64,000 nucleotides of DNA, taken from positions 1,293,684 to 1,357,683 of the forward strand of contig OY970296.1 in NCBI GenBank assembly GCA_963716175.1, in the 5' to 3' direction. Under the pieces are notes generated by a model. The model ran no database searches and was not told the origin of the DNA. It was given only the letters and a program-made list of their open reading frames with translations. Positions 1-64,000 of the stretch are shown piece after piece. Positions within the stretch are counted from its first letter, which is position 1; every line of letters begins with the position of its first letter. A program made the position numbers and the translations under genes. The DNA comes from an uncultured Armatimonadetes bacterium (lineage in GTDB: Bacteria > Armatimonadota > Hebobacteria > Hebobacterales > Hebobacteraceae).

Positions 1-1419
1 ACCGCGGGCCCGTTCTCCTCGCTGACCAGGGCCCGCAAGCTGGCGAGGACATCCGGCAAGCTCGCGGCTCCGTAGAAGGCCAGGGTGTCGAGCACGTTGG
101 CGAGGCTCTGCCTGCTATTGCCGCGGGCGGCCGGCGCGTTGGCGGTGAGCACCGGCACCTGGATGCCGGCCCCTCGTACCAGTTCGAGGAGGGCCTGAAG
201 GGCGCCCGCGTCTACGCGGCCGCTCCGGTCGGGAAGGGGCCGGATGAGGACGTCCGCAATGGGGCCCCGGTTGGTCAACTGATAGCGCTTCACCATAGGA
301 AGGAGGGCGCGATACCAGTCCGCGACGGCGCCCTGAAGGTTCTCCCCCGAGGCGCGGCCCAGCGCCCACCCCGGCACCCCGCCGGCCTCCCAGTCATCAC
401 CAGCATAGGGCCCGAGATCGAGCTGCACCCAGAGCCCAGCTTCCTGGCAGAGGTCCAGGAACGCTTTCAGATCGGAGAGGTCGAGCTGGTCCGGCGTGGG
501 CTGATGGTGGGCCCACGGAACCGTGACGGCCACCGTGTTCATCCCGGCGGCCTTGAGCAAGGACAGCCGGTCGGCCCAGACTGCTTTCGGGAGGCGAGCG
601 TAGTCAATGCCGCCGCCGAAGACGACAACCGGCTGGTTGGCGAAGGCGAAGGCGCGGCGATCGAAGCGCGCCATCTCCGGCTTGGGAAATGACGGCCGCA
701 GCGAGGCCGGCCTGGCGGCGGCGACCACCAGCCCGGCGGTGTCGGGCGCGAGCACCACCGCGACGGTCCGCTCCAGGCAGCCCTTGATGCCGGCGCCGTC
801 ATCATCGCAGGCGGAGACGCTGAGATTGAGAGGCTGACCTGGGATGGGGCGAAGCGGGGCGAGCTCGGACCAGGGGAGGGCCAGCTCATAGCTCACGCGC
901 CAGCCATGGTCCTCCGGCCGCGCCCAGATGCCCCGGCCCACGTTCCTGAGCTCGCCGGCGCGGGCCGCCGGCTGAGCGCGCCAGACCAGGGAGGCTCCTC
1001 TCAGCAGGGCCACCACGAACTGGTTCGCGGGCTCGGGGCCTTCGCCGGTGAGGGCGAGGACGATGCTGTCACCCCGATCGACCTCGGAGGGCGAGTGGAC
1101 GCGAACCAGCACATCATCGCGAACATCAATGGCCAGATAGAGCGCGCGGTTATCCCAGACCAGCCGGATTTCCGCGGAGATATCCTGCGGGCCGCCGTAG
1201 ACCGCGAACTGAGGGGCGGCGGGATGCCAGTCCTCGGCGCTGGCCATCACCACCTGCGGGAGCGGGGACCAATCATCCAGCCGCCCGTCCAGGACGGGAC
1301 CAGTGACGACGCGGGGGCAGATGATCGGTGAGCTGGTCGGGTGAGGAGGCTGCGCCCAGGCCGGGCCAAGCACAAGCAGGAGCAGCGGTCCGAACCAGAG
1401 GGAGCAGGTGCGTGTCATG
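1..1419 (-). CDS. Secreted glycoside hydrolase, GH35/GH42-like beta-galactosidase family; N-terminal signal peptide and possible CBM9-like module. The gene runs off the window edge, so the C-terminus is missing.
   Basis: ATG at 1419 on the minus strand opens a frame with no stop down to position 1; the ORF track cannot list it because it has no in-window stop. Signal-peptide-like N-terminus MTRTCSLWFGPLLLLVLGPAWAQ. GH35-like block VVVFGGGIDYARLPKAVWADRLSLLKAAGMNTVAVTVPWAHHQPTPDQL...LDLGPYAGDDWEAGGVPGW. Translated by eye, so exact frame continuity should be rechecked. Confidence 0.55.
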
Positions 1420-1747
1420 CCACAGAGCTCCTTGTGAGTGACATCGGACGCGAACGTTTGGCGAACAGCAAGCATCTAATGTGCATTGACACTTGTGGAG
1501 CGGCCGAGTTCGCCCGGTGAGACAAGCTCTCGCCAGGCCCGGTGGCCTCCTCCGCAGGTGGGGATGATAGCCGATGACGGCTTGAGTGAGCTTCGACACA
1601 GCAGTGGCGGTTCCTAGCACATAGCAAGAACGTGCGAGAGGGAGTACCCAGGAGCAAGGCGAACCGAGAATGGCGTTTGCGTGACCGTGGCGCGGGGTAA
1701 CCGTACGGGTAACCGGAAGGTTCGGTTTCCAGTACAAGGACGGCTTG

Positions 1748-1790
1748 TCTCGAGCCAGCCGGCAGGCAGTTTGGGGCTGGCTTTTTCGCG
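1748..1790 (+). terminator. Hairpin plus T5 tract (CCAGCC-N14-GGCTGG-TTTTT); terminator-like, with no obvious upstream plus-strand gene.
   Basis: Stem-loop followed by a ctttttcg run was seen directly in the sequence. Confidence 0.3.
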
Positions 1791-1971
1791 GCCATCGCAC
1801 GCCGCCGTGGAACAACCCTGGATAGGGAAGAGCTTGCCGATGGCCGCAGCCTCGCTGTCGGCAGGTGCGCCGGAACTGGAATGGATGAGCTTCTTGAACG
1901 GCTTGTGCAGCAACAGCTACCGCTGTGATGCCAGAAGCTCTTCAGTAAATGCTTTGGGAGGCCTGTAGGAG

Positions 1972-2292
1972 ATGGCGACTTGTCCGAAGTGCAACACCAT
2001 CAATGAGGAGGGGATGACCCGCTGTGCTGCCTGCAAGTCAATCCTGCCGGTGAAGATCGGGAGCAAATCGGCCACCCGATGGGAACGAGTACGGCGCCTG
2101 CCGGACCTGGTGGGCACCAAGTGCCCGAGCTGCGGCGCGCCCAATGCCTATACGCGCCTGCGGTGCCAGGCCTGCAACAGCTCCCTCACCAGAGCCGAGA
2201 GCAGGTCTCACCTGGGTAAGCTCTGGATCTATGCCGGCATTGGCGTGGTGATTCTGGCTACCATTCTGACGTTCGTGCTGCGGCACGCCTAG
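1972..2292 (+). CDS. Double zinc-ribbon small protein with C-terminal TM helix.
   Basis: CPKCN...CAAC and CPSCG...CQAC Cys pairs; hydrophobic C-terminus IYAGIGVVILATILTFVL. Confidence 0.45.
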   Translation: MATCPKCNTINEEGMTRCAACKSILPVKIGSKSATRWERVRRLPDLVGTKCPSCGAPNAYTRLRCQACNSSLTRAESRSHLGKLWIYAGIGVVILATILTFVLRHA

Positions 2293-2638
2293 CGAAAAGG
2301 GCGGCGGCTAACCTCCGCCCCAGGCGGACTTCCCACAGCCGCCCCCCAGCGCGATCCTGTCTTTCCTCCCTCTGTGGTCGGGGCGGCCGGGACTGGTGTG
2401 GCCGCGCCCCCGACCTGCCGCGGAGGCTTCCATCTCCCGTAGAGGCCGCCACCGTTGCTACAGCAGGGGCGATCTCTCACCCTGGCGAAGCTGCTGCCGA
2501 TTCCACTGCGCCGGCCGCTCGACGGGTCGGTCCTCTAACGGCGAAGTGATCCGCGGATTGCGCAGATTAGGGAAGTCAGAGAAGCGGGGCGGCCAAGCCG
2601 CCCCGCAGCAGCGATCGGCGACAGAGAGGAGCGGAGTG

Positions 2639-3073
2639 ATGGAGCTATTCCCCGGTGGGCAGATCGGGGAGGTAGTGGCGCTGCGCTTGGACCAAGGCGA
2701 GGATGTGCTGGATGCCATCACCGGGGCGGCGAAGCAGCTCGACCTCCACACCGGCGTCGTAGTCTCTGGCATCGGCACCCTGGACCGCGCGCGACTGCAT
2801 CATATCACCCACACCGGCTATCCGCCCAAGAACCAGTTCGTCGAGTACGAGGGACCGATAGAGCTGCTCAGCATTCACGGGCTGATCGCAGATCACGCGC
2901 CTCATCTCCACACCTGCATCTCGATCAAGGAAACCACCTACATGGGGCACCTAGAGCCCGGCTGCCGGGTGCTCTATCTCGCGGAAATCGCCATCGTCCG
3001 GCTGGAGGGGGTGCGGCTCTGCCGGCGGATGAACCCGGCCACCAGGGTAAGCCAGCTTCAGCGTGCGGACTGA
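2639..3073 (+). CDS. PPC/DUF296-domain protein.
   Basis: MELFPGGQIGEVVALRLDQGEDVLDAI...GTLDRARLHH... The fold-like pattern is typical of DUF296. The internal ATG at 2639 was chosen over the ORF-track start at 2396, because the upstream extension is low-complexity. Confidence 0.55.
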   Translation: MELFPGGQIGEVVALRLDQGEDVLDAITGAAKQLDLHTGVVVSGIGTLDRARLHHITHTGYPPKNQFVEYEGPIELLSIHGLIADHAPHLHTCISIKETTYMGHLEPGCRVLYLAEIAIVRLEGVRLCRRMNPATRVSQLQRAD

Positions 3074-3076
3074 CAT

Positions 3077-4018
3077 TTGCAGCGCGCTCCCATGAAGCGC
3101 TTTCTTGCCGCGGCCGGACTGCTGATCGCGCTCCCGCTCCTCCTCGCCTACGGGGCGGCGACGGCCGGCGGCCGTGGGCAGCCCCGCCCTGCCAGGCCCT
3201 TCGGTTCGGAGCGCGCTTACCACGACCTGGTGCGGCAGTGCGAGTTCGGCCCCCGCGTGCCTGGCACGAAAGCCCACCATAAGTGTGCGCAATGGCTGCT
3301 GGACCAGCTCAGAGGCTGCGCGCAGGAAGTGAGCCAGCAGAGCTTCACCCAGCAGGTAGGCGGCGCGGAAATCCGCCTGACCAACCTGGTGGCAATCTTC
3401 AACCCGCAGGGCAAAGGCCATGTCCTGCTCTGCGCCCATTGGGACAGCCGACCGATGGCGGACCGAGATCCAGACCCCGCGCGGCGCGCAGAGCCCGTAC
3501 CCGGCGCGAACGACGGGGCCTCGGGAGTGGCGGTGCTGCTGGAGATGGCGCGGGCCCTGAAGCGGCAGCCGCCCAAGGCGCGGGTGACCATGGTGCTGTT
3601 CGATGGCGAGGACTACGGCACGAGCGAGGCCAGCATGCTCCTGGGCTCGCGGCACTTCGCCAAGAGCTACGCGGGGCCGCCAGTAGACTGGGCCGTGCTG
3701 CTGGATATGGTGGGGGATCGGAATCTGCGGCTGCCGCCGGAGCAGACCTCCTGGCAGCAGGCGAGGCGAGTGGTGGAGCGAGTCTGGGGCGCGGCGGCGC
3801 GGGCGGGCAGCAAGGCCTTCGTGCGCGAGGCCGGCCCGGAGGTGATGGATGACCACGTCCCTCTACTGGAGCGGGGGATACCGTGCATTGACGTGATTGA
3901 CTTCGACTACCCCTACTGGCACACCACGGCCGACACGCCGGACAAGTGCTCGGCCGCGTCGCTGGGGCAGGTGGGGAGGGCGGTGCTGGAGGCGATCGGG
4001 GAGTATGGAGAGGAGTAG
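3077..4018 (+). CDS. Glutaminyl-peptide cyclotransferase / M28-family peptidase-like protein, secreted.
   Basis: Signal peptide; M28 motifs HWDSRP, PGANDGASGVAVLLEMARAL, VLFDGEDYG. Confidence 0.75.
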   Translation: MQRAPMKRFLAAAGLLIALPLLLAYGAATAGGRGQPRPARPFGSERAYHDLVRQCEFGPRVPGTKAHHKCAQWLLDQLRGCAQEVSQQSFTQQVGGAEIRLTNLVAIFNPQGKGHVLLCAHWDSRPMADRDPDPARRAEPVPGANDGASGVAVLLEMARALKRQPPKARVTMVLFDGEDYGTSEASMLLGSRHFAKSYAGPPVDWAVLLDMVGDRNLRLPPEQTSWQQARRVVERVWGAAARAGSKAFVREAGPEVMDDHVPLLERGIPCIDVIDFDYPYWHTTADTPDKCSAASLGQVGRAVLEAIGEYGEE

Positions 4019-4057
4019 GCTGCGCTGCTGGCAGGAGCTACCGCTCCTGCCCAACAG

Positions 4058-4918
4058 TCAGAACGGCCAGTGATCCTGAAGCGCGCTCCGCGGGATCACG
4101 GCGCGGCAGGTCTTCTTCGGGTTGACGATCTGGGAGATGAGGAGGTCGCCCGCGGTGGAGAGCAGGCGGCGGGCCTCCACGTCGGAGATGCCAAGCAGCC
4201 GTGTCAGCAGCTTCGCCATCTCGCCCACCGCTTGCCAGGCGGCCTCGTCCAGGGTATCCGCGGAGGCGAGCAGCATCAGCTGATCATCGCGTACCAGGTA
4301 GGGCGAAGTGGAGAGGGGGTTGGCTACCCGGCGGACGGAGAGCGTGACCTCGGCCGCGCACTCGATCCCAGTGCCGCCGCACTCGCCATCCCCCTGCAGG
4401 GCGTGCACATCCCCGAGCGCGAGCAGCGCGCCGGAGACCGCGACCGGGAGGAAGAGGGTGGCGCCGGCGCGCACGTCAATGGTGTCCAGGTTGCCGCCAT
4501 GCTCGCCGGGGGTGGTGGTGGGCACCGGGTCGCCGGCCGGAGCCAGGCCGATCACCCCGATCACCGGCTCCACCGGCAGCCGCAGTCCCCAGGGATAGAT
4601 CGCGACGCCATCCTTGAGTTCGACGACGGTGAAGCGCTCGCTATCACCCCCTCCGCCGATGAAGCCCCAGTCGGCCGGCCGCACCTCGTGGATGGTGATG
4701 GCCAGCGCCTCACCGGGCTGACTGCCCTTAACCTCAATGGGACCGGTGGCGGGATTGGCATAGGCGCGGGTGCCGCGGAGGGCGCCATCCCGGCCCACCA
4801 AACCTCCGTGGCAATCCAGAGTCTCGACCAGAACGGCCTCGCCTTCGTCAATCTGGTACACCGGCGGATGGTGTCGGCTCAACTCGCCGATGAAGTGGTC
4901 ACTGGTTAGTCGTTGCAT
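4058..4918 (-). CDS. Acetamidase/formamidase (FmdA_AmdA) family protein.
   Basis: LALGDVHALQGDGE and GGNLDT motifs; start set at MQRLTSDHF. Confidence 0.7.
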   Translation of the reverse strand: MQRLTSDHFIGELSRHHPPVYQIDEGEAVLVETLDCHGGLVGRDGALRGTRAYANPATGPIEVKGSQPGEALAITIHEVRPADWGFIGGGGDSERFTVVELKDGVAIYPWGLRLPVEPVIGVIGLAPAGDPVPTTTPGEHGGNLDTIDVRAGATLFLPVAVSGALLALGDVHALQGDGECGGTGIECAAEVTLSVRRVANPLSTSPYLVRDDQLMLLASADTLDEAAWQAVGEMAKLLTRLLGISDVEARRLLSTAGDLLISQIVNPKKTCRAVIPRSALQDHWPF

Positions 4919-4986
4919 GAGGACTGCCTCCCTAGTTGCACGGGGCAGGAGGCAAGCTCCTGCCCAACGCAGCAGGCCGGTCCGCC

Positions 4987-6903
4987 CTACTCCCACGTGG
5001 GCACGGAAATCTCGGCCCGGTAATCGCTCATGTTGTAGTGAGGCTGACGGCGAGGGCGGTAGAGGCGGCCCTCGGGCGGCGGCGTGTCCTGGGTGTAGAT
5101 CCAGATGCGATCCAGGTCCCAGAGCAGGACCTCATCCCGCGGATCGCCGGTGAGATCGAGCGCCTCGGCGCAAAGGGTGGGGTGCCCATCGTCGGGGAAG
5201 GCGACCGCCCGGCGGAGGTGACCGTCCAGCATCCCGCCCAGTCGCAGGCTGCCTGAGGCCAGCAGGAGCTCCAGGCCATCGCCGCGCCAGTTGACCGGAG
5301 AGAGCACCGCGCCCCCACCGGAGAGCTCGATAGAGTCGAGCATGTGGCCCTTGGCGTCATAGACGCAGATGATGTCCGGATTTCCCCAGAAGGTCTTGGT
5401 GATCACCTGGAGGCCGGGCACATCGTCTCTCACCCGGGCTGCGGTGAGGCGCTGCACGTGGCCGGTGCGATCGCGCCAACGGATGCGGCCCTGCGGATCG
5501 CAGGCCACCGTGCCTCCATCGCCACAGGCGAGGGCGATCGAGGGCTCGGCGTCATCCAGGTCCAGAGGCGCGATGGCAATCGCGTCCTGGTGATCCTCCA
5601 CCTCGATGCGCCAGAGCACCGTGCCGTCATGGTCTACCAGGGCATACCCAATCATGACCTCATCCCGGCCATCCCCGTCGAGGTCGGCCACTGCGGGGAA
5701 GTGGCCGGTGTTGCCGTGGAACCGCCAGAGGGGCTGGAGGCGATCATCGTAGGCCCAGAGATTGCTGTAGCGATCCTTGATCAGCAGGTCGCGTCGGGCG
5801 CCCAGGCCCCTGAGGTCGGCGAAGCAGATGCAATCTCCGGGGATGCGAAAGAGGTCATCCTCGCGCAGCCAGGTGGCCATCGGGCCGGGCTCGGGGGTGG
5901 GCGCGGCGTACTTGAGCCGGCCGGTGTTCCCCTCCAGCACACAGATCTCGAAGTTGCGGCAGCAGATCACCTCGGCCTGGCCGTCACCGTCGAAGTCGTG
6001 AATCTGGAAGCAGAGGTCCGCGGGGATGATGCCATGAGCGCGGTTGGGCTCACCCCATTGCCAGAGTACCTGCCCGTCGAGGTCAATGGCGGTGAGGCAG
6101 CTCAAGCAAGCGAAATCGCCGCCGCCGAGCATGTCCGTGTATTGGGCGAGCACAATCTCCAGGCGTCCGTCGCCATTCACGTCGCCGAAGCGGAGATGGC
6201 GCCCGGTGCCGAACTCGGGGGTTTCGATCTGGCGCCAGAGGCGAGGTCGGGGCTGCCCGGGCAGGTCTTGGGGCAGGCCGGCGGCCTGCCCTGCCGCGTC
6301 AGCCTCCGCTTCGACGCGGGCGAAGCGCGCCGGGCCGGTGGCGAGCAGGCCAATCCGTCCCCGACTGAGGGCGTGATCCTCGACCGCGAAGAGCGCGCTG
6401 CCATCGAGGGAGGCGCGCAGGCGGCCGCCCTGGGCCTCCAGCCTCAGGAGATGGTAGCGGCCGCAATCAGGCTGCCATTGGGCCTGGGCGAGGACCGCCC
6501 TGTCTTCATGCTGGCGGCGCACCAGGCGCACCAGGCCATCACCGCCGATGCGAAGCGAGTAGTGGGTGCGGTTGTTCCGGTAGCGAAGCGCGATCCCGGC
6601 CTCGCTGTGGCGAGAGAGCAGGCGCACTTCGGCCTCCAGGGCCAGGTCGCGCCACCCGGAATCCCCCGCGGCCAACATCGGCATGCCCTCCCGGCGCAGG
6701 CGGGCTTGCTGCATCACCCGGCGGCCGCCATCCTCCACCACCTGCCAGTTGCCGAGGTGCCCCCAGCTGGTGTGATTCGTGGTCTCCACCCATCCGCCTG
6801 GCAGCTCCGGCAGATCCAGACAGTGGTACTCGCCCACCGCGCTGTAGTCGTAGGGCAGATCGCCAAGCTTGAACTGCTGGAAGTGATCATGGAAAACCCT
6901 CAT
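4987..6903 (-). CDS. Secreted/periplasmic protein with N-terminal LamG/DUF1080-like jelly-roll domain and FG-GAP/VCBS-type beta-propeller; possibly a polysaccharide-lyase-like CAZyme.
   Basis: Repeated DVNGDGRLEIV, DFDGDGQAEVI, DLDGDGRDEVMIG motifs. The ORF-track start (6966) lies inside repeat element R1, so the downstream start MRVFHDHF (6903) is preferred. Confidence 0.55.
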   Translation of the reverse strand: MRVFHDHFQQFKLGDLPYDYSAVGEYHCLDLPELPGGWVETTNHTSWGHLGNWQVVEDGGRRVMQQARLRREGMPMLAAGDSGWRDLALEAEVRLLSRHSEAGIALRYRNNRTHYSLRIGGDGLVRLVRRQHEDRAVLAQAQWQPDCGRYHLLRLEAQGGRLRASLDGSALFAVEDHALSRGRIGLLATGPARFARVEAEADAAGQAAGLPQDLPGQPRPRLWRQIETPEFGTGRHLRFGDVNGDGRLEIVLAQYTDMLGGGDFACLSCLTAIDLDGQVLWQWGEPNRAHGIIPADLCFQIHDFDGDGQAEVICCRNFEICVLEGNTGRLKYAAPTPEPGPMATWLREDDLFRIPGDCICFADLRGLGARRDLLIKDRYSNLWAYDDRLQPLWRFHGNTGHFPAVADLDGDGRDEVMIGYALVDHDGTVLWRIEVEDHQDAIAIAPLDLDDAEPSIALACGDGGTVACDPQGRIRWRDRTGHVQRLTAARVRDDVPGLQVITKTFWGNPDIICVYDAKGHMLDSIELSGGGAVLSPVNWRGDGLELLLASGSLRLGGMLDGHLRRAVAFPDDGHPTLCAEALDLTGDPRDEVLLWDLDRIWIYTQDTPPPEGRLYRPRRQPHYNMSDYRAEISVPTWE

Positions 6904-6950
6904 CGGCGCGGTCCTATTCAGCCATTCATCAGGCCCTACCCCGGCACGGG

Positions 6951-7076
6951 CTAGAGCGCATTTCATAACCTACCGGCTGGCTGGCCGCACCACGCCCTCG
7001 CATGAAATGCGCCGGCCACGGCCTGACGTTGCGCAGTGCTGTTTCATAACCTCCCCTGGGAAGGTTATGAAACAGC
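6951..7076 (+). repeat. R1 structured repeat, copy 1 (126 bp, two hairpins).
   Basis: About 96% identical to 48215-48340. Hairpin 1 gcgcatttcat...atgaaatgcgc (11-bp stem, 35-nt loop). Hairpin 2 is the perfect palindrome gctgtttcataacct-cccctggga-aggttatgaaacagc. Confidence 0.85.
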
Positions 7077-7082
7077 TTCTAA

Positions 7083-7180
7083 CGAGCTTCGCCGAATGAA
7101 GTAACACGGCGAAGCTCAAGAGGCGGCCCAGACGGGCACAGGGCGATGTTCGCACATTACTTCGTTGTGCGAACATCATT
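7083..7180 (+). repeat. R2 paired-hairpin element, copy A.
   Basis: Hairpin 1 (7084-7117) has loop aatGAAGTAACa; hairpin 2 (7145-7177) has loop TTACTTCgt. The same architecture appears at 39076-39180 with different, compensatory stem sequences. Confidence 0.7.
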
Positions 7181-7182
7181 AG

Positions 7183-8703
7183 TCAGGCCACATCCTCGAG
7201 TCGCCGCAAGGCCTCCTGGGCCTCCTCGAAGCCCGGGGACAATTGGAGGGCGCGGGCAAAGCTGGCGCGGGCAGAGGCGAGGTCGCGGCGCGACTCCTGG
7301 ATCAGGCCCAGGTTGTAGCGGAATTCGGCGGCCTCGGGGAGCAAGCGCACCGCCTGCTGGGCCGGCCCCAGGGCGGCGTCATAGTCGCCGCCCGAGTAGA
7401 GGGCCATGGCGAGAGCGTCGTGGGCCTCTGCATTTTCCGGGTCGAGGCCACAGGCGCGCCGAGCCGCCCGCGCCGCACCTGCGAGGTCGCGGCCCTGGGA
7501 AGTCAGGGCGCGCGAGAGACCCAGGCAGAGCTCGCAGTCCTGCTGACCCAGCTCCCAGGCGTCGGCCATGGCGTGCTCGGCCTCCACCGGCTGGCCGGCT
7601 GCCTCCAGCGCCAGGCCCAAGTTGTAATGGACCCAGGGATCACCGGGAGCAAGCCGGGCTCCGCTGCGATAGTGCTCGGCCGAGGTCTCATAGAGGCCGA
7701 GCCCATAGTAGGCGAGGCCCAGCCCGCTGCAGGCCTCGGCGCTGTCCGGGCAGATGCGCTGCGCCGTCTGGTAGGCCTCGAGGGCTTCGTGGTGACGGCC
7801 CAGCTCGAGACAGGCGCGGCCGCGCTCGACCCAGATGTCGGAGTCGCTCGGGTCGAGCTGACCGGCCACTTCAAAGGCTGCGATCGCGGCCTCGTGATCG
7901 CCCAGCTCTCCGTAGGCCAGCCCGAGGTTGAAGCGAGCCACGGGATGGGTGGGGTCGAGAGAAAGCGCGTGCCGGTAGGAGCGGATGGCCTCAGGCACTT
8001 CGCCCAGCCCGCGGAGGGCGTTGCCCAGCTCGCAGGCGGCGGCGGCCCGGCCCTCCTCGTCCTCCTCCGGGTAGTGTTGCAGCGCTCGCTCCAGGTAGTG
8101 GCGCGCTCGCCGGCAATCACCCTGGGCGCTGTGGATTTGCCCGGCGGCGTAAAGCGCCTCATGCCACTCCGGCGCCAGCTCGCAGGCGCGCTCGAACTCG
8201 TGCCGGGCGCGGCCGCGATCGCTGAGCTGCTGGCTGGCCCAGCCCAGCCAGAGGCGGCAGTAAGCTTCGTCGCTACCCAAGGCCAGAGCGCGCTGGTACG
8301 CCTCCGCCGCCTGCTGGAACTCGCCTATCATGTAGTAAGCATCCCCGAGGTCGCGGTGCAAGCATGCGCTTAGCAGGACAGAGCCGCCCTGATTCTCTCT
8401 CACCCCCACCTGATAGTGGCCAATCGCCTCCTGGTATTGGCCCTGCAGGAACAGGACTTCGCCGAGCACGCGCCGGACCGCCGGGTCGGCAGCGGAGATC
8501 TCGACCGCCCGCTGCGCTAACCTCGTGGCCTCCTCCGTGGGCCCTTGCTGTGCCAGGGCCCAGGCCAGGGAAGTGAGCGCTTCCACGGAATCGGGGGCGA
8601 AGGCGAGAGCCTGGCGCCAGGCGAGCATGGCCTGCTCGCGCTGGCCGCTCTCCCACAGCGTCTTGCCGCGCTGATTGTCGCGATCGGCGTCAAGGGACTT
8701 CAT
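7183..8703 (-). CDS. TPR-repeat protein.
   Basis: Multiple 34-aa TPR-like repeats (AYY.G.Y..A...Y..AL.L.P). Confidence 0.8.
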   Translation of the reverse strand: MKSLDADRDNQRGKTLWESGQREQAMLAWRQALAFAPDSVEALTSLAWALAQQGPTEEATRLAQRAVEISAADPAVRRVLGEVLFLQGQYQEAIGHYQVGVRENQGGSVLLSACLHRDLGDAYYMIGEFQQAAEAYQRALALGSDEAYCRLWLGWASQQLSDRGRARHEFERACELAPEWHEALYAAGQIHSAQGDCRRARHYLERALQHYPEEDEEGRAAAACELGNALRGLGEVPEAIRSYRHALSLDPTHPVARFNLGLAYGELGDHEAAIAAFEVAGQLDPSDSDIWVERGRACLELGRHHEALEAYQTAQRICPDSAEACSGLGLAYYGLGLYETSAEHYRSGARLAPGDPWVHYNLGLALEAAGQPVEAEHAMADAWELGQQDCELCLGLSRALTSQGRDLAGAARAARRACGLDPENAEAHDALAMALYSGGDYDAALGPAQQAVRLLPEAAEFRYNLGLIQESRRDLASARASFARALQLSPGFEEAQEALRRLEDVA

Positions 8704-8816
8704 AGCAGATCAAGTCGCCCGGCATTAGGCTTCGCCCCCACGATTCAGCAGTCCTCTCCGCGCGGCGGGGCATCTGGCAGGAGCAAGCGCGACGGCGGCG
8801 GAACTACGCCAGCACC

Positions 8817-9656
8817 ATGCTGGAGGGTCACCTTTCCCTGGCGGAGATCGAGCGCCTCCGCGGCTGTCTCTGGCGGACCGATCCGGATCGCCAGATCCGG
8901 GACGAGCAAGGCGCCCTGCGCTTGATCCGCGAGCTCGGGTTCCTGCTGCTGATGCCCATCGCGGGGGCGGAGTTGCCCAGCATCCATCGGGCGACGCGGG
9001 ACGATTGGTCATGGTGGGACTGGAAGCAGACTCTGCCCGGCCGCAAAGCCTGCTACTACGCCAAAGTGCTGCGCCACCGCGGCACCTTCATCTCATGGCC
9101 CTGGTTCTCTCGGTTTCGAGCTGCGCTGGGAGACCGCCGCTCCTATCACCAGCTCTACCGGGAGGGCCTGCTCGACCGCGCCGAGAAGCAGCTCCTGGAC
9201 CTGCTGGCCGAGCACGGGCCCATGATGACGGGCGAGCTCCGCCTCGCCTTCGGCCCCCGCAGCAAACAGAACACGCGGCGGGTCAAGAGCATACTCGTAA
9301 GCCTCCAGAGGCGGTTCCTGATCACCACGGCAGGGGGCGACACCGAGGGCTGGAGCCATCACCGCTGGGATCTGGTGGAGCGGTGGGTGCGGGCCAATCT
9401 GCTGGCCGAGGCGGACCGCATCGCGCGCTCCACGGCGCGGGAGCAACTGCTGGTCAAGTGCGTCCAGAACGTGGTAGCCACGACGCCGGCGGACGTCGCC
9501 TGGCTGTTTGGATGGGAGCGCCCAGAGGTAGAGGCGATGGTGGGGAAGCTGACGGCCGCGGGCAAGCTGGGGAGGGCGGTGGCCCCGGAGCTGGAGGGGG
9601 AGGTGATCGTGCCTAACCCCTGGCCAGGGAAAGGGCGGGGACGCAGGGCGCGATGA
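8817..9656 (+). CDS. Winged-helix DNA-binding domain protein, YcaQ/AlkZ (HTH_42)-like; tentative.
   Basis: C-terminal wHTH-like segment LLDLLAEHGPMMTGELRLAF...LVSLQRRFLITTAG; assignment from pattern memory only. Confidence 0.4.
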   Translation: MLEGHLSLAEIERLRGCLWRTDPDRQIRDEQGALRLIRELGFLLLMPIAGAELPSIHRATRDDWSWWDWKQTLPGRKACYYAKVLRHRGTFISWPWFSRFRAALGDRRSYHQLYREGLLDRAEKQLLDLLAEHGPMMTGELRLAFGPRSKQNTRRVKSILVSLQRRFLITTAGGDTEGWSHHRWDLVERWVRANLLAEADRIARSTAREQLLVKCVQNVVATTPADVAWLFGWERPEVEAMVGKLTAAGKLGRAVAPELEGEVIVPNPWPGKGRGRRAR

Positions 9657-10489
9657 GTGAAGACAGCCACACGGGCGCGAGGCCGCTGAGTCCTCTGGGA
9701 CTCGCCGTCAGGTTCTACCTCGGACTGGGTGCGCCCGCGAAGCGGGGGAGCTTCGCGAGGTGCCTCCTCCGCGCGGCGCCGGCCTATCCGTTGGAACTGG
9801 TGCAGGCGCTGGTGTCACGTTACCGCGGGGCCAGCGATGCGCCTGAAGGTGCGGTCCAGGTCATCAACTTCCGCTGCGCCCGGATCAGGCCTGCCGGGTG
9901 CGATGGGGCCTTCTTCGTCAAGGAGTTCCCTAGGCACCACGCCCTGCATGATGTGGAGCGGTGGCTGCGCTGTTCTCGCGTGGACCGCGCCTGGCGCGCC
10001 GGGCACCTGCTGCCCAGGCTGGGAGTGCTGACGCCGCGGCCGGTGGGAACGGCACAGGCGCGCCTCGAGACGAGGGCCGTGGCCGAGTATCTGATCACCG
10101 AGTGGCTGGAGGGCGCGGCTCCGTTCCCGCAGTTGCTGAAGGGGGCAGGGGCCGAGCGGCGCGCGGTGCTGCTACAGGAGTTCGCGCGAGAGATGGCGCG
10201 CTGGCATAGCTGCGGCATCTACCTCCGCGACCTGGTGAAGAATGTGCTGGTGACGGAGGCGGAGGAGGGAAGAGGTTACTGGCTGACCGATCTCGACGGT
10301 CTGCATCCACTCCGCCGCGTGACGCGCCGGCGGGTGCTACAGCAGATGCGCCAGCTCGGACACTGGGCGAAGCCCCTGCGGCGGGAGGAGGCGAAGATGA
10401 CCGCCGAGACCTATCTCGGCGAGGCGCACGGAGACGGAGCAGAGGAGATCGTGCAGGCGCTGCTGTTGCCGTCCGCGGCAGCGGATTGA
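9653..10489 (+). CDS. Kdo/WaaP-family lipopolysaccharide kinase-like protein.
   Basis: FFVKEFP, YLITEWLEGA, GIYLRDLVKNVLV, WLTDLDGLH kinase-like motifs; ATGA overlap with the upstream gene. Confidence 0.55.
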   Translation: MSEDSHTGARPLSPLGLAVRFYLGLGAPAKRGSFARCLLRAAPAYPLELVQALVSRYRGASDAPEGAVQVINFRCARIRPAGCDGAFFVKEFPRHHALHDVERWLRCSRVDRAWRAGHLLPRLGVLTPRPVGTAQARLETRAVAEYLITEWLEGAAPFPQLLKGAGAERRAVLLQEFAREMARWHSCGIYLRDLVKNVLVTEAEEGRGYWLTDLDGLHPLRRVTRRRVLQQMRQLGHWAKPLRREEAKMTAETYLGEAHGDGAEEIVQALLLPSAAAD

Positions 10490-10540
10490 CCTGGTTCCCG
10501 GCGCCTGCTACCATACCGAACCAACCGCGGCAGGGAGGTA

Positions 10541-11476
10541 GTGATGCAAGACCCAATCGAGGCGTACTGCCACGTGGGTATCGTGCACCCGATGGCATTC
10601 CCCGAGGTGGCGGCAGGCGAGGGGCCCATCCTTGACACTCTCACCCAGATCGCGACCGACCCGTTCTTCTCGGCCGTCGAGGTGACCGCGATGAAGGACC
10701 GCAAGCTGCGCGCAGAGGCCGCCAGCTTGCTGGCCACCGCGGGCCTGGACGTAGTCTTTGCGGCGCAGCCGCCCCTGCTGCGGGAGCGGCTCAGCCTGTG
10801 CGATGCGAGCGCGGCCGCCCGCGAGAAGGCGGTTGCCCGCGGCAAGGAGCTGATTGACCAGGCCTACGAGCTGGGCGCCACCATCCTGGCCGTGGTCAGC
10901 GGACCTGATCCGGGTGAACCCGGCCGGGCGAAAGCGACCGAGGCCTTGATCGCATCTCTGAAAGCGCTGTGCGCGGACGCGCAGCAGAAGGCCGGCGAGA
11001 GTATGCTGTCCATCTCTCTGGAGAACTTCGACCGCGGCATTGACAAGAAGGCGCTGATCGGCCCCACCAAGGAGGCGGCCCAGGTGGCGGAGGCGGTATA
11101 CTCGGAGTACAGCAACTTCGGCCTCACCATTGACCTCAGCCATCAACCGCTGCTGCGCGAGAGCGCGCACGACATGGTGCTGGCCGCGGTGGACCACCTG
11201 ATTCACGTGCACGTGGGCAACTGCGTGGTCGCGGACAGCAAGCACCCGGCCTATGGTGATAAGCACCCCCGCTTCGGCGTGCCCGGCGGGGTGAATGGAG
11301 TGGAGGAGCTGAAGCGTTTCCTGGAGGCGTTGATCTACGCCGGCTACTTCAAGCGCAACACCCCGACCACGATGCCGGTGGTGAGCTTCGAGGTTCAGCC
11401 CCTGCCCGGCGAAAGCTCTGCGCTGGTGATCGCCAATGCCAAGCGGACGCTGATGCAGGCCTGGGCGCGAATGTAG
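10541..11476 (+). CDS. Sugar phosphate isomerase/epimerase (xylose isomerase-like TIM barrel).
   Basis: TIM-barrel isomerase pattern with conserved E/H/D positions (ISLENFD, HVHVGN). Confidence 0.7.
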   Translation: MMQDPIEAYCHVGIVHPMAFPEVAAGEGPILDTLTQIATDPFFSAVEVTAMKDRKLRAEAASLLATAGLDVVFAAQPPLLRERLSLCDASAAAREKAVARGKELIDQAYELGATILAVVSGPDPGEPGRAKATEALIASLKALCADAQQKAGESMLSISLENFDRGIDKKALIGPTKEAAQVAEAVYSEYSNFGLTIDLSHQPLLRESAHDMVLAAVDHLIHVHVGNCVVADSKHPAYGDKHPRFGVPGGVNGVEELKRFLEALIYAGYFKRNTPTTMPVVSFEVQPLPGESSALVIANAKRTLMQAWARM

Positions 11477-11726
11477 CTAGTGGAAGGCGGTGGGTCCGGT
11501 GAATTCGAGGGGGGAGGGAGGACCCTCCCCCCTCGATTCTTCCCCTCCCCCTCGGTCGGGCGGTGGAATGAGACGAGGCCGACGAGGATTTCGGGTGGCC
11601 TCGCCGAACACCGTGTAGGCGTTCTCTGTGGGGTTCCCAGGCTCGCGGCCGTTTCCGCTGGCAGGTATGCCTCCCCCCCGGCAGTCTCGTGAGGGCTTGT
11701 CCGCCGGCCGTGTGGAGGATTGACTA

Positions 11727-12710
11727 TTGATGAGCAAGGTCTACATCACACGCCCTCTGGCGGAAGAGGCGATGGCGATGGTGCGCGCGGCCGCCGAAGT
11801 GCGGATGTGGCCGGAGCCGGAGGCCCCGCCGCCGCGGGAGGTGATCTTGCGGGAGGTGCAGGAAGCAGATGGGCTGCTCTGTCTGCTCACGGACCAGATA
11901 GACGCGGCGGTGATGGAGGCGGGGAAGAAGCTGCGCGTGATCAGCAACTGCGCGGTGGGGTACGACAATATTGATGTGACGGCGGCCACCGCCCGCCGCA
12001 TCCTGGTGTGCAATACGCCCGGCGTGCTGACCGAGACCACGGCCGACCTGGCCTGGGCCCTGATCATGGCCGTGGCGCGGCGGATCGCGGAGGCCGATCG
12101 CTACCTGCGGGCGGGGAGATGGCGGAGCTGGTCGCCGCAACTGCTGCTGGGCCAGGATGTCTGGGGGGCGACGCTCGGGATCATCGGGCTGGGGCGAATC
12201 GGGCAGGCGGTGGCGCGGCGGGCGAGGGGCTTCGAGATGCGAGTGCTGTACACCGATGTGACGCGTCGCACGCAGGCCGAGCAAGAGCTGGGCGCTGCGT
12301 TCGTTCCGCTGCCGGAACTGCTGCGGCAGTCCGATTTCGTCTCGGTCCATACTCCGCTCACGGCGGAGACGCACCATCTGATCGGAGCGGCCGAGCTGGC
12401 GATGATGAAGCCGAGCGCGGTGCTGGTCAATACCTCGCGGGGGCCGGTGGTGGATGAGCGGGCGCTGGCGGAGGCGCTGGGCGAGGGCCGCATCTTCTCC
12501 GCGGGCCTGGATGTGTTCGAGGAGGAGCCGCTGCCCAAAGAGAGCCCGCTGCTCGGGATCGAGCGGGTCGTGCTGCTGCCGCACGTTGGCTCGGCCAGCG
12601 TCGCCACGCGCACCCGCATGGCGCGCATGGCCGCGGAGAACCTGGTGGCCGGCCTGGCGGGCCGGCGACCACCCTATCTGGTGAATACGGAGGTGCTGCC
12701 ATCATGTTGA
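11727..12710 (+). CDS. D-isomer-specific 2-hydroxyacid dehydrogenase (glyoxylate/hydroxypyruvate reductase-like).
   Basis: NAD-binding [16 protein letters not shown] and catalytic R/E/H signature (SVHTPLT...LVNTSRG...LLPHVGSA). Confidence 0.85.
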
Positions 12711-13753
12711 TCTCTTATGACCTGGGGAACTATGTGTTCGATCTGGGAGCCTTCCTCCCGATGGCGATCTTCGATCGCATCACTGAGGTGCGAGTGCGCC
12801 GGCCCCAGTTGATCCTGCAGGAGGCGGAGCGGCGCAAGCGCCGCAGCGACCTGGCGCCGGACGGGAGGCTGGTGCTGCTGGCCGCCGACCATCCGGCGCG
12901 CATGCTCACCGCGGTGGGCGAGAATCCCATCGCCATGGGTGACCGCTATCAGTATCTGGGGCGCATCCTGCGCATCATGAGCGTCCCGGGGGTGGATGGG
13001 GTGATCGCCACCACGGATGTGATCGAAGACCTGCTGATCCTGCAGGCCCTGGTGCGCGAGGCGGGCGGGCCCAGCTTCCTGGACCAGCGCGTGCTGCTGG
13101 GCTCGATGAACCGCTCGGGGCTGGCGGGCTCGGCCTGGGAGACGGATGATCGGCTCACCTGCTTCACCGCGGACTCGCTGGAGGACCTCAACCTGGACGG
13201 CGGCAAAGTGGTGGTGCGCATCTGCCTGGAGGAGCCGGAGCTGACCAATCGCACCCTCTCCTATTGCGCCACCGCGATCTCGGGATGCAACGAGCGGGGC
13301 CTGCCGGTGTTCATCGAACCCGTCCCGGTGAGCAAAGCCAGCGGCCATCTGCGGGTGAAGCGCACCGTGGTTGATATCGTGAAGATGATAGGGGTGGCCT
13401 CCGCCCTGGGTGATTCCTCCCGGGGTCTATGGCTGGAGATCCCCTATTGCGAGGGCTTCGACCGCGTCGCCCGGAGCACCGCGCTGCCCATCGTGGTAGT
13501 GGCCGGAGGCACTACCGATGACCCCACCGCCATGCTCACCCAGTTCAGCGACGCGGTACGCGCGCGCCCCAATGTCCGGGGCGCGCTGGTGGGGCGGAGC
13601 GTGCTATTCCCGGGCGACGATGACCCCATGTCCCTGGGGCTGGCGGTGAACGCGGTGTTCCGCGAGGGCCGGGATGTGGAGGGGGCGATTGATCGGTTGA
13701 TGGCGAGCCGCAATCAGAGCTTCGACGCCATCACCAGATGGGTGACGAGATAG
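12704..13753 (+). CDS. Class I aldolase-like TIM-barrel protein (DhnA/Cgl0159-like family); tentative.
   Basis: About 350 aa; (beta/alpha)8-like pattern; operon partner of a PFK-like kinase. Confidence 0.45.
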
Positions 13754-13791
13754 CGCGTCGGGACAGAAACGTCCCTGCTAGGGAGGGGCAG

Positions 13792-15009
13792 ATGGCATTG
13801 GCCGGAAACCTGCTGGTTGGCCAATCAGGTGGTCCCACCGCGGTGATCAACGCCAGCCTGGCGGGGGTGATCGAGGAGGCGAAGCGGCATGCCGAGATCG
13901 CCGCTATCTATGGGGCGGCGAATGGGGTGGAGGGCCTGCTGAAGGAAGACCTGGTGGATCTGCGAGCAGAGTCGGCCGAGGCGCTGGCCCTGCTGGCGGC
14001 CACCCCCTCGGCCGCGCTGGGCTCCTGCCGCAAGAAGCTCAGCGCCGCCGACTACCAGCGCCTGGTGGCGATCTTCCAGGCTCACAATGTCCGCTACTTT
14101 CTCTACATCGGCGGCAACGACTCGGCCGACACCAGCCACCGGGTGGGCCAGGCGGCAAAGGAGGCGGGGTGGGAGCTGCGGGTGATGGGTGTGCCCAAGA
14201 CCATTGACAACGATCTTGCCTACACCGACCACTGCCCCGGCTACGGGAGCGTCGCCCGCTTCAACGCGATGGCCGTGCGCGACGCCGGGCTTGACACGGC
14301 GGCGATGTACAGCGTGGACACGGTGAAGATCATCGAGACCATGGGCCGGAACGCGGGCTGGATCACGGCCTCCTCGGCGCTGGCGCGGGAGCGGCCCGGC
14401 GACTCTCCGCACCTCATCTACCTGCCGGAGCGGCCCTTCGACCGGGAGCGATTCCTGGCTGATATCAAGCGGGAGGTGGCGAAGGGACGGGGCTGCGTGG
14501 TGGTGGCGTGTGAGGGGCTGCGGGATGCGGAGGGGAAGGTGCTGGTATCGTTCCAGCACGCGGTGGGGACCGACTCCTTCGGGCACAGCCAACTGGGCGG
14601 CGTCGCGGACTATCTGGTGAACCTGATCGCGGAGGAGCTGGGGATCAAGGCCCGCTTCGACAAGGCCGGCACCATCCAGCGCGTCTTCGGCCTGGCGCAA
14701 TCCGAGGTGGATGTGGCGGAGGCGAGGATGGTGGGCGCGGCGGCGGTGGCGCAGGCCTGCCAGGGCGTGAGCGACCACATGGTCACCCTGGAGCGGGTGA
14801 GCCAGCAGCCCTACCGCTGCGAGACCTCCCTGGCGCGGCTGGAGGCAGTGGCGAACGCCGAGCGACCCATGCCGAACGAGTTCATCAGCGAAGCCAGCAA
14901 CGATGTCACCCCGGCCTTCATCGCCTGGGCGCGGCCCCTGATCGGCGGCGAGCTGCCGCCCTATGCCAGGCTGAAGATGACCCCAGTGCCCAAGAAGACC
15001 GGGGGTTAG
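13792..15009 (+). CDS. pfk: 6-phosphofructokinase family sugar-phosphate kinase (PFK-A type).
   Basis: [29 protein letters not shown] motifs; strong SD gggagggg upstream of ATG 13792. Confidence 0.8.
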
Positions 15010-15019
15010 GAGCGAAGCC

Positions 15020-15742
15020 ATGCCCAGAGCCGATGGGCGGGGCCACCAGGAGTTGCGCCTGGTGAGCATGGCCACCGGCTACAATAAGTACGCGGAGGGC
15101 TCGTGCCTGATCGAGCTAGGCGACACGGTGGTGATCTGCACCGCCTCCGTGCTCCCTGAGGTGCCCCGGTTCATGGCCGGCGCACAGCGGGGGTGGGTGA
15201 CCGCGGAGTACGGGATGCTGCCTCGCGCCGGCTCCGAGCGCACCCCGCGTGCCCGCATCCAGAGCAGCGGCCGCACCTACGAGATCCAGCGCATGGTGGG
15301 GCGAGCGCTGCGGGCGATAGTTGACCTGGACGCGCTGGGGGAGCGCACCATCACCCTGGACTGCGATGTGCTGCAGGCCGACGGCGGCACCAGGACGGCG
15401 GCGGTGACGGGGTCCTACGTGGCGCTGATGGAGGCGCTGAAGCGGCTGCAGTCGGACGGCGTCTTCGCCAAGATCCCGGCCTTCGAGGCCCTGGCCGCGG
15501 TGAGTGTGGGAGTGGTCTCCGGCGAGGTGGTGCTCGACCTGAACTACGCCGAGGACAGCATGGCCTCCGTGGACATGAATGTGGTGATGACCGGCGGGGG
15601 GAAGTTCGTGGAGGTGCAGGGGACGGCGGAGGGGATGCCGTTCTCGCGGGAGCGCCTGGAGGAAATGCTGGCGCTTGCCGGTTCCGGTATCAAGCAGTTA
15701 TTAGCTCTGCAGAGAAAGGCGCTGGAGGAAGGTTCGGCGTGA
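15020..15742 (+). CDS. rph: Ribonuclease PH.
   Basis: Full-length RNase PH signature ([19 protein letters not shown]). Confidence 0.9.
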
Positions 15743-16359
15743 GCCGGCCGCAGCGCGTCGTGGTGGCCAGCCGCAACCGCGCCAAGGCTGCGGAGATCGC
15801 TCAGATTCTGGCCGACGCGGGGTTGGGCCTGGAGGTGGTGAGCCTCGCGGACTTCCCTCACGTCATGCTGCCCGCTGAGACGGACGCCAGCTTCGCCGCC
15901 AATGCCGCCGCCAAGGCCCGGCAGGCCGCGGACGCCACTGGCCTGCCCGCCATTGCCGATGACTCCGGGCTGGAAGTGGACGCGCTCGGCGGGGAGCCGG
16001 GCGTGCGCTCCGCCCGCTACGCCGGGGAAGGGGCGAGCGATGAGGCGCGCTATCGCAAGGTGTTGGCCTTGCTGGCCGGGGTGCCGGACGAACAGCGGGG
16101 AGCGCGATTCCGCTGCGCCGCGGCCTATGCCGAGCCCGACGGTGAGGTGATGCTGGCCGAAGGGACTTGCCCGGGCCGGATCGCGCGGGAGCCGGCCGGG
16201 TCGGGGGGATTCGGCTATGATCCCATCTTCATCCCAGAGGGCTACCAGATCACCATGGCCCAGCTCACCCCGGCCCAGAAGCACGCGATCAGCCACCGGG
16301 GCCGCGCCTTCCGGCTGCTGGCGAAGGTGTTGCGGGGCCGCCCAAGCGCCGCGGATTGA
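15739..16359 (+). CDS. rdgB: Non-canonical purine NTP pyrophosphatase (RdgB/HAM1).
   Basis: Ham1 motifs ([12 protein letters not shown]); canonical rph-rdgB pair. Confidence 0.85.
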
Positions 16360-16395
16360 CGCCTGGTGTGGCCCGCGAGTATACTCGCGGGCAGC
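16354..16395 (+). promoter_or_regulatory. Sigma70-like promoter TTGACG-N18-TATACT upstream of tRNA-Pro, overlapping a 20-bp perfect palindrome cccgcgagtatactcgcggg.
   Basis: Hexamers and palindrome read directly from the sequence. Confidence 0.4.
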
Positions 16396-16440
16396 GGGCG
16401 ACCGCAGGGGGTCGCCCCTACGAGCGAATGTCGGCATCAT

Positions 16441-16514
16441 CGGGGCGTAGCGCAGCTTGGTAGCGCGCCTGCCTTGGGCGCAGGAGGTCGCGTGTTCAAA
16501 TCACGCCGCCCCGA
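16441..16514 (+). tRNA. tRNA-Pro (anticodon UGG).
   Basis: Cloverleaf: acceptor CGGGGCG/CGCCCCG, D-arm GCGC-AGCTTGGTA-GCGC, anticodon stem CCTGC/GCAGG with loop CTTGGGC, T-arm GCGTG-TTCAAAT-CACGC, discriminator A; no encoded CCA. Confidence 0.85.
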
Positions 16515-16837
16515 CTAGTGCCAGCAGCTCCCCACCTGCTGACGGCGGTGCCACCGAGAGGTCCCATGGCCAAGAGGAGGGCCGCCGGGCTGCTCTGTCG
16601 GCGAAGAGGCCCACAGCAGGGCCTCAGGCAGCAGGAACCAAGCCCTGTTTCCGGGAAACGCTGTGTCGTGGGCGCCTCCTCTCTGAGTTACCCCTAGGCA
16701 ATCCCGCTTTCGCGCGTCTCCGTGGCCCGCACCCATAGCACCCCACCATCGAGGTGGGTCACAGAGACGGGCCGGCTGCTTCGGGCACCGGCCCGGCGGC
16801 GAGCCGCGGGCTGGGCAAGATGGGAGGATGTGAGGGC

Positions 16838-17704
16838 ATGACGAGGACTGCGTTGCAGGAGTCGGCAGGAAGTGGCAAGGCCGGTAGGACGGGTAGGATG
16901 GCGACTGTGCAGTCGGCCGCGCGAACGGTCGGCATCATCAAGGCGCTGCTGCACTCTCCCAAGGGGGCGAGCCTGACCGAGCTGAGTGACGGCCTCTCGC
17001 TGCACAAGACGACTGTGCTGCGCTTGCTGCGGACACTGGAGGCGGAAGCCGTGCTCGAGCGAGACCGCGACTCGGGGCGCTACCGGCCGACCTCTCGATT
17101 CTGGCTCACCATCGCGATGGCGTTCGGCGACGTGCAATCCATCAAGGACGGTGTCCGGGAGCTGCTGGCAGGGCTGGCGGAGAGGACGGGAGCAACCGCA
17201 GTGCTGGCGCTCCCGGATGAGGACCAACGGAGAATGGTAGTGGTGATGTACGCGCTGGCCAGTCAGCCGCTGCTGGTGGATCCGGGGCGAGTGCGAGTGG
17301 GGCCCATGCACGCGGCCTCCGGGGGCAAGTGCTATCTCGCCAGCCTCCCCGAAGCCGAGCTGCAGGCATGGGTGAGGTGTGGCCTGCCCAAGGTGACGCG
17401 TAACACCACCACCTCGCGCCAGAAGCTGCTGCAGGAGATTGGCGCGGTGCGCCGGCGAGGATATGCCTTCAGCCGCGAGGAGCTGGTTCCGGGCTGCTCC
17501 GGTTTGGCAGTGTCGCTGCGGGACGACCGGAGCCAGGTGATCGGATCGCTGGAACTGGTGGTGCCAGCGCCCCGGCTGACACAGAGGAATGTGCAGCGCT
17601 GGCTGCCGGCGCTGCGAGAGACCGCGGAGAGGCTCTCCGCTCTGGTGCGCCACGCTTCGCTGGGACGAGACGAGGGCGCCCAGGGTAGCGCTCCGATGCT
17701 CTGA
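16838..17704 (+). CDS. IclR-family transcriptional regulator.
   Basis: N-terminal HTH (ASLTELSDGLSLHKTTVLRLLRTLE) plus C-terminal IclR effector domain. Confidence 0.75.
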   Translation: MTRTALQESAGSGKAGRTGRMATVQSAARTVGIIKALLHSPKGASLTELSDGLSLHKTTVLRLLRTLEAEAVLERDRDSGRYRPTSRFWLTIAMAFGDVQSIKDGVRELLAGLAERTGATAVLALPDEDQRRMVVVMYALASQPLLVDPGRVRVGPMHAASGGKCYLASLPEAELQAWVRCGLPKVTRNTTTSRQKLLQEIGAVRRRGYAFSREELVPGCSGLAVSLRDDRSQVIGSLELVVPAPRLTQRNVQRWLPALRETAERLSALVRHASLGRDEGAQGSAPML

Positions 17705-17824
17705 CACGACCGGGTATCGGGCGGGACCGAAGCCGACCCGGCCCACCCAAGATAGGGCTCTGTAGCTCTTATAATGTGTTCTGGCGAATCCACCCCCTCC
17801 CCCTCTTGCACATAGCGGAATGGG

Positions 17825-17858
17825 GTTGCATTTTCGCCCCCACCTGTGGTATCATAGG
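17825..17858 (+). promoter_or_regulatory. Candidate promoter TTGCAT-N18-TATCAT preceding an approximately 300-nt structured leader.
   Basis: Hexamers seen directly. A downstream 10-bp-stem hairpin ccggccccgg...ccggggccgg is followed by atttctaatctcc. Confidence 0.35.
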
Positions 17859-18161
17859 CGAACAGGCGACGTGCAGGTGGGGTGAGCGCGGTGAGACTCA
17901 CTCCTCTGCTGTCGGTTTCCGGCCCCGGCAGCGCGTTTCGTGCTCCGTATCCCCCTCACGTTGAGCACACGCCGGGGCCGGATTTCTAATCTCCTTGTTG
18001 CACACCCGTGGTTTGCCTCTTCCCGCCCTCAGACAGCCGGTGTCGGTGACAAGGGCGGATCTCGGCCGCGCTGCCTGCTCTCCCCCAGCAGCCATCACGT
18101 CGCGACTGGGCGGCGGGCTGTGGCAATTCCCCTGAGAGGGCCCGATCAAAACTAGCTCCAG

Positions 18162-18452
18162 GTGGAGGCAGTTGCGATGTGGACAGCGGGAAGCGCTTGG
18201 CTTGCGGCGCTGGTGGCGGGCGTCATCGTCGGCGTCGTCATTCACTACTTGATCGCGGCGCGTCGCCGAAGCCCGTGGTGGACTTCGGCACTGGCCGGCC
18301 TGGTGGGGGCTGTGCTGGGCCGGATGCTGCTGAGCTTCTCCTTCCTAGCCTGGCATCCTCACTTTCTGGGCGCCGTCCTGGGGGCACTGGTGCTGTCTCT
18401 GATCTGGGCGCTCACCAGGCCTCTCGCACAGGCAGCGCCGCCGGCTAGCTGA
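18162..18452 (+). CDS. GlsB/YeaQ/YmgE-family small membrane protein.
   Basis: Two TM segments with GxxxG-like repeats (LAALVAGVIVGVV...LAGLVGAVLGRML). Confidence 0.55.
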   Translation: MEAVAMWTAGSAWLAALVAGVIVGVVIHYLIAARRRSPWWTSALAGLVGAVLGRMLLSFSFLAWHPHFLGAVLGALVLSLIWALTRPLAQAAPPAS

Positions 18453-18942
18453 GGGCGCGACGGCAGAGACGCCCGACAGACCCCAGGCAGCTTCTCAGGC
18501 TGGCCGAGAGGCGAAGTGGACGCGCCTTATGCCTGGCCGCCTCTGGGCGCCTGTAGGCCCTCTTTTCGCGGTTTCCGGCAAGAGTGACGCGGGCGGTTGT
18601 GAGGGTCTTCCCCCGCATTCCCTTCCCGCGGGCGCAAGATTTCGCGGGAGGGCCATGTCCATTCTGTGGAAAGACTCCTGACAGAGCAGTGGCCGAGTCA
18701 GGGGCCATGACGGGCTCCTGGCCGGCAGCGATGGACTTGGACGCACAGGCAGAGCCCGGTTCCCCACTGAGTCCACCACGCAGGAAGCTAGCTTCCGGGG
18801 GGGCGTCCAGGCGCACGGGACGACGGAGCATTCTTGCCGTCCCCAGCAGAACATGCCGTCAGGCTGGATCAAAGCCAACGCGGCTGCGCTGAGCCGCGGT
18901 GGTGGGAGCTTTGCCACGGCCTTTCAGGGGGAACGACTGGCC

Positions 18943-19350
18943 ATGTACTCGCGTACGCGCCGGGGTGGCTTCAGCCTCACCGAGTGCCTCGTCACGGCCT
19001 TGCTCCTGGGGATCGGCGTGGTGGGTGTGGCCAGCATGTTCGTCTACGCCACTGGCTCAGAGCGGAAGGCGCTTTACACCGCACAGGCGCGAACCATCGC
19101 TGAGCAGACTCTGGAGAACGTCCGCGCCCAGGGCTACGGAGTGTTCACGCAGCCCTCGGGCAGCGCCACCATCCCGACCCTGGGGCTGCCCCGGGCGACG
19201 GGGACGCTGGCCTGGCAGCCCTATCCCGATAGCGGCTCGGAGCAGGGCCTGAAGCTGGTGGCCGTGAATGTGAGCTGGCGCTGGGGGGGTCCCAGCAGTG
19301 GTCAGTACCGACTGGTGACTCTGATGTCAAGGCCGGAGGGGGGTAGAGCG
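18943..19350 (+). CDS. pilV: Type IV pilus minor pilin, PilV-like (prepilin leader MYSRTRRG/GFSLTE). No stop codon before the next pilin start.
   Basis: Class III signal-peptide motif G-FSLTE with Glu+5, followed by a hydrophobic helix LVTALLLGIGVVGVASMF. Confidence 0.6.
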
Positions 19351-20109
19351 ATGCGCGCTGCGAGAGGGATAGACCGCGTGCGGGGCACCGCGCTCTGTGA
19401 GTGGATCATGGCCATGTTCATCAGCGGCCTCCTGTTCTCCGTGCTGCCGGGATTCTACTTCGGATACATCAAGGTTTGGGGGCGAGAGGCCAGCAGGCTA
19501 GGAGGGGCGGAACGGGCTGACCTGGTGCTGCAGCGGATGCAGGAAGAGATCCGCAATGCCCGCGGGGCCACCGTTTCCTCAGACGGGACCGCTTTGGGGA
19601 TAGTGCTGCCCAAGCAGCACTACGATGCGACCGTGGGCCGCCCAGTGAACGATATAGACGCCTCCGGTCAGTTGGTGGACGGAGACCAGGTGCATTACTA
19701 CTTCCTGGCCGACCCCGCCGGCACGGGCGCGGATTCCGGCGGGTTCCTCCGCCGGGTGCAGCGAGCAGATGGCTCCTGGCTCTCACCCCGGCTGATCACC
19801 GACGAGATCCATCCGGAACTCAACCCACTGGCGCCCGGCGGGAGCAGCCCGCGACCCATCTTCGCCTACGACCCGACGCTGCGGATGGTCACGATCACGG
19901 TGAGTGCGGCCGAGGCCAAGCCCTCTGCCGGGAGCTTCGCGCCCACGGCCCAGCAGCCCAGGTGCTCGCGAGACGGCGGAACCCTGATCCGGGTCGCCAC
20001 CGGCTCCCACCCGGAGGGAGAGATCCGGTGCAGCCGGTGTGGGACCCAGGTCCGGCCCAATGTGGAGATAATGACCTATCAGACCCAACTCCTGCTCCGG
20101 AACAAGTAG
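19351..20109 (+). CDS. pilW: Type IV pilus minor pilin, PilW-like. It is in frame with the PilV-like ORF and has its own strong SD and ATG.
   Basis: GGAGGGGGG SD 8 nt upstream of ATG 19351; divergent prepilin motif RG/TALCEW with Glu+5; hydrophobic helix IMAMFISGLLFSVL. Confidence 0.55.
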   Translation: MRAARGIDRVRGTALCEWIMAMFISGLLFSVLPGFYFGYIKVWGREASRLGGAERADLVLQRMQEEIRNARGATVSSDGTALGIVLPKQHYDATVGRPVNDIDASGQLVDGDQVHYYFLADPAGTGADSGGFLRRVQRADGSWLSPRLITDEIHPELNPLAPGGSSPRPIFAYDPTLRMVTITVSAAEAKPSAGSFAPTAQQPRCSRDGGTLIRVATGSHPEGEIRCSRCGTQVRPNVEIMTYQTQLLLRNK

Positions 20110-20143
20110 CATCCTCAGCCAGGCCGGAGGGAGGCAAGAGCAA

Positions 20144-21331
20144 ATGAGAGACTGGTCCAGAGCTAAGCCGGGAGAGCAGGGAACGGTATTCCTGGTGGCG
20201 ATGGTCATCCTCACCGTCCTGCTCTTCCTGGGTGCATGCCTGATCGAGCGGGCGGAGAACGGCCTGCACAGGGCCACGGTTGACAACTTCTCGGCCCGAT
20301 CATTCCATCTCGCCGAGGCGGGTATCCATAGGGGCTTGTGGTCGCTGAACCAGCCCAATGGATGGTTCACCTATGCCGGGGATGCGCGCACCCTGCTGGG
20401 CGGCGGCTACTATGAGGTTAGCGTCATCCCGCCGCCCGCGCAGCGGGGGTTCTTCACGGAGCGACTCACCTTGCTGGGCACCGGCTATCTGCCAGGTGCA
20501 GCCGGCGCCCCGCGGTTCCCCATCAGGATCCAGGTGATCGCCCACAAAGATCCCCGCTACTTCGCCTATGCCGTCTTCGGCTCGCAGAAGGTGACGATTG
20601 GCAATGGGACTGTAACCGTCTCGGCTGACAGCTACACCACAGACAAGGGCGGATACGGAGGCGCCAATGTCGCTGAGCATGCTGATGTGGGCACCAATTC
20701 CACTGCGGCTGGCGCCATAGAAATCCTGCCCAAGGGGGAGGTCCACGGCAATATCACCGTGGGCGCGGGGGTGCCAGCGCCCTCTGCGTGCGTCTCCAAC
20801 CGGGGCCTCATCACAGGCAGCATCTCGGCGGCAACGGCACCCAATGCTCTGCCCAATGTCACCTCCTATCCCCCGGGCGCGATCGAACTCGGCGATGTCT
20901 GGCTGGATGCAACCCAAGAGCTGGTGCTGAATGAAGGCGTGTACCACATGACCGACCTGGACATGTTCGGGAGCTCCAAGATCACGTGCAATGGGAAAGT
21001 GGTAATATACGTAGATGAGTCTGGCGATCGCGACAGCCCCGAGATCCGCATCGGGGGCAACGGCTTTGTCAACACCTCTGGTGTGCCCTCCAACCTCGCG
21101 CTCTACTGCCTTCAGGACGTCGTGGACATTAGCATCAGCGGCAACGGCAACTTCTGCGGCAGCATCTATGCTCCCCAGGCCGCCATCAAGCTCAACTCAG
21201 GCCAGGTGTATGGGTCACTGGTGGGCAATACCGTTACCCTCAACGGCGCCACCGCGAGCGTGCACTATGATGAGGCGCTGCGCGACCACTCCGTTCCGCA
21301 GGCGACCATCCGCTCCTGGCAGGAGCTGTAG
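20144..21331 (+). CDS. pilX: PilX-like minor pilin (PilX_N domain) with large C-terminal beta-helix-like repeat domain.
   Basis: N-terminus EQGTVFLVAMVILTVLLFLGACLIERAENGL..NFSARSFHLAEAG matches the PilX N-terminal pattern; C-terminus has repeated GNGT/GNIT/GNGN turns. Confidence 0.65.
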   Translation: MRDWSRAKPGEQGTVFLVAMVILTVLLFLGACLIERAENGLHRATVDNFSARSFHLAEAGIHRGLWSLNQPNGWFTYAGDARTLLGGGYYEVSVIPPPAQRGFFTERLTLLGTGYLPGAAGAPRFPIRIQVIAHKDPRYFAYAVFGSQKVTIGNGTVTVSADSYTTDKGGYGGANVAEHADVGTNSTAAGAIEILPKGEVHGNITVGAGVPAPSACVSNRGLITGSISAATAPNALPNVTSYPPGAIELGDVWLDATQELVLNEGVYHMTDLDMFGSSKITCNGKVVIYVDESGDRDSPEIRIGGNGFVNTSGVPSNLALYCLQDVVDISISGNGNFCGSIYAPQAAIKLNSGQVYGSLVGNTVTLNGATASVHYDEALRDHSVPQATIRSWQEL

Positions 21332-21368
21332 CCGCGACAGTGCATCAGGCGTGAAGGCGATATGATCG

Positions 21369-21400
21369 TCAGGGCAGGGCCCAAAGAGGCCCTGCCCTGA
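21369..21400. terminator. Bidirectional terminator-like hairpin between convergent pilX and GT39 genes.
   Basis: 12-bp stem cagggcagggcc / ggccctgccctg with loop caaaga. Confidence 0.4.
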
Positions 21401-21413
21401 TCGCGTATGAACC

Positions 21414-22844
21414 TCACCGGAGTGTGAGTGTCCCGTACTGGGCCGCGGTGGCCCAGATGGCGTAGGCGTTCAGGGCCAGCATGAGCAGGGAGATAAGAGT
21501 AAGGCCGAGCCTGGCCCAGCGCGCGTCGCCGAACAGCGCACTCAGGCCGCGGGCGGAGGCCAGGCCCAGCAAGGGCAGCACGCAGACCAGATAGCGTCCG
21601 CCGCTGGTGCCCATGCGCCAGTCCACTGTCAGCACGTTGCGGACGAGCCCGAGCAGCACCACCAGCGCGGTGAAGAGCCAGAGCAGGAGGGACCAAGATT
21701 CAGCGCCGGATATCGCCTCTCTGCTCCGGTGCAGGAAGGCGACGGCGAGCCCCGCGGCTGAGAGCAGGGCCAGGGCCAGCAGGAAGCGGGTGATCGCCGG
21801 GAGGTCGGCGTGGGCACCGATGACATCGGCGGGCACGAAGGTGAACAGGAAGATCAGCCTGGGCAGCGCGCCCAGCAGCGCGGCCCGCGGGGCCTCCGGC
21901 AGGCCCCGCAAAGGGTAGAGATAGGGATAGACGAGAGGCGAGCCGTAGATCCACCACTTGCGCAGAAACCACCAGCCGGAGAGGGCGAAGGTGAGCAGGA
22001 GCGCAACGCCGATCCACTGCAGCGCCTGCCCGAGCGACCTGGGGCTGGCCTCCAGGGCCAGCGCCAGCAGTGACACCACCACCAGGGCCAGCGCGGTCTC
22101 CTTGACATTGAGGGCCACTCCCAGGAGCAGCCCCAGCACCGCCCAGTCCCGCCAGGTGACGCGAAAGGTCACCATGCGCGCCCACTGCCAGGCGGTGGCG
22201 GCGAACATGAGGATGAGCAGGGAATCGTTGTTGATCACCCCGGTGATGTAGGTGAACATGGGGGTGAAGGCGGTGAGGGCCACGCCGCCGAGCCAGAGCT
22301 GGGGGCGGCCGGGGAAGACCATGCGCGCCGTCCACCACACGAAAAGCAGGGCGGCGGCGCCGAAGATCACCGAGAGCAGACGCACCGGCCGCACTGCCCC
22401 CGGCACCTGGAAGCTCTGTCGGGCTCCCTCCTGGTCCAGGAAGGTGACGGTCTGCTGGGGGAGGTGGGCGAAGGCGCGCCAGACCAGGGCGGCCAGGGCG
22501 TAGTAGAGCGGCGGCTGGTGCGCTTCATGCGTGCGGGCCGCGCCGGGCCGGTACACGTCGTCTTCCTCCCCGTGGGTGAGCGCAGGGAGCCGGCCATCGA
22601 GGGCGAGCGACTCGACGTAGATGATGTGTCCCGGCTCATCCGGGCCCCACTGCAGGCGGGTGGCGAAGGACTGGAGGGTAGCCAGCAGGCAGTAGCCGAC
22701 GAGAATCGCGATCAGACCAACGTGGGCGAGCCGGTAGCTGGGGTAGCTGGCAGTCACAGCGCGGCCATTCTCGCGGGCTGACGGGGATTCCTCCCAGCAG
22801 AGACCGGCAGGGCTGCTGCGCGGGCTGCCGAAAGACAAGACCAT
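21414..22844 (-). CDS. GT39/GT83-like (PMT/ArnT-family) membrane glycosyltransferase.
   Basis: Multi-TM protein with an N-terminal DE-containing loop (WGPDEPGHIIYVESLALDG) typical of ArnT/PMT-like enzymes. Confidence 0.65.
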   Translation of the reverse strand: MVLSFGSPRSSPAGLCWEESPSARENGRAVTASYPSYRLAHVGLIAILVGYCLLATLQSFATRLQWGPDEPGHIIYVESLALDGRLPALTHGEEDDVYRPGAARTHEAHQPPLYYALAALVWRAFAHLPQQTVTFLDQEGARQSFQVPGAVRPVRLLSVIFGAAALLFVWWTARMVFPGRPQLWLGGVALTAFTPMFTYITGVINNDSLLILMFAATAWQWARMVTFRVTWRDWAVLGLLLGVALNVKETALALVVVSLLALALEASPRSLGQALQWIGVALLLTFALSGWWFLRKWWIYGSPLVYPYLYPLRGLPEAPRAALLGALPRLIFLFTFVPADVIGAHADLPAITRFLLALALLSAAGLAVAFLHRSREAISGAESWSLLLWLFTALVVLLGLVRNVLTVDWRMGTSGGRYLVCVLPLLGLASARGLSALFGDARWARLGLTLISLLMLALNAYAIWATAAQYGTLTLR

Positions 22845-23466
22845 GCCTCTGGTGCATGTCTTCGATCTGGGAAACGTGCTGGTAGCCTTCCATGAGCGGT
22901 TAGTATACCAGCGGCTGCGGCAGCGCTGCCGGCCGGGTGCGAGGGTGGAGGCCGTGTTCGACGCGCACCTGGGGGCGGCCGGGGTTGACATCGGCGGCGA
23001 TTTCGACCGCTTGCACCCGCTGCTGGTGCGAGACCTGGGCCTGAGCATGACCCTGGAGGAGCTGCGGCTGGCCTGGAACGACATCTTCTCTCCCATGCCG
23101 GAGATGCTGGAGGTGGTGCGGGAGAGCCCGCGCCCCCGCTACCTGCTCTCGACGACCAATGCTCCCCACGTCGTGTGGCTGCGCCAGCATTTCAGTTATG
23201 TCTTCGAGCTGTTCGACCACTGCTTCCTCACCTGCGAGATCGGGCTGCGGAAGCCGGACCCGGCCCTTTTCCGGCACGTGGAATCCGTCACCGGCCAGCC
23301 GCCGGAGCGACACCTCCTGATAGATGATATGCCCCAGAACGTGGCGGGCGCTCGCGCCGCGGGCTGGCAGGCGATCCGATTCGTGGGCGTGGAGGACTGC
23401 CGACAGCGACTGGCCGCGCTGGCCGCCGGCCACAGGGAGGGAAGTGCTCGCCTGCCGGTGAAGTGA
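22843..23466 (+). CDS. HAD-superfamily hydrolase.
   Basis: Motif I FDLGNVLV; DxxxD-like and K motifs; divergent from the GT39 gene, sharing a CATG start. Confidence 0.7.
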   Translation: MPLVHVFDLGNVLVAFHERLVYQRLRQRCRPGARVEAVFDAHLGAAGVDIGGDFDRLHPLLVRDLGLSMTLEELRLAWNDIFSPMPEMLEVVRESPRPRYLLSTTNAPHVVWLRQHFSYVFELFDHCFLTCEIGLRKPDPALFRHVESVTGQPPERHLLIDDMPQNVAGARAAGWQAIRFVGVEDCRQRLAALAAGHREGSARLPVK

Positions 23467-23669
23467 GACGCGCCTCTTCGGCAGGTCGTCCGTCGCTGCG
23501 CTCGTGGCAAAGCCACGTCACCATGGGGGGAGGACCCTGCGAGGCGGGATGGGAAACCGACCAGACCTAGCCTCTGGAGTGACACCCGGGAGCGGCCGGT
23601 ACTTGCCAGGCAGGCAGCGGCCGTACTAACATAGGAGAGACGAGCAAGGAATTGGTATGGAGGTGCGAG

Positions 23670-24569
23670 ATGGCTGAAGGGGCTAGCGAGATGCGTTCCA
23701 CCTGGCGCAATAAGGTTGGCCTCGCCGAGATGCTCAAAGGCGGGGTGATCATGGATGTCACCACCGCGGAGCAGGCCAAGATCGCGGAGGAGGCGGGCGC
23801 GGTGGCGGTGATGGCGCTGGAGCGGGTGCCTGCCGACATTCGCGCCCAGGGCGGGGTAGCGCGCATGGCCGATCCCGTGAAGGTCAAGGAGATCATGGCC
23901 GCGGTCACCATCCCGGCGATGGCCAAGGCGCGCATCGGCCACTTCGCGGAGGCCCAGGTGCTGGAGGCGCTGGGCGTGGATTTCGTGGACGAGAGCGAGG
24001 TGCTGACTCCCGCGGACGAGCAGTTCCACATTGACAAGCACCTGTTCAGGGTGCCCTTCGTGTGCGGCTGCCGGAACCTCGGGGAGGCGCTGCGGCGGAT
24101 CGGGGAAGGGGCCGCGATGATCCGGACCAAGGGGGAGGCCGGGAGCGGCAACATTGTGGAGGCGGTGCGCCACATGCGCATGGTGCAATCCGAGATCCGC
24201 CGTCTCACCACGCTGCGCTCGGATGAGCTGATGACTGCGGCAAAGGAGCTGGGCGCGCCCTATGAGCTGGTGTGCGAGGTGGCGCGCTTGGGCAAGCTGC
24301 CGGTGCCGAACTTCGCCGCCGGCGGCATCGCCACCCCGGCCGACGCCTCTCTGGTGATGCAGTTGGGGGCAGAGGCCGTCTTCGTGGGCTCGGGGATCTT
24401 CAAGTCGAACGACCCGGCGGCGCGGGCGAAGGCGATCGTGGAGGCCACCACCTACTACGACAAGCCGGAGGTGGTGGCCCGGGTTTCGGCCGGGATCGGG
24501 GAGGCCATGCCGGGGTTGGATATAGCCAAGCTGGATGAGAAGGAGCTGCTCCAGACGCGAGGTTGGTGA
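23670..24569 (+). CDS. pdxS: Pyridoxal 5'-phosphate synthase lyase subunit.
   Basis: Near-canonical PdxS sequence ([24 protein letters not shown]...). Confidence 0.92.
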
Positions 24570-24619
24570 GCGCAATCGGGACGAACATGCCCCTGCCACC
24601 GAGGGGCCGCGAAATCGCC

Positions 24620-24635
24620 GGCGGGCATGCCCGCC
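24620..24635. repeat. 16-bp perfect palindrome GGCGGGCATGCCCGCC; its sequence matches the termini of R3 elements.
   Basis: Seen directly. The same GGCGGGCATG / CATGCCCGCC forms the ends of 35797-35920 and 57186-57282. Confidence 0.5.
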
Positions 24636-24655
24636 TTTGATGGCTTCTGACAAGC

Positions 24656-24862
24656 ATGGCAGACCGGAGGAACGACATGGTCGGAAGAGGCATTGCAGTC
24701 GCTGGCATCTGGGTTGGAGTGGGGATCGCGATCGGGCTGACCGGCGCCGCGCACCCCAATCTGCCGGGTTGGGTCTACAAATGGCTGCTGGTGAGCGCGG
24801 TGCTGGTGACCTGGCCCATCGTGTTGCCGCTGATGGGGCCGTGGTCGTGGGGGAAGGATTAG
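24656..24862 (+). CDS. Small hypothetical membrane protein.
   Basis: Two predicted TM helices; weak evidence. Confidence 0.3.
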   Translation: MADRRNDMVGRGIAVAGIWVGVGIAIGLTGAAHPNLPGWVYKWLLVSAVLVTWPIVLPLMGPWSWGKD

Positions 24863-24935
24863 GCAACGGCCCCACCCCTGCTGCGCAGGGGTAGGCCACA
24901 AGAGTGGGGTCGCAAGGGAAGGGTTGAAGTAGGAG

Positions 24936-25514
24936 GTGGCATTGAAGATAGGAGTGCTGGCCCTGCAGGGGGCGTATCGGGAGCATCTGCAGACACTGCG
25001 CAGACTCGGGGTGGAGGCGATGGGGGTGCGGACGCCGGAGGAGGTGGCGGCCTCGCAGGCGCTGATCATACCCGGGGGGGAGAGCACCACCATCGGGAAG
25101 CTGATGGTGCGCTACCGCCTGCTGGAGCCGATTCAGGCGCACGCGCGATCAGGGAGGCCTCTGCTGGGCACCTGCGCGGGCATGATCCTGATGGCAAAGC
25201 GGATCGAGGCGGCGGCCCAGGATCAGCCCCGGCTGGGGGTGATGGACATCACCGTGGCGCGGAACGCCTTCGGGCGCCAGGTGGACAGTTTCGAGGCCGA
25301 CCTGGCTTTTGACGGGGTCAACAGCGGGCCGGTGCGGGCGGTGTTCATCCGGGCGCCGGTGATCCGGGCGGTGGGCGAGGGGGTACAGGTGCTGGCAGCC
25401 CACGAGGGGAAGATCGTGGCGGCGCGGCAGGGAAATCTGCTGGCCCTGGCTTTCCACCCGGAGCTGACCGAAGACGCGAGGATACATCGGTACTTTCTCT
25501 CGCTGGTGGGGTAG
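24936..25514 (+). CDS. pdxT: Pyridoxal 5'-phosphate synthase glutaminase subunit.
   Basis: Class I GATase motifs (GTCAGMIL, HPE). Confidence 0.88.
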   Translation: MALKIGVLALQGAYREHLQTLRRLGVEAMGVRTPEEVAASQALIIPGGESTTIGKLMVRYRLLEPIQAHARSGRPLLGTCAGMILMAKRIEAAAQDQPRLGVMDITVARNAFGRQVDSFEADLAFDGVNSGPVRAVFIRAPVIRAVGEGVQVLAAHEGKIVAARQGNLLALAFHPELTEDARIHRYFLSLVG

Positions 25515-25555
25515 GCCGAGGGGCCGGGGCTGCCGATGACGGCGGGAGCCTGAGA

Positions 25556-26323
25556 ATGGTCGCATCTGTGGGCCGGCAAGTGATGGCAGCTCTGGCCTTC
25601 GTAGGTGACCAGGTGCTGCTGTTGGGCAGCACCGCGGGCTATCTGGCGCGGGGCCGGCTCGGGCTGGGGCGAGCGTTCCAGCAGATGGCCGTCGCCGGTA
25701 CCGACTCCTTGCCCATCGTGTGCATCACCATGCTGTTTGTGGGGATGGCCTGGGGCTGGAACACGGCCGGCTACATGGTGCGCTTCGGGGCGGTGGGCTA
25801 TTTCGGGGGCAGCACCGCGGTGGCGATTGCACGAGAGCTGGGGCCGGCGCTGTGCGGAGTGGTGGTGGCGGCGCGGGTAGGATCGGCGTTCGCGGCCGAG
25901 CTGGGGACGATGACGGTGACCGAGCAGGTGGATGCGCTGCGGGCGCTGGCGGTGGACCCCGTCTACTACCTGGTAGTGCCCAGGGTGGTGGCCTGCGTGA
26001 TCATGCTGCCACTGCTGACGGTGGTGGCGGACGCGGCCGGGATCCTGGGCGCCTACGCCATCTCCACCGGGGTGGGCATCAGCTCCGGCGAGTACACCAG
26101 CTCCATGCAGCAGTGGCTGACCCCGACCAACCTCTACGGCGGTGTCGCCAAGGGGTTCTTCTTCGGGCTGATCATCGCGCTGGTCGGCTGCCGGCAGGGG
26201 TTGCGCGCCGGCGGGGGCGCGGCCGGGGTGGGGCGCGCCACCATCAGCGCGGTGGTGCTGAGCATCGTGCTGATCTACGGCGCCAACCTGCTGCTCACCA
26301 TGCTGTTCTTCCGCGGATCGTGA
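25556..26323 (+). CDS. mlaE: Mla/MCE-type ABC transporter permease.
   Basis: MlaE-family topology and conserved C-terminal segments. Confidence 0.85.
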   Translation: MVASVGRQVMAALAFVGDQVLLLGSTAGYLARGRLGLGRAFQQMAVAGTDSLPIVCITMLFVGMAWGWNTAGYMVRFGAVGYFGGSTAVAIARELGPALCGVVVAARVGSAFAAELGTMTVTEQVDALRALAVDPVYYLVVPRVVACVIMLPLLTVVADAAGILGAYAISTGVGISSGEYTSSMQQWLTPTNLYGGVAKGFFFGLIIALVGCRQGLRAGGGAAGVGRATISAVVLSIVLIYGANLLLTMLFFRGS

Positions 26324-27108
26324 TGATGAGCGCCTCCACTCCCGATGCCCCCCGCGTCGAGCTCCAGGAGCTTCGCTACCTGATTGATGGCAAACCGGTG
26401 CTGAACGGCATTGACCTGGAGGTGGGCCGGAGCGAGATCGTCGGGATCATGGGCCGAAGCGGCAGCGGTAAGACCACCCTGCTGCGCCTGGTGATGGGGC
26501 TGGTGCGGCCTACCAGCGGGCGGGTGCTGATCAAAGGGCGCGATATTGGGCAGCTCAACGAGGAGCAGTTGGGCGAGGTGCGAGTGGACATGGGGATGGT
26601 GTTCCAGGGCGCGGCGCTGTTCGATTCCATGACGGTGGGGGAGAACGTCGCCTTCGGCCTGGTGGAGCATCGGCGCCTTCCGGGGTCGGAGGTGGCAGGG
26701 CGGGTGCGCGCGCTGCTGGAAATGGTGGCTATGGGTGGAAGCGAGCGGCTGATGCCCGCGCAGCTCTCGGGCGGAATGCGCAAGCGGGTGGGGATCGCGC
26801 GGGCGCTGGCGCTGCAGCCCTCCATCATGCTCTACGACGAGCCCACCGCGGGCCTGGACCCGATCTCGGCGGCGGCGATTGACCACCTCATCCTGCGCCT
26901 GTGCGAGCAGTTCCAGGTGAGCACGCTGATCGCGTCGCATGATGTGGCCAGCCTGCGCCGGGTGTCGGATCGGGCGGCCCTGCTGCACCGGGGCTTGTTC
27001 CTGGCGGTGGGGAGAATGGCAGAGCTGGAGACGAGTGGTGATCCGGCGATCCAGCAGTTTCTCTCCGGGGCCCCGGAGGGGCCGCTGACTGATGAGGCCG
27101 GCGGGTGA
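26323..27108 (+). CDS. mlaF: ABC transporter ATP-binding protein (MlaF-like).
   Basis: Walker A GRSGSGKTT, signature LSGGMRKR, Walker B LYDEPTAGLD; the start codon overlaps the mlaE stop (ATGATGAGC). Confidence 0.88.
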   Translation: MMSASTPDAPRVELQELRYLIDGKPVLNGIDLEVGRSEIVGIMGRSGSGKTTLLRLVMGLVRPTSGRVLIKGRDIGQLNEEQLGEVRVDMGMVFQGAALFDSMTVGENVAFGLVEHRRLPGSEVAGRVRALLEMVAMGGSERLMPAQLSGGMRKRVGIARALALQPSIMLYDEPTAGLDPISAAAIDHLILRLCEQFQVSTLIASHDVASLRRVSDRAALLHRGLFLAVGRMAELETSGDPAIQQFLSGAPEGPLTDEAGG

Positions 27109-27120
27109 GGAGGTAGCAAG

Positions 27121-28503
27121 GTGCGCACAGGAGCGGAGGTCAAAGTCGGGCTGATCACCCTGCTCGCAGTCGCCCTGCTGATCCTGTTCAGCATCTACAT
27201 CACCGGGATTGGCTTTGGGGCCCACACCTACACCGTCTACGCGACCTTCGGGAATGCCCGGGGCATTGAGCGGGGAGATCCGGTGCAGATGGTGGGGGTG
27301 AAGATCGGTGAGGTGCGGTTGGTGAGCATCACCCCCTCTCGCAAGGCTCAGGTCACCCTGGAGATCGGGCGGCAGTACCGTCTCTATAAGAACTACGTGG
27401 TCCAGATATCCACCGCGGGCCTGATCCAGGAGCGCTTCATTGATGTCATCCCGGTCAAGCCCGGCGAGGAAGGGCCGGAACTGTCGGACCAGGCGACAAT
27501 CCAGGGGGTGACCGCGCCCGACCTGGCCGACATGCTGAGAACGGGGCAGGAGGTGCTGACCAACCTGGACCGCACCACCCGGGAGCTACAGGTGGCGTTA
27601 AGCGACAAGCAGCTCCTGGGAGGGGTGAAACGCGCGCTGGAGAGCTTCACCAAGGCGGCTGATGCCACACGGCAGGCGGCCACGGTCGCGGCGGCGGTGG
27701 CGAAGGAGTCGGAGCCAGCGACAATGACCATTCTCGCCCAACTGAGGGCGGCGGCCGCGCACCTGGAGGCCACCACCCGGGCGGTAGAGGCGAAGGTGGC
27801 GCAGGGGACAACGCTGGAAGACTTGCAGGCGGCGGCGCGCAGCGCGCGGGAGGCCAGCGCGAACTCCGAGCGCCTCACCGCGAACCTGGCCGACATGGTC
27901 TCTGACCCGACGGTGAAGCTCGAGCTGCGCACCACCCTGGCGAATATCCATGAGGCCTCTATGTCTCTGAAGAAGATCGGGGCCGACCTGGAGGTGTTCT
28001 CCGGGAAGCTGCGGGAGGCGGCGCCGTCCGTGCCGGCCGTGATGAAGGAGGCGGAGCAGGTGGCAACCTCGGCCGAGCAGATCAGGGAACGCCTGAAGCC
28101 TCCCGAGATCCACGGCAACTTCAGCGTGGCATACAGCGGAAAGGCGGGCCGCAGCTTCTCCACCGGCAGCCTCGATTTCAGCACCAGCCCGGGCCGCTTC
28201 CTGCGCCTGGGCATAGACGACATCGGGGAGGGGAGCAACGTCAACATCCAGTTGGCGGAGCGTCAGCGGCTGGGCGTGCTCCGGTATGGGCTGGTGCGGT
28301 CGCGGCTGGGGCTGGGCTTTGACCTGGGGCGGCCGCATCGCGCCATCCTCTCGGTGGACATTTTCGACCCCAACCAACTGCGGGCCGACGTGTTGGCAGA
28401 CGTCCCGCTTATCCTGGGGGCCACGGACTGGGGGATACTGGTTGGGATGCGTGATGTGGGCGGGGACAATCTGTTCGTGGCCGGAGCGCAGGCGAGAAGG
28501 TAG
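27121..28503 (+). CDS. mlaD: MCE-domain substrate-binding protein (MlaD-like) with long coiled-coil/helical C-terminal extension.
   Basis: N-terminal TM followed by MCE domain (YTVYATFGNARGIERGDPVQMVGVKIGEV). Confidence 0.8.
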   Translation: MRTGAEVKVGLITLLAVALLILFSIYITGIGFGAHTYTVYATFGNARGIERGDPVQMVGVKIGEVRLVSITPSRKAQVTLEIGRQYRLYKNYVVQISTAGLIQERFIDVIPVKPGEEGPELSDQATIQGVTAPDLADMLRTGQEVLTNLDRTTRELQVALSDKQLLGGVKRALESFTKAADATRQAATVAAAVAKESEPATMTILAQLRAAAAHLEATTRAVEAKVAQGTTLEDLQAAARSAREASANSERLTANLADMVSDPTVKLELRTTLANIHEASMSLKKIGADLEVFSGKLREAAPSVPAVMKEAEQVATSAEQIRERLKPPEIHGNFSVAYSGKAGRSFSTGSLDFSTSPGRFLRLGIDDIGEGSNVNIQLAERQRLGVLRYGLVRSRLGLGFDLGRPHRAILSVDIFDPNQLRADVLADVPLILGATDWGILVGMRDVGGDNLFVAGAQARR

Positions 28504-28596
28504 AATGGAAGGCGGTAAGTCTGGTGCATTCGAGGGGGGAGGGAGAGCGGAAGGCATACTGTGGACGGCTGCCGTACCAGATAGTAGGAGGCAGGG

Positions 28597-29439
28597 ATGG
28601 CGGTTGCGCGGGTTGCGATTGCACATGGTGAGGACCCTCGGGCCCTGGTGAGCGAGGCGCTGGAGAAGATCCAGGCGCGCCAGGTGGTGAAGCGGAACCA
28701 GCGCGTGGTGGTGAAGCCCAACTACGTGGAGCCGATGAGGCCGGACGACGGAGTGACCACTGACCCCCGGGTGATCGGCGCGGTGGTGGAGTGGCTCCAG
28801 GCGCTCGGGGTGAAAGATATCACGATTGCGGAGAGCACCTGGGACAAGGATCGCACCGACCGCGCCTTCCGCCTGGTGGGGCTGCCCAAGCTGGCCGAGC
28901 GCCTGGGGGTGAGGCTGCTCAACCTCTGCGAAGACGAGCAGGTTGAGGTCAAGATCCCGGATGCTCACTCGCTGCACAAGGTGCTGCTGGCCCGGACCGT
29001 CCTGGAGGCCGACTGCCTGATCAGCCTGCCCAAGCTCAAGTGCCACTGCATGGCCTACGTCACCCTGGGGATCAAGAATCTGATGGGCGCGGTGTTCCCG
29101 GACAAGGCGCTGATGCACCGCGATCTGCACCAGCGGCTGGCCGACCTGGCGAGCGTGCTGCGGGCCAAGCTCACCGTGATAGACGGCCTGATCGGAAGCG
29201 AACGCCACGAGACCTCGGGCTCGCCGGTGAAGACCGATGTCATCATCGCCGGCCGCGACCCGGTGGCGACGGATGCGGTGGGGGCAATGGTGATGGGCAT
29301 CGACCCGACCAGGGTGGAGCACCTGCGGCTGTGCGCGGAGCGGGGGCTGGGCGAGTATCGGCCGGAGAAGATCGAGATCGTAGGCGCGCCGCTGGAGAAG
29401 GTGCAGAAGAAGTACCGACAGCCGGGAGGGTTTGGGTAG
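28597..29439 (+). CDS. DUF362-domain protein.
   Basis: Pattern typical of DUF362 (VVKPNYV...ITIAES...LISLPKLKCH). Confidence 0.65.
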   Translation: MAVARVAIAHGEDPRALVSEALEKIQARQVVKRNQRVVVKPNYVEPMRPDDGVTTDPRVIGAVVEWLQALGVKDITIAESTWDKDRTDRAFRLVGLPKLAERLGVRLLNLCEDEQVEVKIPDAHSLHKVLLARTVLEADCLISLPKLKCHCMAYVTLGIKNLMGAVFPDKALMHRDLHQRLADLASVLRAKLTVIDGLIGSERHETSGSPVKTDVIIAGRDPVATDAVGAMVMGIDPTRVEHLRLCAERGLGEYRPEKIEIVGAPLEKVQKKYRQPGGFG

Positions 29440-29454
29440 CGCCTTCCTCCCGGC

Positions 29455-29510
29455 ATTGACAGAGAGTGCTCCCAAGTGTACAGTCTATGTGTACACTTGA
29501 GGGAGAGCAA
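29455..29510 (+). promoter_or_regulatory. vapBC promoter with operator: TTGACA-N17-TACAGT overlapped by a perfect 10-bp inverted repeat CAAGTGTACA-N7-TGTACACTTG.
   Basis: Read directly; a classic autoregulatory operator layout for type II TA systems. Confidence 0.55.
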
Positions 29511-29511
29511 T

Positions 29512-29760
29512 ATGAAGGCATCAATGTTGGATCTGCGGCGGCGGATGAGAGAAGTGCTAGCGGCCCTGGATCGCAACGAGCCAGTGACCATCACCTACCG
29601 GGGCAAGGACAAGGCAATCATGTACCCGGTGCGCAAGCGCTCCCCGATGCGCGCGAGCGAGCATCCATCGTTTGGGATGTGGCGCGATCGCGAGGACATG
29701 CAGGACGTCGAGGCCTATATCCGCAAGCTCCGCAAGCCGCGCATAGATGCTCTTCGATAG
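29512..29760 (+). CDS. vapB: Type II antitoxin, Phd/YefM family.
   Basis: Starts MKASMLDLRRRMREVLAALDRNEPVTITYRGK; SD gagggagag upstream. Confidence 0.75.
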   Translation: MKASMLDLRRRMREVLAALDRNEPVTITYRGKDKAIMYPVRKRSPMRASEHPSFGMWRDREDMQDVEAYIRKLRKPRIDALR

Positions 29761-30124
29761 CGACATCCTGGTCTGGCATTACCGCGGCAATAAGGCCGTG
29801 GATGACGTGATTGACGAAACCCAGGAGCGTGCCATCTCGGTCGTCACGTACATGGAACTGCTGCGCGGCGCCCACGACAAGGAAGGGCTGACGCGCGTCA
29901 AGAGTTTCATCGCGGATTTCGCGTTCGAGGTACTTCCGCTGACCGAGAGCATCGGCCACCGCGCCGTGTTCTACGTGGAGACTTACGGGCTGAAGGCAAA
30001 CCTGGGCATCGCCGACGCCCTCATCGCTGCCACGGCCGCCGAGCACAACCTCACGCTGTGCACCGCGAACCGGAAGCACTACGCGCCGATCAGCGACCTG
30101 CGGCTGAGGATGGTGCGAGTGTAA
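29747..30124 (+). CDS. vapC: PIN-domain toxin VapC.
   Basis: MLFDSDILV... acidic PIN residues (D5, E38, D98-like); overlaps the antitoxin stop. Confidence 0.8.
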   Translation: MLFDSDILVWHYRGNKAVDDVIDETQERAISVVTYMELLRGAHDKEGLTRVKSFIADFAFEVLPLTESIGHRAVFYVETYGLKANLGIADALIAATAAEHNLTLCTANRKHYAPISDLRLRMVRV

Positions 30125-30193
30125 AGCAGAGCTGCATGGCAGGAGACCAGCTCCTGCCATGCAGTGCAGCCGCCGCCCACAGGAATGCCGCCG

Positions 30194-31316
30194 CTACAGG
30201 CTCTGCAGCAACTCCAGCATCTTGCGATCCAGCTTGTGACCGTGGAAGTCTTCGTAGGCGACGTCGGCGCGGCCGGAGTCCAGGAGGCCGAAGGAGCCGC
30301 GGAGGTTCCAGACGCCGTAGCCGATGTTGTGCTCCTTCAACAGCTCCAGGGTGTCGCGCAGCCAACCCAGGGCCACCGGGTGCGGGGTCTTGTTGTAGAC
30401 GCCGCCTTCGTTGAAGTGCACGCCGACGCCGCGGTCGGCCAGCTCGAACCAGGGCCGGAGGTGCTCCACCAGCACGCCGCGATCCCAGCGCCGGCCGCCT
30501 GTGAGCACGCCCGGCCAGGCCGGCTCTGGCGCGTTCTTCGCCTCCGCGCCCGCCCATTCCGCGCGGTAGTGGGTGAGGAGGTGGGGCGCGTAGAAGTGGC
30601 CACTCTGCCGCGATGCCGAGGTCGGCCAGCTCCGGGCAGGGCTCACTCGCCCACTCCAGGCCGTCCGCGATCATGAGGCGATCGGGTGCGATCTCGCGGA
30701 TGGCGGCAACCACTTTGCGGATGACGTTGGCGTGCTCCTCCCGGGTCATCTTCCCGATCTCCAGCGCGGGCTCATTGAGCAAGTTGAAGGAGAGCTGCGA
30801 GTTCGGAATGCTCTGGTAGCGCCTGGCGTACACCTGCCAGAGATGGCAGAAGGCGCGCTGCGCCTCCTCGTCCTTCCACAGGTCGTAGCCACCCACATCC
30901 TCTGAGGTGTGGTAGGCATAGCCAGGGGCAGTATGCATATCGAGACACGCATGCAGCTTGTACTTGCGAGCCAGCTCCAGCCCGCGGTCCACTTCCGCGA
31001 GAGCGCGCTCATTGGCCTGGTAGCAGTCGTCGTCCTTCACCACCAGTTGGTAGGCGACAGAGATGCGGGCGTAGTCGAATCCCCAGTCCGCGATCCACTT
31101 GAAGTCGTCCTCTCGGAACGGCTGGTAGCGGCCGGAGTGGAACATGTTGTGCACGTTGAACCCACGCCAGCGCGGCAGCACGGTCTGAGTCATCAGTCTC
31201 TCCTTTCTCAGTCTGGGCACGCGAGCCGCTTTCGAGGAGCAACCCAGCGCTCCTGCTGCCAACAGGCCCGTGGCCGCGGCCCGCGTCAGGAACTCCCTCC
31301 GCGTGAGTCGAGTCAT
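30194..31316 (-). pseudogene. GH5 family glycoside hydrolase (Tat signal) interrupted by a frameshift near 30600-30650.
   Basis: N-terminal part in one frame (RREFLTRAAATGLLAAG; FDYARISVAY; LHACLDMHTAPGY; FNLLNEPA). C-terminal part in another frame (GHFYAPHLLTHY...VHFNEGGVY...GVWNLRGSFGLLD). Could be a sequencing indel. Confidence 0.6.
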
Positions 31317-31359
31317 GTCTCCTCACCGGCCCACCACGGCCATCCCGGCGACTGCCAAC

Positions 31360-32544
31360 CTACCCCAGTCTCCTCTCTCCGGCAGGGGTCTGCCAGATCG
31401 GCATGGCAACATCCGTGCAGAGCTGGATGACGAGGAGCTCGAGGGCGAGCGCGGGGTCGGTCACTTTCCCCTGAATCCCCTTGAGCGCGAGGTCGCAGGC
31501 GAGCAGGGCGCGCATGGCCTGGGCTAGCTGCTCCCAGGAGAAGGCCGCGGCCTGGGGCATGGTGCGACGGGCGAGCCAGGGGCGGCGGGCGAACACGGCG
31601 AGGACGTTCTTCCTGGGATCCTGCGGCAGCAGGCTGGCGATCTCGTCATCAACCTGCGCAGGCTGCGAACCTGCCCTGCGGCTGGCCTGGTCAGGCTGCG
31701 CGGGTCCCGTGCTGCCGGGGCGCCAGCCGCGTTCCAGCAGGAGCTTGGTCTGCCAGATCACCCGGAGCGACTGGGCAAGTAGGGCGAGCAGTCGCTGCGG
31801 TTCCTCCCGGCGGTCAGCCAACAGGCTGCGCAAGATGCGGACCGCCCGCGCCGGGCTGCGCTTGCCCACGGCCTCGACCAAGCCCCACACGTCCTCTTCC
31901 ACCAACTGGGGGGTGACGGTGTCCACATCGGCGGTGGTGATGACGGGGGCCTCGCCCACGAACAGGCAGAGCTTCTCCACCTCGGACTCGATCTCGGCCA
32001 GGCCGGTGCCGACCTTTTGCTCGGCCAGCTTACGCGCGGCAGCAGGCGCGAGCTTCTTCCCCCACAGCTTGGCCCGGTCCACGGCCCAGGCCGCGGCCTG
32101 GGCCACCTTCATGCTGGGGAACTCGATGGCAAGGCCGGCCTGCTCCAGGGCGCGCTGCAATCGGGGGCGGAGGGCGCGACCGGACCGGCGCTCACCGGTC
32201 TCGGCGGTGACCAGAATCACGGACACGCCCGGCAGCAGCGGCCCCACCTCTTTCACCAGGTGATCTTGCTCCGGCGCGGGGATGCGATCCGCGGCCTGCA
32301 CGACGATCACCCGGGGCCCACCGAAGAGTGCGCCGGTCTGGCAGCGGCGGAGCAGATCGCGGGCGGTGAGGGCAGGCCCATCGAGGACCTCCCAGCTCGG
32401 CTCCTCACCCCCGGCGCTGACCTCGGCCCGCATCCGCGCCAGCGCCTCTCGTTTGAGGTGGTGCTCGGGACCGAACAGCAGACACCAGGTGCCGAGGCAG
32501 GTGAAGTCTTTGGCCTGCGCGTAGTCGCGGTAAGGGAGCTTCAT
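31360..32544 (-). CDS. holA: DNA polymerase III delta subunit.
   Basis: HolA-like architecture; start MKLPYRDYAQ chosen over the ORF-track 566-aa low-complexity extension. Confidence 0.75.
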   Translation of the reverse strand: MKLPYRDYAQAKDFTCLGTWCLLFGPEHHLKREALARMRAEVSAGGEEPSWEVLDGPALTARDLLRRCQTGALFGGPRVIVVQAADRIPAPEQDHLVKEVGPLLPGVSVILVTAETGERRSGRALRPRLQRALEQAGLAIEFPSMKVAQAAAWAVDRAKLWGKKLAPAAARKLAEQKVGTGLAEIESEVEKLCLFVGEAPVITTADVDTVTPQLVEEDVWGLVEAVGKRSPARAVRILRSLLADRREEPQRLLALLAQSLRVIWQTKLLLERGWRPGSTGPAQPDQASRRAGSQPAQVDDEIASLLPQDPRKNVLAVFARRPWLARRTMPQAAAFSWEQLAQAMRALLACDLALKGIQGKVTDPALALELLVIQLCTDVAMPIWQTPAGERRLG

Positions 32545-33146
32545 GGCCCTGCGCCTTCCGGGTCGGCCCGCGCTGCCGGCTTCGCGCCCAGGCCGAAGCT
32601 GCCCAGGCCCTGGAGTATCAGCCAGCACGCGCCGAGGGTGACAAAGACATCGCCGATGCTGCCCGGGGTGAACCAGCGCGGCCGGGGAAAGAGCACAGGC
32701 AAGCGCTGCACGTCGGCCAGGGGCCTGAGCCGGGTGGCCGGCGTGATGGGTTTGTGGGTGACATAGGCGGGCGAATCCAGCAACTGGACGAGGCCGGTGT
32801 TGCCGGCCCGCACCGCCAAGTCGCGGTCCACCGGCATGGTCCCGCCATTGGCCGCGATCACCAGGAAGTTGAGGAAGACGCCGGCGGCGGCGAGGCGCAT
32901 TCCCCAGAGATGCCGGTTGAGGAACAGCCCAGCCAGCAGGAAGAGATAGGCGGCGATGTTGGCCGGGCCCCCGAGCGTGGCGCTCAGCGCCACACCCCGC
33001 CAACCTAGGATGGCCACCCCGATCTTGCCCAGGGCGGCGAGGATGAACAAGCTCGGCCACCGGAGGTCGAATGCGCGCAGGCGGTTCATGCGTCCGCCGG
33101 CGAGAACGCCCACCACCAGAGTCAGCAGGGCGGCATCGAAGAGCAT
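32541..33146 (-). CDS. Hypothetical polytopic membrane protein.
   Basis: Five or six hydrophobic helices; stop overlaps the holA start (ATGA). Confidence 0.45.
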   Translation of the reverse strand: MLFDAALLTLVVGVLAGGRMNRLRAFDLRWPSLFILAALGKIGVAILGWRGVALSATLGGPANIAAYLFLLAGLFLNRHLWGMRLAAAGVFLNFLVIAANGGTMPVDRDLAVRAGNTGLVQLLDSPAYVTHKPITPATRLRPLADVQRLPVLFPRPRWFTPGSIGDVFVTLGACWLILQGLGSFGLGAKPAARADPEGAGP

Positions 33147-33229
33147 CTGCGAAGCTTTCCTGTCCGCAGAGGTTCGGCGGTCATGGCGGGATTACCTGGA
33201 ATCGGCCCGCGCCACGGCCGCGGTTCTGA

Positions 33230-34330
33230 TCAATGATGCGCCGAAACGACCCTGGTCAGGACATATCCCAGGAAGAGCAGCCACCACAGCAGGCCCAAGG
33301 CCAGAGGCCAGGGGGTGAGAGCCCGGCCCCGGCCGGCCGCGACGACCGCGAACAGGAGGAGGGCGCTGCCGAGCGCGATCAGGGCGGAGAGCAGAGCAGC
33401 ACTGCCGACCGGGGTGAGGCCGAACTGCCAGCGGGTGAGCAGGATGCCCAGGATCACCGGGAAGGTGGCTTGGAAGACCATGGCGCCGGTGATATTGCCC
33501 AGGGCCAGGGTGTCTTTACTCTGGCGCACCCACACCACCGAGTTGAACTTTTCGGGAAGCTCAGTGGCGAGAGGAGCAACGATGAGCGCGATCACCAGGG
33601 GCGGGAAGCCGACGGCGGCGGAGAGCTCCCGGACTGAGTCCACGAAGATATAGGCGCCACCGACAATGAGGCTGAGGGCCAGCAACACCTGGGACCCGAC
33701 GGCGCGCAGCCGCGGGCCCCGCTCCGCAAGGCTTCGCCTGCGCTCACGGTGCCGGGCGCGGTCGGCCGGCGGGAGCAGAGGCAGGGCGGCCCACACCAGG
33801 TTGAGCAGCAACGGCTCTTCCTTCTCACCCTCCTGGCTCTCTCGCAGGTTGAGATAGACGTAGTAGCTGTAGCAGAGCAGCAGTGCGACGGCCGTCAGCG
33901 GGCGCGCCCAATGCCCCCGGGGTGTGAAGCTGACCGCGATGGCCGTGGTGTAGAGGGGAAGGAAGAACCCGAGGTCGCGGGTGGCCACCTTGCGGTTGAG
34001 GGCGAGACGCCAGCCCTGCTGGCGCCGCCGGCGATAGCCCCAGGCGGCGAGCGCGGTGACGAAGAAGGCGAGCGTGGAGAGCATGAAAGGGGCACCCAGG
34101 ATGGCGCCCAGGCCGATCTCGTGGCTGTCCTCCTCGCGGAACAGCACCAGCGCGACGAAGGGGATGAGGGTCTCGGGCAGCGCGGTGCCCACCGCAGCCA
34201 GCACACTTCCCACCGCCGCCTCGGAGAGACGCAGCCGCACGCCGAGCCATTCCACGCCATTGGTGAAGAGCTCGGAGCCGACGATGATGACGAGGAAGCT
34301 GAGCAGCAGTTGGACGATGTTGGGCGCCAT
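33230..34330 (-). CDS. CaCA-family sodium/calcium (cation) exchanger.
   Basis: Two alpha-repeat motifs (GSELF..., GNITGAMVFQ). Confidence 0.75.
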   Translation of the reverse strand: MAPNIVQLLLSFLVIIVGSELFTNGVEWLGVRLRLSEAAVGSVLAAVGTALPETLIPFVALVLFREEDSHEIGLGAILGAPFMLSTLAFFVTALAAWGYRRRRQQGWRLALNRKVATRDLGFFLPLYTTAIAVSFTPRGHWARPLTAVALLLCYSYYVYLNLRESQEGEKEEPLLLNLVWAALPLLPPADRARHRERRRSLAERGPRLRAVGSQVLLALSLIVGGAYIFVDSVRELSAAVGFPPLVIALIVAPLATELPEKFNSVVWVRQSKDTLALGNITGAMVFQATFPVILGILLTRWQFGLTPVGSAALLSALIALGSALLLFAVVAAGRGRALTPWPLALGLLWWLLFLGYVLTRVVSAHH

Positions 34331-34408
34331 GCGCGGACTGGTATTCGGTGAGCGGCGGCGATGTGCCTGCCGCGGCAGGGGGACGCGGGGATCCGCAGAT
34401 GTCGCAGA

Positions 34409-35731
34409 TTACGCAGACGAACTGCTGGACTGGGTGCGCTGCAGCAAGAGCAAAGCGACCACGGCCGAGAGAGTGAGGAGGGCGGCGGCGAGGTAGAACG
34501 GAGAGCGGAGGTTCAAGTCCCACAGATAACCGCCTGCCAGGGGACCGAGGAAGGCCCCGGCACCTTGCGCGGTGGCCACCAACCCCATGATCCGACCGGT
34601 CGCGCCAGCAGGCGCCAGGTCAGAGACCAAGGCGAGCCAGGCGGGCAGACCGAGCATGAACCCGAGCATCACCAGCACGCCCGCCACCGCCAGTGGCAGC
34701 AGCGCGCGGCAGCACGGCAGGGCCCACAGAGCAGCTGCGCTGACGCAGAGGGCGAACTGGACCACGCGGCGCTTGGGCCAGCGATCGGCCAGATGGCCCA
34801 GCGGGATGCCAAGCAACCCGGCGGGTACGAAAAGGGCTACCAGCAGGAAGCCGACGCTCTCCCGGGGGATGTCCACCACTCTCTGCACATAGGGAGCGAG
34901 GTACGGGGCAAGGGTGCCGGTGGCGAACATCTCACTCAGGGTGATCAGCATGATGATGGCGATCACCCGCGCCCGGGGCCATCCCCCGGCCTGCGTGACA
35001 GGTCCTGCACCTTGGCGTGACGGTGCTTGCCCGTCTGCGGAAGCTTCGGCAGGCAAGCCGCGCGCCTGCTCGGCACGGGCAGGCAGGGTCGAGGCCACCG
35101 CAGCGCCAGCGGCGGCGGCGATCACCACCATCACGAAAGGGGCCCTGCTCTCAAAGCCGGAGGGCAGGCTGCTGGCCTGCGCCAGCCATCTCCATAGAGT
35201 CATGGCCGCGCCGGCGAGCGCGGGGCCGAAGGCGAGGCCGGTGAGGTAGGCGGTGTTCATGACGCTCATCGCCAGCCCGCGCTCGCGGCTGGGCACATGG
35301 TCCGGCACCCCGGCGAAGAGGGGCGGCCAGAAGGAGGCAGCGCCCGCGCCATCCACCGCCCGCAGGGGCATGAGCAGGAGGTAGATCAGCAGGGGGAGCG
35401 CGATGAGGACTCGAGGTGGCACCAGGCAGATGGCCAGGGCCGTGCTGGCCGACACGGCGATCCCCATGATCACGAAGGGCCGCCGACCATGGCGATCGGA
35501 GAGGTGGCCGAAGGGGAGCTTGAGCAGCATCTCGGCGATCAGGAACGTCGAGACCAGCAGACCGAGAGTGCGGCCCGGCTGGTGCAGGTCGTCGAGCATG
35601 TAGAAGGGCAAGGAGAAGTTGTTGACCGAGGACTGCACAATCTCGCCGAGCGCCACGACCAGCGCCATCCGGCCGAGCACGGGGTAGCGGCGGAAGACGG
35701 CGAGGTAGGTGCGGTGGAGGAGGTCGAGCAT
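34409..35731 (-). CDS. MFS transporter.
   Basis: 12-TM MFS pattern with GHLSDRHGRRP motif. Confidence 0.8.
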   Translation of the reverse strand: MLDLLHRTYLAVFRRYPVLGRMALVVALGEIVQSSVNNFSLPFYMLDDLHQPGRTLGLLVSTFLIAEMLLKLPFGHLSDRHGRRPFVIMGIAVSASTALAICLVPPRVLIALPLLIYLLLMPLRAVDGAGAASFWPPLFAGVPDHVPSRERGLAMSVMNTAYLTGLAFGPALAGAAMTLWRWLAQASSLPSGFESRAPFVMVVIAAAAGAAVASTLPARAEQARGLPAEASADGQAPSRQGAGPVTQAGGWPRARVIAIIMLITLSEMFATGTLAPYLAPYVQRVVDIPRESVGFLLVALFVPAGLLGIPLGHLADRWPKRRVVQFALCVSAAALWALPCCRALLPLAVAGVLVMLGFMLGLPAWLALVSDLAPAGATGRIMGLVATAQGAGAFLGPLAGGYLWDLNLRSPFYLAAALLTLSAVVALLLLQRTQSSSSSA

Positions 35732-35796
35732 GGGGTGCTAGTCTTCGACAGAGGGCCGGCCGGTCCTATGAGAAGGGACGCGGGCCGGGCCGGCAG

Positions 35797-35920
35797 GCGG
35801 GCATGCGGAGATGGCTAGGTCGCCTGGGCGACCGCTGGCTAAGCCCGCCTTCGGCGGGCCGCCATCCCGGCCTTCAGGCCTAGGGACATGGCGGCTCACG
35901 GCCTAGCCACATGCCCGCCC
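35797..35920 (+). repeat. R3 MITE-like element, copy X1, with terminal inverted repeats GGCGGGCATG...CATGCCCGCC and internal hairpin GGTCGCC-tg-GGCGACC.
   Basis: Shares gagatggctaggtcgcctg and ggcctagccacatgcc segments with 57186-57282. Confidence 0.7.
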
Positions 35921-35930
35921 TACAGGGCCC

Positions 35931-37392
35931 CTACCCCTTCATCACCCCCAGCGGCTTGAGCATCGCCACCATCTTCGAGATGCCGGCGCCGTGGCAGACG
36001 CGGACGACCTGGTGGACGTCTTTGTAGGCCTCGGGCATCTCCTCGGCCAGGCCCTCCCGGCTGGCGGCGCGGGCGTAGACGCCCTGGGCGGCCAGCTCCT
36101 GGGCGATGTCGCGGCCCCGGGCGGAGCGGATGGCGGCGTGACGGCTGAGCAGCCGGCCTGCGCCGTGGCAGGTCGAGCCCCAGGTCTGCTCCATCGCCTT
36201 CTGAGTGCCAACGAGAAGATAGGAAGCGGTTCCCATGTCACCAGGCACGATCACCGGCTGGCCGGTCTTCTGATGGAGCGGGAGAAGCTGGGGGTGGCCG
36301 GGGCCAAAGGCGCGCGTGGCGCCCTTGCGGTGGATGCAGAGCCGCTTCGTCTTGCCATCAACCGGATGCTCTTCGAGCTTTGCCACATTATGCGCGACAT
36401 CGTAGATGATCTCGAGGCCCAGCTTCTGCCGCGCCGGTCCCCAGCACGCGCTCGAAGGCCTCCCGGGTCCAGTGGGTGATGCACTGGCGGTTGGCCCAGG
36501 CGTAGTTGGCGGCGGCGGCCATGGCGGCAAGGTAGTTCCGTCCTTCCGGGGATGACACCGGGGCGCAGGCGAGCTGGCGATCGGGCAGAGAGATCTGGTA
36601 CTTCTGCGTCGCCTTCTGCATCTCGATCAGGTAGTCGTCACACACCTGATGGCCCAGGCCGCGGGAGCCGGTGTGGATCATCACCGTGATCTGATCCAGA
36701 TCGGTGATGCCCAGGGCGGCGGCGATCTCGGGATCGTGGATTTCGGCGACGGTCTGGATCTCCAGGAAGTGGTTGCCGGAGCCGAGGGTGCCGAGCTGGG
36801 GGCGGCCGCGCTCCTTCGCCCGGTCCGAAAGCAGGGCGGGGTCGGCGCCCTCGATGCGGCCATTGCTCTCGATGTGCTCCGCATCCTGAGACCAGCCCAT
36901 GCCCTGGGAGATGGCCCACTGCGCGCCTCTGACCAGCACGCGGTCGAGCTCGGCCTTGTCCACGCGCACCCGGCCCTTCTCGCCCACCCCGGAGGGCACA
37001 TCGCGGAAGATCTGGTCGATCAGGTCCTTGACGCGGGGCTCGACCTCGGCGCGGGTGAGGTTAGTGCGCAGCAATCGCACCCCGCAGTTGATGTCATAGC
37101 CAACGCCGCCGGGGGAGACCACGCCCTGCTCCACGTCGAAGGCAGCGACGCCGCCGATGGGAAAGCCATAGCCGTAGTGGATATCGGGCATGGCCATGGA
37201 GGGCCCCACGATGCCGGGCAGGCAGGCGACATTGACCACCTGCTCCAGGGAGTTGTCGGACTTGATGTCCTGCATCATCTCGGCCGAGGAATAGACGATG
37301 CCATCGGTGCGCATCTCCGGCTTGTAGCTGCGCGGGACGCGCCAGCGATAGGGATCTATGCGCTCGATTTTTCCGGACCAGGGCTTGCCCAC
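35931..37392 (-). pseudogene. rtcB: RNA-splicing ligase RtcB, split by a frameshift near 36420 at a G-run.
   Basis: N-terminal 334 aa and C-terminal 199 aa RtcB halves sit in different frames (GSGNHFLEIQ...; IIYDVAHNVAK...HRKGATRAF...GSTCHGAGR). Confidence 0.7.
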
Positions 37393-37457
37393 GCCAGTTC
37401 ACCTCCGGGCCGCGGCTACTTCTCATGTCAGCAGTGGTGGCGACCGGACGCGGCCAG

Positions 37458-38147
37458 CTACATACTACGGGAGAGCACAGCGAAAGGCAAGGACGAGGGC
37501 CGCCGATGTGTGACCACGAAGATCAGAGAAGAGAACAAGCTGCTCCGGGAGAGCTGGTTGATCTCACCATAGCTCCAGGAGACCAGGTCCCCATTCCCCT
37601 CCTCCGCCCCGGTGGGGTTGTTCGCCGGGTCGTAGCTGTAGGTGAAGATGGAGATCACCGTCCCGTCCGACTTGCGGTTGCGCACCGCCTGGATTCGGCC
37701 GGCATCGTCGTATTGGGTCTCGGCGCGGCTGCTGTTGCCATAGGTCATGGTGGTGGGCCGGCCCAGGTCGTCGTACTGGTAGGTGCTCACCCCGCCGGTG
37801 CCGCGGTTCACCACCGCGGTTATCCAGTCGCGGGCATTGTAGCTGTAGTCAATGTAGCTGCCCGGCCGCGTCATCCGCGTCCGCCGCCCGCCGTCGTGAT
37901 AGGTGAAGCTCACCGTCACGCTGTTGGGATTCGTCGCCGAGGAGAGCTGGTTCCGCCCGTTGTAATCATAGCTGAACACGTCCTCTCCCGTGACCTGCAT
38001 GCTCGACACCAAGCCGACTCCGTTATACTGATAGGTCGTCGTCTTGGACGTCTCCGCACTCACCGTCACGGATTTCAGCCATTTACTCGGATAGTAGACC
38101 TGGGTCGTGGTGCCCGATGCATCCCGCGTCTCCGTGATTGCTGTCCC
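37458..38147 (-). pseudogene. Rhs/YD-repeat protein fragment (copy 1); no start codon, bounded upstream by in-frame stops.
   Basis: YQYNGVGL, YDYNGRNQL, YQYDDLGRPTTMTY, YSYDPANN repeats; positions 37497-38036 are duplicated at 38796-39437. Confidence 0.6.
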
Positions 38148-38174
38148 TGATTCCCCAGGACTGAGTGTTTCCTA

Positions 38175-38555
38175 TCACTTTCTCTTCACTAACCTGGCCA
38201 GCAGCAATGCTAATACTACCGGTATCCCTAGTAGCCCGGCCCAATAGCTATAGTCCCTCGGAAGGCGATATTTCAGCCACGGACCCATCAGAAGCGACGG
38301 AAGGAAAAAGGCCAGGTTGGTGATAACCGCTGCCCACAGGGGCACGACCAGCCCGCGGCCCTCCACCGCAGTCAACACATAGAAAGAACCAAGACCCGCC
38401 AGCTCCAGGAGGAGTCCCAGGTATGCAATGAACAGAGGCGTGTGCTCTGCAATCCAACGTGCTCCTGGAAGCCGCCATCCCTCCATAGCGAGTATGACCC
38501 AGAGCACGAGGAGTATCCCGAACGTCTCGGGTAGTTTCCGGCTACGCCGGCTCAT
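38175..38555 (-). CDS. Four-TM small membrane protein between the two Rhs fragments; possibly an immunity protein.
   Basis: Hydrophobic helices; position downstream of an Rhs C-terminal fragment. Confidence 0.35.
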   Translation of the reverse strand: MSRRSRKLPETFGILLVLWVILAMEGWRLPGARWIAEHTPLFIAYLGLLLELAGLGSFYVLTAVEGRGLVVPLWAAVITNLAFFLPSLLMGPWLKYRLPRDYSYWAGLLGIPVVLALLLARLVKRK

Positions 38556-38724
38556 AACGCCACACCGTCTGTCACACCAGCCCTTCTTCCTTCTCACTCA
38601 GCGGAGACACTTGCTACACTTTTCCATGCAATGCAGGGATTCGCCGGCTAGCAGCAGCGAACCGACCCCAGAGGCCGGCTCAGCCCAAGGGGCGATTTTC
38701 TCGGCCAGCCGAGGAACTAGGGCT

Positions 38725-39437
38725 TTAGAGTACCTCGCCCACGCCCTGAACCTTCTGTCCGTGAAGTGGTAACAGATTCTGGCGGTCCAGCGGGGGCCGC
38801 CGATGTGTGACCACGAAGATCAGAGAAGAGAACAAGCTGCTCCGGGAGAGCTGGTTGATCTCACCATAGCTCCAGGAGACCAGGTCCCCATTCCCCTCCT
38901 CCGCCCCGGTGGGGTTGTTCGCCGGGTCGTAGCTGTAGGTGAAGATGGAGATCACCGTCCCGTCCGACTTGAGATTGCGCACCGCCTGGATTCTGCCGGC
39001 ATCGTCGTATTGGGTCTCGGCGCGGCTGCTGTTGCCATAGGTCATGGTGGTGGGCCGGCCCAGGTCGTCGTACTGCTAATGAATGTCGCCCAAAGAAGTA
39101 ACGGGCGACATTCATCAGAAAGCCAGGGAATGCCTGAAGAAAGACGCTCGCGCAATGTTACTTCATTGCGCGAACGTCGGTAGGTACTCACCCCGCCGGT
39201 GCCGCGGTTCACCACCGCGGTTATCCAGTCGCGGGCATTGTAGCTGTAGTCAATGTAGCTGCCCGGCCGCGTCATCCGCGTCCGCCGCCCGCCGTCGTGA
39301 TAGGTGAAGCTCACCGTCACGCTGTTGGGATTCGTCGCCGAGGAGAGCTGGTTCCGCCCGTTGTAATCATAGCTGAACACGTCCTCTCCCGTGACCTGCA
39401 TGCTCGACACCAAGCCGACTCCGTTATACTGATAGGT
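38725..39437 (-). pseudogene. Rhs/YD-repeat fragment (copy 2), 5'-truncated and interrupted by a 105-bp R2 insertion.
   Basis: Near-identical to copy 1 except for the insertion at 39076-39180 and a divergent tail. Confidence 0.55.
39076..39180 (+). repeat. R2 paired-hairpin element, copy B, inserted into Rhs fragment copy 2.
   Basis: Absent from the otherwise identical copy 1 (gtcgtactg|gtaggtg). Hairpin 1 loop aaaGAAGTAAC; hairpin 2 loop GTTACTTC (exact reverse complement). Confidence 0.8.
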
Positions 39438-39628
39438 TGGAGTGAACCCCTCTGACTGGACAGTTCAAGGGGTCGCCACTATGCGAGTCGACGCGGAGGG
39501 CCGCTAGCTCTCGTTGTGGTGCCAGGGACTTGAGGACGGCGCGGATCCCCACGCCGGCGCCTGGAGCCACTGGCGCCAGCACCAACGTCAGAAGAACCAA
39601 CCTCCGGCGGCTCAGCATAGCATCTCTC

Positions 39629-40654
39629 CTATGGGCATCGGAGCCACGACGCGTCCTCCCCGCGGACGAGTGTCAGGGCCTCACCGGACTCTGTGTTTAT
39701 GGCCCTCACGAGTGACAGCCCTTCCACCGCGTAAGGGCCACCAAAGACCCCACGGGAGGGGTGCCTTCGCTGGAAGTGGCGCTCCGTGAATAACACCCAC
39801 CTCTCGTCAGGGCTCCAGTGGATGTCCTCGATCTGTGTCACCTCTTTCGTGAAGACCGGCAAGGCCTGCACCGTCTGCCGCTTCAGGCCACTCGCTGTAA
39901 CCACCGCGAGCGACCGCCCCATATCGGCGACCGCCAGCATCTGGCCCGATGGGGCAAGGGAGACATAAGACGCAATGGCCAGCTGCCCGCGCGGTACGCT
40001 GAGACTTGCCCCGTCAAGGGTCAGTTCGAGTGGCGGCAATGAGCGGGGATCCTGCAACCAGGAGCGGATGTCCTGCGGCACAAGCGTCCGCGGAAGATGC
40101 TGCAGTACCTGGCTAATGCCACTCGCGCGCTCTTGCCGGCGTTGTTCGACTGTATGCCTACCGCTGAGCGCAACCGCACCAGAGTTCATGTTCCACACTA
40201 GTTCGCGGTATCCTTTGTGCCCTTTCCACTCATCCGTGACCCCAAGGAGCACCTGCGCGTTGTCCAGCCACATCGGATAGTCGAAGAGGAATGAGAACTC
40301 GGCTTTTAGGCGCAAGGACATGGCGGCCTCATCCGCGTCATCCAGATCCACCAGCGTGAAGGTGTACCGCCCTTGCCCGCTGCTCCACAAGAATTCCTCC
40401 TGCACCACGAGCGCGCGACGACCATCGGGGGAAATCGAGTAGAAGGGACGCGACAGCAGGCGCGCCTCCGGGTTACGCCATCGCCAGAGGACACGCTCAT
40501 ACTCGCTTGCGTACCGGCACAGCCGCAACTCGCCCCCTGGCCGCTCCATCGTCTGGTAAAGCAGACTCATGGTCGGGACGCTCTCGTTCTGCCGGCCCTG
40601 TCCGCTCGCAGCGTGCGCGGTCAGGAGCGCGAACATGGCCAAACTAGCCAGCAT
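39629..40654 (-). CDS. Secreted TolB-like (PD40) beta-propeller protein of unknown function.
   Basis: Signal peptide MLASLAMFALLTAHAASG; SISPDGRRALV and HWSPDERWVLF propeller motifs; lower-GC region. Confidence 0.45.
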   Translation of the reverse strand: MLASLAMFALLTAHAASGQGRQNESVPTMSLLYQTMERPGGELRLCRYASEYERVLWRWRNPEARLLSRPFYSISPDGRRALVVQEEFLWSSGQGRYTFTLVDLDDADEAAMSLRLKAEFSFLFDYPMWLDNAQVLLGVTDEWKGHKGYRELVWNMNSGAVALSGRHTVEQRRQERASGISQVLQHLPRTLVPQDIRSWLQDPRSLPPLELTLDGASLSVPRGQLAIASYVSLAPSGQMLAVADMGRSLAVVTASGLKRQTVQALPVFTKEVTQIEDIHWSPDERWVLFTERHFQRRHPSRGVFGGPYAVEGLSLVRAINTESGEALTLVRGEDASWLRCP

Positions 40655-40673
40655 CAGGGGCCACCAACCAGCA

Positions 40674-41165
40674 TCACCTCGACGAGGCCCTCGGGTTGCC
40701 CGCGTCTCCGGCATTGTTGAGCAGGTTCTGCAAGCACTGCTTTTCAGCGCCATACGCCGCTTCCTCGCTTGGGTACTCGTCGGCTTGCTCTCCGAAACCG
40801 TTATGGGCCTCACATTGCTGCCGATGGGTTGGTTCATGTGCGTTAACCAAGCACTCCTTCACACAGGCTTGCTCGGGTTTCAGCTGACGCCACGCGTCGC
40901 AGTAGAACGTCCCAGTCTTCACCTTCCACACGCCTGACTGGCTGCACTTCTGCTTCTCATACGCGCAGCAACATGCCGTGCACACGTACCAGCGACTGAC
41001 TGATCCACCCGGGTCGAACCAGTGCGCGAGTATCTGGTCGATCTCTCGGATGCGGGCATGGATGGCTTGCTGCTGGTGAGAGGAACGGTCATCAGTGCAC
41101 GTGGTAGGTTCGCACACGTCCTTGTCTGTCAAACACGACAAAGAGGATCTCCACAGCCAGATCAT
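40674..41165 (-). CDS. Cys-rich hypothetical protein; the start is uncertain and it overlaps the upstream gene.
   Basis: More than 14 Cys in about 150 aa; no clear start downstream of the upstream stop. Confidence 0.2.
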   Translation of the reverse strand: MIWLWRSSLSCLTDKDVCEPTTCTDDRSSHQQQAIHARIREIDQILAHWFDPGGSVSRWYVCTACCCAYEKQKCSQSGVWKVKTGTFYCDAWRQLKPEQACVKECLVNAHEPTHRQQCEAHNGFGEQADEYPSEEAAYGAEKQCLQNLLNNAGDAGNPRASSR

Positions 41166-41490
41166 GCAGTTCGTAAACCCAGACTTCATCCTCTTTTGAA
41201 GCGTTGAGCCTGACACCGTACTTGGCCTCGACGGCACCGGGCGACATCACGGACTCCGGCATCCCCAGCCTTGCGTGGATCTCACCCTGGGTGAATCCGG
41301 GCACGACCAAACGCTTAACGTGCGACCTCGCGAGCCGGGGCGAGATACGCCAGAGACAGAAAGAGTTCAGCCCCACCCACAAGATCGCCACGCTAATCAC
41401 CAGTGAGGTCGCGACTATCACTCGCCGCACCCACTTCGCTCGCCGTAACCCGTCGCCCCACCAACTCGATCCAGCGCTCTGTCGTGACAT
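41092..41490 (-). CDS. Membrane-anchored SmpA/OmlA (BamE)-like small protein.
   Basis: N-terminal TM helix; pattern GFTQGEIHARLGMPESV...WVYEL...ILFVVFDRQGRVRTY resembles the BamE fold consensus. Confidence 0.45.
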   Translation of the reverse strand: MSRQSAGSSWWGDGLRRAKWVRRVIVATSLVISVAILWVGLNSFCLWRISPRLARSHVKRLVVPGFTQGEIHARLGMPESVMSPGAVEAKYGVRLNASKEDEVWVYELHDLAVEILFVVFDRQGRVRTYHVH

Positions 41491-41909
41491 ACCTGCTACC
41501 CCCTAGCTGGACTGCACCCCTGGGCCTGGACAGAGCGGGGCAAGATGCGCCACCCTCTGATGAGGCGGGTTCGTGCTTCGCAGCGAAGCGCTCCTTCGCA
41601 GAGTAGCGTAGGAAACCACCTCGCTCTCGCCGCCGCCGGTGAGCTGCATGGTGGAGTGGCTAGACCTGCTGCGCAGGCCGCCATGGCGGTCTCTGACGGC
41701 GACATAGCCACCCAGGGCCTCCCCTCGACTCCGCTCGGGCCGGCCGTCACGGGAACCGGGGCCCGGCCGACGCGAATACTACGCTCACGCACAGGGAAAT
41801 ACAAGCACGGCTGCCGGCGCGCTGTAGCCGCCATAGCGCCTTAGGCGTAGCTATATGCCCGGCTCACGCCATGCAGCCCGGAGGACCCTCCTGAGGCGGG
41901 CAAGCCGGG

Positions 41910-41940
41910 CTCGCACAAAAGGGCGGGATGAATCCCGCCC
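41910..41940 (-). terminator. Rho-independent terminator downstream of the GT4 and manC/manB genes.
   Basis: Minus-strand read: GGGCGGGA-TTCA-TCCCGCCC followed by TTTTGTG. Confidence 0.65.
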
Positions 41941-44448
41941 CTACAGCTCGGCTTGCAGGCGCTGGATCTCCTGAGCGTATTGGTGCACCAGGGCGTCGGC
42001 GGTGGCCTGGTCGCGGCTCTCGGCGCGGACGTGGAAGACCGGGCCGGAGACATCGGGGAGCACCAGGGCCCAGCCCGCCGGGACGTGGATCTTGAGGCCG
42101 TCGAGCTGCTCCACGGAGAGGTCGCGGGTCTCCTCGTGCAGGCGTCTCATCACCAGGCCCTTCTGCTCCCAGGGGCAATCCACTTGCAGGTAGGCGCGGT
42201 AGTACCTGGGCACCCGCGCGCACACCTCGCCCAGCGTCTGACCGGTGACGGCGAGCAGCTCCAGCAGCTTGCCCAGGGCGAGCATGGCGTCGAACGCGGG
42301 CAGGAAGCGGGGGAAGATGAACCCGCCGTCAACGTCGCCGGCGAAGGTGAGCTCGGGATCGGTGCCGGCCGCCTCCATCAAGGAGCCGGCGTCGGCGCGG
42401 GTGCGGATGGCCTGGGCGTGATAGCGCTGGCAGACTTCCTCCACGCCGGAGGTGGCGCTGAACGGCACCGCGACCCGGGCGCCGGAGTCACCGCGCTGGA
42501 GCACCAGGTCCATGAAGCAGAGCAGCAGGTCATCGCTCATCACCCTGGCGCCGTGCTCGTCAACGGCGGCGAAGCGATCGCCGTGGCCGCCCACGAGGAG
42601 GCCGAGGTCGCCGTGCAGCGCGCGCACCACCTCGCCCAGCTCGCCGACGCGCTGCTCCCGCCTCACCCAGGCCTCGTGGGAGCGAGTGGGATCAACGAAG
42701 GCGTTGACCGCAGTGGACTCGCAGCCCAGGCGGCCCAGCACCAGGGGCATGAGCAGACAGAGGGGCCCGAAGGCGTAGTCCACCACCAGCTTGGGGGCGC
42801 GGCGGCGGATGGCGTCGGCGTCGAGGAAGTTGAGGAAGTCCTCGGTGTAGTACTCCACGGTGCGGCCCAGGAACTCGAGTCCTCCCACCGCCTCGCGCGG
42901 GGCGCGGCGGAAGTCCTGGCGAAAGAACATGTTCTCGATCTTGCGGGCGGCGGCGCGGGTGAGGTTCTTGCCACTGCCGTCGAAAAACTCAATCAGGGTC
43001 TGGGTAGGGTCCGAGGGCGACACTGAGACATGCACTCCGCCAGCCGCGCCCGAGATGTCCGCCATGTGGCGGGCGACGGCGCCGGGCATGGTGCGCAGGT
43101 CGAGCACATTGGCGCCTACCGACATCAACCCCGAGATCATGGCCCGCTTGACCATGCGGGAGGTGAGGTGGGAATCGCGGCTGGTGATCACCTGCGCGCC
43201 GGCCGGCAGGTAGGCCCCATAGGCGGCGGCCAGCCCGGCCGCGAACTCGGGGGTGATCTCCACATTGGCGAGGCCGCTGACGCCGCTGGCGCCAAACAGC
43301 GTGCCCGGCCACTTGGTCCCCCAGATCAGGCTCATGGTGACCTTGGAGCCGCGGTCGGTGACTTTGTCGGGCCAGATGCGGATATGGGGCATGACCACCG
43401 TGCCCTCCTCCAGCAGGCATCGGTCGCCCACCACCGCACCTTCATTGATGGTGACGTGGCGCTTGGCGACCACGTTGCGGCAGACGGTGGCGGCGTTGAG
43501 CCGGCTGCCCGCGCCCAGGTAGGTCCCGCTCCAGACCACAGAACGGGTCACCACGGCGCCGGCCTCGACTACGCAGTTATCGCCTATGATGGAGTAGGGG
43601 CCGATCTGCGCCTCAGCACCAATGCTGCAGCCATGGCCGATGAGCACCGGCGGCAGCAGGCGGGCGGCGTGATCAACCGCAGTGGCCCTGCCCACCCAGA
43701 CCCCGTCGGCCAACCTTTCGCCGGGGAGATCCACCGCCACCGCGGCTCGCAGGCAGTCGTGATTGGCGGCGCGGTACTGCTCGAGGTTGCCGACATCGGT
43801 CCAGTAGCCCTCGGCGACATAGCCGCAGAGGAGCTGGCCTTCATCCAAGAGGGCCGGAAAGAGATTCTGGCTGAAATCGAAGGGCCGCTCGGGGTTCACC
43901 CGGTGAAGCACTTCCGGCTCCAGGATATAGATGCCAGTATTGACCGTATCGGAGAACACCTCCCCAGCGCTGGGCTTCTCCAGGAAGTGGCGCACTCTGC
44001 CATCGGGATCGGTGATCACCACTCCGTACTCCAAAGGGTTGGGCACCCGTGTGAGCACGAGGGTGGCGGCGGCCCCCCGCTGTTGGTGGAACTCGATGGC
44101 CGGGCGGAGGTCGAAGTCGGTGAGGGCGTCGCCGCTGATGACGAGGAAGGTGCCGCCCAGTTTGTCCATCAGCCGACGCACGCTGCCAGCAGTGCCCAGA
44201 GGGATATCCTCGACCGCGTAGGAGAGCTGCATGCCCCACTCCGCGCCGTCCTCGAAGTAGCTCTCCACCTCATCGGCGAGATAGTGGAGGGTGGCGAAGG
44301 CCTGGGTGACCCCGAGCCGCGCTAGCAGTGACATGATGTGGGCCATGATGGGCCGGTTGGCCACCGGGGCCATGGGCTTGGGGAGATCACAGGTGAGGGG
44401 CCTGAGTCTAGCCCCTTCACCTCCTGCCATCACTACCGCTGGGATCAT
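41941..44448 (-). CDS. Bifunctional mannose-1-phosphate guanylyltransferase / phosphomannomutase (NTP-transferase + LbH + PGM/PMM domains).
   Basis: N-terminal GGEGARLRPLT nucleotidyltransferase motif; hexapeptide repeats; C-terminal PGM/PMM domains. Confidence 0.85.
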   Translation of the reverse strand: MIPAVVMAGGEGARLRPLTCDLPKPMAPVANRPIMAHIMSLLARLGVTQAFATLHYLADEVESYFEDGAEWGMQLSYAVEDIPLGTAGSVRRLMDKLGGTFLVISGDALTDFDLRPAIEFHQQRGAAATLVLTRVPNPLEYGVVITDPDGRVRHFLEKPSAGEVFSDTVNTGIYILEPEVLHRVNPERPFDFSQNLFPALLDEGQLLCGYVAEGYWTDVGNLEQYRAANHDCLRAAVAVDLPGERLADGVWVGRATAVDHAARLLPPVLIGHGCSIGAEAQIGPYSIIGDNCVVEAGAVVTRSVVWSGTYLGAGSRLNAATVCRNVVAKRHVTINEGAVVGDRCLLEEGTVVMPHIRIWPDKVTDRGSKVTMSLIWGTKWPGTLFGASGVSGLANVEITPEFAAGLAAAYGAYLPAGAQVITSRDSHLTSRMVKRAMISGLMSVGANVLDLRTMPGAVARHMADISGAAGGVHVSVSPSDPTQTLIEFFDGSGKNLTRAAARKIENMFFRQDFRRAPREAVGGLEFLGRTVEYYTEDFLNFLDADAIRRRAPKLVVDYAFGPLCLLMPLVLGRLGCESTAVNAFVDPTRSHEAWVRREQRVGELGEVVRALHGDLGLLVGGHGDRFAAVDEHGARVMSDDLLLCFMDLVLQRGDSGARVAVPFSATSGVEEVCQRYHAQAIRTRADAGSLMEAAGTDPELTFAGDVDGGFIFPRFLPAFDAMLALGKLLELLAVTGQTLGEVCARVPRYYRAYLQVDCPWEQKGLVMRRLHEETRDLSVEQLDGLKIHVPAGWALVLPDVSGPVFHVRAESRDQATADALVHQYAQEIQRLQAEL

Positions 44449-44465
44449 GGCTTCAGCCCCCTTTT

Positions 44466-45752
44466 TCAGCTTCGATCTGGAGTTTCGTCAGACATGAGAT
44501 AGCGAGGCCGGATACCGGGTCCGGCGGCTGGGGCGGCGAGGCGGGCGGCGGCCCGCTCGGATTGGCTCACGACTTCCTGGTAGATGGCGAGAGTTTGCCT
44601 GGCGATGCCGTCCCATTGGAAGCGCTGCTCTACTTCGCGGCGGGCGGCGCGGCGGAGACGATTGGCCAGGGCCGGATCGGAGAGCACGAGATTGATGCCC
44701 CAGGCCAAGGAGTGAGGGTTGTTCGCCCAGGTCTGAAGGCCGGTCTGGCGGTGGCGAACGACCTCGCGGAAGCCGCCGATGTCGGAGGTGACCAGGGGCA
44801 CGCCGGCCGCCATCGCCTCCAGGGCGACGATGCCGAAGGGTTCGTACAGGCTGGGCAGGGCGACAACATCAGCGACGGCATAGAGGCGAGGGAGATCCTC
44901 CTCTGGCAGGAAACCAGTGAAGGCAACCTTGTGGCCCAGACCCAGGCCAGCGGCGCGCTCCCGGAGATGGCCCTGCCAGCCCCCGCCTGCCACCACGAGC
45001 TTGGCCTCGGGATGGGCCGCGATCACCTCCGGCATGGCCTCTATCAGCACCTCCACGCCCTTCTCCCGCACCAACCGCCCCACGAAGAGCACGATCTTCT
45101 CTCTCGACCCGGCCCAGCGGGCGCGGAACCCGGCCAGCTCCCTCGGGCGGTCGGCGCACTGGAGGCGGGCGGGATCCACACCGTTGGGCACCACGCAAAC
45201 CTTGTCCGCCGGCACCCTCAGGCCCGAGGTTAGCTCCCCGGAGGTGGCCTGAGAGCAGCAAATGACCCGCCAGGCATCGTAAGTCAGGAGCCATTCCAGG
45301 GAGTGGATGTAGCTCTGGAGCGGGGTATGGATGCCCTGATTGCGCCCGGCCTCGGTGGCGTGGATGGTGGCCACCAGGGGAAGGCGCTGGCTGTGTTTGA
45401 GGGTGCGGGCGGCGAAGGTCACCAGCCAATCGTGGGCGTGAACCAGGTCGTAGCTGACCTCCCCCTCCCCCAGGATGCGCTCCAGCAGGAGGAAGTTGAG
45501 CTGATGGATATCGGAGATGAAGTCCAGGGGGTTCACAGGGTTGGGCCGGGCGCGGAGCACCCGGACCTCCCCTTCCCCTGAGGGGATGATCTCCAGCTCG
45601 GGGGCGCCGGCGTGGTGTGCGGTGACCACGTCCACCGTGACCCCCGTGGCGGCCAGCGCGCAAGAAAGCTCGCCCACATGGCGGGCAATGCCCCCAATGA
45701 TGCGCGGGGGAAACTCCCAAGAGAGCATCAGGACGCGCGTGGGCGGCTCCAC
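44466..45752 (-). CDS. GT4-family glycosyltransferase.
   Basis: GT-B GT4 pattern (EFPPRIIGGIARHV...; C-terminal EPFGIVALEAMAAGVPLV). Confidence 0.85.
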   Translation of the reverse strand: MEPPTRVLMLSWEFPPRIIGGIARHVGELSCALAATGVTVDVVTAHHAGAPELEIIPSGEGEVRVLRARPNPVNPLDFISDIHQLNFLLLERILGEGEVSYDLVHAHDWLVTFAARTLKHSQRLPLVATIHATEAGRNQGIHTPLQSYIHSLEWLLTYDAWRVICCSQATSGELTSGLRVPADKVCVVPNGVDPARLQCADRPRELAGFRARWAGSREKIVLFVGRLVREKGVEVLIEAMPEVIAAHPEAKLVVAGGGWQGHLRERAAGLGLGHKVAFTGFLPEEDLPRLYAVADVVALPSLYEPFGIVALEAMAAGVPLVTSDIGGFREVVRHRQTGLQTWANNPHSLAWGINLVLSDPALANRLRRAARREVEQRFQWDGIARQTLAIYQEVVSQSERAAARLAAPAAGPGIRPRYLMSDETPDRS

Positions 45753-45930
45753 CTCTCACTGTCTCCTTTGCCGCCCCGCCGCGTGAGTGCAGGAGGCGCA
45801 CCAGCGCCGGCCCACTCGCTGCCACCGGCCGCAGCGGGCACAGCGGCGCCAGCCGGTGTCCTTGCGCCACTGCGAGATGCGGGCGAGGGAGAGGAAGGCG
45901 CGCTCTGCCCGGGCGCGGAGCTGGGGGTCC

Positions 45931-46359
45931 TCAATGTGGGCGGCCGCCTCCGCGATCTGGCGCTGTTGGCGGCCGGAGAGCCTGAGTTCCCGCGGGGCGA
46001 GGCTGAGCCGGCCGGGCTCGGCGAACCTGCCGGGCCCCGCCCGCGCGAAAGTGAATGTCTCGGATCAGGCCCGGTCCGATCCGCTGGGCCACCCGGCCCA
46101 GCAGCTCCTGGCGGCGCATGTGCAGCTCCTGGGCCCAGGGCGAGGAGTCGGCGGAGATGATCAGGACGCCGTCTCTCACCGCCTCAGCCCGGGTGTGAGA
46201 GCTGACCACCTGGCCGGCGATCTCAGGCCAGGCGAGGACCACCTGATGTTCGCGGAAATGGGACCTGAGATTCAGATTGGCCAGCACGCCTTCCAACAGG
46301 CGGCTCAGAGGGGCTTCGCCCCTGGGCTTTGCCGTCGTCGGTTGAGACGAGCTATCCAT
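45931..46359 (-). CDS. dciA: DUF721/DciA-like protein (putative replicative helicase loader).
   Basis: LAWPEIAG...GVLIISADSSPWAQELHMRRQELL matches the DUF721 pattern; conserved position next to dnaN. Confidence 0.6.
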   Translation of the reverse strand: MDSSSQPTTAKPRGEAPLSRLLEGVLANLNLRSHFREHQVVLAWPEIAGQVVSSHTRAEAVRDGVLIISADSSPWAQELHMRRQELLGRVAQRIGPGLIRDIHFRAGGARQVRRARPAQPRPAGTQALRPPTAPDRGGGRPH

Positions 46360-46696
46360 TGCCTATCTCAGATGCGGCTGCCGCCTGCCGCGGCGAGCGC
46401 GGGATGTCGGCGACGTCAGCGCGGGTGACGATGACCTGCTCGCAGCGCCGACTCGAGATGGTTGAAGATGTTTTCCGCCACGCGGCAGCGCTCCTCCCGG
46501 AAGGGCCTGGTGTTTTGTTCACTCCGCGCTGCAACGGAGGGGCACTAGTCGAGCAAAAGGTCCGCATCGTGTGCCTGGCCTTGACAGTCAGGGTGGAGGG
46601 AAGGGCAGAAGGTTCCTCCTGCCCTTCCGCGTCTCGTGCGAAGCACAACACGATTTGCGAGACCTGCGTAATCCGCGGACGACTCTGTCAGCTGCG

Positions 46697-47815
46697 CTAC
46701 AGCCGCATTGGCATCACGACGTAGATATACTCGGGGTCGTCGGAGCGCTTGAGCAGGCCGGGGCTCTCGGGTCCGCTGAGCTGCCAGACTACGCTGTCCG
46801 AGTCCATAATGCCCAAGGCATCGGTTAGATACTCGGCATTGAACGCGATCTCAATCGCCTCTCCCTCGAGGGTCGCGGCCAGCTCTTCGTAGGCGCGGCC
46901 CACGTCCCCGCTCTCCGCGCTGATGGTCAGGGTCCCGTCGCCGGTGCGGAAGGTGAGCTTGCTCGCCTCGCTGCGCGCGACGATCGCGGCGCGCTTGATT
47001 GCGCCCAGGAGCTGCTCACGGTTGACGGTGATCCTGCGATCGGGCTCCGACGCCAGCAGCCGGCTGTAGTTCGGGAATTGCCCCTCGATCAGCCGGGAGA
47101 TCAGGATATAGGGCCCGACCTGGAACATCATCTGCTGCTCGCCCCCGCGTATCTTCACCGGCGTCTCTTCCGCTCCTGGATCCAGCATGCGATTCAGCTC
47201 CTGGAGGGCGCGGGCTGGGACGATGGCCTGCCACTTGTCTTCCGACCCGAGCAGCTTGGCCTGGTCGGAGGCAGCAGTCTTCACCGCCAGGCGATAGCTG
47301 TCAGTAGCCACCATCTTGAGGCTTTCCCCATCCCTTTCCAGCAGCACGCCCGTGAGGATCGCCCTGGTCTCGTCCCGAGAGGCGGCGAAGATGCTGCTGC
47401 GGATCAGGTCACGCATGCCGGCCTGGCTCACCTCCACCGCGATGTCCCCTGTCACTTCGGGCAGCGCGGGGTACTCCTCGGCCGGAAGGCCATGGATAGT
47501 GTATTGCGACCGCTCACAGCGCAGCTCCAGCAGCGCGCGATCCTGGCTCTGCATTTCAACGGTAGCGTCCGGGAGGCTGGCCACAACGTCTCCCAGGACC
47601 CGCGCGGGCACCGTGAGGGCCCCGGCTTCCTCGGTCTGAATGGGCACCGCGCTCTGGGCGCCGATCTCCATGTCGTAGGCCACTATCCGCAGGTCCCCGC
47701 CTTTGGCCTCAAGCAGGAGATTGCTGAGAATGGGCAGAGTGGTGCGCCCGGACACCACCCTGCTGACATGCTGCAGGGCTTCGTGGAGAACCCTTCGATT
47801 GCAGGTCAGTTTCAT
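46697..47815 (-). CDS. dnaN: DNA polymerase III beta sliding clamp.
   Basis: Full DnaN from MKLTCNRRVLHEAL. The ORF-track 132-aa N-terminal extension crosses the AT-rich origin region and was rejected. Confidence 0.9.
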   Translation of the reverse strand: MKLTCNRRVLHEALQHVSRVVSGRTTLPILSNLLLEAKGGDLRIVAYDMEIGAQSAVPIQTEEAGALTVPARVLGDVVASLPDATVEMQSQDRALLELRCERSQYTIHGLPAEEYPALPEVTGDIAVEVSQAGMRDLIRSSIFAASRDETRAILTGVLLERDGESLKMVATDSYRLAVKTAASDQAKLLGSEDKWQAIVPARALQELNRMLDPGAEETPVKIRGGEQQMMFQVGPYILISRLIEGQFPNYSRLLASEPDRRITVNREQLLGAIKRAAIVARSEASKLTFRTGDGTLTISAESGDVGRAYEELAATLEGEAIEIAFNAEYLTDALGIMDSDSVVWQLSGPESPGLLKRSDDPEYIYVVMPMRL

Positions 47816-48342
47816 CGTCGCTCTCCCTGTGGCAGTGCCGCCACGGTCGCCTACCTGTTCGCTCCTCCCCGGCCAATTCCTTTCCCAACCCAGACCGGTC
47901 CAACCACCTCGTTCCCAGCCAGACCAGCCGACGTTGCTGGAGAAGGTCCGTCGTTCCCCAGAGGAGGTACAGGTCTTGTGGAGCCGAGAGTTGGGGATGG
48001 AGTAGTAGCTGTACTTAGAGAGATAATAATAATAATGATAAGGGCTGTGGATCAGGTGAAAACCACAGGGTAACCCGATGAAGTGGGCGGTTGTTATCCC
48101 CTGGCTGAAGAAGGAAGGCTGCGGATGGTTGTTGATAGAGTGAGCGGTGGCTAGCCGAGAGGTCCGGATTCCCGTGCCTGGCCCGGTGATGCACTTGTTG
48201 TCCACAGGCAAAGGCTAGAGCGCATTTCATAACCTCCCTGCTGGCTGGCCGCACCACGCCCTCGCATGAAATGCGCCTGCCACGGCCTGACGTTGTGCAG
48301 TGCTGTTTCATAACCTCCCCTGGGAAGGTTATGAAACAGCTG
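47816..48342. promoter_or_regulatory. oriC: oriC candidate in the dnaA-dnaN spacer.
   Basis: DnaA-box-like 9-mers TGTGGATCA (48046-48054), TTATCCCCT (48094-48102), TTGTCCACA (48197-48205). AT-rich tract gagataataataataatgataag at 48018-48043. R1 repeat copy 2 sits at 48215-48340. Confidence 0.55.
48215..48340 (+). repeat. R1 structured repeat, copy 2, within the dnaA-dnaN spacer.
   Basis: About 96% identical over 126 bp to 6951-7076. Confidence 0.85.
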
Positions 48343-49710
48343 CTAGCCTTCGGTACGGAGCCTGGCGCCCAGCTCGTTGATCAGCGCTTGCACAGAGCTG
48401 TCCTGCATCTGCTGTCTGATCTTGGTGCAGGCGTGAATGACGGTGGAGTGGTCTTTGCCCCCGAAAGCGCGGGCGATGCTGGGGAAGGAGGCACTAAGCA
48501 GCTCGCGGCAGAGGTACATGGCAATCTGGCGGGCATGGACCACGTCCTGGGTGCGGGTCCGCGCGACCAGCTCGGCGATGGTGAAGTTGAAGTGCTCGGC
48601 CACCAGTTGCTGGACGCGGCTGATGCTGAGGGGTTGTTGGTGGTCCTCGAGAGAGTGATCCCGGAGCTGCTCCGCGGCGAGGGAGAGAGTGATCTCGGCG
48701 TGGGTGAGAGAGGCGGCGGCCAGCACCTTGATGAGGGCACCCTCCAGCACCCGGATATTGGACTTCACCACCTTGGCGATATAGCGAAGGACCTCGTCCG
48801 GGACGGGGATGCTCTCCGCTTGGGCCCTACGGGCGAGGATGGCCAGTCGGGTTTCCATATCCGGCGGCTTGATATCAGCGATCAGCCCCCACTCAAAGCG
48901 AGAGCGGAGCCGGTCGTCCATGATCTGGAGGTCCTTCGGGGGGCGGTCGCTGGTGATGACGACCTGGCGGCCGGTCTCGTAGAGCGTGTTGAAGACCTGG
49001 AAGAACTCGGATTCGGTGCGCTCCTTGGCGGCGATGAACTGAATATCGTCCACCAGCCAGAGGTCCACCTCGCGATACTTCTTGCGGAACGTACCGAAGC
49101 GATCGTCCCGAATGGAGGAGACGACGTGAAAGGTGAAGGTATCGCCGGAGACGTACTGGACGCGAAGGCCGGGATGCTTGGCTGCGCTGTGATGGCCGAT
49201 GGCCTGCATGAGGTGAGTCTTGCCCAGGCCCACGCCGCCATAGAGGAAGAGGGGATTATAGGAGTCGCCGGGCTGGTTCGCGACCGCGAGCGCGGCGGCC
49301 TGAGCAAACTGATTCCCCTTGCCCACCACGAAGTTCTCGAAAGTGTACTTGGGATTGAGGGGAGTGGTGAGGAGGGCCTCGCTCTCACCGCGGGAGCCGG
49401 AGGCCGGGGGCCGCCTGCGGCGGGGCACCTGCTCTTCGAGGGCGAGGTCGAGCTGGGCGAGTTCGAAGTGCGCTTTCAGGGGTCGGCCCACCACTTGCTC
49501 GAGGGCGGCCTCGATGGCCTTGAGGCCATTCTTCTGGAGCCAGTCGCGCGCGAACTCACTGCCGACGGAAAGCTCGAAGGTGTCCTGACCGAGGACCTCG
49601 GGACGTACGTGCTTGATAGAACTCCCGAAAGAGGGGCGAGAAAGCTTGCTGCCCAGCGCCCTTAGCACCTGCTCCCACACCTGCTGCACCGACGGCTGCG
49701 ACTCCCGCAT
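48343..49710 (-). CDS. dnaA: Chromosomal replication initiator DnaA.
   Basis: AAA+ Walker A GGVGLGKTHL, Walker B LWLVDDIQF, C-terminal DNA-binding domain. Confidence 0.95.
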   Translation of the reverse strand: MRESQPSVQQVWEQVLRALGSKLSRPSFGSSIKHVRPEVLGQDTFELSVGSEFARDWLQKNGLKAIEAALEQVVGRPLKAHFELAQLDLALEEQVPRRRRPPASGSRGESEALLTTPLNPKYTFENFVVGKGNQFAQAAALAVANQPGDSYNPLFLYGGVGLGKTHLMQAIGHHSAAKHPGLRVQYVSGDTFTFHVVSSIRDDRFGTFRKKYREVDLWLVDDIQFIAAKERTESEFFQVFNTLYETGRQVVITSDRPPKDLQIMDDRLRSRFEWGLIADIKPPDMETRLAILARRAQAESIPVPDEVLRYIAKVVKSNIRVLEGALIKVLAAASLTHAEITLSLAAEQLRDHSLEDHQQPLSISRVQQLVAEHFNFTIAELVARTRTQDVVHARQIAMYLCRELLSASFPSIARAFGGKDHSTVIHACTKIRQQMQDSSVQALINELGARLRTEG

Positions 49711-50006
49711 GCCTCCCCCTTGTCCGACTGGTGCGAGCCGCCCGCTCGCCCAGCGCTCGGCGGTACCGGCCAGAATCAGAACCGGAGGCCAGAGTCGGAG
49801 ATGGGAGCCCAGCCCGCGCGGGCCGGAGGGCGCAATCCCCAGGACACAGATCGGCTGTGGATTGGCTGCGCAAGCCTAGATGTTGGACAGGGAAAAAGAT
49901 GCGATAATTGCTGGCTTTTTACGGGTCAGCCTTCAGGCCCTCGCCCTCTGCAAAACCCGGTATCATGTGCGGGCCCCGATGGAGTCAGGCACCAGGCTAG
50001 CCTAAC

Positions 50007-50037
50007 AATCCACAACACTATCAACACCTGTGGATAA
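50007..50037. promoter_or_regulatory. Cluster of DnaA boxes upstream of dnaA: AATCCACAA, CTATCAACA and a perfect TGTGGATAA.
   Basis: Seen directly. A second AT-rich stretch follows at 50120-50160 (gagtttttttgccctacaaagtgatcgctagtatagc). Confidence 0.6.
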
Positions 50038-50289
50038 CTTCCCCGACCCTCACGGGCACCCTCATAACTCACCCAAATCCGACGGCGCGGACTATAGCAT
50101 ACTGCCCACTCATTGGCAAGAGTTTTTTTGCCCTACAAAGTGATCGCTAGTATAGCTAGCAGGCGCCCACTATGTCATCGTTTGCGATCACCGCGCGCGA
50201 GCAGGTGAGCAGCAAGAGACATGGTAGAAGAAAGCGCGCACGCGCAATCTTACCGCGCACGTTGGTACCGCGCAAGAGGAGGCCGCGAA

Positions 50290-51699
50290 GTGACCGACAT
50301 AGTGAGCGCGCTGGCAGTGGCCGTGAGCTGTGCGGCGTTGCTCTCACAGGGCAACCGCGATCACGCAAGCAGCGGCAGTTCTCGGATTCGCACCGCGGTG
50401 GAGGTGGAAGAGGAGGTCTATACTGTCGAGGTGGCCAACAACGGTGCGGGGCCGATGTGGTCCTATGGCTCGAGCTGCATTGCCCGCGTGGGAGAGCGGA
50501 TCTTCATCAGTGGGCTGCAAACACTGGCTGACGTGCGGCCGGTGAACAACGTGCGCTGGCTGCTTCTCACGCGTCAGACCCAGGGCTGGGAGGTGGCGGC
50601 GAAGGGGAAGGGGCGCACGCGGGAGCCGTGCCCGCTGGCCTGCTTTCCGGATGGCACGCTCTTCCTATCCGATAACCCCACGCTGACCGGCCCGGAGGCG
50701 GAGCGCGGCCCGGCCAAGCCGGAGATCCATGTGTTTTCCGCGCAGCATACCGAAGCCCCCTGGCAGACGCTACTGCCCGTGTGGCAAGGCGAGCCGCCCT
50801 TCTCCGAGCACTCCTACCGGAGCTTCGCCGCGGACGCCAAGAACAGAGAGCTGATCCTGTTTCAGAACATCGGGTACACCCATGCGGAGTGGAGCTTCCG
50901 CGACCGGGACGGCAAGTGGTCGGTGCAGGGCAAGCTGAAGTGGCCCTGGGGCGCCGAGTATCCGGAGCCACAGCCCATTCGCGTGTGCTATCCGGCGGTG
51001 GCGCTGAAGGACCGGGCGGTGTACTTCTGCGGAGTGAGCGACATTGAGGAGCCATATCCGGAGTGGCGCCAGTACAAGCAGGAGCTGACCGGCCGGGAGT
51101 GGGACTACGATTTCCGCCGGTTGTTCTTCACCTGGAGCGATGACATCACCACCGGGAAGTTCCACGACTGGGTAGAGGTGTCGAGCCGCGATCGGACCTG
51201 CGGCTGGATCACGCCCTGCGACCTGTGGGTGGGGCCCGACGGTGCGGTCCACTTGCTGTGGACGGAGCGGGCGCTGGATGAGCGGCTCCGGGAGAAGCTC
51301 TTCCCGGGGGAGAAGCAGAGCTACGCGCTGATGTACGCGGTAGTGCGTGACGGGACAGTGGTGCTGAAGCAGCCGCTGCTGCTGGGCGGCGAGGGGATCT
51401 CTGGTGAGCGCCCGGGAGACGGGCGGTTTCAGGTGACGCCGGAGGGGCGCGTGTTTGTCTTCTACTACCTGGGGGGAGAGAACGCCCAGGGCCAGCCCAT
51501 ATCCGAGAACCGCGTGCTCGAGATCCACCCCGATGGCAGCCAGAGCGAGTCGGCGGTGGTGAGCCTGAAGCAGCCCTTCCGGAAGTTCTATACCGCGAGC
51601 TGGCGCGCGGGTTCGCCGCTGTCGCGGGTGTTGGATATCTACGGCACCGGTGCGGGCAAGAGTGAGGCCTTGAGGTACGCGCGGGTGCGGATCGAATGA
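50290..51699 (+). CDS. Secreted hypothetical protein with repeated beta-strand motifs (propeller-like); function unknown.
   Basis: GTG start with signal-peptide-like VTDIVSALAVAVSCAALLSQG; no recognisable catalytic motifs. Confidence 0.45.
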   Translation: MTDIVSALAVAVSCAALLSQGNRDHASSGSSRIRTAVEVEEEVYTVEVANNGAGPMWSYGSSCIARVGERIFISGLQTLADVRPVNNVRWLLLTRQTQGWEVAAKGKGRTREPCPLACFPDGTLFLSDNPTLTGPEAERGPAKPEIHVFSAQHTEAPWQTLLPVWQGEPPFSEHSYRSFAADAKNRELILFQNIGYTHAEWSFRDRDGKWSVQGKLKWPWGAEYPEPQPIRVCYPAVALKDRAVYFCGVSDIEEPYPEWRQYKQELTGREWDYDFRRLFFTWSDDITTGKFHDWVEVSSRDRTCGWITPCDLWVGPDGAVHLLWTERALDERLREKLFPGEKQSYALMYAVVRDGTVVLKQPLLLGGEGISGERPGDGRFQVTPEGRVFVFYYLGGENAQGQPISENRVLEIHPDGSQSESAVVSLKQPFRKFYTASWRAGSPLSRVLDIYGTGAGKSEALRYARVRIE

Positions 51700-51755
51700 G
51701 CGGGAGCTGGGCCTCGGCCCAGCTCCCGCGTGCACTTGCGACTCGCGGTTTGGCG

Positions 51756-53780
51756 CTACATGGGCAGTTCGAACGCCCTCGCCACGTACACCGCCATCTG
51801 GTCGCGAGTCACCTCCCGCGCGGGCTGATAGGTGCCGTCGTCATAGCCCTTCACCACGCCGTTATCCAGGCAGGCCTTGATCGCCACGCCCGACCAGAAG
51901 CCGGCCGGCACATCCGGGAAGAGCTGGGCGGCGGTGTCGAGGGCGTCAGTGAGCTTGACCCATCCCTTCGCGCGGGCGATGAACACGGCCATCTGGCCGC
52001 GGTCCACGGGATCGGCGGGGCTGTAGATGGTATCGGTGTAGCCTTTCACCACGTTGCTGCTGACTGCGTACTCCACATACCTGAACGCCCAGTGATCGGT
52101 CGCCACATCGGAGAACGTCGCGGTGGCTGGGCCCGTGGGCACGTTCGCATCCCCTTTCGCCAGCGCGCGGGAGATGTACACCGCCATCTGATCCCGAGTT
52201 ACGGGGTCGGTCGGCTTGTAGGTGCCGTCAGCGTAGCCCTTGACGATGCCTGCCGCACAGATGGCCTCGATCTCCCAGAGCGCCCAGTAGGGATCGGACG
52301 TCGAGGAGATGACATCCGAGAAATCGCTCGCGGGCAGCGACCACATGAGGCCCAGGTCTCCGAGCCATGGGTAGCTGTCTATCTGTGCGGTGACCACGTT
52401 GTTCGCCGGGTCAACCGTGGATGGCTTGCTGAAGTAACTGCGTGCCTCCGGGTCGTAGACGAACAGCGAAAGGTGAGCTTCCGCGGCCGCGGGGATTTCG
52501 GTGTCGTCATAGGTCATCGCCACGGTGATGGGACCGCTGACCTGCGCGGTGGTCTGCACATGGAAGAACGGCTCGACCGCCACTTGGTCTGGCCCCAGCG
52601 CCGCCGGGAACGCCTCCTCCCGGATGATGCTGGTCCAGCCCTCCTTGTCCACCTCTGAGAAGGTGACGCTGGTGTTGTCCACTGTCACCGCGGGGTGCGT
52701 CGAGGTGGTGTTCGGGCCCGCCCAACTAAGCCAGTTATCCCAATTCTCATCATAGGTGAGGCGGGTGAGCTGCCCGGTGTTAAGGTCATAGAGCCACACC
52801 TCGCGCTGGTACCAGCACATGGGGCCACTCGGATCGAACGGCAGGGCAGCGACGAAAGCGATCTGGTCGCCCAGCGGGGACCATTGCGGTCTCTGGGGGC
52901 CGACCATGTTCCGGATATCCGAGAGCCAGGGATGGTCGGCGGGCTGGAAGTTGTACTTGGCGATGTGGGCTTCGATATCGGAGTCCTTTAGGAACTGCTG
53001 CACAAGCACCTGCGGATGGCTGCCATCCGCGTTGGCCAGAACGAGCTGCCGCCAGACGCCGGACTCGCCGGAAACCGTATCAGACTGCTGCGTGGAATAG
53101 AGCAGCGCTGAGCCATCGCGCGACCACCTTGCATCCTGGTGGTCGGGGCCCGGGAGGATGCTGACATTGGCGCCAGTGACGTCCGCGGCTACACAACCCC
53201 CGCTCCCGTCGTCGCACAAGAGGCGGGATCCGTCTGGCGCCCAGCTCGGGAACCAGGTGGTGTAGGTCGCCTGGGGCATCCACTGGCGGAGGTTGGTGCC
53301 GTCGGCCGCCATCAGCCACACCTGGAAGCCCGCTTCGCACGTGACCTGCCCCACAGCAGGGGCGGCATGCTGGAAGGCGATAGTGCGGCCGTCCGGCGAC
53401 CAGGCCGCGATGCAGTTGACCCCGCCCAAGCCAGCCGGGCCTGTGAGGTTGACAGCGCCGGTCCCGTCCAGATTCGCCACCCAGATTTCGCCCGTATTGG
53501 CGTGGAACAGGTCGCTCGTGGTGCGGACGTCGTAAGCCACCTTCGTCGTGTCAGGCAGGCTCTCGCCATTGCCGAAGACGGTCTGAGGCGTCACCACCGC
53601 GTCCGAGGCGCCATCCATGATGTACCCGAGGGGAGCGCCGCTCTGATCCCAGCCCGAGACGAGCAGCTTCCCCTCGATCGGCACCCCCGCGGCGCGCGCG
53701 GGCGAAGGCATCGAGACCACGAAGGTGAGCCAGACGAATACCATCACGGCAGCGATTCGCCAGAGACTGCGAGCAGCCAT
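51756..53780 (-). CDS. Cell-surface protein with N-terminal signal peptide, TolB-like beta-propeller repeats and three C-terminal SLH domains.
   Basis: WSPDGRTIAF, WAPDGSRLLC, WSRDGSALLY, WSPLGDQIAF; three SLH repeats (KGY.DGTY.P...VTRDQMAVY). Confidence 0.8.
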   Translation of the reverse strand: MAARSLWRIAAVMVFVWLTFVVSMPSPARAAGVPIEGKLLVSGWDQSGAPLGYIMDGASDAVVTPQTVFGNGESLPDTTKVAYDVRTTSDLFHANTGEIWVANLDGTGAVNLTGPAGLGGVNCIAAWSPDGRTIAFQHAAPAVGQVTCEAGFQVWLMAADGTNLRQWMPQATYTTWFPSWAPDGSRLLCDDGSGGCVAADVTGANVSILPGPDHQDARWSRDGSALLYSTQQSDTVSGESGVWRQLVLANADGSHPQVLVQQFLKDSDIEAHIAKYNFQPADHPWLSDIRNMVGPQRPQWSPLGDQIAFVAALPFDPSGPMCWYQREVWLYDLNTGQLTRLTYDENWDNWLSWAGPNTTSTHPAVTVDNTSVTFSEVDKEGWTSIIREEAFPAALGPDQVAVEPFFHVQTTAQVSGPITVAMTYDDTEIPAAAEAHLSLFVYDPEARSYFSKPSTVDPANNVVTAQIDSYPWLGDLGLMWSLPASDFSDVISSTSDPYWALWEIEAICAAGIVKGYADGTYKPTDPVTRDQMAVYISRALAKGDANVPTGPATATFSDVATDHWAFRYVEYAVSSNVVKGYTDTIYSPADPVDRGQMAVFIARAKGWVKLTDALDTAAQLFPDVPAGFWSGVAIKACLDNGVVKGYDDGTYQPAREVTRDQMAVYVARAFELPM

Positions 53781-54091
53781 CGCACACCCCCTCTGCGCCT
53801 CGGCGCAAGTCCGAACATGTGACCCGCAAGGGCCCGCCGACTCCGTCCAGTATAGACCGTGGGCGGCGGGTATCGGCCGGAGGCCGTTACCCGCCCTCCA
53901 GTCACATCAGCAGGTCGAACGCCCGCGCGACGTAGACTGCCATCTGGTCCCGGGTGACCTCGCGCCCGGGCTGGTAGGTGCCGTCGTCATAGCCCTTCAC
54001 CACGCCGTTATCCAGGCAGGCCTTGATCGCCACGCCCGACCAGAAGCCGGCCGGCACATCCGGGAAGAGCTGGGCGGCGGTGTCGAGGGCG

Positions 54092-55891
54092 TCAGTGAGC
54101 TTGACCCATCCCTTCGCGGGCGATGAACACGGCCATCTGGCCGCGGTCCACGGGATCGGCGGGGCTGTAGATGGTATCGGTGTAGCCCTTCACGACCTTC
54201 TGGTCCACGGCGTACTGGACGTACTTCAGCGCCCAGTTCCCGGCTGGCACGTCCGTGAAGGTCGGCGTGCCGGTGAAGTCCGGCACGTTGCCGTCGCCGC
54301 CCGCCAGCGCGCGGGCAATGTAGGTTGCCATCTGGTCTCTGGTCACTTGTCCTGCTGGAGCATAGGTGCCGTCGGTGTAGCCGGCGACGATGCCGGCGGC
54401 GTAGGCGGCTTCGATCTCCCACAAGGCCCAGTAGGGATCGGCCGGGTCGGAGGACACGTCGGAGAAGTGGCTCGCCGGCAGCGGCCAGGAGAGGCCCATG
54501 GTGCCGAGGGCGGCCGGCTGGCCGGAGATCACATTGTTCGCGACGTCGCGGGTGACGGCCAAGTTCGTCCACTGGTCTGCCGCATCGTCGTAGCAGAGGA
54601 GCGCGAGATGACCCTGGGCAGTCGCCGGGACGTCCGCGTCCTGGTAGGTCATGGACACGGAGATGGGACCGGCAACCTGAGCTGTGGTGTGTATCTGGTA
54701 GAACGGCGCGGCTGCCAATTGGGGGGCCGGCAGTGCCGGCGGGCTGTCGTCCAAGATGATGGTGGTGAGGCCCGGCTCAGTCACTTCCGAGAAGGCAACG
54801 GTCGTGTTGTCCACCGTAACCTGGGGGCTGTCCGGGTAGGTGTTCTCTCCCTGCCAGCTCAGCCAGGTATCGAACTTCAGGTCGTTCGTGATCCTGGTGA
54901 GATCGCCGTCGGAGAGCGTGTAGATCCACACCTCGACCTGCTGCCGGTAGTCAGGCCCGTCCGGGTCGAACGGCAGCGCGGCCAAGAACGCGATGCGGTT
55001 GCCCTTGGGGGACCACTGCGGGAAGAGCGGCCCCGCCCACCACTCCAGGTCGGCCGCCCAGTCTCGCTCCGACGTGTCAAGCCCGAGTCGCGCCACCATC
55101 GCCTGGGCGTCCGAGTGGTTGACGAACTGACGCACCAGTGTCTGTGGGTTGTCGCCGTTGATGTCGGCGACGCGTAGCTCTCGCCAGACGCCTGGCTCGC
55201 CGTTCACGGTGTCCTCTTCAGCCCAGGTGCCGGCAACGTGGCGCGCATCGGGCGAAATGTCCGCCCCCTCCCCTCTCACATTTGGGAGGGTCTGGACGTT
55301 GCTGCCATCCAGGTCTATGAGCACTGCATTCGACTGCCCATAGACGGCGCAGATCAGACTGTGCCCGTCGGCCGACCAGCCCCCTACTTTGGGCGAAGCC
55401 ATCCCCACTGGACTCACGCGACGCGCGTTGCTGCCGTCGGCATTCATCACCCAGACCTCGAACCCCGTGTCACAGGGCTGCTGTCCCGGGACCGGGTCAA
55501 CGTGGCGGAAGGCGATCTGACTGGCGTCGGGTGACCAGGACGGGAAGCAGTTGATGCCGGAGAGGCCGGCCACCTGGCTCAGGTTGGTTTGGGTGGAGCC
55601 ATCGAGAGAGGAGAGCCAGATATCGCCGGACGTGGTCCACGGATCACCCGCTGTTAGCTGGTGGGCGAGCGCGTCTCCGAGCGGGGAGACATCCGCATGC
55701 TCGATCTCCGCGGGCCAGGCCGTGACCTGATCCGAACTCCCCTGCAGGTAGTAGGCATACGCGCTGATCTGCAACTCATAGCCCGATACCCACAGCTTCC
55801 CCTCGATAGGCACCGGGGCAGTGCCGGCCATCGCCGCCGACGCCCAGATGCAGCAGGCCACCACGATACACATCATCAGCATCGCGCGCAT
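54092..55891 (-). CDS. Paralogous SLH-domain beta-propeller surface protein.
   Basis: Same architecture as the first SLH propeller. The C-terminal SLH-coding DNA is near-identical to 51760-52060. Confidence 0.8.
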   Translation of the reverse strand: MRAMLMMCIVVACCIWASAAMAGTAPVPIEGKLWVSGYELQISAYAYYLQGSSDQVTAWPAEIEHADVSPLGDALAHQLTAGDPWTTSGDIWLSSLDGSTQTNLSQVAGLSGINCFPSWSPDASQIAFRHVDPVPGQQPCDTGFEVWVMNADGSNARRVSPVGMASPKVGGWSADGHSLICAVYGQSNAVLIDLDGSNVQTLPNVRGEGADISPDARHVAGTWAEEDTVNGEPGVWRELRVADINGDNPQTLVRQFVNHSDAQAMVARLGLDTSERDWAADLEWWAGPLFPQWSPKGNRIAFLAALPFDPDGPDYRQQVEVWIYTLSDGDLTRITNDLKFDTWLSWQGENTYPDSPQVTVDNTTVAFSEVTEPGLTTIILDDSPPALPAPQLAAAPFYQIHTTAQVAGPISVSMTYQDADVPATAQGHLALLCYDDAADQWTNLAVTRDVANNVISGQPAALGTMGLSWPLPASHFSDVSSDPADPYWALWEIEAAYAAGIVAGYTDGTYAPAGQVTRDQMATYIARALAGGDGNVPDFTGTPTFTDVPAGNWALKYVQYAVDQKVVKGYTDTIYSPADPVDRGQMAVFIAREGMGQAH

Positions 55892-56412
55892 ATCCCCCTC
55901 CGTTCTGCACATGCTTCCCCCGCGGCCCGGGGGGCGCCAGCCTGTGTCAGGCCGACCCGCCCATTATACCACTCGGCGCGGACGGAAGAGCGCACAATCG
56001 CAAGGTTTCTGGCTGCTAAGTGACGGTGGCAAGCCCCTGCCCGACCCGTGACAGCATCCGACCGCTGCGCGCCATACAGAGGCGGGGCAGCTACTGCTGG
56101 GCGCGCGCGGCTGGCCTTGCGGGAGGTGGGGTGGTGTGCTATACTCAGCCAGTCACGGCCCCGGCCCGTTTGGGCCGGGTGTCTTTCACTTAGAGTCTCT
56201 AACAGAACCGGCAACAATATCCACAGATGACGCAGATTACTCAGATTGATCTTGCGTCAATCTGCCGAATCTGCGGACTCATCTGTAGTTCCGTCAGAAG
56301 CTCTTAGAGGCCGCGAGCCGGCGGGCGTGTGAATGGCTAGGCCCTTCGGGCCGCCATGGCGGTCCGAGCAGTCGAACCTAGCCACGCCCGCCCTACAGAT
56401 TGGGAGGGTGGA

Positions 56413-56559
56413 GTGAAACGAACCTATCAACCACACCGGCGGCGGCGGCTGCGTACCCACGGATTCCGGGCACGTATGGCCACGCCGGGGGGCCGGAACA
56501 TGCTGCGGCGGCGGCGGGCGAAGGGCCGCGCGCGGCTGGCGTCGGGGCCCTCCAGATAG
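56413..56559 (+). CDS. rpmH: 50S ribosomal protein L34.
   Basis: GTG start; [41 protein letters not shown]. Confidence 0.85.
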
Positions 56560-56568
56560 GGAGGGCGC

Positions 56569-56931
56569 GTGGAGCGTCTCCGCCGGAAAAACGACCTGGA
56601 CAGGGTGTTCCGCGAGGGCCGGCGGTTCTCTTGTCCCTGGGCTGTGCTGCAGGCGCGCGGGCGGACCGCCGAGGAGCAGCAGGCCGCGGGGCTGCGGGTG
56701 GCGGTGGTGGCGGCCCGCGGGTTCCCCACCGCGGTGGCGCGGAACCGAGCGCGGCGCCTGCTGCGGGAGAGCTGCCGCGTGGCGCTAGGGGAGGCGGAGG
56801 GCCGGTGGGACTTGGTGCTGGTTGCCCGACGAGAAGTGCTGAGCGTTCCCTTCGCGGCTCGGGTGGAAGCGTTGTCGGCCCTGCTGAGGGAGGCAGGTGT
56901 GCTTGGGGAGAAGGCAGCGGCGGCGGTATGA
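56569..56931 (+). CDS. rnpA: RNase P protein component.
   Basis: RnpA pattern (RLRRKNDLDRVFREGRRF... RNRARRLLRE). Confidence 0.85.
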   Translation: MERLRRKNDLDRVFREGRRFSCPWAVLQARGRTAEEQQAAGLRVAVVAARGFPTAVARNRARRLLRESCRVALGEAEGRWDLVLVARREVLSVPFAARVEALSALLREAGVLGEKAAAAV

Positions 56932-57302
56932 AGACCTCGGCGAGCGTCACCGGTGGTCTGGGGCGCGCCGCCCGCGCGGGCATTGCCCTGGTGCGGAGCT
57001 ATCAGCAGTGGATGAGCCACCTGAAGCCGCGGACCTGCCGCTATTACCCATCGTGTTCCCAGTACGCGGTGCGCGCCATCGCGGCGCGAGGCCTGATCCG
57101 GGGTGGCCTGCTGGCGGCCTGGCGCGTGCTGCGGTGCAACCCCTTCTCGGCCGGGGGATATGATCCGGGGCCGTGGGAGGCAGAGGAATCGGGCGGCGGG
57201 CATGCAGAGATGGCTAGGTCGCCTGCCGCGACCGCCGTGCCGGCCGAAGGCCTAGCCACATGCCGGCCCGACAGGGCCCGAGTGGGAGAGGGCGGCAGAT
57301 GA
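56928..57302 (+). CDS. yidD: Membrane protein insertion efficiency factor YidD, with a C-terminal extension encoded by an inserted R3 repeat.
   Basis: CRYYPSCSQYA...LRCNPFSAGGYDPGP core; the ORF then reads through 57186-57282 to TGA 57300-57302, which overlaps the yidC ATG. Confidence 0.7.
   Translation: MKTSASVTGGLGRAARAGIALVRSYQQWMSHLKPRTCRYYPSCSQYAVRAIAARGLIRGGLLAAWRVLRCNPFSAGGYDPGPWEAEESGGGHAEMARSPAATAVPAEGLATCRPDRARVGEGGR
57186..57282 (+). repeat. R3 MITE-like element, copy X2 (internally shorter).
   Basis: ggcgggcatgcagagatggctaggtcgcctg...ggcctagccacatgccggccc; aligns with 35797-35920. Confidence 0.7.
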
Positions 57303-58702
57303 AGAGGCGCTGGCCGCTGGCGCTGCTGCTGATCCTGTTGCCCCTGCTGACGGGATGCTTCGGGGCCGGGGGCATGCCAGTGCCCATAGACCAGCTCCGA
57401 GACCTGCAGACCAAGTTCGAAGAGTTGGATCACGCCAGCCGGAAGGAAGTTGACAGCCAGCTGGCGACGCTTCAGCAGCAAGTGGCGCAGGTGGCGCAGA
57501 GCAAAGACCGCGCGGTGCGGGAGCAGGCGGGGAGGGAGCGGTTGCTGGCGGCCTATTGCTGGGAGCGGCGGGGCGACTTCTCCGATGCGGAGCGCAACTA
57601 CGCCGAGGCCGGTAAGGGTCCGTATGCCGTGGTGGCGCTCTTCCGACTGGCGCAGGTGGCCGAATACCAGAAGGCCCAGGCCGAGGCGGAAGCGCAGAGC
57701 CCGAACCTGGAGGAGACGCGCCGCAGAGAAGCGGCCGAGATCGCGAAGCTGGAAGGGAAAAAAGAGGTCCGAGCCCTGGAGCGAGTGGCCAACTTCCCCG
57801 TGGGCAGTGAGGTGCTGCTGCGAGAGCCGCTGGTGGCCTCGCTCCCGCTGCAGGCCTGGCATCTGGGGGCCGTCAGGCATGAGGCCTATGACAGGTTGGA
57901 CGGTTACTACCGCACTCGCACCTCCTACCAGGTGATGGCCTTTCTGGTCAGGCTGTGCGGCGGCACGCAGCAGGTGGGCCAGCCAAAGAAGAGCTACCCC
58001 TACATTCTGGCGATCGTGCTGATCGCAGTGCTGGCGAAGTTGGTCACCACCCCGCTGACCGCGGCGCAGTTCAAGTCCATGCGCGCCATGCAGGCGATGC
58101 AGCCCGAGCTCAAGAAGCTGCAAGAGAAATACAAGGACGACAAGCAGCAAATGAGCCGGGCGCAGATGGAGTTGTTCAAGCAGCACAAGATCAACCCCGC
58201 CAGCTCCTGCCTGCCGATGCTGATCCAGTTTCCCATCCTGATCTGGGTCTACTATGCCATTCGCTATTTCGTGTATCAGTTCGAGGGGGTGCACTTCCTC
58301 TATCTGCCGAGCCTGGCAGAGCCGGATGTGATCCCGGTGGGAGTGGGACCGTGGCCCGGTCCGCTGCTGGTGCTGTATGGGGTGAGCATGTACTTCTCGC
58401 AGAAGCTGCTCTCGCAGCCGACGGCCACGCCGGAGCAGCAGCAGCAGCAGAAGATGATGGCCTACATGATGCCGGTGATCCTGCTGTTCGTGCTCAAGGG
58501 GCTGCCGGCGGCCTTCATCCTGTACTGGCTGCTCCAGAACATCCTCATGACCGGGCACCAGTGGCTGATCATGCGGCCCCAGCGGCTAGTGCAGGCGACC
58601 GCGGCCGCGGCGGCGGCAGCACCACCGCCGCTGCCACCGGAGGCGATCCAGAAGCTGTCGCAGGGAAGTCGGAGCGGCAAGAAGAAGAAAAAGCGGCGCT
58701 AG
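57299..58702 (+). CDS. yidC: Membrane protein insertase YidC (lipoprotein-type N-terminus).
   Basis: Lipobox LLTGC; C-terminal 60-kDa insertase core (LPMLIQFPILIWVYYAI...). Confidence 0.85.
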   Translation: MKRRWPLALLLILLPLLTGCFGAGGMPVPIDQLRDLQTKFEELDHASRKEVDSQLATLQQQVAQVAQSKDRAVREQAGRERLLAAYCWERRGDFSDAERNYAEAGKGPYAVVALFRLAQVAEYQKAQAEAEAQSPNLEETRRREAAEIAKLEGKKEVRALERVANFPVGSEVLLREPLVASLPLQAWHLGAVRHEAYDRLDGYYRTRTSYQVMAFLVRLCGGTQQVGQPKKSYPYILAIVLIAVLAKLVTTPLTAAQFKSMRAMQAMQPELKKLQEKYKDDKQQMSRAQMELFKQHKINPASSCLPMLIQFPILIWVYYAIRYFVYQFEGVHFLYLPSLAEPDVIPVGVGPWPGPLLVLYGVSMYFSQKLLSQPTATPEQQQQQKMMAYMMPVILLFVLKGLPAAFILYWLLQNILMTGHQWLIMRPQRLVQATAAAAAAAPPPLPPEAIQKLSQGSRSGKKKKKRR

Positions 58703-58833
58703 TGAGGGGCTGGCGCGGCAAGCGATGGGAGCACAGGGCGCGGGGTGAGGCGGACAGCAGTTCCTATGATCTCCCAACGGGGTTGACGGCGACAGGCGGC
58801 CTGGGGGATGGGGGCTAGGGAGGCGAGAGGCCG

Positions 58834-59472
58834 ATGCAATCCATCGAACAGTCTGGGCGCAATGTTGAAGAGGCGGTGCAGAGCGCGCTGAAGGCGCTGG
58901 CGGTGACGCGCGACCAGGTGGAGGTAGAGGTGCTGGCCGAGCAGAGCCGGGGGCTGCTGGGGATCCTGGGCCACACCGAAGCCAAGGTGCGGGTGACGGT
59001 GAAGGCGGGGGTGGCGCAGCGGGCGGTGCAGGTGCTGCAAGAGATCCTGGGGCACATGGGTATCGAGGCCACCCCGGAGATCACCGCGGATGACGCGGAG
59101 GCGGCCTGGATCAACCTGCGCGGGGGCGATGACCTGGGGCTGCTGATCGGAAAGCGAGGGCAGACGCTGGCCGCGCTGCAGTTGATCACGGCCATGATGG
59201 CCAACCGCGAGCAGCCTCCAGAGAACCGGAAGAAGGTGATTCTCGACGCGCAGGGCTACCGGGAGCGGCGAGAGCGGGCGCTGGAGTCCATGGCTCGCAA
59301 CGCGGCCGACCGGGCGAAGCGAAGCGGCCGGGAAGTGAGGCTGGAGGCGCTCGCCCCGCGGGAGCGCCGGATCGTGCACCTCACGCTCGCCGAGGACCCG
59401 GGGGTGAGCACCCGGAGCGAAGGCGAGGACCCGGAGCGGGTGGTGATCGTCTCCCCCCGGCATACCCGGTAG
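58834..59472 (+). CDS. jag: Jag/KhpB RNA-binding protein (KH + R3H).
   Basis: R3H motif region ...RERRIVHLTL... Confidence 0.8.
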   Translation: MQSIEQSGRNVEEAVQSALKALAVTRDQVEVEVLAEQSRGLLGILGHTEAKVRVTVKAGVAQRAVQVLQEILGHMGIEATPEITADDAEAAWINLRGGDDLGLLIGKRGQTLAALQLITAMMANREQPPENRKKVILDAQGYRERRERALESMARNAADRAKRSGREVRLEALAPRERRIVHLTLAEDPGVSTRSEGEDPERVVIVSPRHTR

Positions 59473-59491
59473 CGCGGGCCGCATCCAGCCC

Positions 59492-60240
59492 ATGGACGAC
59501 CCCGTCGGCGAGGCCGAGCGATGGCGGCGGGCGCTGGTCGAGGGGGCCGGGGAGCTGGGCCTGTCCGTGTCTGAGGCGGAGGGCGCGGCCTATCGCAGAC
59601 ACTTCGAGCTGCTCCTGCTGCACAACCCGCGCGCCGGCCTCACCACCATCACCGACCCGGTGGAGATTGCGGTCAAGCATTTCCTGGACTCCCTCACCGG
59701 ACTGCTGGTGCGCGAGATCGCGGCTGGCGCGCGAGTGGCGGAGGTGGGATTGGGGGGTGGCTTCCCGGGGGTGGTGCTGGCGGTGGCCCGGCCCGCGGCC
59801 TGCTACACCCTGATCGAGGCGAATCGCAAGCGGGCGGCCTTCCTGTCGGATCTGATCCAGACGCTCGGCCTGCCCCAGGTGTCGGTGATCGCGGCGCGGG
59901 CCGAGGAAGTGGGCCAGCGTCCGGAGCACCGGGAGAGCTATGACCTGGTGGTGAGCCGGGCGGTGGCGCCGCTCCCGGTGCTGCTCGAGTACCGCCTCCC
60001 CCTGGCGCGGGTCGGGGGAGAGGCGCTGGCCTACAAGGGCCGCGAGGTGGAGGCGGAGATCGGCGAGAGCGCGGCGGCGCTCGCGAAGCTGGGCGGCCGG
60101 ATCGCGCGGCTGCGGCGGCTGTCGCTGCCCCAGGACATGGGGGAACGGGTGCTGGTATTAGTCGAGAAGTTGGCCTCCACGCCGGCCGCCTATCCGAGGC
60201 GGCCGGGCGCGGCGAGGAGGCGGCCGCTGGGCGGAAGGGA
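59492..60240 (+). CDS. rsmG: 16S rRNA (guanine527-N7)-methyltransferase RsmG. The ORF lacks a stop for another roughly 500 nt.
   Basis: RsmG motifs and typical C-terminal ...YPRRPGAARRRPLG. The downstream extension is low-complexity and overlaps the next gene, so the end is approximate. Confidence 0.65.
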
Positions 60241-60383
60241 GAGGAGGCAGCCAGGCGGCCGAGGAAGCGAGGGCGCAAATGGTGACAGGGCAGGAGGCAA
60301 GCGGCTAGGTCTTGCGGACCGCCGCCCCGGCCCGCGGAGCAGGCCTAGGGGCTCTTGCCCAGCGATCAGTGGGAGGCAATGTG

Positions 60384-62092
60384 ATGCCAATCGAGCTGTG
60401 GGTGACGCATGCGCTGGAGAAGCTTTTCCCGGAGAGCAGGAAGCCGGAGGGGGCGGCGGAGGAGATCGTCCTCAAGGCCGGCCGCAACGAGACCGAAGAC
60501 GCGCAGATCGCGCTGCACATTCCGAGGGGAGTCGAGATCGCGGAGGCCGGCTTCAGCCTCCCGGATCTGACCGGGCCCAAGGGCCGGGCGATCCCGAAGC
60601 AGCAGCTCTCGGCCTCCTGGGTCTGGTATACCTATGTGCTCAACAACCCGCCCGCGAACAAGGAGCCATCGAGCTATCTGCGGAAGGCGCCGGCCTTCTT
60701 CCCGGACGCGTTTCTGGAAGAGAAGACCATCTTCATCCGGGATGACTGGACGCAGCCGCTGTGGGTGTCGGTGACTGTTCCCAAGGGCACGCCGGCCGGG
60801 GAGTACAGAGGCACGCTCGGGCTCGACCTCAGGGAGCGCGGCGGCGAGAAGCATCACTTCGAGGTGCCGATCACCATCACGGCGCGGCCCTACGCGCTCC
60901 CGGACGAGTTCCATCTCCACCACACCGAGTGGTTCTGGCCCCAGGCGGTGGCCAGGTACTACCATCTGGAGCCGTGGTCGGAGCCGCTCTGGGCCTGGAT
61001 CGAGAAGGCGGCGGCGGACCTGGCGCGCCATCACGACGACATGATCCTGACGCCGCTCTATGAGCTGGTGGAGATGAAGAAGACGCAGTCCGGGTTCCAG
61101 TTCGATTTCTCCAGGCTCGATCGCTGGGTGCGGACGTTCAAGAAGGCCGGGGTGGACTGGATCGAGGGCGCGGCATCTCGCTGGCCGCGGCGCGGGCTGG
61201 GAGAGCGATTTCGTGTGGCGGCGGATGCGAGCGCTGGGCAGCAGCGGGAAAGCGGTTGATACCTCCAGGGGCAAGCTATCGGAGGAGCAGTTCGAGCCCT
61301 ATCTGGAGGCTTTCCTCAAGGCCGTGCACGCCCATCTCCAAGCAGCGGGGCTGGGCGAACCGGTACGTGCAGCACATCGCGGATGAGCCGATCGCGGCGA
61401 ATGAAGAGAGCTGGTGCCATCGCGCGAGAAAGGTGCGGGGATGGCTGCCGGGGGTGAAGACGATTGACGCGGTGGAGACCGATGGCCTCGTAGGGCTGGT
61501 GGATTGGCGGGTGCCGCAGATCCAGGAGATCACGTCGGAGCGAAAGCGCAACCCGGGCGAGGACCTGTGGAGCTACACCTGCCTCGTTCCCCAGGGGCAG
61601 TATCCGAACCGGTTCCTCGACTACCCCTCCATCCGGAACCGCATTCTGTTCTGGCTCTGCTGGAGCCTGGACCTGAAGGGCTTCCTGCACTGGGGCTACA
61701 ACTCGTGGCGGGCCTGGCAGGGGGTGCCGGTGGCGGTGGACGTCTCGCCCTGGATGGATGCATCGGCCGGCAGCATCTACTGCGCGGACCGGAACCCGCT
61801 GCCCGCCGGGGACCCCCACATCGTCTATCCCGGCAAGAGCCAGATCTGCTCCAGCATCCGCTGGGAGGATGTGCGCAGGGGGTTCGAGGATTTCGAGTGC
61901 CTCTATCTGTTGGAGCAAGCCGCCGCAGCCGCACCGAGAACCCGGGAGGCACGCGCGGCGAAGGCGCTTCTGCATCGGGTGAGAACAGAGATCGCGGCCA
62001 CACCGCTGCGCCATACCCGCGATGCTCGGGAACTGCTGGCGGTGCGGGAGCAGGTGGGGGCGCTGCTGGGCAAGCTGGCGGGCGAAGGGTAA
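60384..62092 (+). pseudogene. DUF4091 (GH123-like) domain protein interrupted by two frameshifts at about 61190 and about 61350.
   Basis: Three consecutive frames each carry protein-like segments: ...HFEVPITITARPYAL...; ...LSEEQFEPYLEAFLKAVHAHLQAAGLG...; ...GWANRYVQHIADEP...DLWSYTCLVPQGQYPNRFLDYP... Confidence 0.5.
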
Positions 62093-62247
62093 AGGCTGCG
62101 GCACGCGGCTGAAGAGCCTGTGGGAGCCTCGTCCGCGAGGCGATTGGTCCGGGCGAGGCCCCACCCCAGTATCGCCCGGAGGACCGGGCTCCCACGAACG
62201 GGGTCACGGCCCACCAAACACGGTCGTATCCACCAGCGTCGGCCCGC

Positions 62248-63684
62248 CTACGGCCCTGCCGCCCGGAACCGCACCCAGCTCACCACCGCGGGGTCGGTGA
62301 GGCGGTCGCGGATGCTGCCGTAGCAGGTTACGAAGAGATCTTTCCCGGCCTGGCTGCGGGCGGGTAGGGGCAGCCCTGTGATCACCACCTTCCCTGGCGG
62401 GCCCGCCTCCACCCCGGCCTGCAGCGCCTGCGCACCGGTGGCGGCCTCCAGTCGGACGGCCTCTGTCTCCCCGCGGGAGTGCAAGTACACAGTGGTGATG
62501 ACTGGCAACTGGTGCTCATCCCAGGTGCGCAGGTCGAGGCAGAGGTAGCCGCGCTCGGGGATGCGCTTGGGGGCGGTGGTGAGTTCGGCCCGCGCCATCC
62601 CGTTGTCCGCGACCTGCAAGCGCAGCTCCTTCACTTCGGCGCCTCCCAGGCCGCGCCGCGCGGGATTCCGGTCTCGCCACTCCACGCGGGTGTGAGGAGC
62701 CAGCGTCCGGGGCGGCAGCAGCTCGAAGATCTCATCCTGGCGGGGGAAGGACAGCAGCAGGCGGTCGAAGCGAGGTGTCTGCGAGCGGTAGCTCTTCACG
62801 TCGGCCAGCTTCTGCTTGGCTTCTTCCGGGGTGAGGGGCAAGCGGTACCACTGGGCCTCGGGCCCGGACAGCTCTGGCGGCGGGAGCAGTGCCAGCTTGA
62901 CGCCGCTGCGCATGGGCGCGGGATAGCGGGGCCAGTGGATGAGGTAGCCCCAGAGCTGAGCGGCCTCGGCCCAGTCCGCGCCTCTTACCGCGGCGGTGGC
63001 GAGCGCGTATCCGACGAAGCAAGCGGTCGCCCAGTGATCCGGGTGGATGTCCCGGGGGTGGGTGACGTAGATGCGGGTGGGGCGCAGCTGGTGGAGGATG
63101 GCGCTGAGATCGGAGAGCACCTGTTGGCCGCAGTAGGGGGCCTGCGGGGTGAAGGTCCGCGCGTAGGGAGAGAAGCTGACACGGGTGTAGGGCGACTGGT
63201 AGAGGTCGGAGTAGCGCCAGTGCTCTGGCCGCCAGAGGGCCACCAGGCCGTTGTTGGGGAAGCCCAGGAAGTGAACGTGGTGGGGGCTGACCCCCAGCGC
63301 GGCCAGGGCGCGCAGGCTCTCCTCCTGGCGCGTGCGGCCCAGGCTAATCATGTTGGCGGGCTTCCAGGGCAGCTCTCGTTCGCCGAGCACGACCGCCAGC
63401 TCGGAGGCGTCGCCATTGGTCATGAGCACTACGTAGACCTGGGCGCCGTTGGCGACCGCTTGCTGGATCAGGCCGCCACAGCCCAGCACCTCGTCATCGG
63501 GGTGAGGGGCGACGATCAAGATGCGGTCGTCTCTTCCGGGCGCGGGCATCTCGTCCACGAAGCCGGCCGCGCGCAGGGTGTGCTTCCACGCCAGGGAGCT
63601 CACCAGCCAGGAGCGGAAGCTGACGGCCGCAGCCGCGGCCACGATCAGGGCGATGATGATCCGGAGGCGGCGCCACCTACGCAT
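62248..63684 (-). CDS. PIG-L/LmbE-family deacetylase with N-terminal TM.
   Basis: APHPDDEVLGCGG motif. Confidence 0.75.
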   Translation of the reverse strand: MRRWRRLRIIIALIVAAAAAVSFRSWLVSSLAWKHTLRAAGFVDEMPAPGRDDRILIVAPHPDDEVLGCGGLIQQAVANGAQVYVVLMTNGDASELAVVLGERELPWKPANMISLGRTRQEESLRALAALGVSPHHVHFLGFPNNGLVALWRPEHWRYSDLYQSPYTRVSFSPYARTFTPQAPYCGQQVLSDLSAILHQLRPTRIYVTHPRDIHPDHWATACFVGYALATAAVRGADWAEAAQLWGYLIHWPRYPAPMRSGVKLALLPPPELSGPEAQWYRLPLTPEEAKQKLADVKSYRSQTPRFDRLLLSFPRQDEIFELLPPRTLAPHTRVEWRDRNPARRGLGGAEVKELRLQVADNGMARAELTTAPKRIPERGYLCLDLRTWDEHQLPVITTVYLHSRGETEAVRLEAATGAQALQAGVEAGPPGKVVITGLPLPARSQAGKDLFVTCYGSIRDRLTDPAVVSWVRFRAAGP

Positions 63685-64000
63685 CTTGAAGTGCTGCCTC
63701 GCGGAACTGAAGCGTCATGACCTCCCAGGGGCCGCGGCTGTCCTCGAATTGGCCGACCACGCGGAAGCCGATCCGCTGGTAGAGCCGGCGCGCGGGCTGG
63801 TTCTCCGGGCGGACTTCCAGCCGCACGCAGTCATATCCTCGCGCGGAGCCGGGAGAGGGCGAACCGCAGCAGGCCGGCTCCCAGACCGCGGCCCTGCCAG
63901 GCCGGGTCCACTGCAAGCGAGAGGATGCGGGGACAGTCCGCCCCGGGCAGGCGGCCGGCGCGCCAGAAGCTGAGCTTGTCGGCCAGCAGTCGCCGCACCG
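63677..64000 (-). pseudogene. GNAT acetyltransferase, truncated by the window edge and with an apparent frameshift near 63850.
   Basis: LAVDPAWQGRGLGAGLLRFAL in one frame; the continuation YDCVRLEVRPENQPARRLYQRIGFRVVG is in another frame. Confidence 0.45.

Follow-up and report, generated by a model that had tools for sequence, protein, structure and literature searches.

A family of small, hairpin-rich palindromic repeats in a 64-kb bacterial window, with one copy read through at the 3' end of yidD

Here, we report that positions 35796-35925 and 57195-57274 of the DNA under study (the whole 64-kb stretch, called the window throughout) are members of a real family of small, hairpin-rich repeats that has at least five copies in the window. 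The family is of an ordinary bacterial kind; neither it nor its build of two modules that nests in itself nor its host lineage has a match in Rfam or, on a limited comparison with the literature, in publications. We propose, with a probability of roughly 60%, that it consists of non-coding, non-autonomous, REP/REPIN-like palindromic repeats made up of two modules, and not of MITEs of the TIR-plus-duplication type. The family, with a usable covariance model, is thereby added for a poorly studied lineage, apparently Armatimonadota.

Copies in the window

Copy 1 (35796-35925, plus strand) is a composite element lying between the stop of rtcB (35931) and the start of an MFS-transporter gene (35731), both on the minus strand. 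Its outer stem (35796-35805 and 35910-35919) is followed on the left by the bulge CGGAGA (35806-35811) and on the right by CTACAG (35920-35925), and its core (35812-35835 and 35887-35909, plus strand) is divided by copy 1b (35836-35886, plus strand; 48 bits, E 2e-10), a diverged 51-nt core (TGGCTAAG..CCGCCATCCCGG..CCTAGGGA) nested centrally within it. Copy 2 (57195-57274, plus strand; 74.8 bits) is a composite in the 3' end of yidD and consists of an outer stem (57195-57204), the bulge CAGAGA, the core (57211-57258), a right stem (57259-57268) whose arm CATGCCGGCC has one mismatch, and the degenerate tag CGACAG (57269-57274). By pairwise alignment, copy 1 equals copy 2 with 51 additional internal bases (35836-35886), and in the repeat comparison 35791-35826 pairs with 57190-57225 (92%) and 35889-35930 with 57238-57279 (86%). 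The two copies with inverted termini described in the initial annotation are therefore real, including the internal hairpin GGTCGCC..GGCGACC that it placed in both, but its copy 1 was off by one base (the first position is 35796) and the start that it gave for copy 2, 57186, has to be moved to 57195, or to 57190 if the extended similarity is counted.

Further copies were found by a fuzzy search for the conserved boxes and by a covariance model (R1) built on the core of about 50 nt, with which four window cores score 48-75 bits. Copy 3 (56320-56398, plus strand; R1 55.9 bits) is a composite in the rpmH leader and comprises an outer stem with the arm GGCGGGCG (56320-56327), the bulge TGTGAA, the core (56334-56384), the second outer arm (56385-56392) and CTACAG (56393-56398); the ribosome-binding site and GTG start of rpmH lie within about 20 nt 3' of it. 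The best R1 strand of its core is minus, so that this core is flipped relative to those of copies 1 and 2. Copy 4 (41657-41710, minus strand; 54 bits, E 6e-12) is an intergenic core with one hairpin decayed and no GGCGGGCATG stem. Copy 5 (60298-60355, plus strand; 26.3 bits, E 1e-4), with the degenerate core CGGCTAGG..CCGCCGCCCCGG..CCTAGGGG, is probably a degenerate member of the family; it lies in a 0.9-kb gene-free stretch after jag and is conserved in the strain contig L020. Copies 3, 1b and 5 had been missed earlier, and the degenerate relative once suspected at 41824-41905 is not borne out, as R1 gives only 9.4 bits (E 2.8) at 41804-41857, the true copy at 41657-41710 sitting 115-170 nt upstream of that candidate. 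Neither promoters nor terminators were called inside the elements when the surroundings of copies 1 and 3 were scanned.

The long words shared by the copies are far more frequent than shuffling would give. The window has two exact matches to the 17-mer GAGATGGCTAGGTCGCC, and three matches if up to 3 mismatches are allowed (0.34 expected from shuffling), while the right-arm 20-mer has two matches (0.03 expected from shuffling). All six occurrences of TGGCTAGG in the window are arms of copies 1-3.

Neighbouring features

Pfam confirms rnpA, yidD, yidC, rtcB, the MFS transporter and pdxS in the window. Beside copy 1, rtcB (35934-37392, minus strand) is split into overlapping frames, with RtcB residues 1-268 in 36388-37392 and 267-426 in 35934-36530; this is either a frameshift, a pseudogene or a sequence error. 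Farther on, 37458-39437 holds duplicated fragments of an RHS/YD-repeat gene (288-nt and 259-nt repeats, 98-100% identical) in a stretch of lower GC content (37.4-41.9 kb). An unrelated intergenic repeat of 139 nt is present at 6943-7081 and 48207-48345 (95% identical), each copy of which contains a 39-nt near-perfect palindrome, GCTGTTTCATAACC...GGTTATGAAACAGC.

Upstream of rpmH, a GC-rich hairpin is followed by TCTTTCACTTAGA (56160-56192; TGATTCACTTGGA in the relative L070), an arrangement also found in L068 and L070, which may be a leader or promoter-proximal element. In L070, dnaA lies divergently upstream of the rpmH operon, and in L068 a gene of 467 aa intervenes. In place of dnaA, the window has a pair of paralogues encoding 606 and 674 aa (repeats D2/D4; 51756-55912 and 55913-56320), and hence synteny is broken beside copy 3. 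At the other end of the operon, about 0.9 kb between jag and the next gene (59473-60383) is devoid of called genes, and strain differences are clustered within it at 59920-59998.

Two modules

What is conserved is an inner core of some 50 nt, which in an alignment of the metagenome members reads TGGCTAGG, hairpin, CCGCCATGGCGG, hairpin, CCTAGCCA(C), hairpin 1 commonly being TCGCC-loop-GGCGA and hairpin 2 being CC-loop-GG. It is an inverted pair of box-plus-hairpin units arranged about CCGCCATGGCGG, in keeping with the REP and REPIN trait of a short imperfect palindrome (20-40 bp) or an inverted dimer of such palindromes. Its boxes contain CTAG, and the core itself carries no GTAG tag. CTAG is strongly depleted in the window as a whole (53 observed, 114-195 expected), 10 of the 53 sites falling inside repeat copies.

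The outer module is a hairpin with the consensus GGCGGGCRTG...CRYGCCCGCC, in whose loop the core sits and which is flanked on one side by an unpaired CTAC(AG), equivalent to GTAG on the opposite strand. Copies 1, 2 and 3 have this module, as do several of the metagenome copies; its stem is 8-10 bp long, the arms measuring 10 bp in copies 1 and 2 and 8 bp in copy 3. The 10-bp inverted stem GGCGGGCATG/CATGCCCGCC with a one-sided tag (CTACAG in copy 1) is common to copies 1 and 2, GGCGGGCATG arms being limited to one subfamily and termini of that type being absent from copy 4, copy 1b and the members in L037, L043 and L055. The outer stem has CTACAG after it in copies 1 and 3 and CTAC in L039, L058, L026 and L059; the tag is degenerate in copy 2 (CGACAG), L032 (CTAT) and L060 (TCAC) and is absent beside core-only copies. 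The core of copy 3 faces the opposite way, with respect to stem and tag, from the cores of copies 1 and 2; the modules are therefore separable. The elements are non-coding and multi-copy, and their 50-130 nt also suit a MITE, for which the size limit is about 500 bp.

Distribution outside the window

An exact 17-mer scan of metagenome data gave 43 hits, 15 of them with the whole core and the remainder chance matches. About nine further loci were found in GC-rich metagenome contigs, whose cores score 68-78 bits with R1. In genome contigs, among which the source genome is not included, the same scan gave 17 hits, all of them by chance and in unrelated taxa. Plasmids and phage genomes yielded no BLAST match to the element, and a six-frame (concatenated) peptide query for element copies within called ORFs found nothing significant. 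The strain contigs L020-L022 are 98.3% identical to the window and have the yidD copy.

A strong member (75.5 bits) was observed at 542-597 of L067, an IMG/VR contig of 66% GC, from which the repeat may occur in phage or prophage DNA as well. In L043 (6064-6333 and 11236-11291), L037 (1-250) and L055 (1991-2158), cores are embedded in another palindromic repeat, CTGTCAYYSCGAG...CTCGGGGTGACAG, which forms composites of 170-250 nt with two cores that are common to unrelated contexts in GC-rich contigs. Purifying selection on the core was considered from L043 and L055 and rejected, since these contigs share only the repeat of about 170 nt and their flanks are not orthologous.

The copy in yidD

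The yidD gene (56928-57302, plus strand) encodes 124 aa, of which only residues 18-80 make up the Pfam YidD domain, and its stop overlaps the start of yidC (57299-58702, plus strand; 467 aa with a lipoprotein-type signal), the yidD TGA lying inside an ATGA shared with the yidC ATG at 57299. The YidD and YidC products are each an exact match to database proteins. As first described, the element is read through at the 3' end of yidD in a frame that stays open to this TGA; the number of element-encoded residues, put at about 35, comes down to about 27 (G90 to approximately R116), or at most 31 if the extended similarity is included. Of the three plus-strand frames through copy 2, only that of yidD is open, the other two being stopped by TAG within the boxes. 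Because the insert occupies the only stop-free frame, the ancestral ATGA overlap of the yidD stop and yidC start is preserved. The arrangement is in-frame in the manner of a Rickettsia palindromic element, with the domain ending at residue 80, the insert beginning at residue 90 and the frame open to the ATGA.

YidD relatives are 57-72% identical overall to the protein of the window, the two closest reaching 84-85% across the conserved region; their tails are short and mutually unalike, and their yidD-yidC junctions keep the ATGA overlap with the element absent. When the yidD C-terminus and the yidD-yidC junction were compared in this way, as the initial annotation had suggested, R1 had no hit at either the junction or the rpmH leader in L001, L002, L068 and L070. 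A weak resemblance in the YidD tail of L001 (GAGGGCCTTCCAACGG compared with GAAGGCCTAGCCACATG) was entertained as an element remnant and dropped, R1 finding no hit there.

Between the window and L020, 7 substitutions fall within 39 nt of the yidD copy, a cluster among the densest in 5.4 kb (overall divergence 1.7%); six of the seven are non-synonymous, and two disrupt base pairs in the outer box helix. Hence neither peptide nor fold is maintained at the yidD copy, and the peptide added to YidD is not under selection. We infer that the insert is tolerated because it lies beyond the domain and translational coupling is kept. It explains why YidD has 124 aa instead of about 93 aa and flags the tail as non-functional sequence, and it offers a natural example of a selfish palindrome tolerated at the 3' end of a gene with coupling to the essential yidC kept. 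Removing 57195-57275 (81 nt, 27 codons) would leave a perfect in-frame palindrome, TCGGGC|GCCCGA. As a palindromic target this is suggestive; it was set aside as one case only, the other copies being without such flanks.

Boundaries, presence and absence

The origin regions of two relatives (20 kb each) contain no copy at all, and their rpmH leaders are shorter. At the strain level, L051 matches the window at 98.4% identity over the MFS gene and the left portion of copy 1; in place of the nested 51-nt core of the window it has GCGACCGC-CATGGCGGC, with no target duplication. This single clean filled/empty pair comes from a metagenome contig and fits deletion and insertion alike. The nested core differs from the host core in its boxes as well as in hairpin 1, and is thus derived from another copy and not by self-duplication. 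Otherwise unrelated contigs share only the composite, 76-80 nt long (L039 with L058, L060 with L058), and copies consisting of the core only sit in differing flanks in L037, L043, L055 and at copy 4. The comparisons bearing on mobility are all drawn from metagenome contigs.

Target-site duplications, which the initial annotation had proposed looking for beside the copies, are absent: direct repeats flank none of the copies, nor do they appear in the comparison of the window with L051. In addition, no flanking target oligonucleotide is conserved at the cores, unlike in IS200/IS605.

Two breaks in homology were observed beside copies. In L051 (1-1370; this strain contig is 98.4% identical to positions 34728-35835 of the window), an insertion sequence of the IS5 family (DUF4096 and DDE_Tnp_1, in two frames) interrupts the right box of copy 1 at its CTAG, and so the CTAG sites of the repeat may be targets for insertion sequences. 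In L020, homology of 1-95 to window 56240-56333 ends exactly at the left edge of the copy 3 core, which is either a rearrangement or insertion breakpoint or an assembly artefact.

Folding at the DNA or RNA level

The core is a near-palindrome, either strand of which can be folded into a three- or four-way junction; RNAalifold offers two tandem hairpins as an alternative. Across the alignment, 90-92% of the cells are paired, the hairpin loops vary in sequence and length, and hairpin 1 shows a few compensatory changes. Folding z-scores go down to -3.2 as RNA and -3.9 as DNA, both strands folding about equally. Mismatches of the G.U type and of the A.C type both occur in the alignments, and the core is oriented plus relative to transcription in copy 2 and minus in copies 3 and 4. 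Together, the mixed mismatch types and the two orientations favour a palindrome acting at the DNA level; the repeat may also have a secondary role in transcripts. Rfam gave nothing at gathering thresholds for the window and 11 loci, and chance-level hits only at E up to 5, and ARAGORN made no tRNA-like call. An integron attC site or tRNA-like gene was rejected as a candidate, inspection finding no GTTRRRY/RYYYAAC boxes and ARAGORN no tRNA.

The palindrome at 24620 and a terminator-like hairpin

The perfect 16-nt palindrome GGCGGGCATGCCCGCC (24620-24635) that had been pointed out downstream of pdxS is present, 50 nt from that gene, and it does equal the two outer arms joined through one shared CATG. 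The 10-mer of the outer arm is commoner in the window than expected (6 against 0.8), and perfect palindromes of at least 16 nt are not unusual there (4 against 2.3 expected). A terminator scan of 24400-24800 found none, the palindrome having no T-run (its tail is TTTGATGG) and no CTAC tag. It may be an unoccupied core-hosting hairpin, an excision product or a coincidence.

A hairpin with CTACAG at 41921-41946 (GGGCGGGAT..ATCCCGCCC) resembles the outer stem and tag of the repeat and was tried as a solo relative. It is better read as a terminator, as it comes directly after the TAG stop of a minus-strand gene (41941-44448) and is followed by TTTTGTG on the minus strand.

Discussion

In light of these observations, how might the family have come to its present sites? 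On the REP/REPIN-like reading, module 1 would be the quasi-palindromic core of about 50 nt, folding as a three- or four-way junction, and module 2 the GC-rich, GTAG-tagged hairpin that holds the core in its loop. The composite of about 80 nt and the core alone would each have inserted at new sites, or have been precisely excised, without target-site duplication, with a tendency to settle in palindrome loops, among them that of the central CCGC-CATG-GCGG hairpin of the core itself. Such movement may be transposition as in HUH/RAYT or IS200/IS605 systems, with single-stranded DNA and recognition of hairpins, by an enzyme not seen here; a gene for RAYT or another Y1/HUH transposase was not noticed among the ORFs examined in the window and L051. 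The yidD copy would then be a tolerated insertion that landed after the YidD domain, and its extension is best read as a neutral by-product that preserves the coupling to yidC. Counting against a REP-like nature is the combination of conserved boxes and variable loops, which would also be seen in a sequence selected for its function, for example as a binding site for a protein or as a structured RNA. That the family has two modules and nests in itself hints at the targeting of hairpin loops, which, if confirmed genome-wide, would bear on the way in which REP-like elements spread.

A bolder proposal, which we consider unlikely while still deserving attention, is that the 50-nt core is a new minimal form of mobile DNA: a self-folding four-way junction that would insert and precisely excise without duplication in the loops of GC-rich hairpins (those of REPs and its own central hairpin), be moved by a putative hairpin-recognising enzyme, and mark sites of strain rearrangement and of insertion sequences. 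The breakpoints in L020 and L051 do fall at core edges.

Other explanations have to be weighed against the REP/REPIN-like one. The repeat could be a functional structured RNA, or a cis element acting on mRNA processing or stability, in operons such as rpmH-rnpA-yidD-yidC-jag, with the junction under selection. Three of the five window copies are indeed in or beside that one operon in a transcribed strand region, stems are conserved and loops variable with some G.U and compensatory changes, and the z-scores quoted above (to -3.2 for RNA, -3.9 for DNA) are low. We nevertheless find this rather unlikely: Rfam has no match even at permissive thresholds, the orientation to transcription differs (plus in copy 2, minus in copies 3 and 4), copy 1 has a minus-strand gene on either side, one copy is translated, strain variants have stem-breaking changes, G.U-type and A.C-type mismatches are both found with neither strand favoured, and the orthologous leaders and junctions of relatives work without the element. 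Less probable still is the classical MITE, a deletion derivative of an insertion sequence with a DDE transposase, mobilised in trans by cut-and-paste through its 10-bp TIRs GGCGGGCATG/CATGCCCGCC. The initial description of a MITE-like element holds insofar as the repeats are small, non-coding, multi-copy and, in copies 1 and 2 and several metagenome copies, bounded by 10-bp inverted termini near which similarity between unrelated contigs stops. It fails on the lack of a target-site duplication at any copy or in the filled/empty comparison, and on conservation, which is that of the core and not of the termini, many members keeping the core without them. Furthermore, CTACAG (GTAG when read on the opposite strand) stands on one side only, an asymmetry that recalls REPs and not MITEs; copy 3 has its core inverted between the termini; and the only insertion sequence near a copy, the IS5-family one in L051, has unrelated ends.

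That the elements are dispersed sites for a host DNA-binding protein dimer on the TGGCTAGG/CCTAGCCA and CCGCCATGGCGG boxes, like the IHF and gyrase sites in BIMEs, and have been spread by recombination, would agree with three boxes conserved in dyad symmetry around variable hairpins and with a strand-symmetric element. We hold it to be very improbable, as it leaves the clean 51-nt indel, the self-nesting and the in-frame yidD copy unexplained and relatives have no such sites at orthologous positions; to our knowledge, there is no candidate binding protein. Chance similarity among GC-rich palindromes deserves next to no weight. The genome has 67% GC, and perfect palindromes of at least 16 nt are about as frequent as expected, but the long exact words shared by the copies are far above the shuffle expectation, R1 scores reach 75 bits and the same core recurs at about nine independent metagenome loci. 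Chance is thus refuted for the family and possible only for the palindrome at 24620.

Comparison with known systems

Mycobacterial interspersed repetitive units (MIRUs) are small repeats between the genes of operons whose reading-frame ends overlap neighbouring stop and start codons, so that translational coupling is kept. They consist of direct tandem units of 40-100 bp and are not palindromes. Unlike in MIRUs, the open frame described here is an extension of yidD itself.

Rickettsia palindromic elements (RPEs) are the best-known in-frame palindromic inserts in genes (PMC10969869). Compared with them by description, the yidD copy is likewise a palindromic repeat in frame within a gene, where it adds a peptide and does not destroy the protein. 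RPEs are AT-rich, about 100-150 bp long and often internal to genes, and their peptide is conserved within each family, whereas only one of the five window copies is genic; it occupies the very C-terminus, where the peptide it encodes is unconserved from strain to strain. Correia/NEMIS and ERIC elements are also small and multi-copy with terminal inverted repeats, are co-transcribed with their neighbours and are able to nest, as the window family does (PMC10969869). Correia elements have a TA duplication and IS-like termini (PMC10969869), in contrast to the present family, which has no duplication, a one-sided tag and a core independent of the termini.

The GTAG-tagged REPs, as covered by the parts of Di Nocera et al. 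(2013; PMC3733652) drawn on here, provide the remaining comparison. The window family departs from them in that its conserved 50-nt core has CTAG boxes and exists also without the GTAG hairpin, and in that the insert in the loop is 54-110 nt long, compared with the 2-27 nt of the loops described in those parts. Its host phylum, apparently Armatimonadota, is not found among the phyla that they name. The same parts report that GTAG-tagged REPs can have complex self-complementary loops and form inverted dimers, that REPs lie inside small GC-rich palindromes (as with GTAG-23 of Thermomicrobium roseum), and that intragenic REP dimers encode 20-30 aa, often at C-termini (PMC3733652). The outer stem of the window family, with 8-10 bp, falls within the REP range of 5-13 bp given there. 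As in the GTAG REPs and REPINs of that account (PMC3733652), the window family has, in copies 1 and 3 and some metagenome members, a GC-rich stem-loop with an unpaired terminal GTAG (here CTAC on the plus strand), lies mostly between genes and often just 3' of them, forms inverted dimers that build larger folds, and is inserted with no target-site duplication.

Follow-up and report, generated by a model that had tools for sequence, protein, structure and literature searches.

The region described here lies between rtcB and an NDP-sugar pyrophosphorylase/phosphomutase gene in a 64-kb window (the whole stretch of DNA that was analysed), and its features are collected in Table 1. The rtcB gene is indeed frameshifted, as the initial annotation had stated: a three-frame view and alignment to the RtcB proteins of two relatives place one extra base in GGCGCGGCAG, leaving two ORFs (36388-37392 and 35931-36530) between which positions 1-268 and 267-426 of the Pfam RtcB model are divided.

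Table 1. Features of the segment next to rtcB (window positions; GC3, GC at third codon positions)
Feature	Position	Strand	Description
rtcB	35931..37392	-	In two ORFs owing to a +1 frameshift near 36425; forms the left edge of the insertion
Inserted segment (islet)	37393..41940	-	Bounded by rtcB and the gene for the 835-aa NDP-sugar pyrophosphorylase/phosphomutase; 4.5 kb; GC 0.617
Repeat copy 1	37494..38036	-	Mid-shell YD fragment (about 37541-38036) and 47-nt non-YD tail; GC3 0.83-0.92
45 further YD codons	38037..38171	-	In frame with copy 1, absent from copy 2; read from the sequence
Four-helix membrane protein (4TM) gene	38175..38555	-	Intact; 126 aa from the probable start ATG 38555; ORF open to GTG 38597; putative Rhs immunity gene
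Toxin-domain relic	38598..38801	-	Rhs C-terminal toxin domain, last 67 codons with stop codon: GGPRWTARICYHFTDRRFRAW...CMEKCSKCLR-stop; GC3 0.71
Repeat copy 2	38791..39437	-	YD fragment and tail as in copy 1, split by a 104-bp insertion
Miniature element A	39079..39180	-	102 bp; two long hairpins, imperfect inverted ends; TA at 39181-39182 and 39077-39078
64-codon ORF	39424..39618	-	AGGAGAG ribosome-binding site, signal-peptide-like start; overlaps the beginning of copy 2 in a different frame
341-aa hypothetical protein gene	39629..40654	-	Hydrophobic N-terminus; ORF open to 40837; annotated as 341 aa in the source record
Cys-rich ORF	40674..41189	-	ORF extends to 41237; about 147-187 aa depending on start codon
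132-aa protein gene	41092..41490	-	N-terminal membrane anchor

We compared the locus with two Armatimonadota relatives that each show a protein identity of about 75%: L003 (CP070816) and L004 (Ca. Hebobacterum). In both, rtcB (encoding proteins of 486-489 aa, 74-75% identical to the product of the window's rtcB) starts 86-127 bp past the orthologous NDP-sugar pyrophosphorylase/phosphomutase (sugar-nucleotidyltransferase) gene. Because rtcB follows this gene immediately in both relatives, the segment is an insertion between two housekeeping genes that stand side by side in related Armatimonadota. Its right-hand junction was recovered at 99.9% identity on an independent Logan contig, L081. When ORFs were scanned and repeats compared, no integrase, tRNA target or flanking direct repeats were found at the segment boundaries; the sole tRNA of the window is at 16441. 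An Rfam search gave no match at E<=1 for 37000-42000, and in the whole window one tRNA only reached the gathering threshold.

The GC content of 500-bp windows starting at 37250-41000 averages 0.61 (maximum 0.65, minimum 0.568), against 0.673 (sd 0.031) for 500-bp windows outside the region, which bears out the drop over about 4 kb (37.3-41.5 kb) reported initially; the GC of 37494-41490 is 0.609. The dip is not unique in the window, as shorter low stretches occur at 47.7-50 kb. A check of codon usage, which had been proposed with the GC plot, gave a divided answer: GC3 is 0.83-0.88 in host genes and lower in five ORFs of the segment (0.65 in the 4TM gene, 0.71 in the toxin relic and 0.71-0.76 in the 341-aa, Cys-rich and 132-aa ORFs), but it is host-like in the YD fragments (0.81-0.92). 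The low GC of the YD fragments is therefore due to their amino-acid composition and not to foreign codon usage, and the YD part could stem from a resident rhs gene instead of a foreign donor. As in a genomic island, the segment is present here and absent from the syntenic relatives L003 and L004, and its composition is atypical in GC and in the GC3 of five ORFs, the YD fragments excepted.

These data also bear on the reading that the segment is ancestral and was lost, once or independently, in the lineages of the relatives, its lower GC reflecting relaxed selection and amino-acid composition. Such losses would be compatible with a comparison of only two relatives, with the host-like GC3 of the YD fragments and with segment flanks that lack an integrase, a tRNA and att-like repeats. 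We consider this unlikely, however, given that the rtcB junction is tight in both relatives, that four or five segment ORFs have a GC3 0.10-0.20 under that of host genes and hardly any homologues among 5.8 billion database proteins, and that Rhs cassettes occupy variable regions in a related locus (L182). We infer instead that the insertion was acquired horizontally.

At the end of the segment distal to rtcB, the three ORFs listed by the initial annotation (39629-40837, 40674-41237 and 41092-41490) are present as claimed, but two of the labels given to them found no support in Pfam and NCBIfam searches. The first, labelled a PD40 beta-propeller, is a real gene with a hypothetical product that matched no Pfam or NCBIfam family and has one homologue (P0018, 36% identical over 93% of its length); its AlphaFold2 model is mostly beta strand, and with a pLDDT of 48.8 it is too poor for the fold to be judged. 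The 132-aa protein, labelled BamE-like, likewise matched no Pfam or NCBIfam family, and an identical copy was called on contig L081. Judging from third-position GC over 41190-40831 (0.72-0.73 in its own frame versus about 0.5 in the other two), the Cys-rich ORF is probably coding; Pfam, NCBIfam and further profile searches gave it no family. The 64-codon ORF, also without a match in Pfam and NCBIfam, could represent the 5' end of a gene that has since been lost. These three or four upstream ORFs show no link to Rhs systems and may be unrelated cargo.

Read along the coding strand, the rtcB-proximal part of the segment consists of copy 2, the toxin relic, the 4TM gene, the 45 further YD codons and copy 1, so that a 1297-bp unit of YD fragment, toxin relic and immunity-type gene is present as 1.4 direct-repeat units. 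The YD fragment matches Pfam RHS_repeat (PF05593) in three stretches (1.5e-21) and TIGR01643 (5.4e-13), and it covers positions 527-714 of the 1261 in the RHS_core model NF041261. Its homologues P0002-P0013 are YD proteins, and the repeat shell typical of Rhs/YD polymorphic toxins is thus represented at the locus. The frame of the further YD codons opens right after the TGA TAG that terminates the 4TM gene and is homologous to DASGTTTNVYYPSQWLK...SKTITYQYNG of P0002-P0006.

Two YD copies of 540 bp had been described, and the duplication itself stands: positions 37494-37781 and 38791-39078 are 98% identical, 37778-38036 and 39179-39437 are 99.6% identical, and there are six mismatches overall. 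The lengths differ, however, being 543 bp for copy 1 and 647 bp for copy 2, in which a mobile element accounts for the 104 extra bp and, by interrupting the fragment, for its frameshift. The 99% identity of the copies indicates that the duplication is recent. It is extremely unlikely that the repeat is an assembly artefact, mis-joined or wrongly expanded. Contig L081, which stops at 40632 ahead of the repeats, leaves room for such an error, but six substitutions and the 104-bp insertion distinguish the copies, the flanks of each are unique, the 754 bp that separate them are unique as well and include an intact conserved gene, and the source contig reaches 4.56 Mb.

Neither copy has a start codon, in agreement with the initial description; both open at internal stop codons. 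A complete shell, with N-terminal region, start codon and the shell end RYYDPxxGRF ... PxxxxDPxGL, was not found in the window, although P0013 and the homologous loci L177 and L178 do carry the shell-end motif. A large intact rhs gene could not be rebuilt at the locus, and other RHS sequence is absent from the 64-kb window.

Contrary to the initial view that no toxin domain is recognisable, a relic of one lies between copy 2 and the 4TM gene. In tblastn searches of the window it matched the intact toxins of three metagenome loci, L178 (66% identity, E 3e-25), L177 (62%, 7e-22) and L180 (56%, 9e-17), and by blastn it is 65% identical over 193 nt. In these loci the intact toxins come after the shell end (..RYY.P..GRF..DP...DP.GL). 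The relic represents the last 67 of about 130 residues, in a frame that differs from that of the YD fragment; an intact C-terminal toxin domain was not found at the locus. The deletion junction falls in the 47-nt tail of copy 1, which also holds the relic's first codons (..GGP).

The four-TM ORF between the YD copies (38175-38597) exists as reported, and its probable ATG sits 42 nt past the stop codon of the relic. The AlphaFold2 model of its product shows four long helices (pLDDT 73), and six full-length homologues of 126-146 aa are 34-46% identical to it and have the motif EGWRLPGARW in common. Searches of Pfam, NCBIfam, PADLOC, PHROG and PDB returned no match for this protein; neither the toxin nor the immunity family matched a Pfam, NCBIfam or PDB entry, and no annotated relative was found for either. 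In three independent metagenome loci, the homologues lie 3' of intact toxin domains of the same type, at a distance of 47 bp in L177 (where an orphan rhs fragment follows), 13 bp in L178 and 10 bp in L180. In the other three of the six contexts (L175, L176 and L179, on contigs of less than 2 kb) an adjacent toxin was not seen. The place taken in L177, L178 and L180 is the classic immunity position, directly downstream of the toxin-encoding end as for rhsI, and the small gene co-varies with the toxin family. A membrane-embedded immunity protein suggests a toxin that acts on membranes.

Orphan rhs-CT/rhsI modules, whose arrays are well known (2011, PMC3150448), share several properties with this locus: YD shell sequence, 5'-truncated fragments without start codons, a variable toxin after the shell-end motif (observed for L177 and L178), a small gene at the immunity position, and a toxin/immunity part lower in GC than the shell. 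The present locus differs from them in that it retains only a mid-shell piece and the final third of the toxin, has lost the DPxGL junction, forms 1.4 units of a 1.3-kb repeat and not a series of different cassettes, and occurs in an Armatimonadota-like host with a toxin and immunity protein for which Pfam, NCBIfam and PDB gave no match. Being mid-shell pieces, the fragments are not classical orphan rhs-CT modules. We therefore rejected that assignment, of which the missing start codon and the immunity gene hold, but not the homology, which is mid-shell, nor the CT, which is reduced.

The arrays raise a related reading, in which the YD copies are not decaying but serve as a functional reservoir, made up of silent orphan cassettes that swap toxin/immunity specificity with a full-length rhs gene elsewhere. 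Repeats that are 99% identical would favour homologous recombination, and the closest YD homologue on a long contig (L182/L183) lies within an array of at least five orphan rhs shell-ends, beside an integrase fragment. A reservoir is nevertheless very unlikely here, since the fragments lack the shell end and DPxGL, the toxin is down to 67 codons so that no complete toxin could be swapped in, a mobile element interrupts copy 2 as well, and the window holds no rhs partner.

The element in copy 2 has a predicted RNA fold of -60.7 kcal/mol (z = -9.5). It is multi-copy: we found 82 matches in JGI metagenome contigs, of which at least 53 are distinct full-length sites with sharp boundaries; the flank counts given below refer to 52 copies. 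The window also holds a diverged copy, and related elements follow stop codons elsewhere in it, at positions where tetramers that contain TA persist in a genome of 67% GC. Each end is a hairpin of 15-17 bp with a conserved loop (GAAGTAA / TTACTTC) and poorly conserved outermost bases, and the hairpins are maintained by compensatory changes.

The boundaries can be read in two ways. In the first, the element is 102 bp long and flanked by TA, and its ends then pair up in register as inverted repeats, though imperfectly, with 16 of the first 30 positions matching (16/26 in a shift scan, versus 3-10 at other shifts) and 18 of 30 in a diverged copy, A2. A C-TA...TA-G pattern is found in 44-50 of the 52 copies, and the flanks are reverse-complement symmetric at -1 and -2, as for a palindromic (N)CTAG(N) target. 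According to a passage of PMC2170065 citing Tenzen & Ohtsubo 1991, IS630/Tc1-mariner elements and their MITEs insert at TA, preferably within CTAG, and duplicate the TA. Element A resembles these MITEs in being about 100 bp long, non-coding and high in copy number, in being flanked at either end by TA, the first preceded by C and the second followed by G, and in its symmetric target and imperfect inverted ends. It differs from them in that its inverted ends are about 60% identical and are each a hairpin, and in that the sole paralogous empty site here, in copy 1, reads CTAC and not CTAG. We consider it most likely an IS630-like element with terminal inverted repeats that would have duplicated TA at CTAG; the element-free allele of copy 2 would then read ACCTAGCAG.

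In the second reading, the insertion is equally well delimited as 104 bp (39076-39179) placed 3' of CTAC without duplication, as by a single-strand, IS200/IS605-like element. We consider this reading the less likely of the two. Copy 1 reads ACCTAC/CAGTAC, the exact empty site for such an insertion, CTAC precedes 46-50 of the 52 copies, the compensated hairpins at both ends carry a conserved G-T pair on one strand only, and a tandem copy in L131 comes after CTAG. The palindrome-associated elements of IS200/IS605 and the GTAG-tagged REPs (Y1/RAYT; PMC3733652, PMC3333891) are also small hairpin-dominated repeats downstream of genes, with a conserved tetranucleotide beside the hairpin and possible insertion without duplication. 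However, the in-register inverted ends and the symmetric target fit poorly with strand-specific single-strand transposition, and two sister families in the same contigs (B and C) are TA-flanked inverted-repeat elements. No transposase for the element, Y1 or other, was found in 720 kb of element-bearing metagenome loci. A GTAG-tagged REP/RAYT identity was rejected: element A is a 102-bp composite whose tag, CTAC, stands 5' of HP1, the wrong side of the hairpin and of opposite polarity.

Taking the rtcB-proximal 2 kb of the insertion as a whole, we conclude that it is very probably a decayed Rhs (YD-repeat) polymorphic toxin/immunity cassette. The ancestral gene would have encoded a YD shell, the shell end with its DPxGL motif and a C-terminal toxin of about 130 aa, followed by a small gene for a four-helix membrane immunity protein. 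An internal deletion may then have broken the shell in its middle, after ..YGEINQLSRSS, and fused it to the final third of the toxin domain, which would have destroyed the toxin and spared the immunity gene; the 1297-bp unit would have been duplicated afterwards, and the 102-bp non-autonomous transposable element would have landed in copy 2 after that. The initial proposal of a horizontally acquired, now decaying toxin remnant with an immunity-like membrane protein is thus supported by the synteny, the immunity position and the lack of a rebuildable rhs gene, with horizontal acquisition as its probable origin.

A locus with a decayed cassette of this kind is ordinary biology. It is a general trait of polymorphic toxin loci that orphan immunity genes outlast the loss of their toxins, and the present locus resembles such cases in having an intact, putative immunity gene beside a destroyed toxin gene. 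The 4TM gene is the sole intact part of the cassette and was most likely kept as an orphan immunity gene. If so, the 4TM protein would guard the cell against a cognate toxin delivered by its neighbours.

The two relatives with enough flanking sequence for a comparison of synteny between rtcB and the NDP-sugar gene, L003 (CP070816) and L004 ('Ca. Hebobacterum abditum'), have a 486-489-aa rtcB that begins 86-127 bp after the NDP-sugar pyrophosphorylase/phosphomutase gene. The corresponding genes of the window are 4548 bp apart (37393-41940), and this interval, the islet, is an insertion. The best loci for the 835-aa NDP-sugar protein are 73-76% identical, placing the window among Armatimonadota. 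The right-hand junction of the islet was reproduced independently, as 40632-45463 recurs with 99.9% identity in L081, a Logan assembly contig of run ERR10755944. The initial annotation had described rtcB as frameshifted, and we found that a single extra base in GGCGCGGCAG (36420-36430), where there is no long homopolymer, breaks the gene at about codon 320, its two halves aligning to the rtcB of L003 and L004 with 74-75% identity. The frameshift may mean a genuine pseudogene or may have arisen in assembly. L081, for its part, has the NDP-sugar gene split by a single indel; the window copy of that gene is intact.

Every gene in the islet region is on the minus strand, and no tRNA, integrase, or boundary repeats are associated with it. 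A scan for sigma-70-type promoters over the islet returned no sites. The window has a GC content of 67% (flanks, mean 0.673, SD 0.031 in 500-bp windows), while the 500-bp windows starting at 37250-41000 average 0.61 and none exceeds 0.65, in agreement with the lower-GC island proposed initially. At the level of codon usage this picture held only in part: third-position GC is low in the four-helix (4TM) gene, the toxin relic, ORF341, the Cys-rich ORF, and ORF132, but host-like in the YD fragments, whose low total GC results from first codon positions of 0.49, i.e., from repeats rich in Tyr, Asn, Thr, and Ser. In the classical Rhs pattern of E. coli, a GC-rich shell is joined to a toxin/immunity part of lower GC, and the window repeats this division. 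Shorter low-GC spots are also present at 47.7-50 kb; those at 47750-50250 (0.56-0.59), one of which overlaps a copy of element C (C2), with a weak model match at 50201-50276, may mark another variable spot.

Features of the islet and related elements, with strand and third-position GC.
Feature	Coordinates	Strand	Third-position GC	Remark
Host genes			0.83-0.88	
ORF132	41092-41490	-	0.71	
Cys-rich ORF	40674-41189	-	0.71	
ORF341	39629-40654	-	0.76	
ORF64	from 39618	-		
Copy 2	39437-38791	-	0.81-0.92 (YD fragments)	host-like
Toxin relic	ends 38598	-	0.71	
4TM gene	38555-38175	-	0.65	
45 YD codons	38171-38037	-		
Copy 1	38036-37494	-	0.81-0.92 (YD fragments)	host-like
Unique sequence, 100 bp	37493-37393	-		
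rtcB	from 37392	-		
A2	7082-7179	-		diverged relative of element A; covariance model from element A alignment, 51 bits
C, 126 bp, first copy	6954-7079	-		hairpin at each end
C, 126 bp, second copy	48218-48343	-		hairpin at each end

A repeat search showed that 37494-37781 matches 38791-39078 at 98% and 37778-38036 matches 39179-39437 at 99.6%, so that one 543-bp segment is present twice, with six mismatches and with copy 2 longer by 104 bases. The segment is an RHS/YD repeat (PF05593, 1.5e-21; TIGR01643, 5e-13), as had been claimed for two copies around the 4TM gene, and its alignment to the RHS_core model spans 527-714 of 1261 positions, i.e., mid-shell. In a database of 5.8 billion proteins its relatives (31-68% identity) are without exception YD proteins, and P0013 among them has the shell-end motif. 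The reading frame of copy 1 opens exactly past the TGA TAG that terminates the 4TM gene and runs through the 45 upstream codons, which likewise match YD relatives; that of copy 2 opens at the stop codon just upstream of 39437. At 38175-38180 the 4TM and copy 1 ORFs share a reading frame with only TGA TAG between them, which may have come about by chance (1 in 3) or be a scar left when the units were joined. No further RHS sequence occurs in the 64 kb, and no large intact gene could be reconstructed from the YD pieces by frameshift correction, which upholds their reading as remnants.

The layout amounts to 1.4 units of a 1297-bp unit consisting of the 45 codons, the YD segment, the junction, the relic, and the 4TM gene. 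It would be produced by a tandem duplication with both ends trimmed, by a circularized unit integrated through homologous recombination, or by a rolling-circle-like copy, and these three routes fit the data equally well. A diversity-generating retroelement was rejected as the source of the near-identical copies, as there are only six mismatches, these are not adenine-specific, and there is no reverse transcriptase. The closest YD homologue on a long contig is located within an array (L182 5100-13600/L183; JGI Ga0315280, ENA ERZ27248180) in which orphan rhs modules, each a shell end with a C-terminal toxin, number five or more. Small genes lie between the modules, and the array also includes P0006, a mid-shell YD fragment, and an integrase fragment of 52 aa. 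Variable arrays of this kind are thus typical of the family, and this one looks like a still largely intact counterpart of the locus type that is decayed in the window.

The 4TM ORF had no matches in a word-indexed search, and scanning 1.84 billion representative proteins exhaustively with HMMER yielded six full-length homologues of 126-146 aa (34-46% identity) that have the motif EGWRLPGARW in common. At locus L177, the homologue begins 47 bp past a gene ending in ..GARYYNPAHGRFTIQDP..AADPEGL plus a C-terminal domain of ~150 aa, and an orphan rhs fragment comes after it. At L178, the gap is 13 bp, and the preceding TEN_YD-shell protein has 259 aa and the same architecture, with the intact toxin domain at residues ~125-259; at L180, the homologue lies 10 bp downstream of a homologous C-terminal domain. 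At their ends, all three toxin domains match an open frame at 38601-38801, GGPRWTARICYHFTDRRFRAWARYSKALVPRLAEKIAPWAEPASGVGSLLLAGESLHCMEKCSKCLR*, with 56-66% identity and E values of 9e-17 to 3e-25. The stop codon of this relic (38598-38600) is 42 nt before the ATG (38555) of the 4TM gene. Together, the toxin-end matches and the contexts of the homologues indicate that the window holds a toxin tail followed by a putative immunity gene, the order of toxin and then immunity gene that is canonical for Rhs systems (PMC3150448). The window locus has lost the end of the shell and two-thirds of the toxin by deletion; the junction falls at ~38802-38845, partly within a 47-nt non-YD tail common to both copies.

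The 4TM protein is modeled as four long helices (pLDDT 73). Neither it nor the toxin domain had a match across Pfam, NCBIfam, PADLOC, PHROGs, and PDB; a fold search of the 4TM protein against PDB gave nothing under E = 5, and the toxin domain matched no PDB sequence. The toxin domains of L177, L178, and L180 form a Cys-rich family (YYSC..C ... C.xKCxxC) with a hydrophobic stretch, SGVG.....ES, and the ~130-aa domain follows the pattern ..YYSC..C..GGGP..AR..YHFTD.RF.AWG..S..LVPR....I.PWAE..SGVG......ES..CM.KC..C. A Cys-rich domain with a hydrophobic stretch and a membrane-embedded partner hints at a toxin that acts on membranes, and the Cys-rich domain and its four-helix partner may form a toxin/immunity pair, probably a membrane-acting one.

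The remaining ORFs showed no link to Rhs systems. ORF341 is a real gene, with a single homologue (36% identity, 93% of the length covered), whose genomic context is unrelated. The initial annotation had considered it a PD40 beta-propeller, for which we found no support: it belongs to no Pfam or NCBIfam family, its sole match, the Atxe2 isopeptidase at E = 0.074, is meaningless, and its AF2 model (pLDDT 48.8) is unusable for fold comparison. The Cys-rich ORF has codon-position periodicity, and ORF132 is also called on L081; neither received a family assignment, and the proposed BamE-like identity is unsupported.

The 104-base difference between the YD copies is a mobile element, element A. For the insert, the predicted fold comprises a pair of long hairpins and a small one (-60.7 kcal/mol, z = -9.5), and Rfam gave no match to a known structured RNA. 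When the second hairpin was used as the query in a metagenome scan, 92 loci were returned; the conserved loop is present in 82 of the matches, 53 of which are full-length, distinct, and flanked by unrelated sequence. The aligned block has sharp limits, ..CTA/C N GACGTTCGCGCAATGAAGTAACATTGCGCGAACGTC..GATGAATGTCGCCCATTACTTCTTTGGGCGACATTCAT/TAG.. (marked by slashes). Both hairpins are maintained by compensatory changes. The first, taken together with the TTTCTT after it, has the score of an intrinsic terminator, and the second keeps a G-T pair in its lower stem in 45 of 52 copies. The inverted ends are each a hairpin with the conserved loop GAAGTAA, and the two loops are exact complements (GAAGTAA/TTACTTC) even in the diverged relative A2. 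A kissing interaction was rejected, with 20 broken cells against 1 compensatory, the 93.6% pairing coming from conservation and not covariation. Since one-sided loop changes mostly break the pairing, an inverted protein-recognition motif, which the loops look like, is likelier than an RNA kissing loop. Some metagenome contigs (L109/L152/L168, L147/L149, L103/L112) are alike on one flank of element A and unlike on the other, which means either that copies have recombined or that the assemblies are chimeric at the repeat.

How element A entered copy 2 can be read in two ways. Copy 1 offers an exact empty site, ACCTAC/CAGTAC, as expected if the element enters 3' of CTAC without duplication, in the single-strand manner of IS200/IS605; element-free copy 2 would then read ACCTACCAG. 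We first preferred this model for its empty site and downgraded it because the ends are inverted in register and the flanks symmetric. These features moderately favor a 102-bp element that duplicates TA in a CTAG-like target, in which case element-free copy 2 would read ACCTAGCAG. With TA flanks, the ends are imperfect inverted repeats that agree in register at 16 of their first 30 positions (18 of 30 for A2), a shift scan gave 16/26 in register versus 3-10 at other shifts, and the flank composition is reverse-complement symmetric (position -1, A13 C12 G3 T24 versus A12 C18 G3 T19; position -2, 7/21/13/11 versus 8/22/13/9). The sister elements B and C are also TA-flanked inverted-repeat elements, and members of the IS630 family, as stated in PMC2170065, insert at TA with a preference for CTAG and duplicate the TA. 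A further reason is the scarcity of CTAG in the window, with 53 occurrences against 195 expected, a four-fold depletion; in copy 1, CTAC occurs six times and CTAG never. TA duplication demands a change of TAC to TAG in copy 2 before insertion. In a search for an autonomous partner of element A, all-against-all clustering of the ORFs in 720 kb of element-bearing loci found no transposase, the clusters being limited to paralogues of SLH, DUF1559-like, and other kinds; unpaired hairpins came only from nested insertions of element B, and scanning viral contigs gave nothing.

In A2, the stems differ from those of element A, and the context is C-TA...TA-G; it begins four bases past the TGA of ORF 7183-8703. 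Both copies of C directly abut stop codons, the first also adjoining A2. The subterminal inverted repeat of C is TTTCATAACC, with flanks CTA...TAG, and its end sequence GGTTATGAAATGCGCTCTA in metagenome contigs often stands immediately ahead of copies of A or B. Element B (~120 bp; end sequence CAGAKTCTCTTG) shows TA duplication and clear inverted repeats at its termini, CAGAKTCTCTTGMATCA.. (metagenome loci L128, L157, L162, L144, L165, L083, L103); it nests in A at CCTAG in either orientation and is also present at the TA of A and C ends. Elements A, A2, and C may constitute, in Armatimonadota-like genomes, a group of hairpin MITEs that lie close against stop codons. The hairpin ends could be a new presentation of a transposase-binding site or a built-in terminator.

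Taken together, what remains at the locus is an Rhs toxin/immunity cassette in decay, in a small inserted region, with the immunity-type gene intact. The coordinates and description in the initial annotation were correct, since the GC dip, the repeats, their RHS/YD identity, and the rtcB split were all recovered, and its interpretation as a decaying polymorphic-toxin module is essentially right. We propose that a cassette would have been acquired into a variable spot, lost the interior of its toxin, and been duplicated; mobile-element hits would have followed, a miniature transposable element entering one YD copy subsequent to the duplication, with the immunity gene surviving. There is about an even chance that the toxin/immunity pair and the A/A2/C hairpin-MITE group are both undescribed. 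Neither is surprising or challenges current understanding. The highly conserved 100-bp element family marks gene ends and breaks metagenome assemblies in these organisms. The locus yields a sequence-defined putative toxin/immunity pair without annotated relatives that is directly testable, and it documents the usual life cycle of polymorphic-toxin cassettes in a poorly studied phylum.

Follow-up and report, generated by a model that had tools for sequence, protein, structure and literature searches.

A probable IS630-type MITE family with covarying fold-back arms, one copy of which interrupts an Rhs-repeat remnant

The R2 elements found in the 64-kb window (the whole stretch of DNA analysed, 64,000 nucleotides) are very probably non-coding MITEs of the IS630/Tc1-mariner type, because their termini match those of a transposase-bearing IS, they have TA/CTAG flanks, many copies occur with unrelated flanks, and a paralogous empty site is available for one of them. 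At the level of sequence, the element appears to carry every feature by which an IS630-type MITE is recognised; it is thus an element of a known kind that forms a new family in an under-studied phylum, with covarying fold-back arms as its distinctive trait. The MITE would derive from an IS630-family (Tc1/mariner superfamily) DDE transposon and would be mobilised in trans by an IS630-family DDE transposase, for whose bipartite N-terminal HTH the 24-bp terminal repeat (consensus ATGAnnnTCGCnnAAnGAAGTAA) is predicted to be the complete site, by analogy with ISY100 and Tc3. This transposase would excise the MITE by double-strand breaks and integrate it at TA, preferably within 5'-CTAG-3', with duplication of the TA.

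The copy of R2 referred to here as element B lies in a duplicated Rhs fragment. A repeat search found the fragment at 37494-38036 again at 38791-39437 with an additional block in the second copy, and in the pairwise alignment a single 104-nt gap separates the longer copy 2 from copy 1. The initial annotation had described a 105-bp insertion in copy 2 of otherwise identical Rhs copies, and of this description the extra block and the precise empty site stand, while the block measures 104 bases, with the element body at 39079-39180, and the flanks of the two copies share 98-100% identity, with mismatches that include one adjoining the insertion on the left (G 37779 vs C 39076). The filled site reads ...CTGC-TA-[102 bp]-TA-GGTA in copy 2 vs ...CTGG-TA-GGTG for the empty site in copy 1, where G-TA-G at 37779-37782 contains one TA only, at 37780-37781. 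The absence of a target-site duplication claimed earlier is contradicted by the TA at 39077-39078 and again at 39181-39182, as against the lone TA of the empty copy. On the minus strand, copy 1 (37458-38069) retains an unbroken RHS-repeat frame, and the RHS-repeat coding remnant of copy 2 (38725-39413) has Pfam RHS_repeat matches at 38725-39045 and 39183-39413 with B between them. Element B is non-coding, with a body of 102 bp that breaks the Rhs reading frame and has no gene of its own; the body is missing from the paralogous copy and has family copies elsewhere. The proposal of a mobile, MITE-like, non-autonomous element that arrived after the Rhs fragment had been duplicated is supported, and B would accordingly have entered the Rhs-repeat remnant after that duplication. 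The surrounding region (37458-41900) is low in G+C (0.60-0.63) and consists of the duplicated RHS-repeat fragments followed by ORFs without Pfam matches (39629-40837 and 40674-41237), an arrangement suggestive of arrayed orphan modules, either Rhs C-terminal or immunity ones.

The segment at 39076-39183 has the layout C-TA-ATGAATGTCGCCCAAAGAAGTAACGGGCGACATTCA-(linker)-GACGCTCGCGCAATGTTACTTCATTGCGCGAACGTCGG-TA-G, in which the left duplicated target TA (39077-39078) is preceded by C 39076, in keeping with the C-TA flank consensus, and the right duplicated target TA (39181-39182) is followed by G 39183. The left terminal inverted repeat, ATGAATGTCGCCCAAAGAAGTAAC (39079-39102, plus strand), aligns with the IRR of a 1,110-bp IS630-family element described below and comprises the 5' arm and the 'loop' of hairpin 1. 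It is followed by the 3' arm of hairpin 1, GGGCGACATTCA (39103-39114, plus strand), which is internal and complementary to the outer half of the left repeat, is delimited by the fold and by covariation, and is without counterpart in the full-length IS. A linker (39115-39142), the least conserved part between subfamilies, joins hairpin 1 to hairpin 2, whose 5' arm, GACGCTCGCGCAAT (39143-39156, plus strand), is likewise internal and complementary to the outer half of the right repeat and is again delimited by fold and covariation. The right terminal inverted repeat (39157-39180, minus strand), with the minus-strand reading CCGACGTTCGCGCAATGAAGTAAC, aligns with the IRL of the IS.

Further copies exist, as the initial annotation had proposed to establish by a genome-wide pattern search. 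The scans used the pattern CTAMYGANNNTCGCNNAANGAAGTAA, which is fitted by all four hairpin units of the window and in which CTA is fixed at one end. When one genome per species was scanned, 36 matches were obtained on 34 contigs of one Armatimonadota MAG (SPRUCE 339), where they form near-identical doublets that measure 103 bp when the C of the left flank is included and the final base of the element is taken as the end, and that have unrelated flanks. Single doublets also came from a 'Chloroflexi' MAG, at ∼93% identity to B and with the two-hairpin layout and unrelated flanks of the Armatimonadota copies, and from an unclassified MAG. A scan of metagenomes yielded at least 120 loci with many subfamilies, and copies of B at 90-97% identity occur at more than 40 metagenome or MAG loci with unrelated flanks. 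The window is collinear at 5005-12656 with locus L001 (JBEKKD010000010.1, contig 10 of SPRUCE 339) and at 57299-60229 with L045/L027 of the same MAG, at 69-75% nucleotide identity, which places the source organism near that lineage and probably within the Armatimonadota. The positions of the MITEs differ between the window genome and the Armatimonadota MAG: where one genome has A/R1 (a second copy of R2 and its neighbour, described below) or the L001 copy, the syntenic site of the other is empty, with the A/R1 intergenic region too diverged for a base-precise junction. Among 91 insertion sites with sufficient flank, ∼7 are seemingly intragenic and 27 lie within ∼40 nt after the stop codon of a long ORF; mostly intergenic placement is as expected for a tolerated selfish element whose target contains a stop codon. 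Solitary units near contig ends (L018, L024, and L029) were considered as ends of a long IS and rejected, as the alignment identified them as truncated MITEs with no common downstream sequence.

Two structural variants were also observed among the copies. In L146 (∼3475-3690), two Armatimonadota-type MITEs lie head-to-tail with one common TA (...CGTCCG-TA-ATGACTTTCGCCC...), as expected if the second MITE had inserted into the duplicated TA of the first. A ∼66-bp derivative found in L031 (∼1990-2053), L073 (∼6890-6954), and L018 (2120-2185) keeps both termini and lacks the linker and most of hairpin 2, with the break at a GCGAA microhomology, and represents either a transposing sub-subfamily or a repeated deletion.

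Since the search pattern forced CTA at one end of each doublet, the target was scored at the ends that the pattern left free. At the free ends of 117 distinct doublets, C is present in 110/117, T in 113/117, and A in 110/117 (∼94% C-TA), with a weaker pyrimidine preference one base beyond C-TA, and G outside the TA was found in 0/117. The right-end tetranucleotide is NTAG or NTAA in 37/39 cases, G follows the right TA in 33/39, and both A and B have TA at each end. The target read from these flanks would be TA, preferentially within CTAG, with the TA duplicated, which is the signature of the IS630 family; CTAA, which had been put forward as a possible target for insertion-site mapping, gives way to a duplicated TA within C-TA...TA-G. 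For the window pair itself, the reading with TA duplication requires one substitution (the G vs C adjoining the TA), whereas a duplication-free insertion of 104 bp requires none; the latter fits this pair, yet it is contradicted by all the other evidence. As G never occupies that position in the 117 free ends and the flanks of the two copies differ elsewhere, Rhs copy 2 most likely carried CTAG at the time of insertion.

The second copy in the window, element A (7080-7181), consists of TA at 7080-7081, a 98-bp body at 7082-7179, and TA at 7180-7181, with C 7079 and G 7182 as flanks, and its hairpins (7084-7117 and 7145-7177) fold like those of B. The second element of the same layout that had been placed near 7083-7180 is hereby confirmed, at 7080-7181, and copies of it with 92-97% identity were found in L041, L084, and L124. 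Element A lies directly after the stop codon of a TPR-protein gene and adjoins R1, a second TA/CTAG MITE family with one copy at 6953-7081 and another at 48217-48345. R1 is ∼125 bp long, with C-TA...TA-G flanks and the terminal repeats GAGCGCATTTCATAACC and GAAGCTGTTTCATAACC, each of which is paired with an internal complement (fold-back arms), as in R2. The first base of R1 is G and the last is C, which recreates CTAG at both junctions, and the R1 junctions would therefore be hot spots for more insertions; the R2-TA-R1 junction was found again in metagenome loci. Element A adjoins R1 because it sits in the right-hand TA of R1, itself a TA/CTAG MITE, such that the right TA of R1 (7080-7081) is the left TA of A, and the modular mosaic suggested for A and R1 resolves into two TA/CTAG-targeting MITEs with one TA in common. 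The annotation of R2 and R1 is thereby settled in a poorly studied, mostly uncultured lineage, and the behaviour of the two families shows how mosaic repeat clusters and pseudogene insertions originate.

A full-length relative of R2 was found in metagenome loci. Among the matches listed, ∼16 metagenome loci have the unit at a gene end and not in a doublet, with the unit overlapping the stop codon of a conserved gene on the opposite strand. In L047 this gene consists of two overlapping ORFs with matches to HTH_23/HTH_33 (E = 8e-19) and DDE_3 (E = 2e-27), and the ORFs match positions 1-137 and 138-289 of NCBIfam transpos_IS630. The nearest plasmid homologues of the transposase are annotated as IS630 family transposase and are at most 46% identical to it; full or partial copies of the transposase were located by tblastn in 16 loci at 78-100% amino-acid identity, and no gene for this IS630-family transposase was found by tblastn in the 64-kb window, the sampled contigs of the Armatimonadota MAG, or the 'Chloroflexi' MAG contig. 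Complete IS copies measure 1,110 bp in L047, L078, and L114 and 1,246 bp in L117; each is flanked by C-TA...TA-G and has terminal inverted repeats of 23-24 bp, ATGACTGTCGCGTAA[A/C][G/A]AAGTAA. The MITE ends match these IS repeats at ∼19-20 of 24 positions, and the alignment ends at ∼24-26 nt with little similarity beyond; the right-end form of the IS, AAAGAAGTAA, resembles hairpin 1, and the left-end form, AACAAAGTAA, resembles hairpin 2 of the Armatimonadota subfamily. Because the repeats of the IS and of B differ at ∼5/24 positions and the match is limited to the termini, the sampled IS is regarded as a relative of the true parent and not necessarily as the parent. A full-length IS200/IS605 sharing these ends had been suggested as the partner to look for; the relative found instead encodes an IS630-family DDE transposase and not a Y1 HUH enzyme.

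In L047 (852-1908), L053, L078, L114, and L117, the transposase is split into two overlapping ORFs, of which the second is always in the +1 frame. The constancy of this split across the sampled copies, whose proteins share only 83-89% identity, suggests programmed frameshifting of the transposase rather than decay. The 1,246-bp IS of L117 (13-1258) contains ∼136 extra bases inside orfA, where the tblastn match is split with an overlap, and the extra bases are either a duplication or an insertion.

Two hairpins with complementary loops had been described in the extra segment, and both the fold and the loop sequences bear this out. Either strand of the B block folds as two strong hairpins (z = -8.7 and -8.8; 0/200 shuffles as good), whose loops contain GAAGTAAC at 39095-39102 and its reverse complement GTTACTTC at 39157-39164. 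In the window, 4 occurrences of the octamer GAAGTAAC or its complement were counted vs 0.23 expected, 3 of these being in the hairpin loops of A and B, while the second loop of element A is ATTACTTC, differing from GTTACTTC. When read as 5'-CTA-NN-stem-loop-stem, the four hairpin units of the window align mutually and have in common GA...TCGC..AA.GAAGTAA...GCGA...TC; the units conserve the outermost G-C and A-T pairs together with the TCGC/GCGA block further in, and covary only at the 3-4 pairs between them. The stems had been called completely different and compensatory, of which the compensatory change holds, and the complete difference does not, with the outer pairs and the TCGC/GCGA block shared. 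In a set of 58 distinct units drawn from many subfamilies, 97.9% of the stem cells are paired vs 80% in shuffles, and double-sided changes occur in 81 cells, a number reached by 0/500 shuffles; the alignment was fitted to the hairpin model, and the pairing and double-change counts are inflated by related sequences. Shifting the pairing partner in the 58 units abolishes the stem complementarity, a smaller hand-made set agrees, and four stem pairs each show several pair types, which argues that pairing is maintained despite the inflation of the counts. Stem pairing thus appears to be maintained across the MITE subfamilies.

The ends of the full-length IS are unfolded (z = +0.8 to -0.6), whereas the MITE ends fold (z = -7.2 and -4.7), and the fold-back arms (3' in hairpin 1, 5' in hairpin 2) are found only in the MITEs and are missing from the full-length IS. 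As the IS ends do not fold, the hairpins are not explained by a simple internal deletion of the sampled IS; they would arise in the MITEs only, where a complement to the outer half of each repeat stands on its inner side. The loops are the inner halves of the left and right inverted repeats, with '5' arm + loop GAAGTAA' corresponding to the 24-bp terminal repeat, and the complementarity of loop with loop follows from inverted-repeat symmetry, with no kissing interaction needed. R2 cleanly illustrates a pitfall for structure-based RNA discovery, namely that terminal inverted repeats may be mistaken for conserved loops on covarying stems. For the copies of the recent Armatimonadota burst, the data are weak, and the pattern used in the scan fixes the left half; here the hairpin-1 internal arm and the hairpin-2 loop are as variable as the linker, and the outer half of the right repeat is, on the same weak data, the most conserved part, which hints that the pairing constraint acts on transposition-competent lineages and not on every resident copy.

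The resemblance to IS200/IS605-derived PATEs that the initial annotation had drawn, together with the related possibility of a REP doublet (REPIN/BIME), is one alternative to the IS630 reading. Such an element would be moved as a single strand by a Y1 HUH transposase (TnpA/RAYT) with recognition of the hairpins and inserted 3' of CTAC/CTAA with no duplication, and this model, built on the tag and hairpin units and on the duplication-free fit, was dropped once the IS630-type full-length element had been found. It accounts for two strong hairpins with covarying stems, for a tetranucleotide tag one base from each hairpin foot, for doublets inverted like HH REP dimers (PMC3733652), and for the empty and filled sites of the window, which a 104-bp duplication-free insertion fits with zero mismatches. 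It is nevertheless very improbable, as the only protein-coding relatives with these termini encode an IS630-family DDE transposase and Y1 transposases have no match in the family-bearing DNA: tblastn with IS608 TnpA, IS200 TnpA, and E. coli RAYT as bait gave nothing below E = 0.09 in 1.05 Mb, and the same three probes revealed no RAYT gene flanked by units in the 1.05 Mb around family members. The left-end and right-end hairpins of IS200/IS605 are direct repeats on one strand, whereas the two hairpin units of R2 are inverted copies of each other. In addition, the tag 5' of the hairpin is CTA(A/C) and not GTAG, which stands only 3' of the hairpin, TA within C...G flanks both element ends, and the ends of the full-length IS have the same 'loop' sequence without a hairpin. 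PATEs and R2 are alike in being small and non-coding with hairpins near their ends, but PATEs have direct hairpins at their ends, no inverted repeats or duplication, and a Y1/TnpB partner, whereas R2 ends in inverted repeats, has its TA duplicated, and has a partner with a DDE (DDE_3) transposase; the R2 elements thus lack a Y1 partner, same-strand hairpins without inverted repeats, and duplication-free insertion, as well as the GTAG tag of REPs.

A structured RNA (or RNA pair) with kissing hairpin loops as its primary identity and with spread as a secondary matter is a comparably slight prospect. In its favour, complementarity between the loops extends over 7-8 nt, the stems remain paired, in places by G-U, and most copies are intergenic, often just downstream of genes, and so probably transcribed, but the complementarity invoked for kissing loops is automatic in inverted repeats, and the same sequences lie 1.1 kb apart in the IS, where the loop sequence is conserved at the termini and no hairpin forms. 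No Rfam family matches the element (in an Rfam scan of the window, one tRNA alone reaches the gathering score, and nothing does so at the element), copies are found in either orientation and also within a pseudogene, and the weak data from the recent Armatimonadota burst, with an internal hairpin-1 arm and a hairpin-2 loop as variable as the linker, also speak against a primary RNA role. A deletion or precise excision in Rhs copy 1, instead of an insertion in copy 2, would suit a comparison confined to two paralogous copies with no orthologous outgroup for the Rhs site, and it too is highly unlikely: the limits of the extra segment coincide exactly with the termini found throughout a high-copy mobile family, and TA stands on either side, the RHS-repeat frame of copy 1 is still uninterrupted, and the loss of exactly one element and one TA would amount to precise excision, so the segment would still be a transposon. 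Least credible of all is an IS5-family MITE with a 4-bp CTAG/YTAR duplication, like the 100-nt MITEPsy1, for which the size (100 + 4 nt) and the CTAG/YTAA target motif agree (PMC3189936); the four end bases are not direct repeats (CTAA vs GTAG in B and in most copies), TA alone is repeated, and the full-length relative belongs to the IS630 family and not to IS5.

As IS630-type MITEs, the R2 elements have their closest described analogue in RUP of Streptococcus pneumoniae, a 107-bp TA-targeting MITE that has been tied to IS630-Spn1 by repeat similarity (PMC2229807). Both are non-coding elements of ∼100 bp with IS630-matching repeats, insertion at TA with its duplication, and a high copy number, and in both cases the link to the transposase comes from the similarity of the repeats (PMC2229807). 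The R2 host is in contrast Armatimonadota-like with 67% G+C, the sequences are unrelated, the R2 repeat spans 24 bp vs the 9 contiguous bp given for RUP, and each R2 repeat has its own fold-back arm, which results in two hairpins vs one long stem-loop. In ISY100, the 24-bp inverted repeats suffice for transposition and are bound by two HTH motifs, and TA is duplicated (PMC2170065); IS630 favours TA within CTAG, according to Tenzen and Ohtsubo (1991) as cited in PMC2170065. The 1,110-bp relative agrees with IS630 and ISY100 in its ∼24-bp repeats, N-terminal double HTH with DDE_3, TA duplication, and CTAG preference, and it differs in a transposase that is at most 46% identical to the annotated plasmid homologues and split in two frames in every sampled copy, while the window elements are without a gene. 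With REP, BIME, and REPIN sequences, R2 shares covarying stems in short palindromic units, a 'head-head' arrangement of inverted dimers spaced 20-100 bp, and a mostly intergenic location, often just downstream of genes (PMC3733652), but a 5'-GTAG tag in REP orientation is missing from R2, the 1.05 Mb searched revealed no RAYT, the R2 termini match a DDE transposon, and TA is duplicated.

That the fold-back arms are a selected, MITE-specific adaptation and not an accident of descent is a tentative suggestion that is rather unlikely to be correct; it is raised because the arms are absent from the autonomous IS, compensatory changes occur across subfamilies, and the design recurs in R1. Our best guess is that the arms may be kept by selection on intrastrand pairing in transposition-competent lineages, or that a REP-like effect on RNA or DNA structure might make intergenic copies tolerable. 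If the arms are selected, hairpin- or cruciform-capped repeats would boost trans-mobilisation by IS630-type transposases or serve the host in a REP-like role, such as mRNA 3'-end protection or DNA structure, in Armatimonadota-like bacteria. The covarying fold-back arm, if functional, would also give new insight into how MITEs out-compete or outlive their parent IS. In L064 (794-835), the hairpin-1 palindrome runs through the terminus into the flank (CTAACGAG...CTCGTTAG), where the rest of the subfamily has CGTCAG, and the inner boundary of the fold-back arm in this copy has the look of another terminus, inverted and followed by a degenerate form of TA-G.

Follow-up and report, generated by a model that had tools for sequence, protein, structure and literature searches.

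A dispersed two-hairpin repeat abutting dnaA in an uncultured Armatimonadota bacterium is probably a TA-inserting MITE

The two-hairpin repeat R1 lies in the dnaA-dnaN spacer of an uncultured bacterium placed in Armatimonadota by its DnaA homologues. It is very probably (probability about 0.87) a non-autonomous cut-and-paste DNA transposon (MITE) that inserts into TA and sits as a passenger beside a candidate replication origin. The MITE family to which R1 belongs had not been recorded before and is abundant among uncultured, Armatimonadota-like bacteria. The family is mobile, has defined ends, duplicates TA, and prefers CTAG, and R1 has the defining features of bacterial MITEs apart from a parent element. 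An initial annotation of the window (the whole 64-kb stretch of DNA analyzed here) had named a MITE, a PATE-like mobile element, and a cis-acting structure co-opted at the origin as possible explanations. The first of these is upheld by many dispersed copies, terminal inverted repeats, TA target-site duplication, and filled and empty sites.

Two copies of R1 are present in the window, as first annotated. Each is 126 bp long, and they align without gaps at 121 of 126 identical positions (96.0%). The copies had been located correctly but their ends had not, and the true boundaries lie 3 bp further to the right. We set the boundaries from an alignment of 97 copies, from flank statistics, and from one filled/empty pair of sites. 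The features are as follows, with positions counted within the window.

6954..7079, plus strand: R1 copy B (putative MITE), 126 bp, with TA at 6952-6953 and 7080-7081
46697..47815, minus strand: dnaN, 372 aa, start MKLTC... (homology; Pfam records of a 98%-identical contig)
48012..48206, no strand: candidate oriC core, outside R1, with DnaA-box-like 9-mers at 48046, 48094, 48130, and 48198
48216..48217, no strand: left TA target-site duplication of copy A (flank statistics)
48218..48343, plus strand: R1 copy A (putative MITE), long two-module form, 5'-GAGCGC...CAGCTGC-3' (alignment, flanks)
48218..48234, plus strand: left terminal inverted repeat of copy A, GAGCGCATTTCATAACC, of which 48220-48230 doubles as the 5' arm of module A
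48220..48230, plus strand: 5' arm of hairpin A in copy A, GCGCATTTCAT
48266..48276, plus strand: inner arm ATGAAATGCGC, the 3' arm of hairpin A and module A
48302..48316, plus strand: 5' arm of hairpin B and module B, GCTGTTTCATAACCT, which holds a direct repeat of the left-end TTTCATAACCT
48326..48340, plus strand: 3' arm of hairpin B in copy A, AGGTTATGAAACAGC
48326..48343, plus strand: 3' arm of hairpin B together with the right terminal inverted repeat, AGGTTATGAAACAGCTGC
48344..48345, no strand: right TA target-site duplication of copy A, contributing to the dnaA stop TAG
48343..49710, minus strand: dnaA (homology; Pfam Bac_DnaA on the 98%-identical contig L173), with its stop overlapping the insertion junction

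Both hairpins previously described in copy A are real: GCGCATTTCAT pairs with ATGAAATGCGC around a 35-nt loop, and GCTGTTTCATAACCT pairs with AGGTTATGAAACAGC in a perfect 15-bp stem. The same hairpin arms recur in copy B, which lies 41,264 bp to the left. A repeat finder listed the R1 pair as a 139-nt repeat of 95% identity within the window, and an inverted-repeat scan of the window also recovered the R1 terminal pair. The 15-mer hairpin arm had 4 exact matches in the window versus 0.36 expected, and its total of 5 matches (one with 3 mismatches) was reached by 0 of 100 shuffles. Compared to dinucleotide shuffles, either strand of R1 folded with a z-score of about -5.2 to -5.4. When the 64-kb window was searched with an nhmmer profile of the family, copies A and B were recovered and no third copy was found. 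ORF positions agree with the earlier statement that both copies lie between minus-strand genes, with copy A located between the stop codon of dnaA (48343-48345) and the beginning of dnaN (47815), and copy B between a TPR-like ORF, whose stop is at 7183, and the minus-strand ORF that comes next.

Outside the window, R1 is widely dispersed. A scan with the hairpin pattern TTTCATAACCT-N(4-16)-AGGTTATGAAA gave 48 loci among genomes sampled at one per species and at least 120 loci among metagenome contigs. The unit had been taken for a dispersed repeat, and BLAST bore this out by placing the two-hairpin unit at 120 places in 106 loci with 73 to 98% identity. Ninety-seven distinct full-length copies from public assemblies, each in its own flank, could be aligned. 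Members of the family are 126 to 133 bp long and have no conserved coding capacity; the sole internal ORF of R1 comprises 15 codons and is missing from one subfamily. There are at least three subfamilies, which have wholly different left-hairpin loops and share the ends, the inner arm, and the right hairpin. Copies 91 to 98% identical to those of the window were found in other contexts at five loci (L087, L115, L064, L150, and L111), indicating that the subfamily of the window has been recently active. The hosts are metagenome-assembled genomes (MAGs) labelled Armatimonadetes, "Bacillota bacterium CSMAG_728" (at least 14 loci, several of them at contig ends), "uncultured bacterium SRP068000_co4_104," "Ca. 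Hebobacteria," and the sources of many sediment metagenome contigs. Matches to the 22-base pattern in Rothia and about 12 other taxa were discarded as chance terminator-like palindromes, as their loop lengths differed and the rest of R1 was missing. The abundance of R1 has practical consequences for these MAGs. The element breaks metagenome assemblies, in which many contigs end inside it. The MKCAL ORF starts that had been attributed to the repeat do trace to its outward-facing ATG, and since the MKCAL and MKQLL starts arising from R1 are spurious, masking it improves annotation.

The ends of the element define its mode of insertion. The family element reads 5'-GAGCGC...GCTTC-3' and is bounded by the terminal inverted repeats GAGCGCATTTCATAACC and, on the opposite strand, GAAGCTGTTTCATAACC. 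These repeats are imperfect and are kept in the 97 copies; they agree at 11 of 16 positions beyond the duplicated TA plus G. Over the 97 copies the junctions follow the pattern x/TA/G-AGCGC...CAGCTT-C/TA/y. The inner bases are nearly fixed (G on the left in 93% and C on the right in 97%), and the outer bases are C on the left (x) in 74% and G on the right (y) in 61%. About 90% of the copies have TA on both sides, usually within CTAG. Where the left tetramer was GTAG or TTAG, the right tetramer still began with C, and the two matched in only 1 of 25 cases. A duplication of 3 bp or of 4 bp (YTAR) is therefore ruled out by the junction statistics. The filled site L112 reads CCCTA[GAGCGC...TCTTC]TACTGTC, and its empty counterpart in L037, 93% identical, reads CCCTACTGTC, so that a single TA becomes two upon insertion. 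The loci L072 and L094 were considered as a second filled/empty pair and set aside, their junction being too diverged for use. CTAG occurs 53 times in the window versus 195 expected (observed/expected, 0.27).

RUP, Correia, and ERIC are among the bacterial MITEs that have TA ends (PMC2229807). R1 resembles RUP in being non-coding and about 100 to 130 bp long, with terminal inverted repeats, a TA duplication, and numerous, mostly intergenic copies that are highly identical to one another (PMC2229807). However, the two share no sequence similarity, and R1 is hosted by Armatimonadota and other uncultured MAGs. RUP ends match those of IS630-Spn1, whereas no cognate insertion sequence was found for R1 in the loci searched, and R1 also differs in having two modules, each of which exists alone. 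With the Correia/NEMIS elements of Neisseria, R1 shares the TA duplication, size variants produced by an internal segment, insertion close to genes, and stable hairpin transcripts (for R1, predicted). Like R1, Correia is not known to have an autonomous parent element. The sequences of Correia/NEMIS and R1 are unrelated, however, and Correia has one long inverted-repeat stem where R1 has two separate hairpins; neither an IHF site nor a promoter was evident in R1.

The modular organization of the family indicates what the hairpins are. The long form consists of module A (arms GAGCGCATTTCAT...ATGAAATGCGC), a linker, and module B (arms GCTGTTTCATAACCT...AGGTTATGAAACAGC), and 96 long forms are TA-flanked. 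Six TA-flanked short forms (L010, L043, L075, L078, L102, and L173) are A/B hybrids in which the left end is joined directly to the right end. Module A also occurs alone and TA-flanked (L111:79-139, with ends GAGCGCATTTCAT and ATGAAATGCGCTC), as does module B (L106:3981-4023). B-like single hairpins were additionally seen in contigs assigned by binning to Phycisphaerae (L027) and Thermodesulfobacteriota (L029). Since each hairpin is also found by itself as a TA-flanked element, the hairpins of R1 are paired, inverted end-like sequences and not an evolved RNA fold. The forms A, B, A+B, and A/B hybrid, together with an 81-bp deletion described below, illustrate how MITE size variants arise through recombination between internal direct repeats.

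A conserved RNA fold was considered and rejected, as RNAalifold recovered the right hairpin only and the loop of hairpin A differs completely among subfamilies. At the gathering level, Rfam returned only a tRNA-Pro for the whole window, with no match to R1, and in E-value mode the interval 47700-48450 gave chance-level matches only. In helix A, 0 of 11 pairs were compensatory, and decay was by pair-breaking only. The TAACC of the left end is conserved even though it is unpaired in hairpin A, which fits a putative double-stranded protein-binding end. In helix B, 5 of 15 pairs were compensatory, in one sequence each, with a core fixed by the search pattern; because the pattern demanded the exact right-hairpin core, conservation of this core is partly ascertainment. 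The five compensatory double changes compare with 0.4 expected, and 0 of 500 shuffles reached five. This is a weak hint that the right-hairpin palindrome itself may be maintained, which plain transposase binding would not require.

The insertion point of copy A is the stop codon of dnaA itself. Read on the minus strand, the frame of this gene ends ...GAA GGC TAG; the TA (48345-48344) is the target that was duplicated, and the final G is the complement of the last base of R1 (48343). Before insertion the target was the center of the short palindrome AAGGC-TA-GCCTT. We retrieved orthologous dnaA-dnaN spacers via DnaA homologues and aligned them, with the following result.

Window: long form, 126 bp, at the dnaA stop; spacer of 527 bp
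L173 (98% nucleotide identity): the same TA carries a single hairpin of 45 bp; spacer of 446 bp
L170 and L172 (DnaA 82% identical): ...ACC TAG CGGG..., without the element; spacer of 387 bp
L169 (DnaA 81% identical): without the element, with another stop codon; dnaN not adjacent

The empty site in L170 and L172 identifies copy A as an insertion, and by this comparison it appears to have landed after the split from the relatives with 82% DnaA identity. The element in L173 differs from the long form by the loss of the 81 bp between direct TTTCATAACCTxCC repeats and by two substitutions. The motif TTTCATAACC, correctly noted at the outset as common to the 5' arms of both hairpins, is thus a direct repeat that marks the endpoints of the deletion in the sister strain, rendering the shared motif a deletion site. 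An element in the dnaA-dnaN spacer has a precedent in Mycobacterium tuberculosis, where IS6110 is likewise strain-polymorphic and tolerated at this location (PMC3701491). IS6110 is an autonomous 1.36-kb element of the IS3 family, whereas R1 is 126 bp long, non-autonomous, and situated exactly on the dnaA stop codon. As with IS6110 in the dnaA-dnaN region of M. tuberculosis, the polymorphism of empty, short, and long forms at the dnaA stop can conveniently serve to tell strains apart.

Stop codons are used by the family well beyond dnaA. Junction TAGs closed an open frame of at least 100 codons in 60 of 194 cases, compared to 31 and 35 in two control frames, and Pfam domains were found in 7 of 10 such frames tested, including FtsA, GluRS, URO-D, and GH4. 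Both ends of R1 begin with G, so that a stop codon, TAG or TAA, that receives the element at its TA is rebuilt as TAG and the upstream protein stays intact. Because TAG is restored without damage to the protein, stop codons, including that of dnaA, are tolerated landing sites, and an element targeting TA or CTAG in a 67%-GC genome can reach them harmlessly. The stop-codon junctions were divided between the two R1 ends as 27 versus 33, with no end or strand bias, and this equal use of both ends argues against a strand-specific single-strand mechanism.

Compatible with a MITE, R1 copies could have been exapted genome-wide, either as 3'-end stabilizers or RNase targets or through an outward ATG that restarts or extends downstream translation. 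We consider such a role unlikely. An outward SD-like GGAGG-N2-ATG is present at both R1 ends, with in-frame fusions into a downstream ORF in the window at 6966 and in L037 at 2755, and many copies lie directly after gene ends. However, the gap between GGAGG and ATG is only 2 nt, a spacing that is poor for initiation, and in-frame cases are expected one-third of the time by chance. The absence of the 15-codon internal ORF from one subfamily also speaks against exaptation. An intrinsic terminator was rejected because neither hairpin is followed by a U-tract, a point that likewise weighs against exaptation, and there were no terminator-like sites in the interval 47600-48500. Functional motifs have been reported in Correia and ERIC elements (PMC2229807), which would provide a parallel.

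For the MITE reading, the mechanism can be outlined as follows. A transposase supplied in trans would bind the R1 ends, and R1 would insert into a TA dinucleotide, with duplication of the TA and a preference for a CTAG context; in the sister strain, an 81-bp deletion between the direct TTTCATAACCT repeats reduced the element to a single hairpin. An autonomous partner was sought in several ways. None with R1 ends was found in the window, where the inverted-repeat scan gave no IS-like pair, and the duplicated segments at 37.5-39.4 kb, considered as an insertion sequence, proved to be RHS/YD-like fragments. Among 1.27 Mb of related loci, a search for pairs of the TTTCATAACC end motif 0.5 to 3.5 kb apart yielded one probable chance pair (L035, a Thermotogota contig). 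ORF clustering across the related loci gave no recurrent transposase-like ORF beside the copies; the recurrent neighbors were only Gfo/Idh/MocA oxidoreductases, which are common housekeeping-type genes, and the orthologous Rothia locus. BLASTN of plasmid and phage collections gave no match. Scanning of viral contigs with each 17-nt end gave 13 and 1 matches, about the chance level, and one phage lineage with CTAGAAGCTGTTTCATAACC lacked both a transposase and a partner end within 5 kb.

Because no autonomous partner was found, it is the target signature that points to the transposase family. R1 is most likely driven by a DDE transposase that belongs either to the IS630/Tc1-mariner type or to the IS5/IS427 group. 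The ends of IS427-group elements begin with GA or GG, as do the GAG and GAA ends of R1. The 2-bp target duplication of R1 is likewise that of IS5-family elements of the IS427 group (PMC3281130, Table 2), but no IS427-like transposase or matching ends were found for R1 in the loci searched. IS630 and ISY100 insert into TA with TA duplication (PMC2170065), and the CTAG preference of R1 is as described for IS630, which prefers TA within 5'-CTAG-3' according to Tenzen and Ohtsubo (1991) as cited in PMC2170065.

It is improbable that the R1 family is something more than a selfish MITE, whether through a transposase of neither IS630 nor IS427 type or through a specialization for stop codons combined with regulation. 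The missing partner, the module B-like elements under other phyla, and the compensatory upkeep of the palindrome would be possible signs of an unusual transposase. For the second option, the family may colonize the 3' ends of essential genes (dnaA, ftsA, and gltX) by rebuilding TAG, and a stable hairpin with an outward ribosome-binding-like ATG at operon junctions could affect the downstream gene, which here is dnaN.

Movement of R1 as single-stranded DNA by a hairpin-recognizing Y1/HUH tyrosine transposase of the PATE or REP/REPIN-RAYT type, with CTAG as the cleavage or target tetranucleotide, is very unlikely. Like those elements, R1 is a short dispersed palindromic repeat with hairpins near both ends and a tetranucleotide beside the hairpin: its two hairpins are similar, their 5' arms form direct repeats, and a CTAG abuts each hairpin foot. 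The five compensatory changes that keep the right hairpin paired and the lack of a DDE partner in the loci searched would also be in keeping with such a mechanism. However, PATE and REP-RAYT elements insert without duplication and strand specifically. The junctions of R1 are symmetric (x-TA-G...C-TA-y), and their variable outer and fixed inner bases denote a TA duplication, as does the conversion of one TA into two in the filled/empty pair. The 27-versus-33 distribution at gene ends, without strand asymmetry, and the conserved unpaired TAACC are equally at odds with it, as is hairpin A, which has decayed without compensatory change. On these grounds the earlier suggestion of a PATE-like (IS200/IS605-type) element is not supported. 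In the related loci, no Y1/HUH gene was seen adjoining R1 copies.

The remaining earlier suggestion, co-option at the origin, turned on the surroundings of copy A. Copy A is separated by 11 bp from a near-consensus DnaA box, TTGTCCACA (48198-48206), and three further box-like 9-mers and an 83%-AT 30-mer (48012-48041) lie between copy A and dnaN. The density of box-like sites is 10 per kb in the spacer versus 1.3 per kb in the whole window, and the boxes and AT tract of the spacer are partly conserved in the relatives. All of these DnaA-box-like sites and the AT-rich tract are outside R1, and co-option is therefore not supported. R1 was also rejected as a conserved oriC component, being absent from L170, L172, and L169 and truncated in L173. 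That copy A has a cis-acting function at the origin or in the expression of dnaA/dnaN (as a cruciform, a protein site, or an RNA), with copy B as a regulatory duplication, is the least probable reading, for although a DnaA box is close by in a spacer rich in such sites, the site is occupied in two strains differing by 2%, and both strands fold very stably, the orthologous L170/L172 spacer has no element, the sister strain has lost 81 of the 126 bp, about 100 occurrences lie in unrelated contexts, there is no Rfam match or terminator-like site, and copy A is at the extreme edge of the spacer, on a stop codon.

Judged from the aligned spacers, copy A thus appears to be a lineage-specific, recent MITE insertion, a passenger bordering on the candidate origin and not a part of it, and we infer that it is neutral for dnaA and dnaN and for origin function. 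A false lead is thereby removed, since the hairpins beside the candidate origin are most probably a recent transposon insertion. GC skew was positive across the whole window and did not change sign at dnaA; as there is no flip within the window, oriC stays a candidate. A second cluster of DnaA-box-like sites lies upstream of dnaA, with a perfect TTATCCACA at 50029.

Two insertion contexts of the 126-bp two-hairpin MITE and of its left hairpin (module A) were found among loci fetched from public genomes and metagenomes. At one locus, and also in L086, the MITE copy has flanking repeat units:

L059:10777-10975, MITE copy with a unit of about 35 bp on each side

The two units are about 75% identical and read TATCCCCC.YGGG....CGCACTCCTAGCTA. 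They belong to no tandem array. Either the MITE entered a two-unit repeat or it produced an aberrant long duplication. The second context is a metagenome contig (L111). When its positions 1 to 142 are compared with window positions 7104 to 7177, the two are 97% identical across the region of a terminator-like hairpin on the right of copy B and diverge after it; in L111, module A is inserted on its own 2 bp past that hairpin. This indicates strain-level rearrangement at the copy B locus.

Both copies of the MITE in the window contain a cysteine-rich ORF of 15 codons:

48266-48313, ORF in copy A
7002-7049, ORF in copy B

The ORF starts at the inner-arm ATG, ends at a TAA in the arm of the right hairpin (module B), and encodes MKCACHGLTLCSAVS. 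It is likewise open in the major MITE subfamily, with the product MKCACWSLAACAAVS, and is closed in the third subfamily, with CTG and TGA. The ORF is probably a relic or a chance occurrence.

Single-hairpin elements resembling module B were also present on contigs binned to other taxa:

L027:7500-7556, contig of a Phycisphaerae MAG
L029:1221-1282, contig of a Thermodesulfobacteriota MAG

Up to 21 nt of these elements match the end of module B (CTAGAAsCnGTTTCATAACCT), and covariation is seen in the outer stems of the elements. Either ends of the module B type occur in several phyla or the contigs are misbinned. A 36-nt hairpin conserved in one orthologous locus of Rothia spp. (L003, L006 to L008, and others) has 11-nt arms (TTTCATAACCT/AGGTTATGAAA) identical to those of the MITE, and the remainder of the MITE is absent around it. 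It was treated as a terminator-like palindrome that matches by chance.

Repeat comparison additionally revealed a second dispersed repeat in the window, unrelated to the MITE:

35791-35930, first copy
57190-57279, second copy

The copies are about 90% identical, differ by a 51-bp internal indel, and carry inverted arms (GGCGGGCATGC.../...GCATGCCCGCC) and an internal GGCTAGG/CCTAGCC. This repeat may represent another MITE or a REP-like family.

Besides the sites in the dnaA-dnaN spacer, the window contains another cluster of DnaA-box-like sites, located upstream of dnaA:

49711-50220, DnaA-box-like cluster

It includes a perfect TTATCCACA at 50029 to 50037 and coincides with a change in gene orientation. 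Possibly the candidate origin is bipartite, or it is located here, upstream of dnaA. No GC-skew switch was detected anywhere in the 64-kb window.

Two further duplications were observed:

37494-38036 and 38791-39437, RHS/YD-repeat-like segments, 98 to 100% identical
51756-53780 and about 53900-55900, minus strand, tandem paralogous genes for large secreted proteins

The first pair encodes RHS/YD-repeat-like peptide fragments. Around it the GC content falls to 0.60 to 0.63 (38 to 42 kb) and the GC skew becomes negative; this region could be an island of foreign or rearranged DNA. Both paralogues encode SLH-like repeats at the C terminus, and their 3' 500 bp share 74 to 94% DNA identity.
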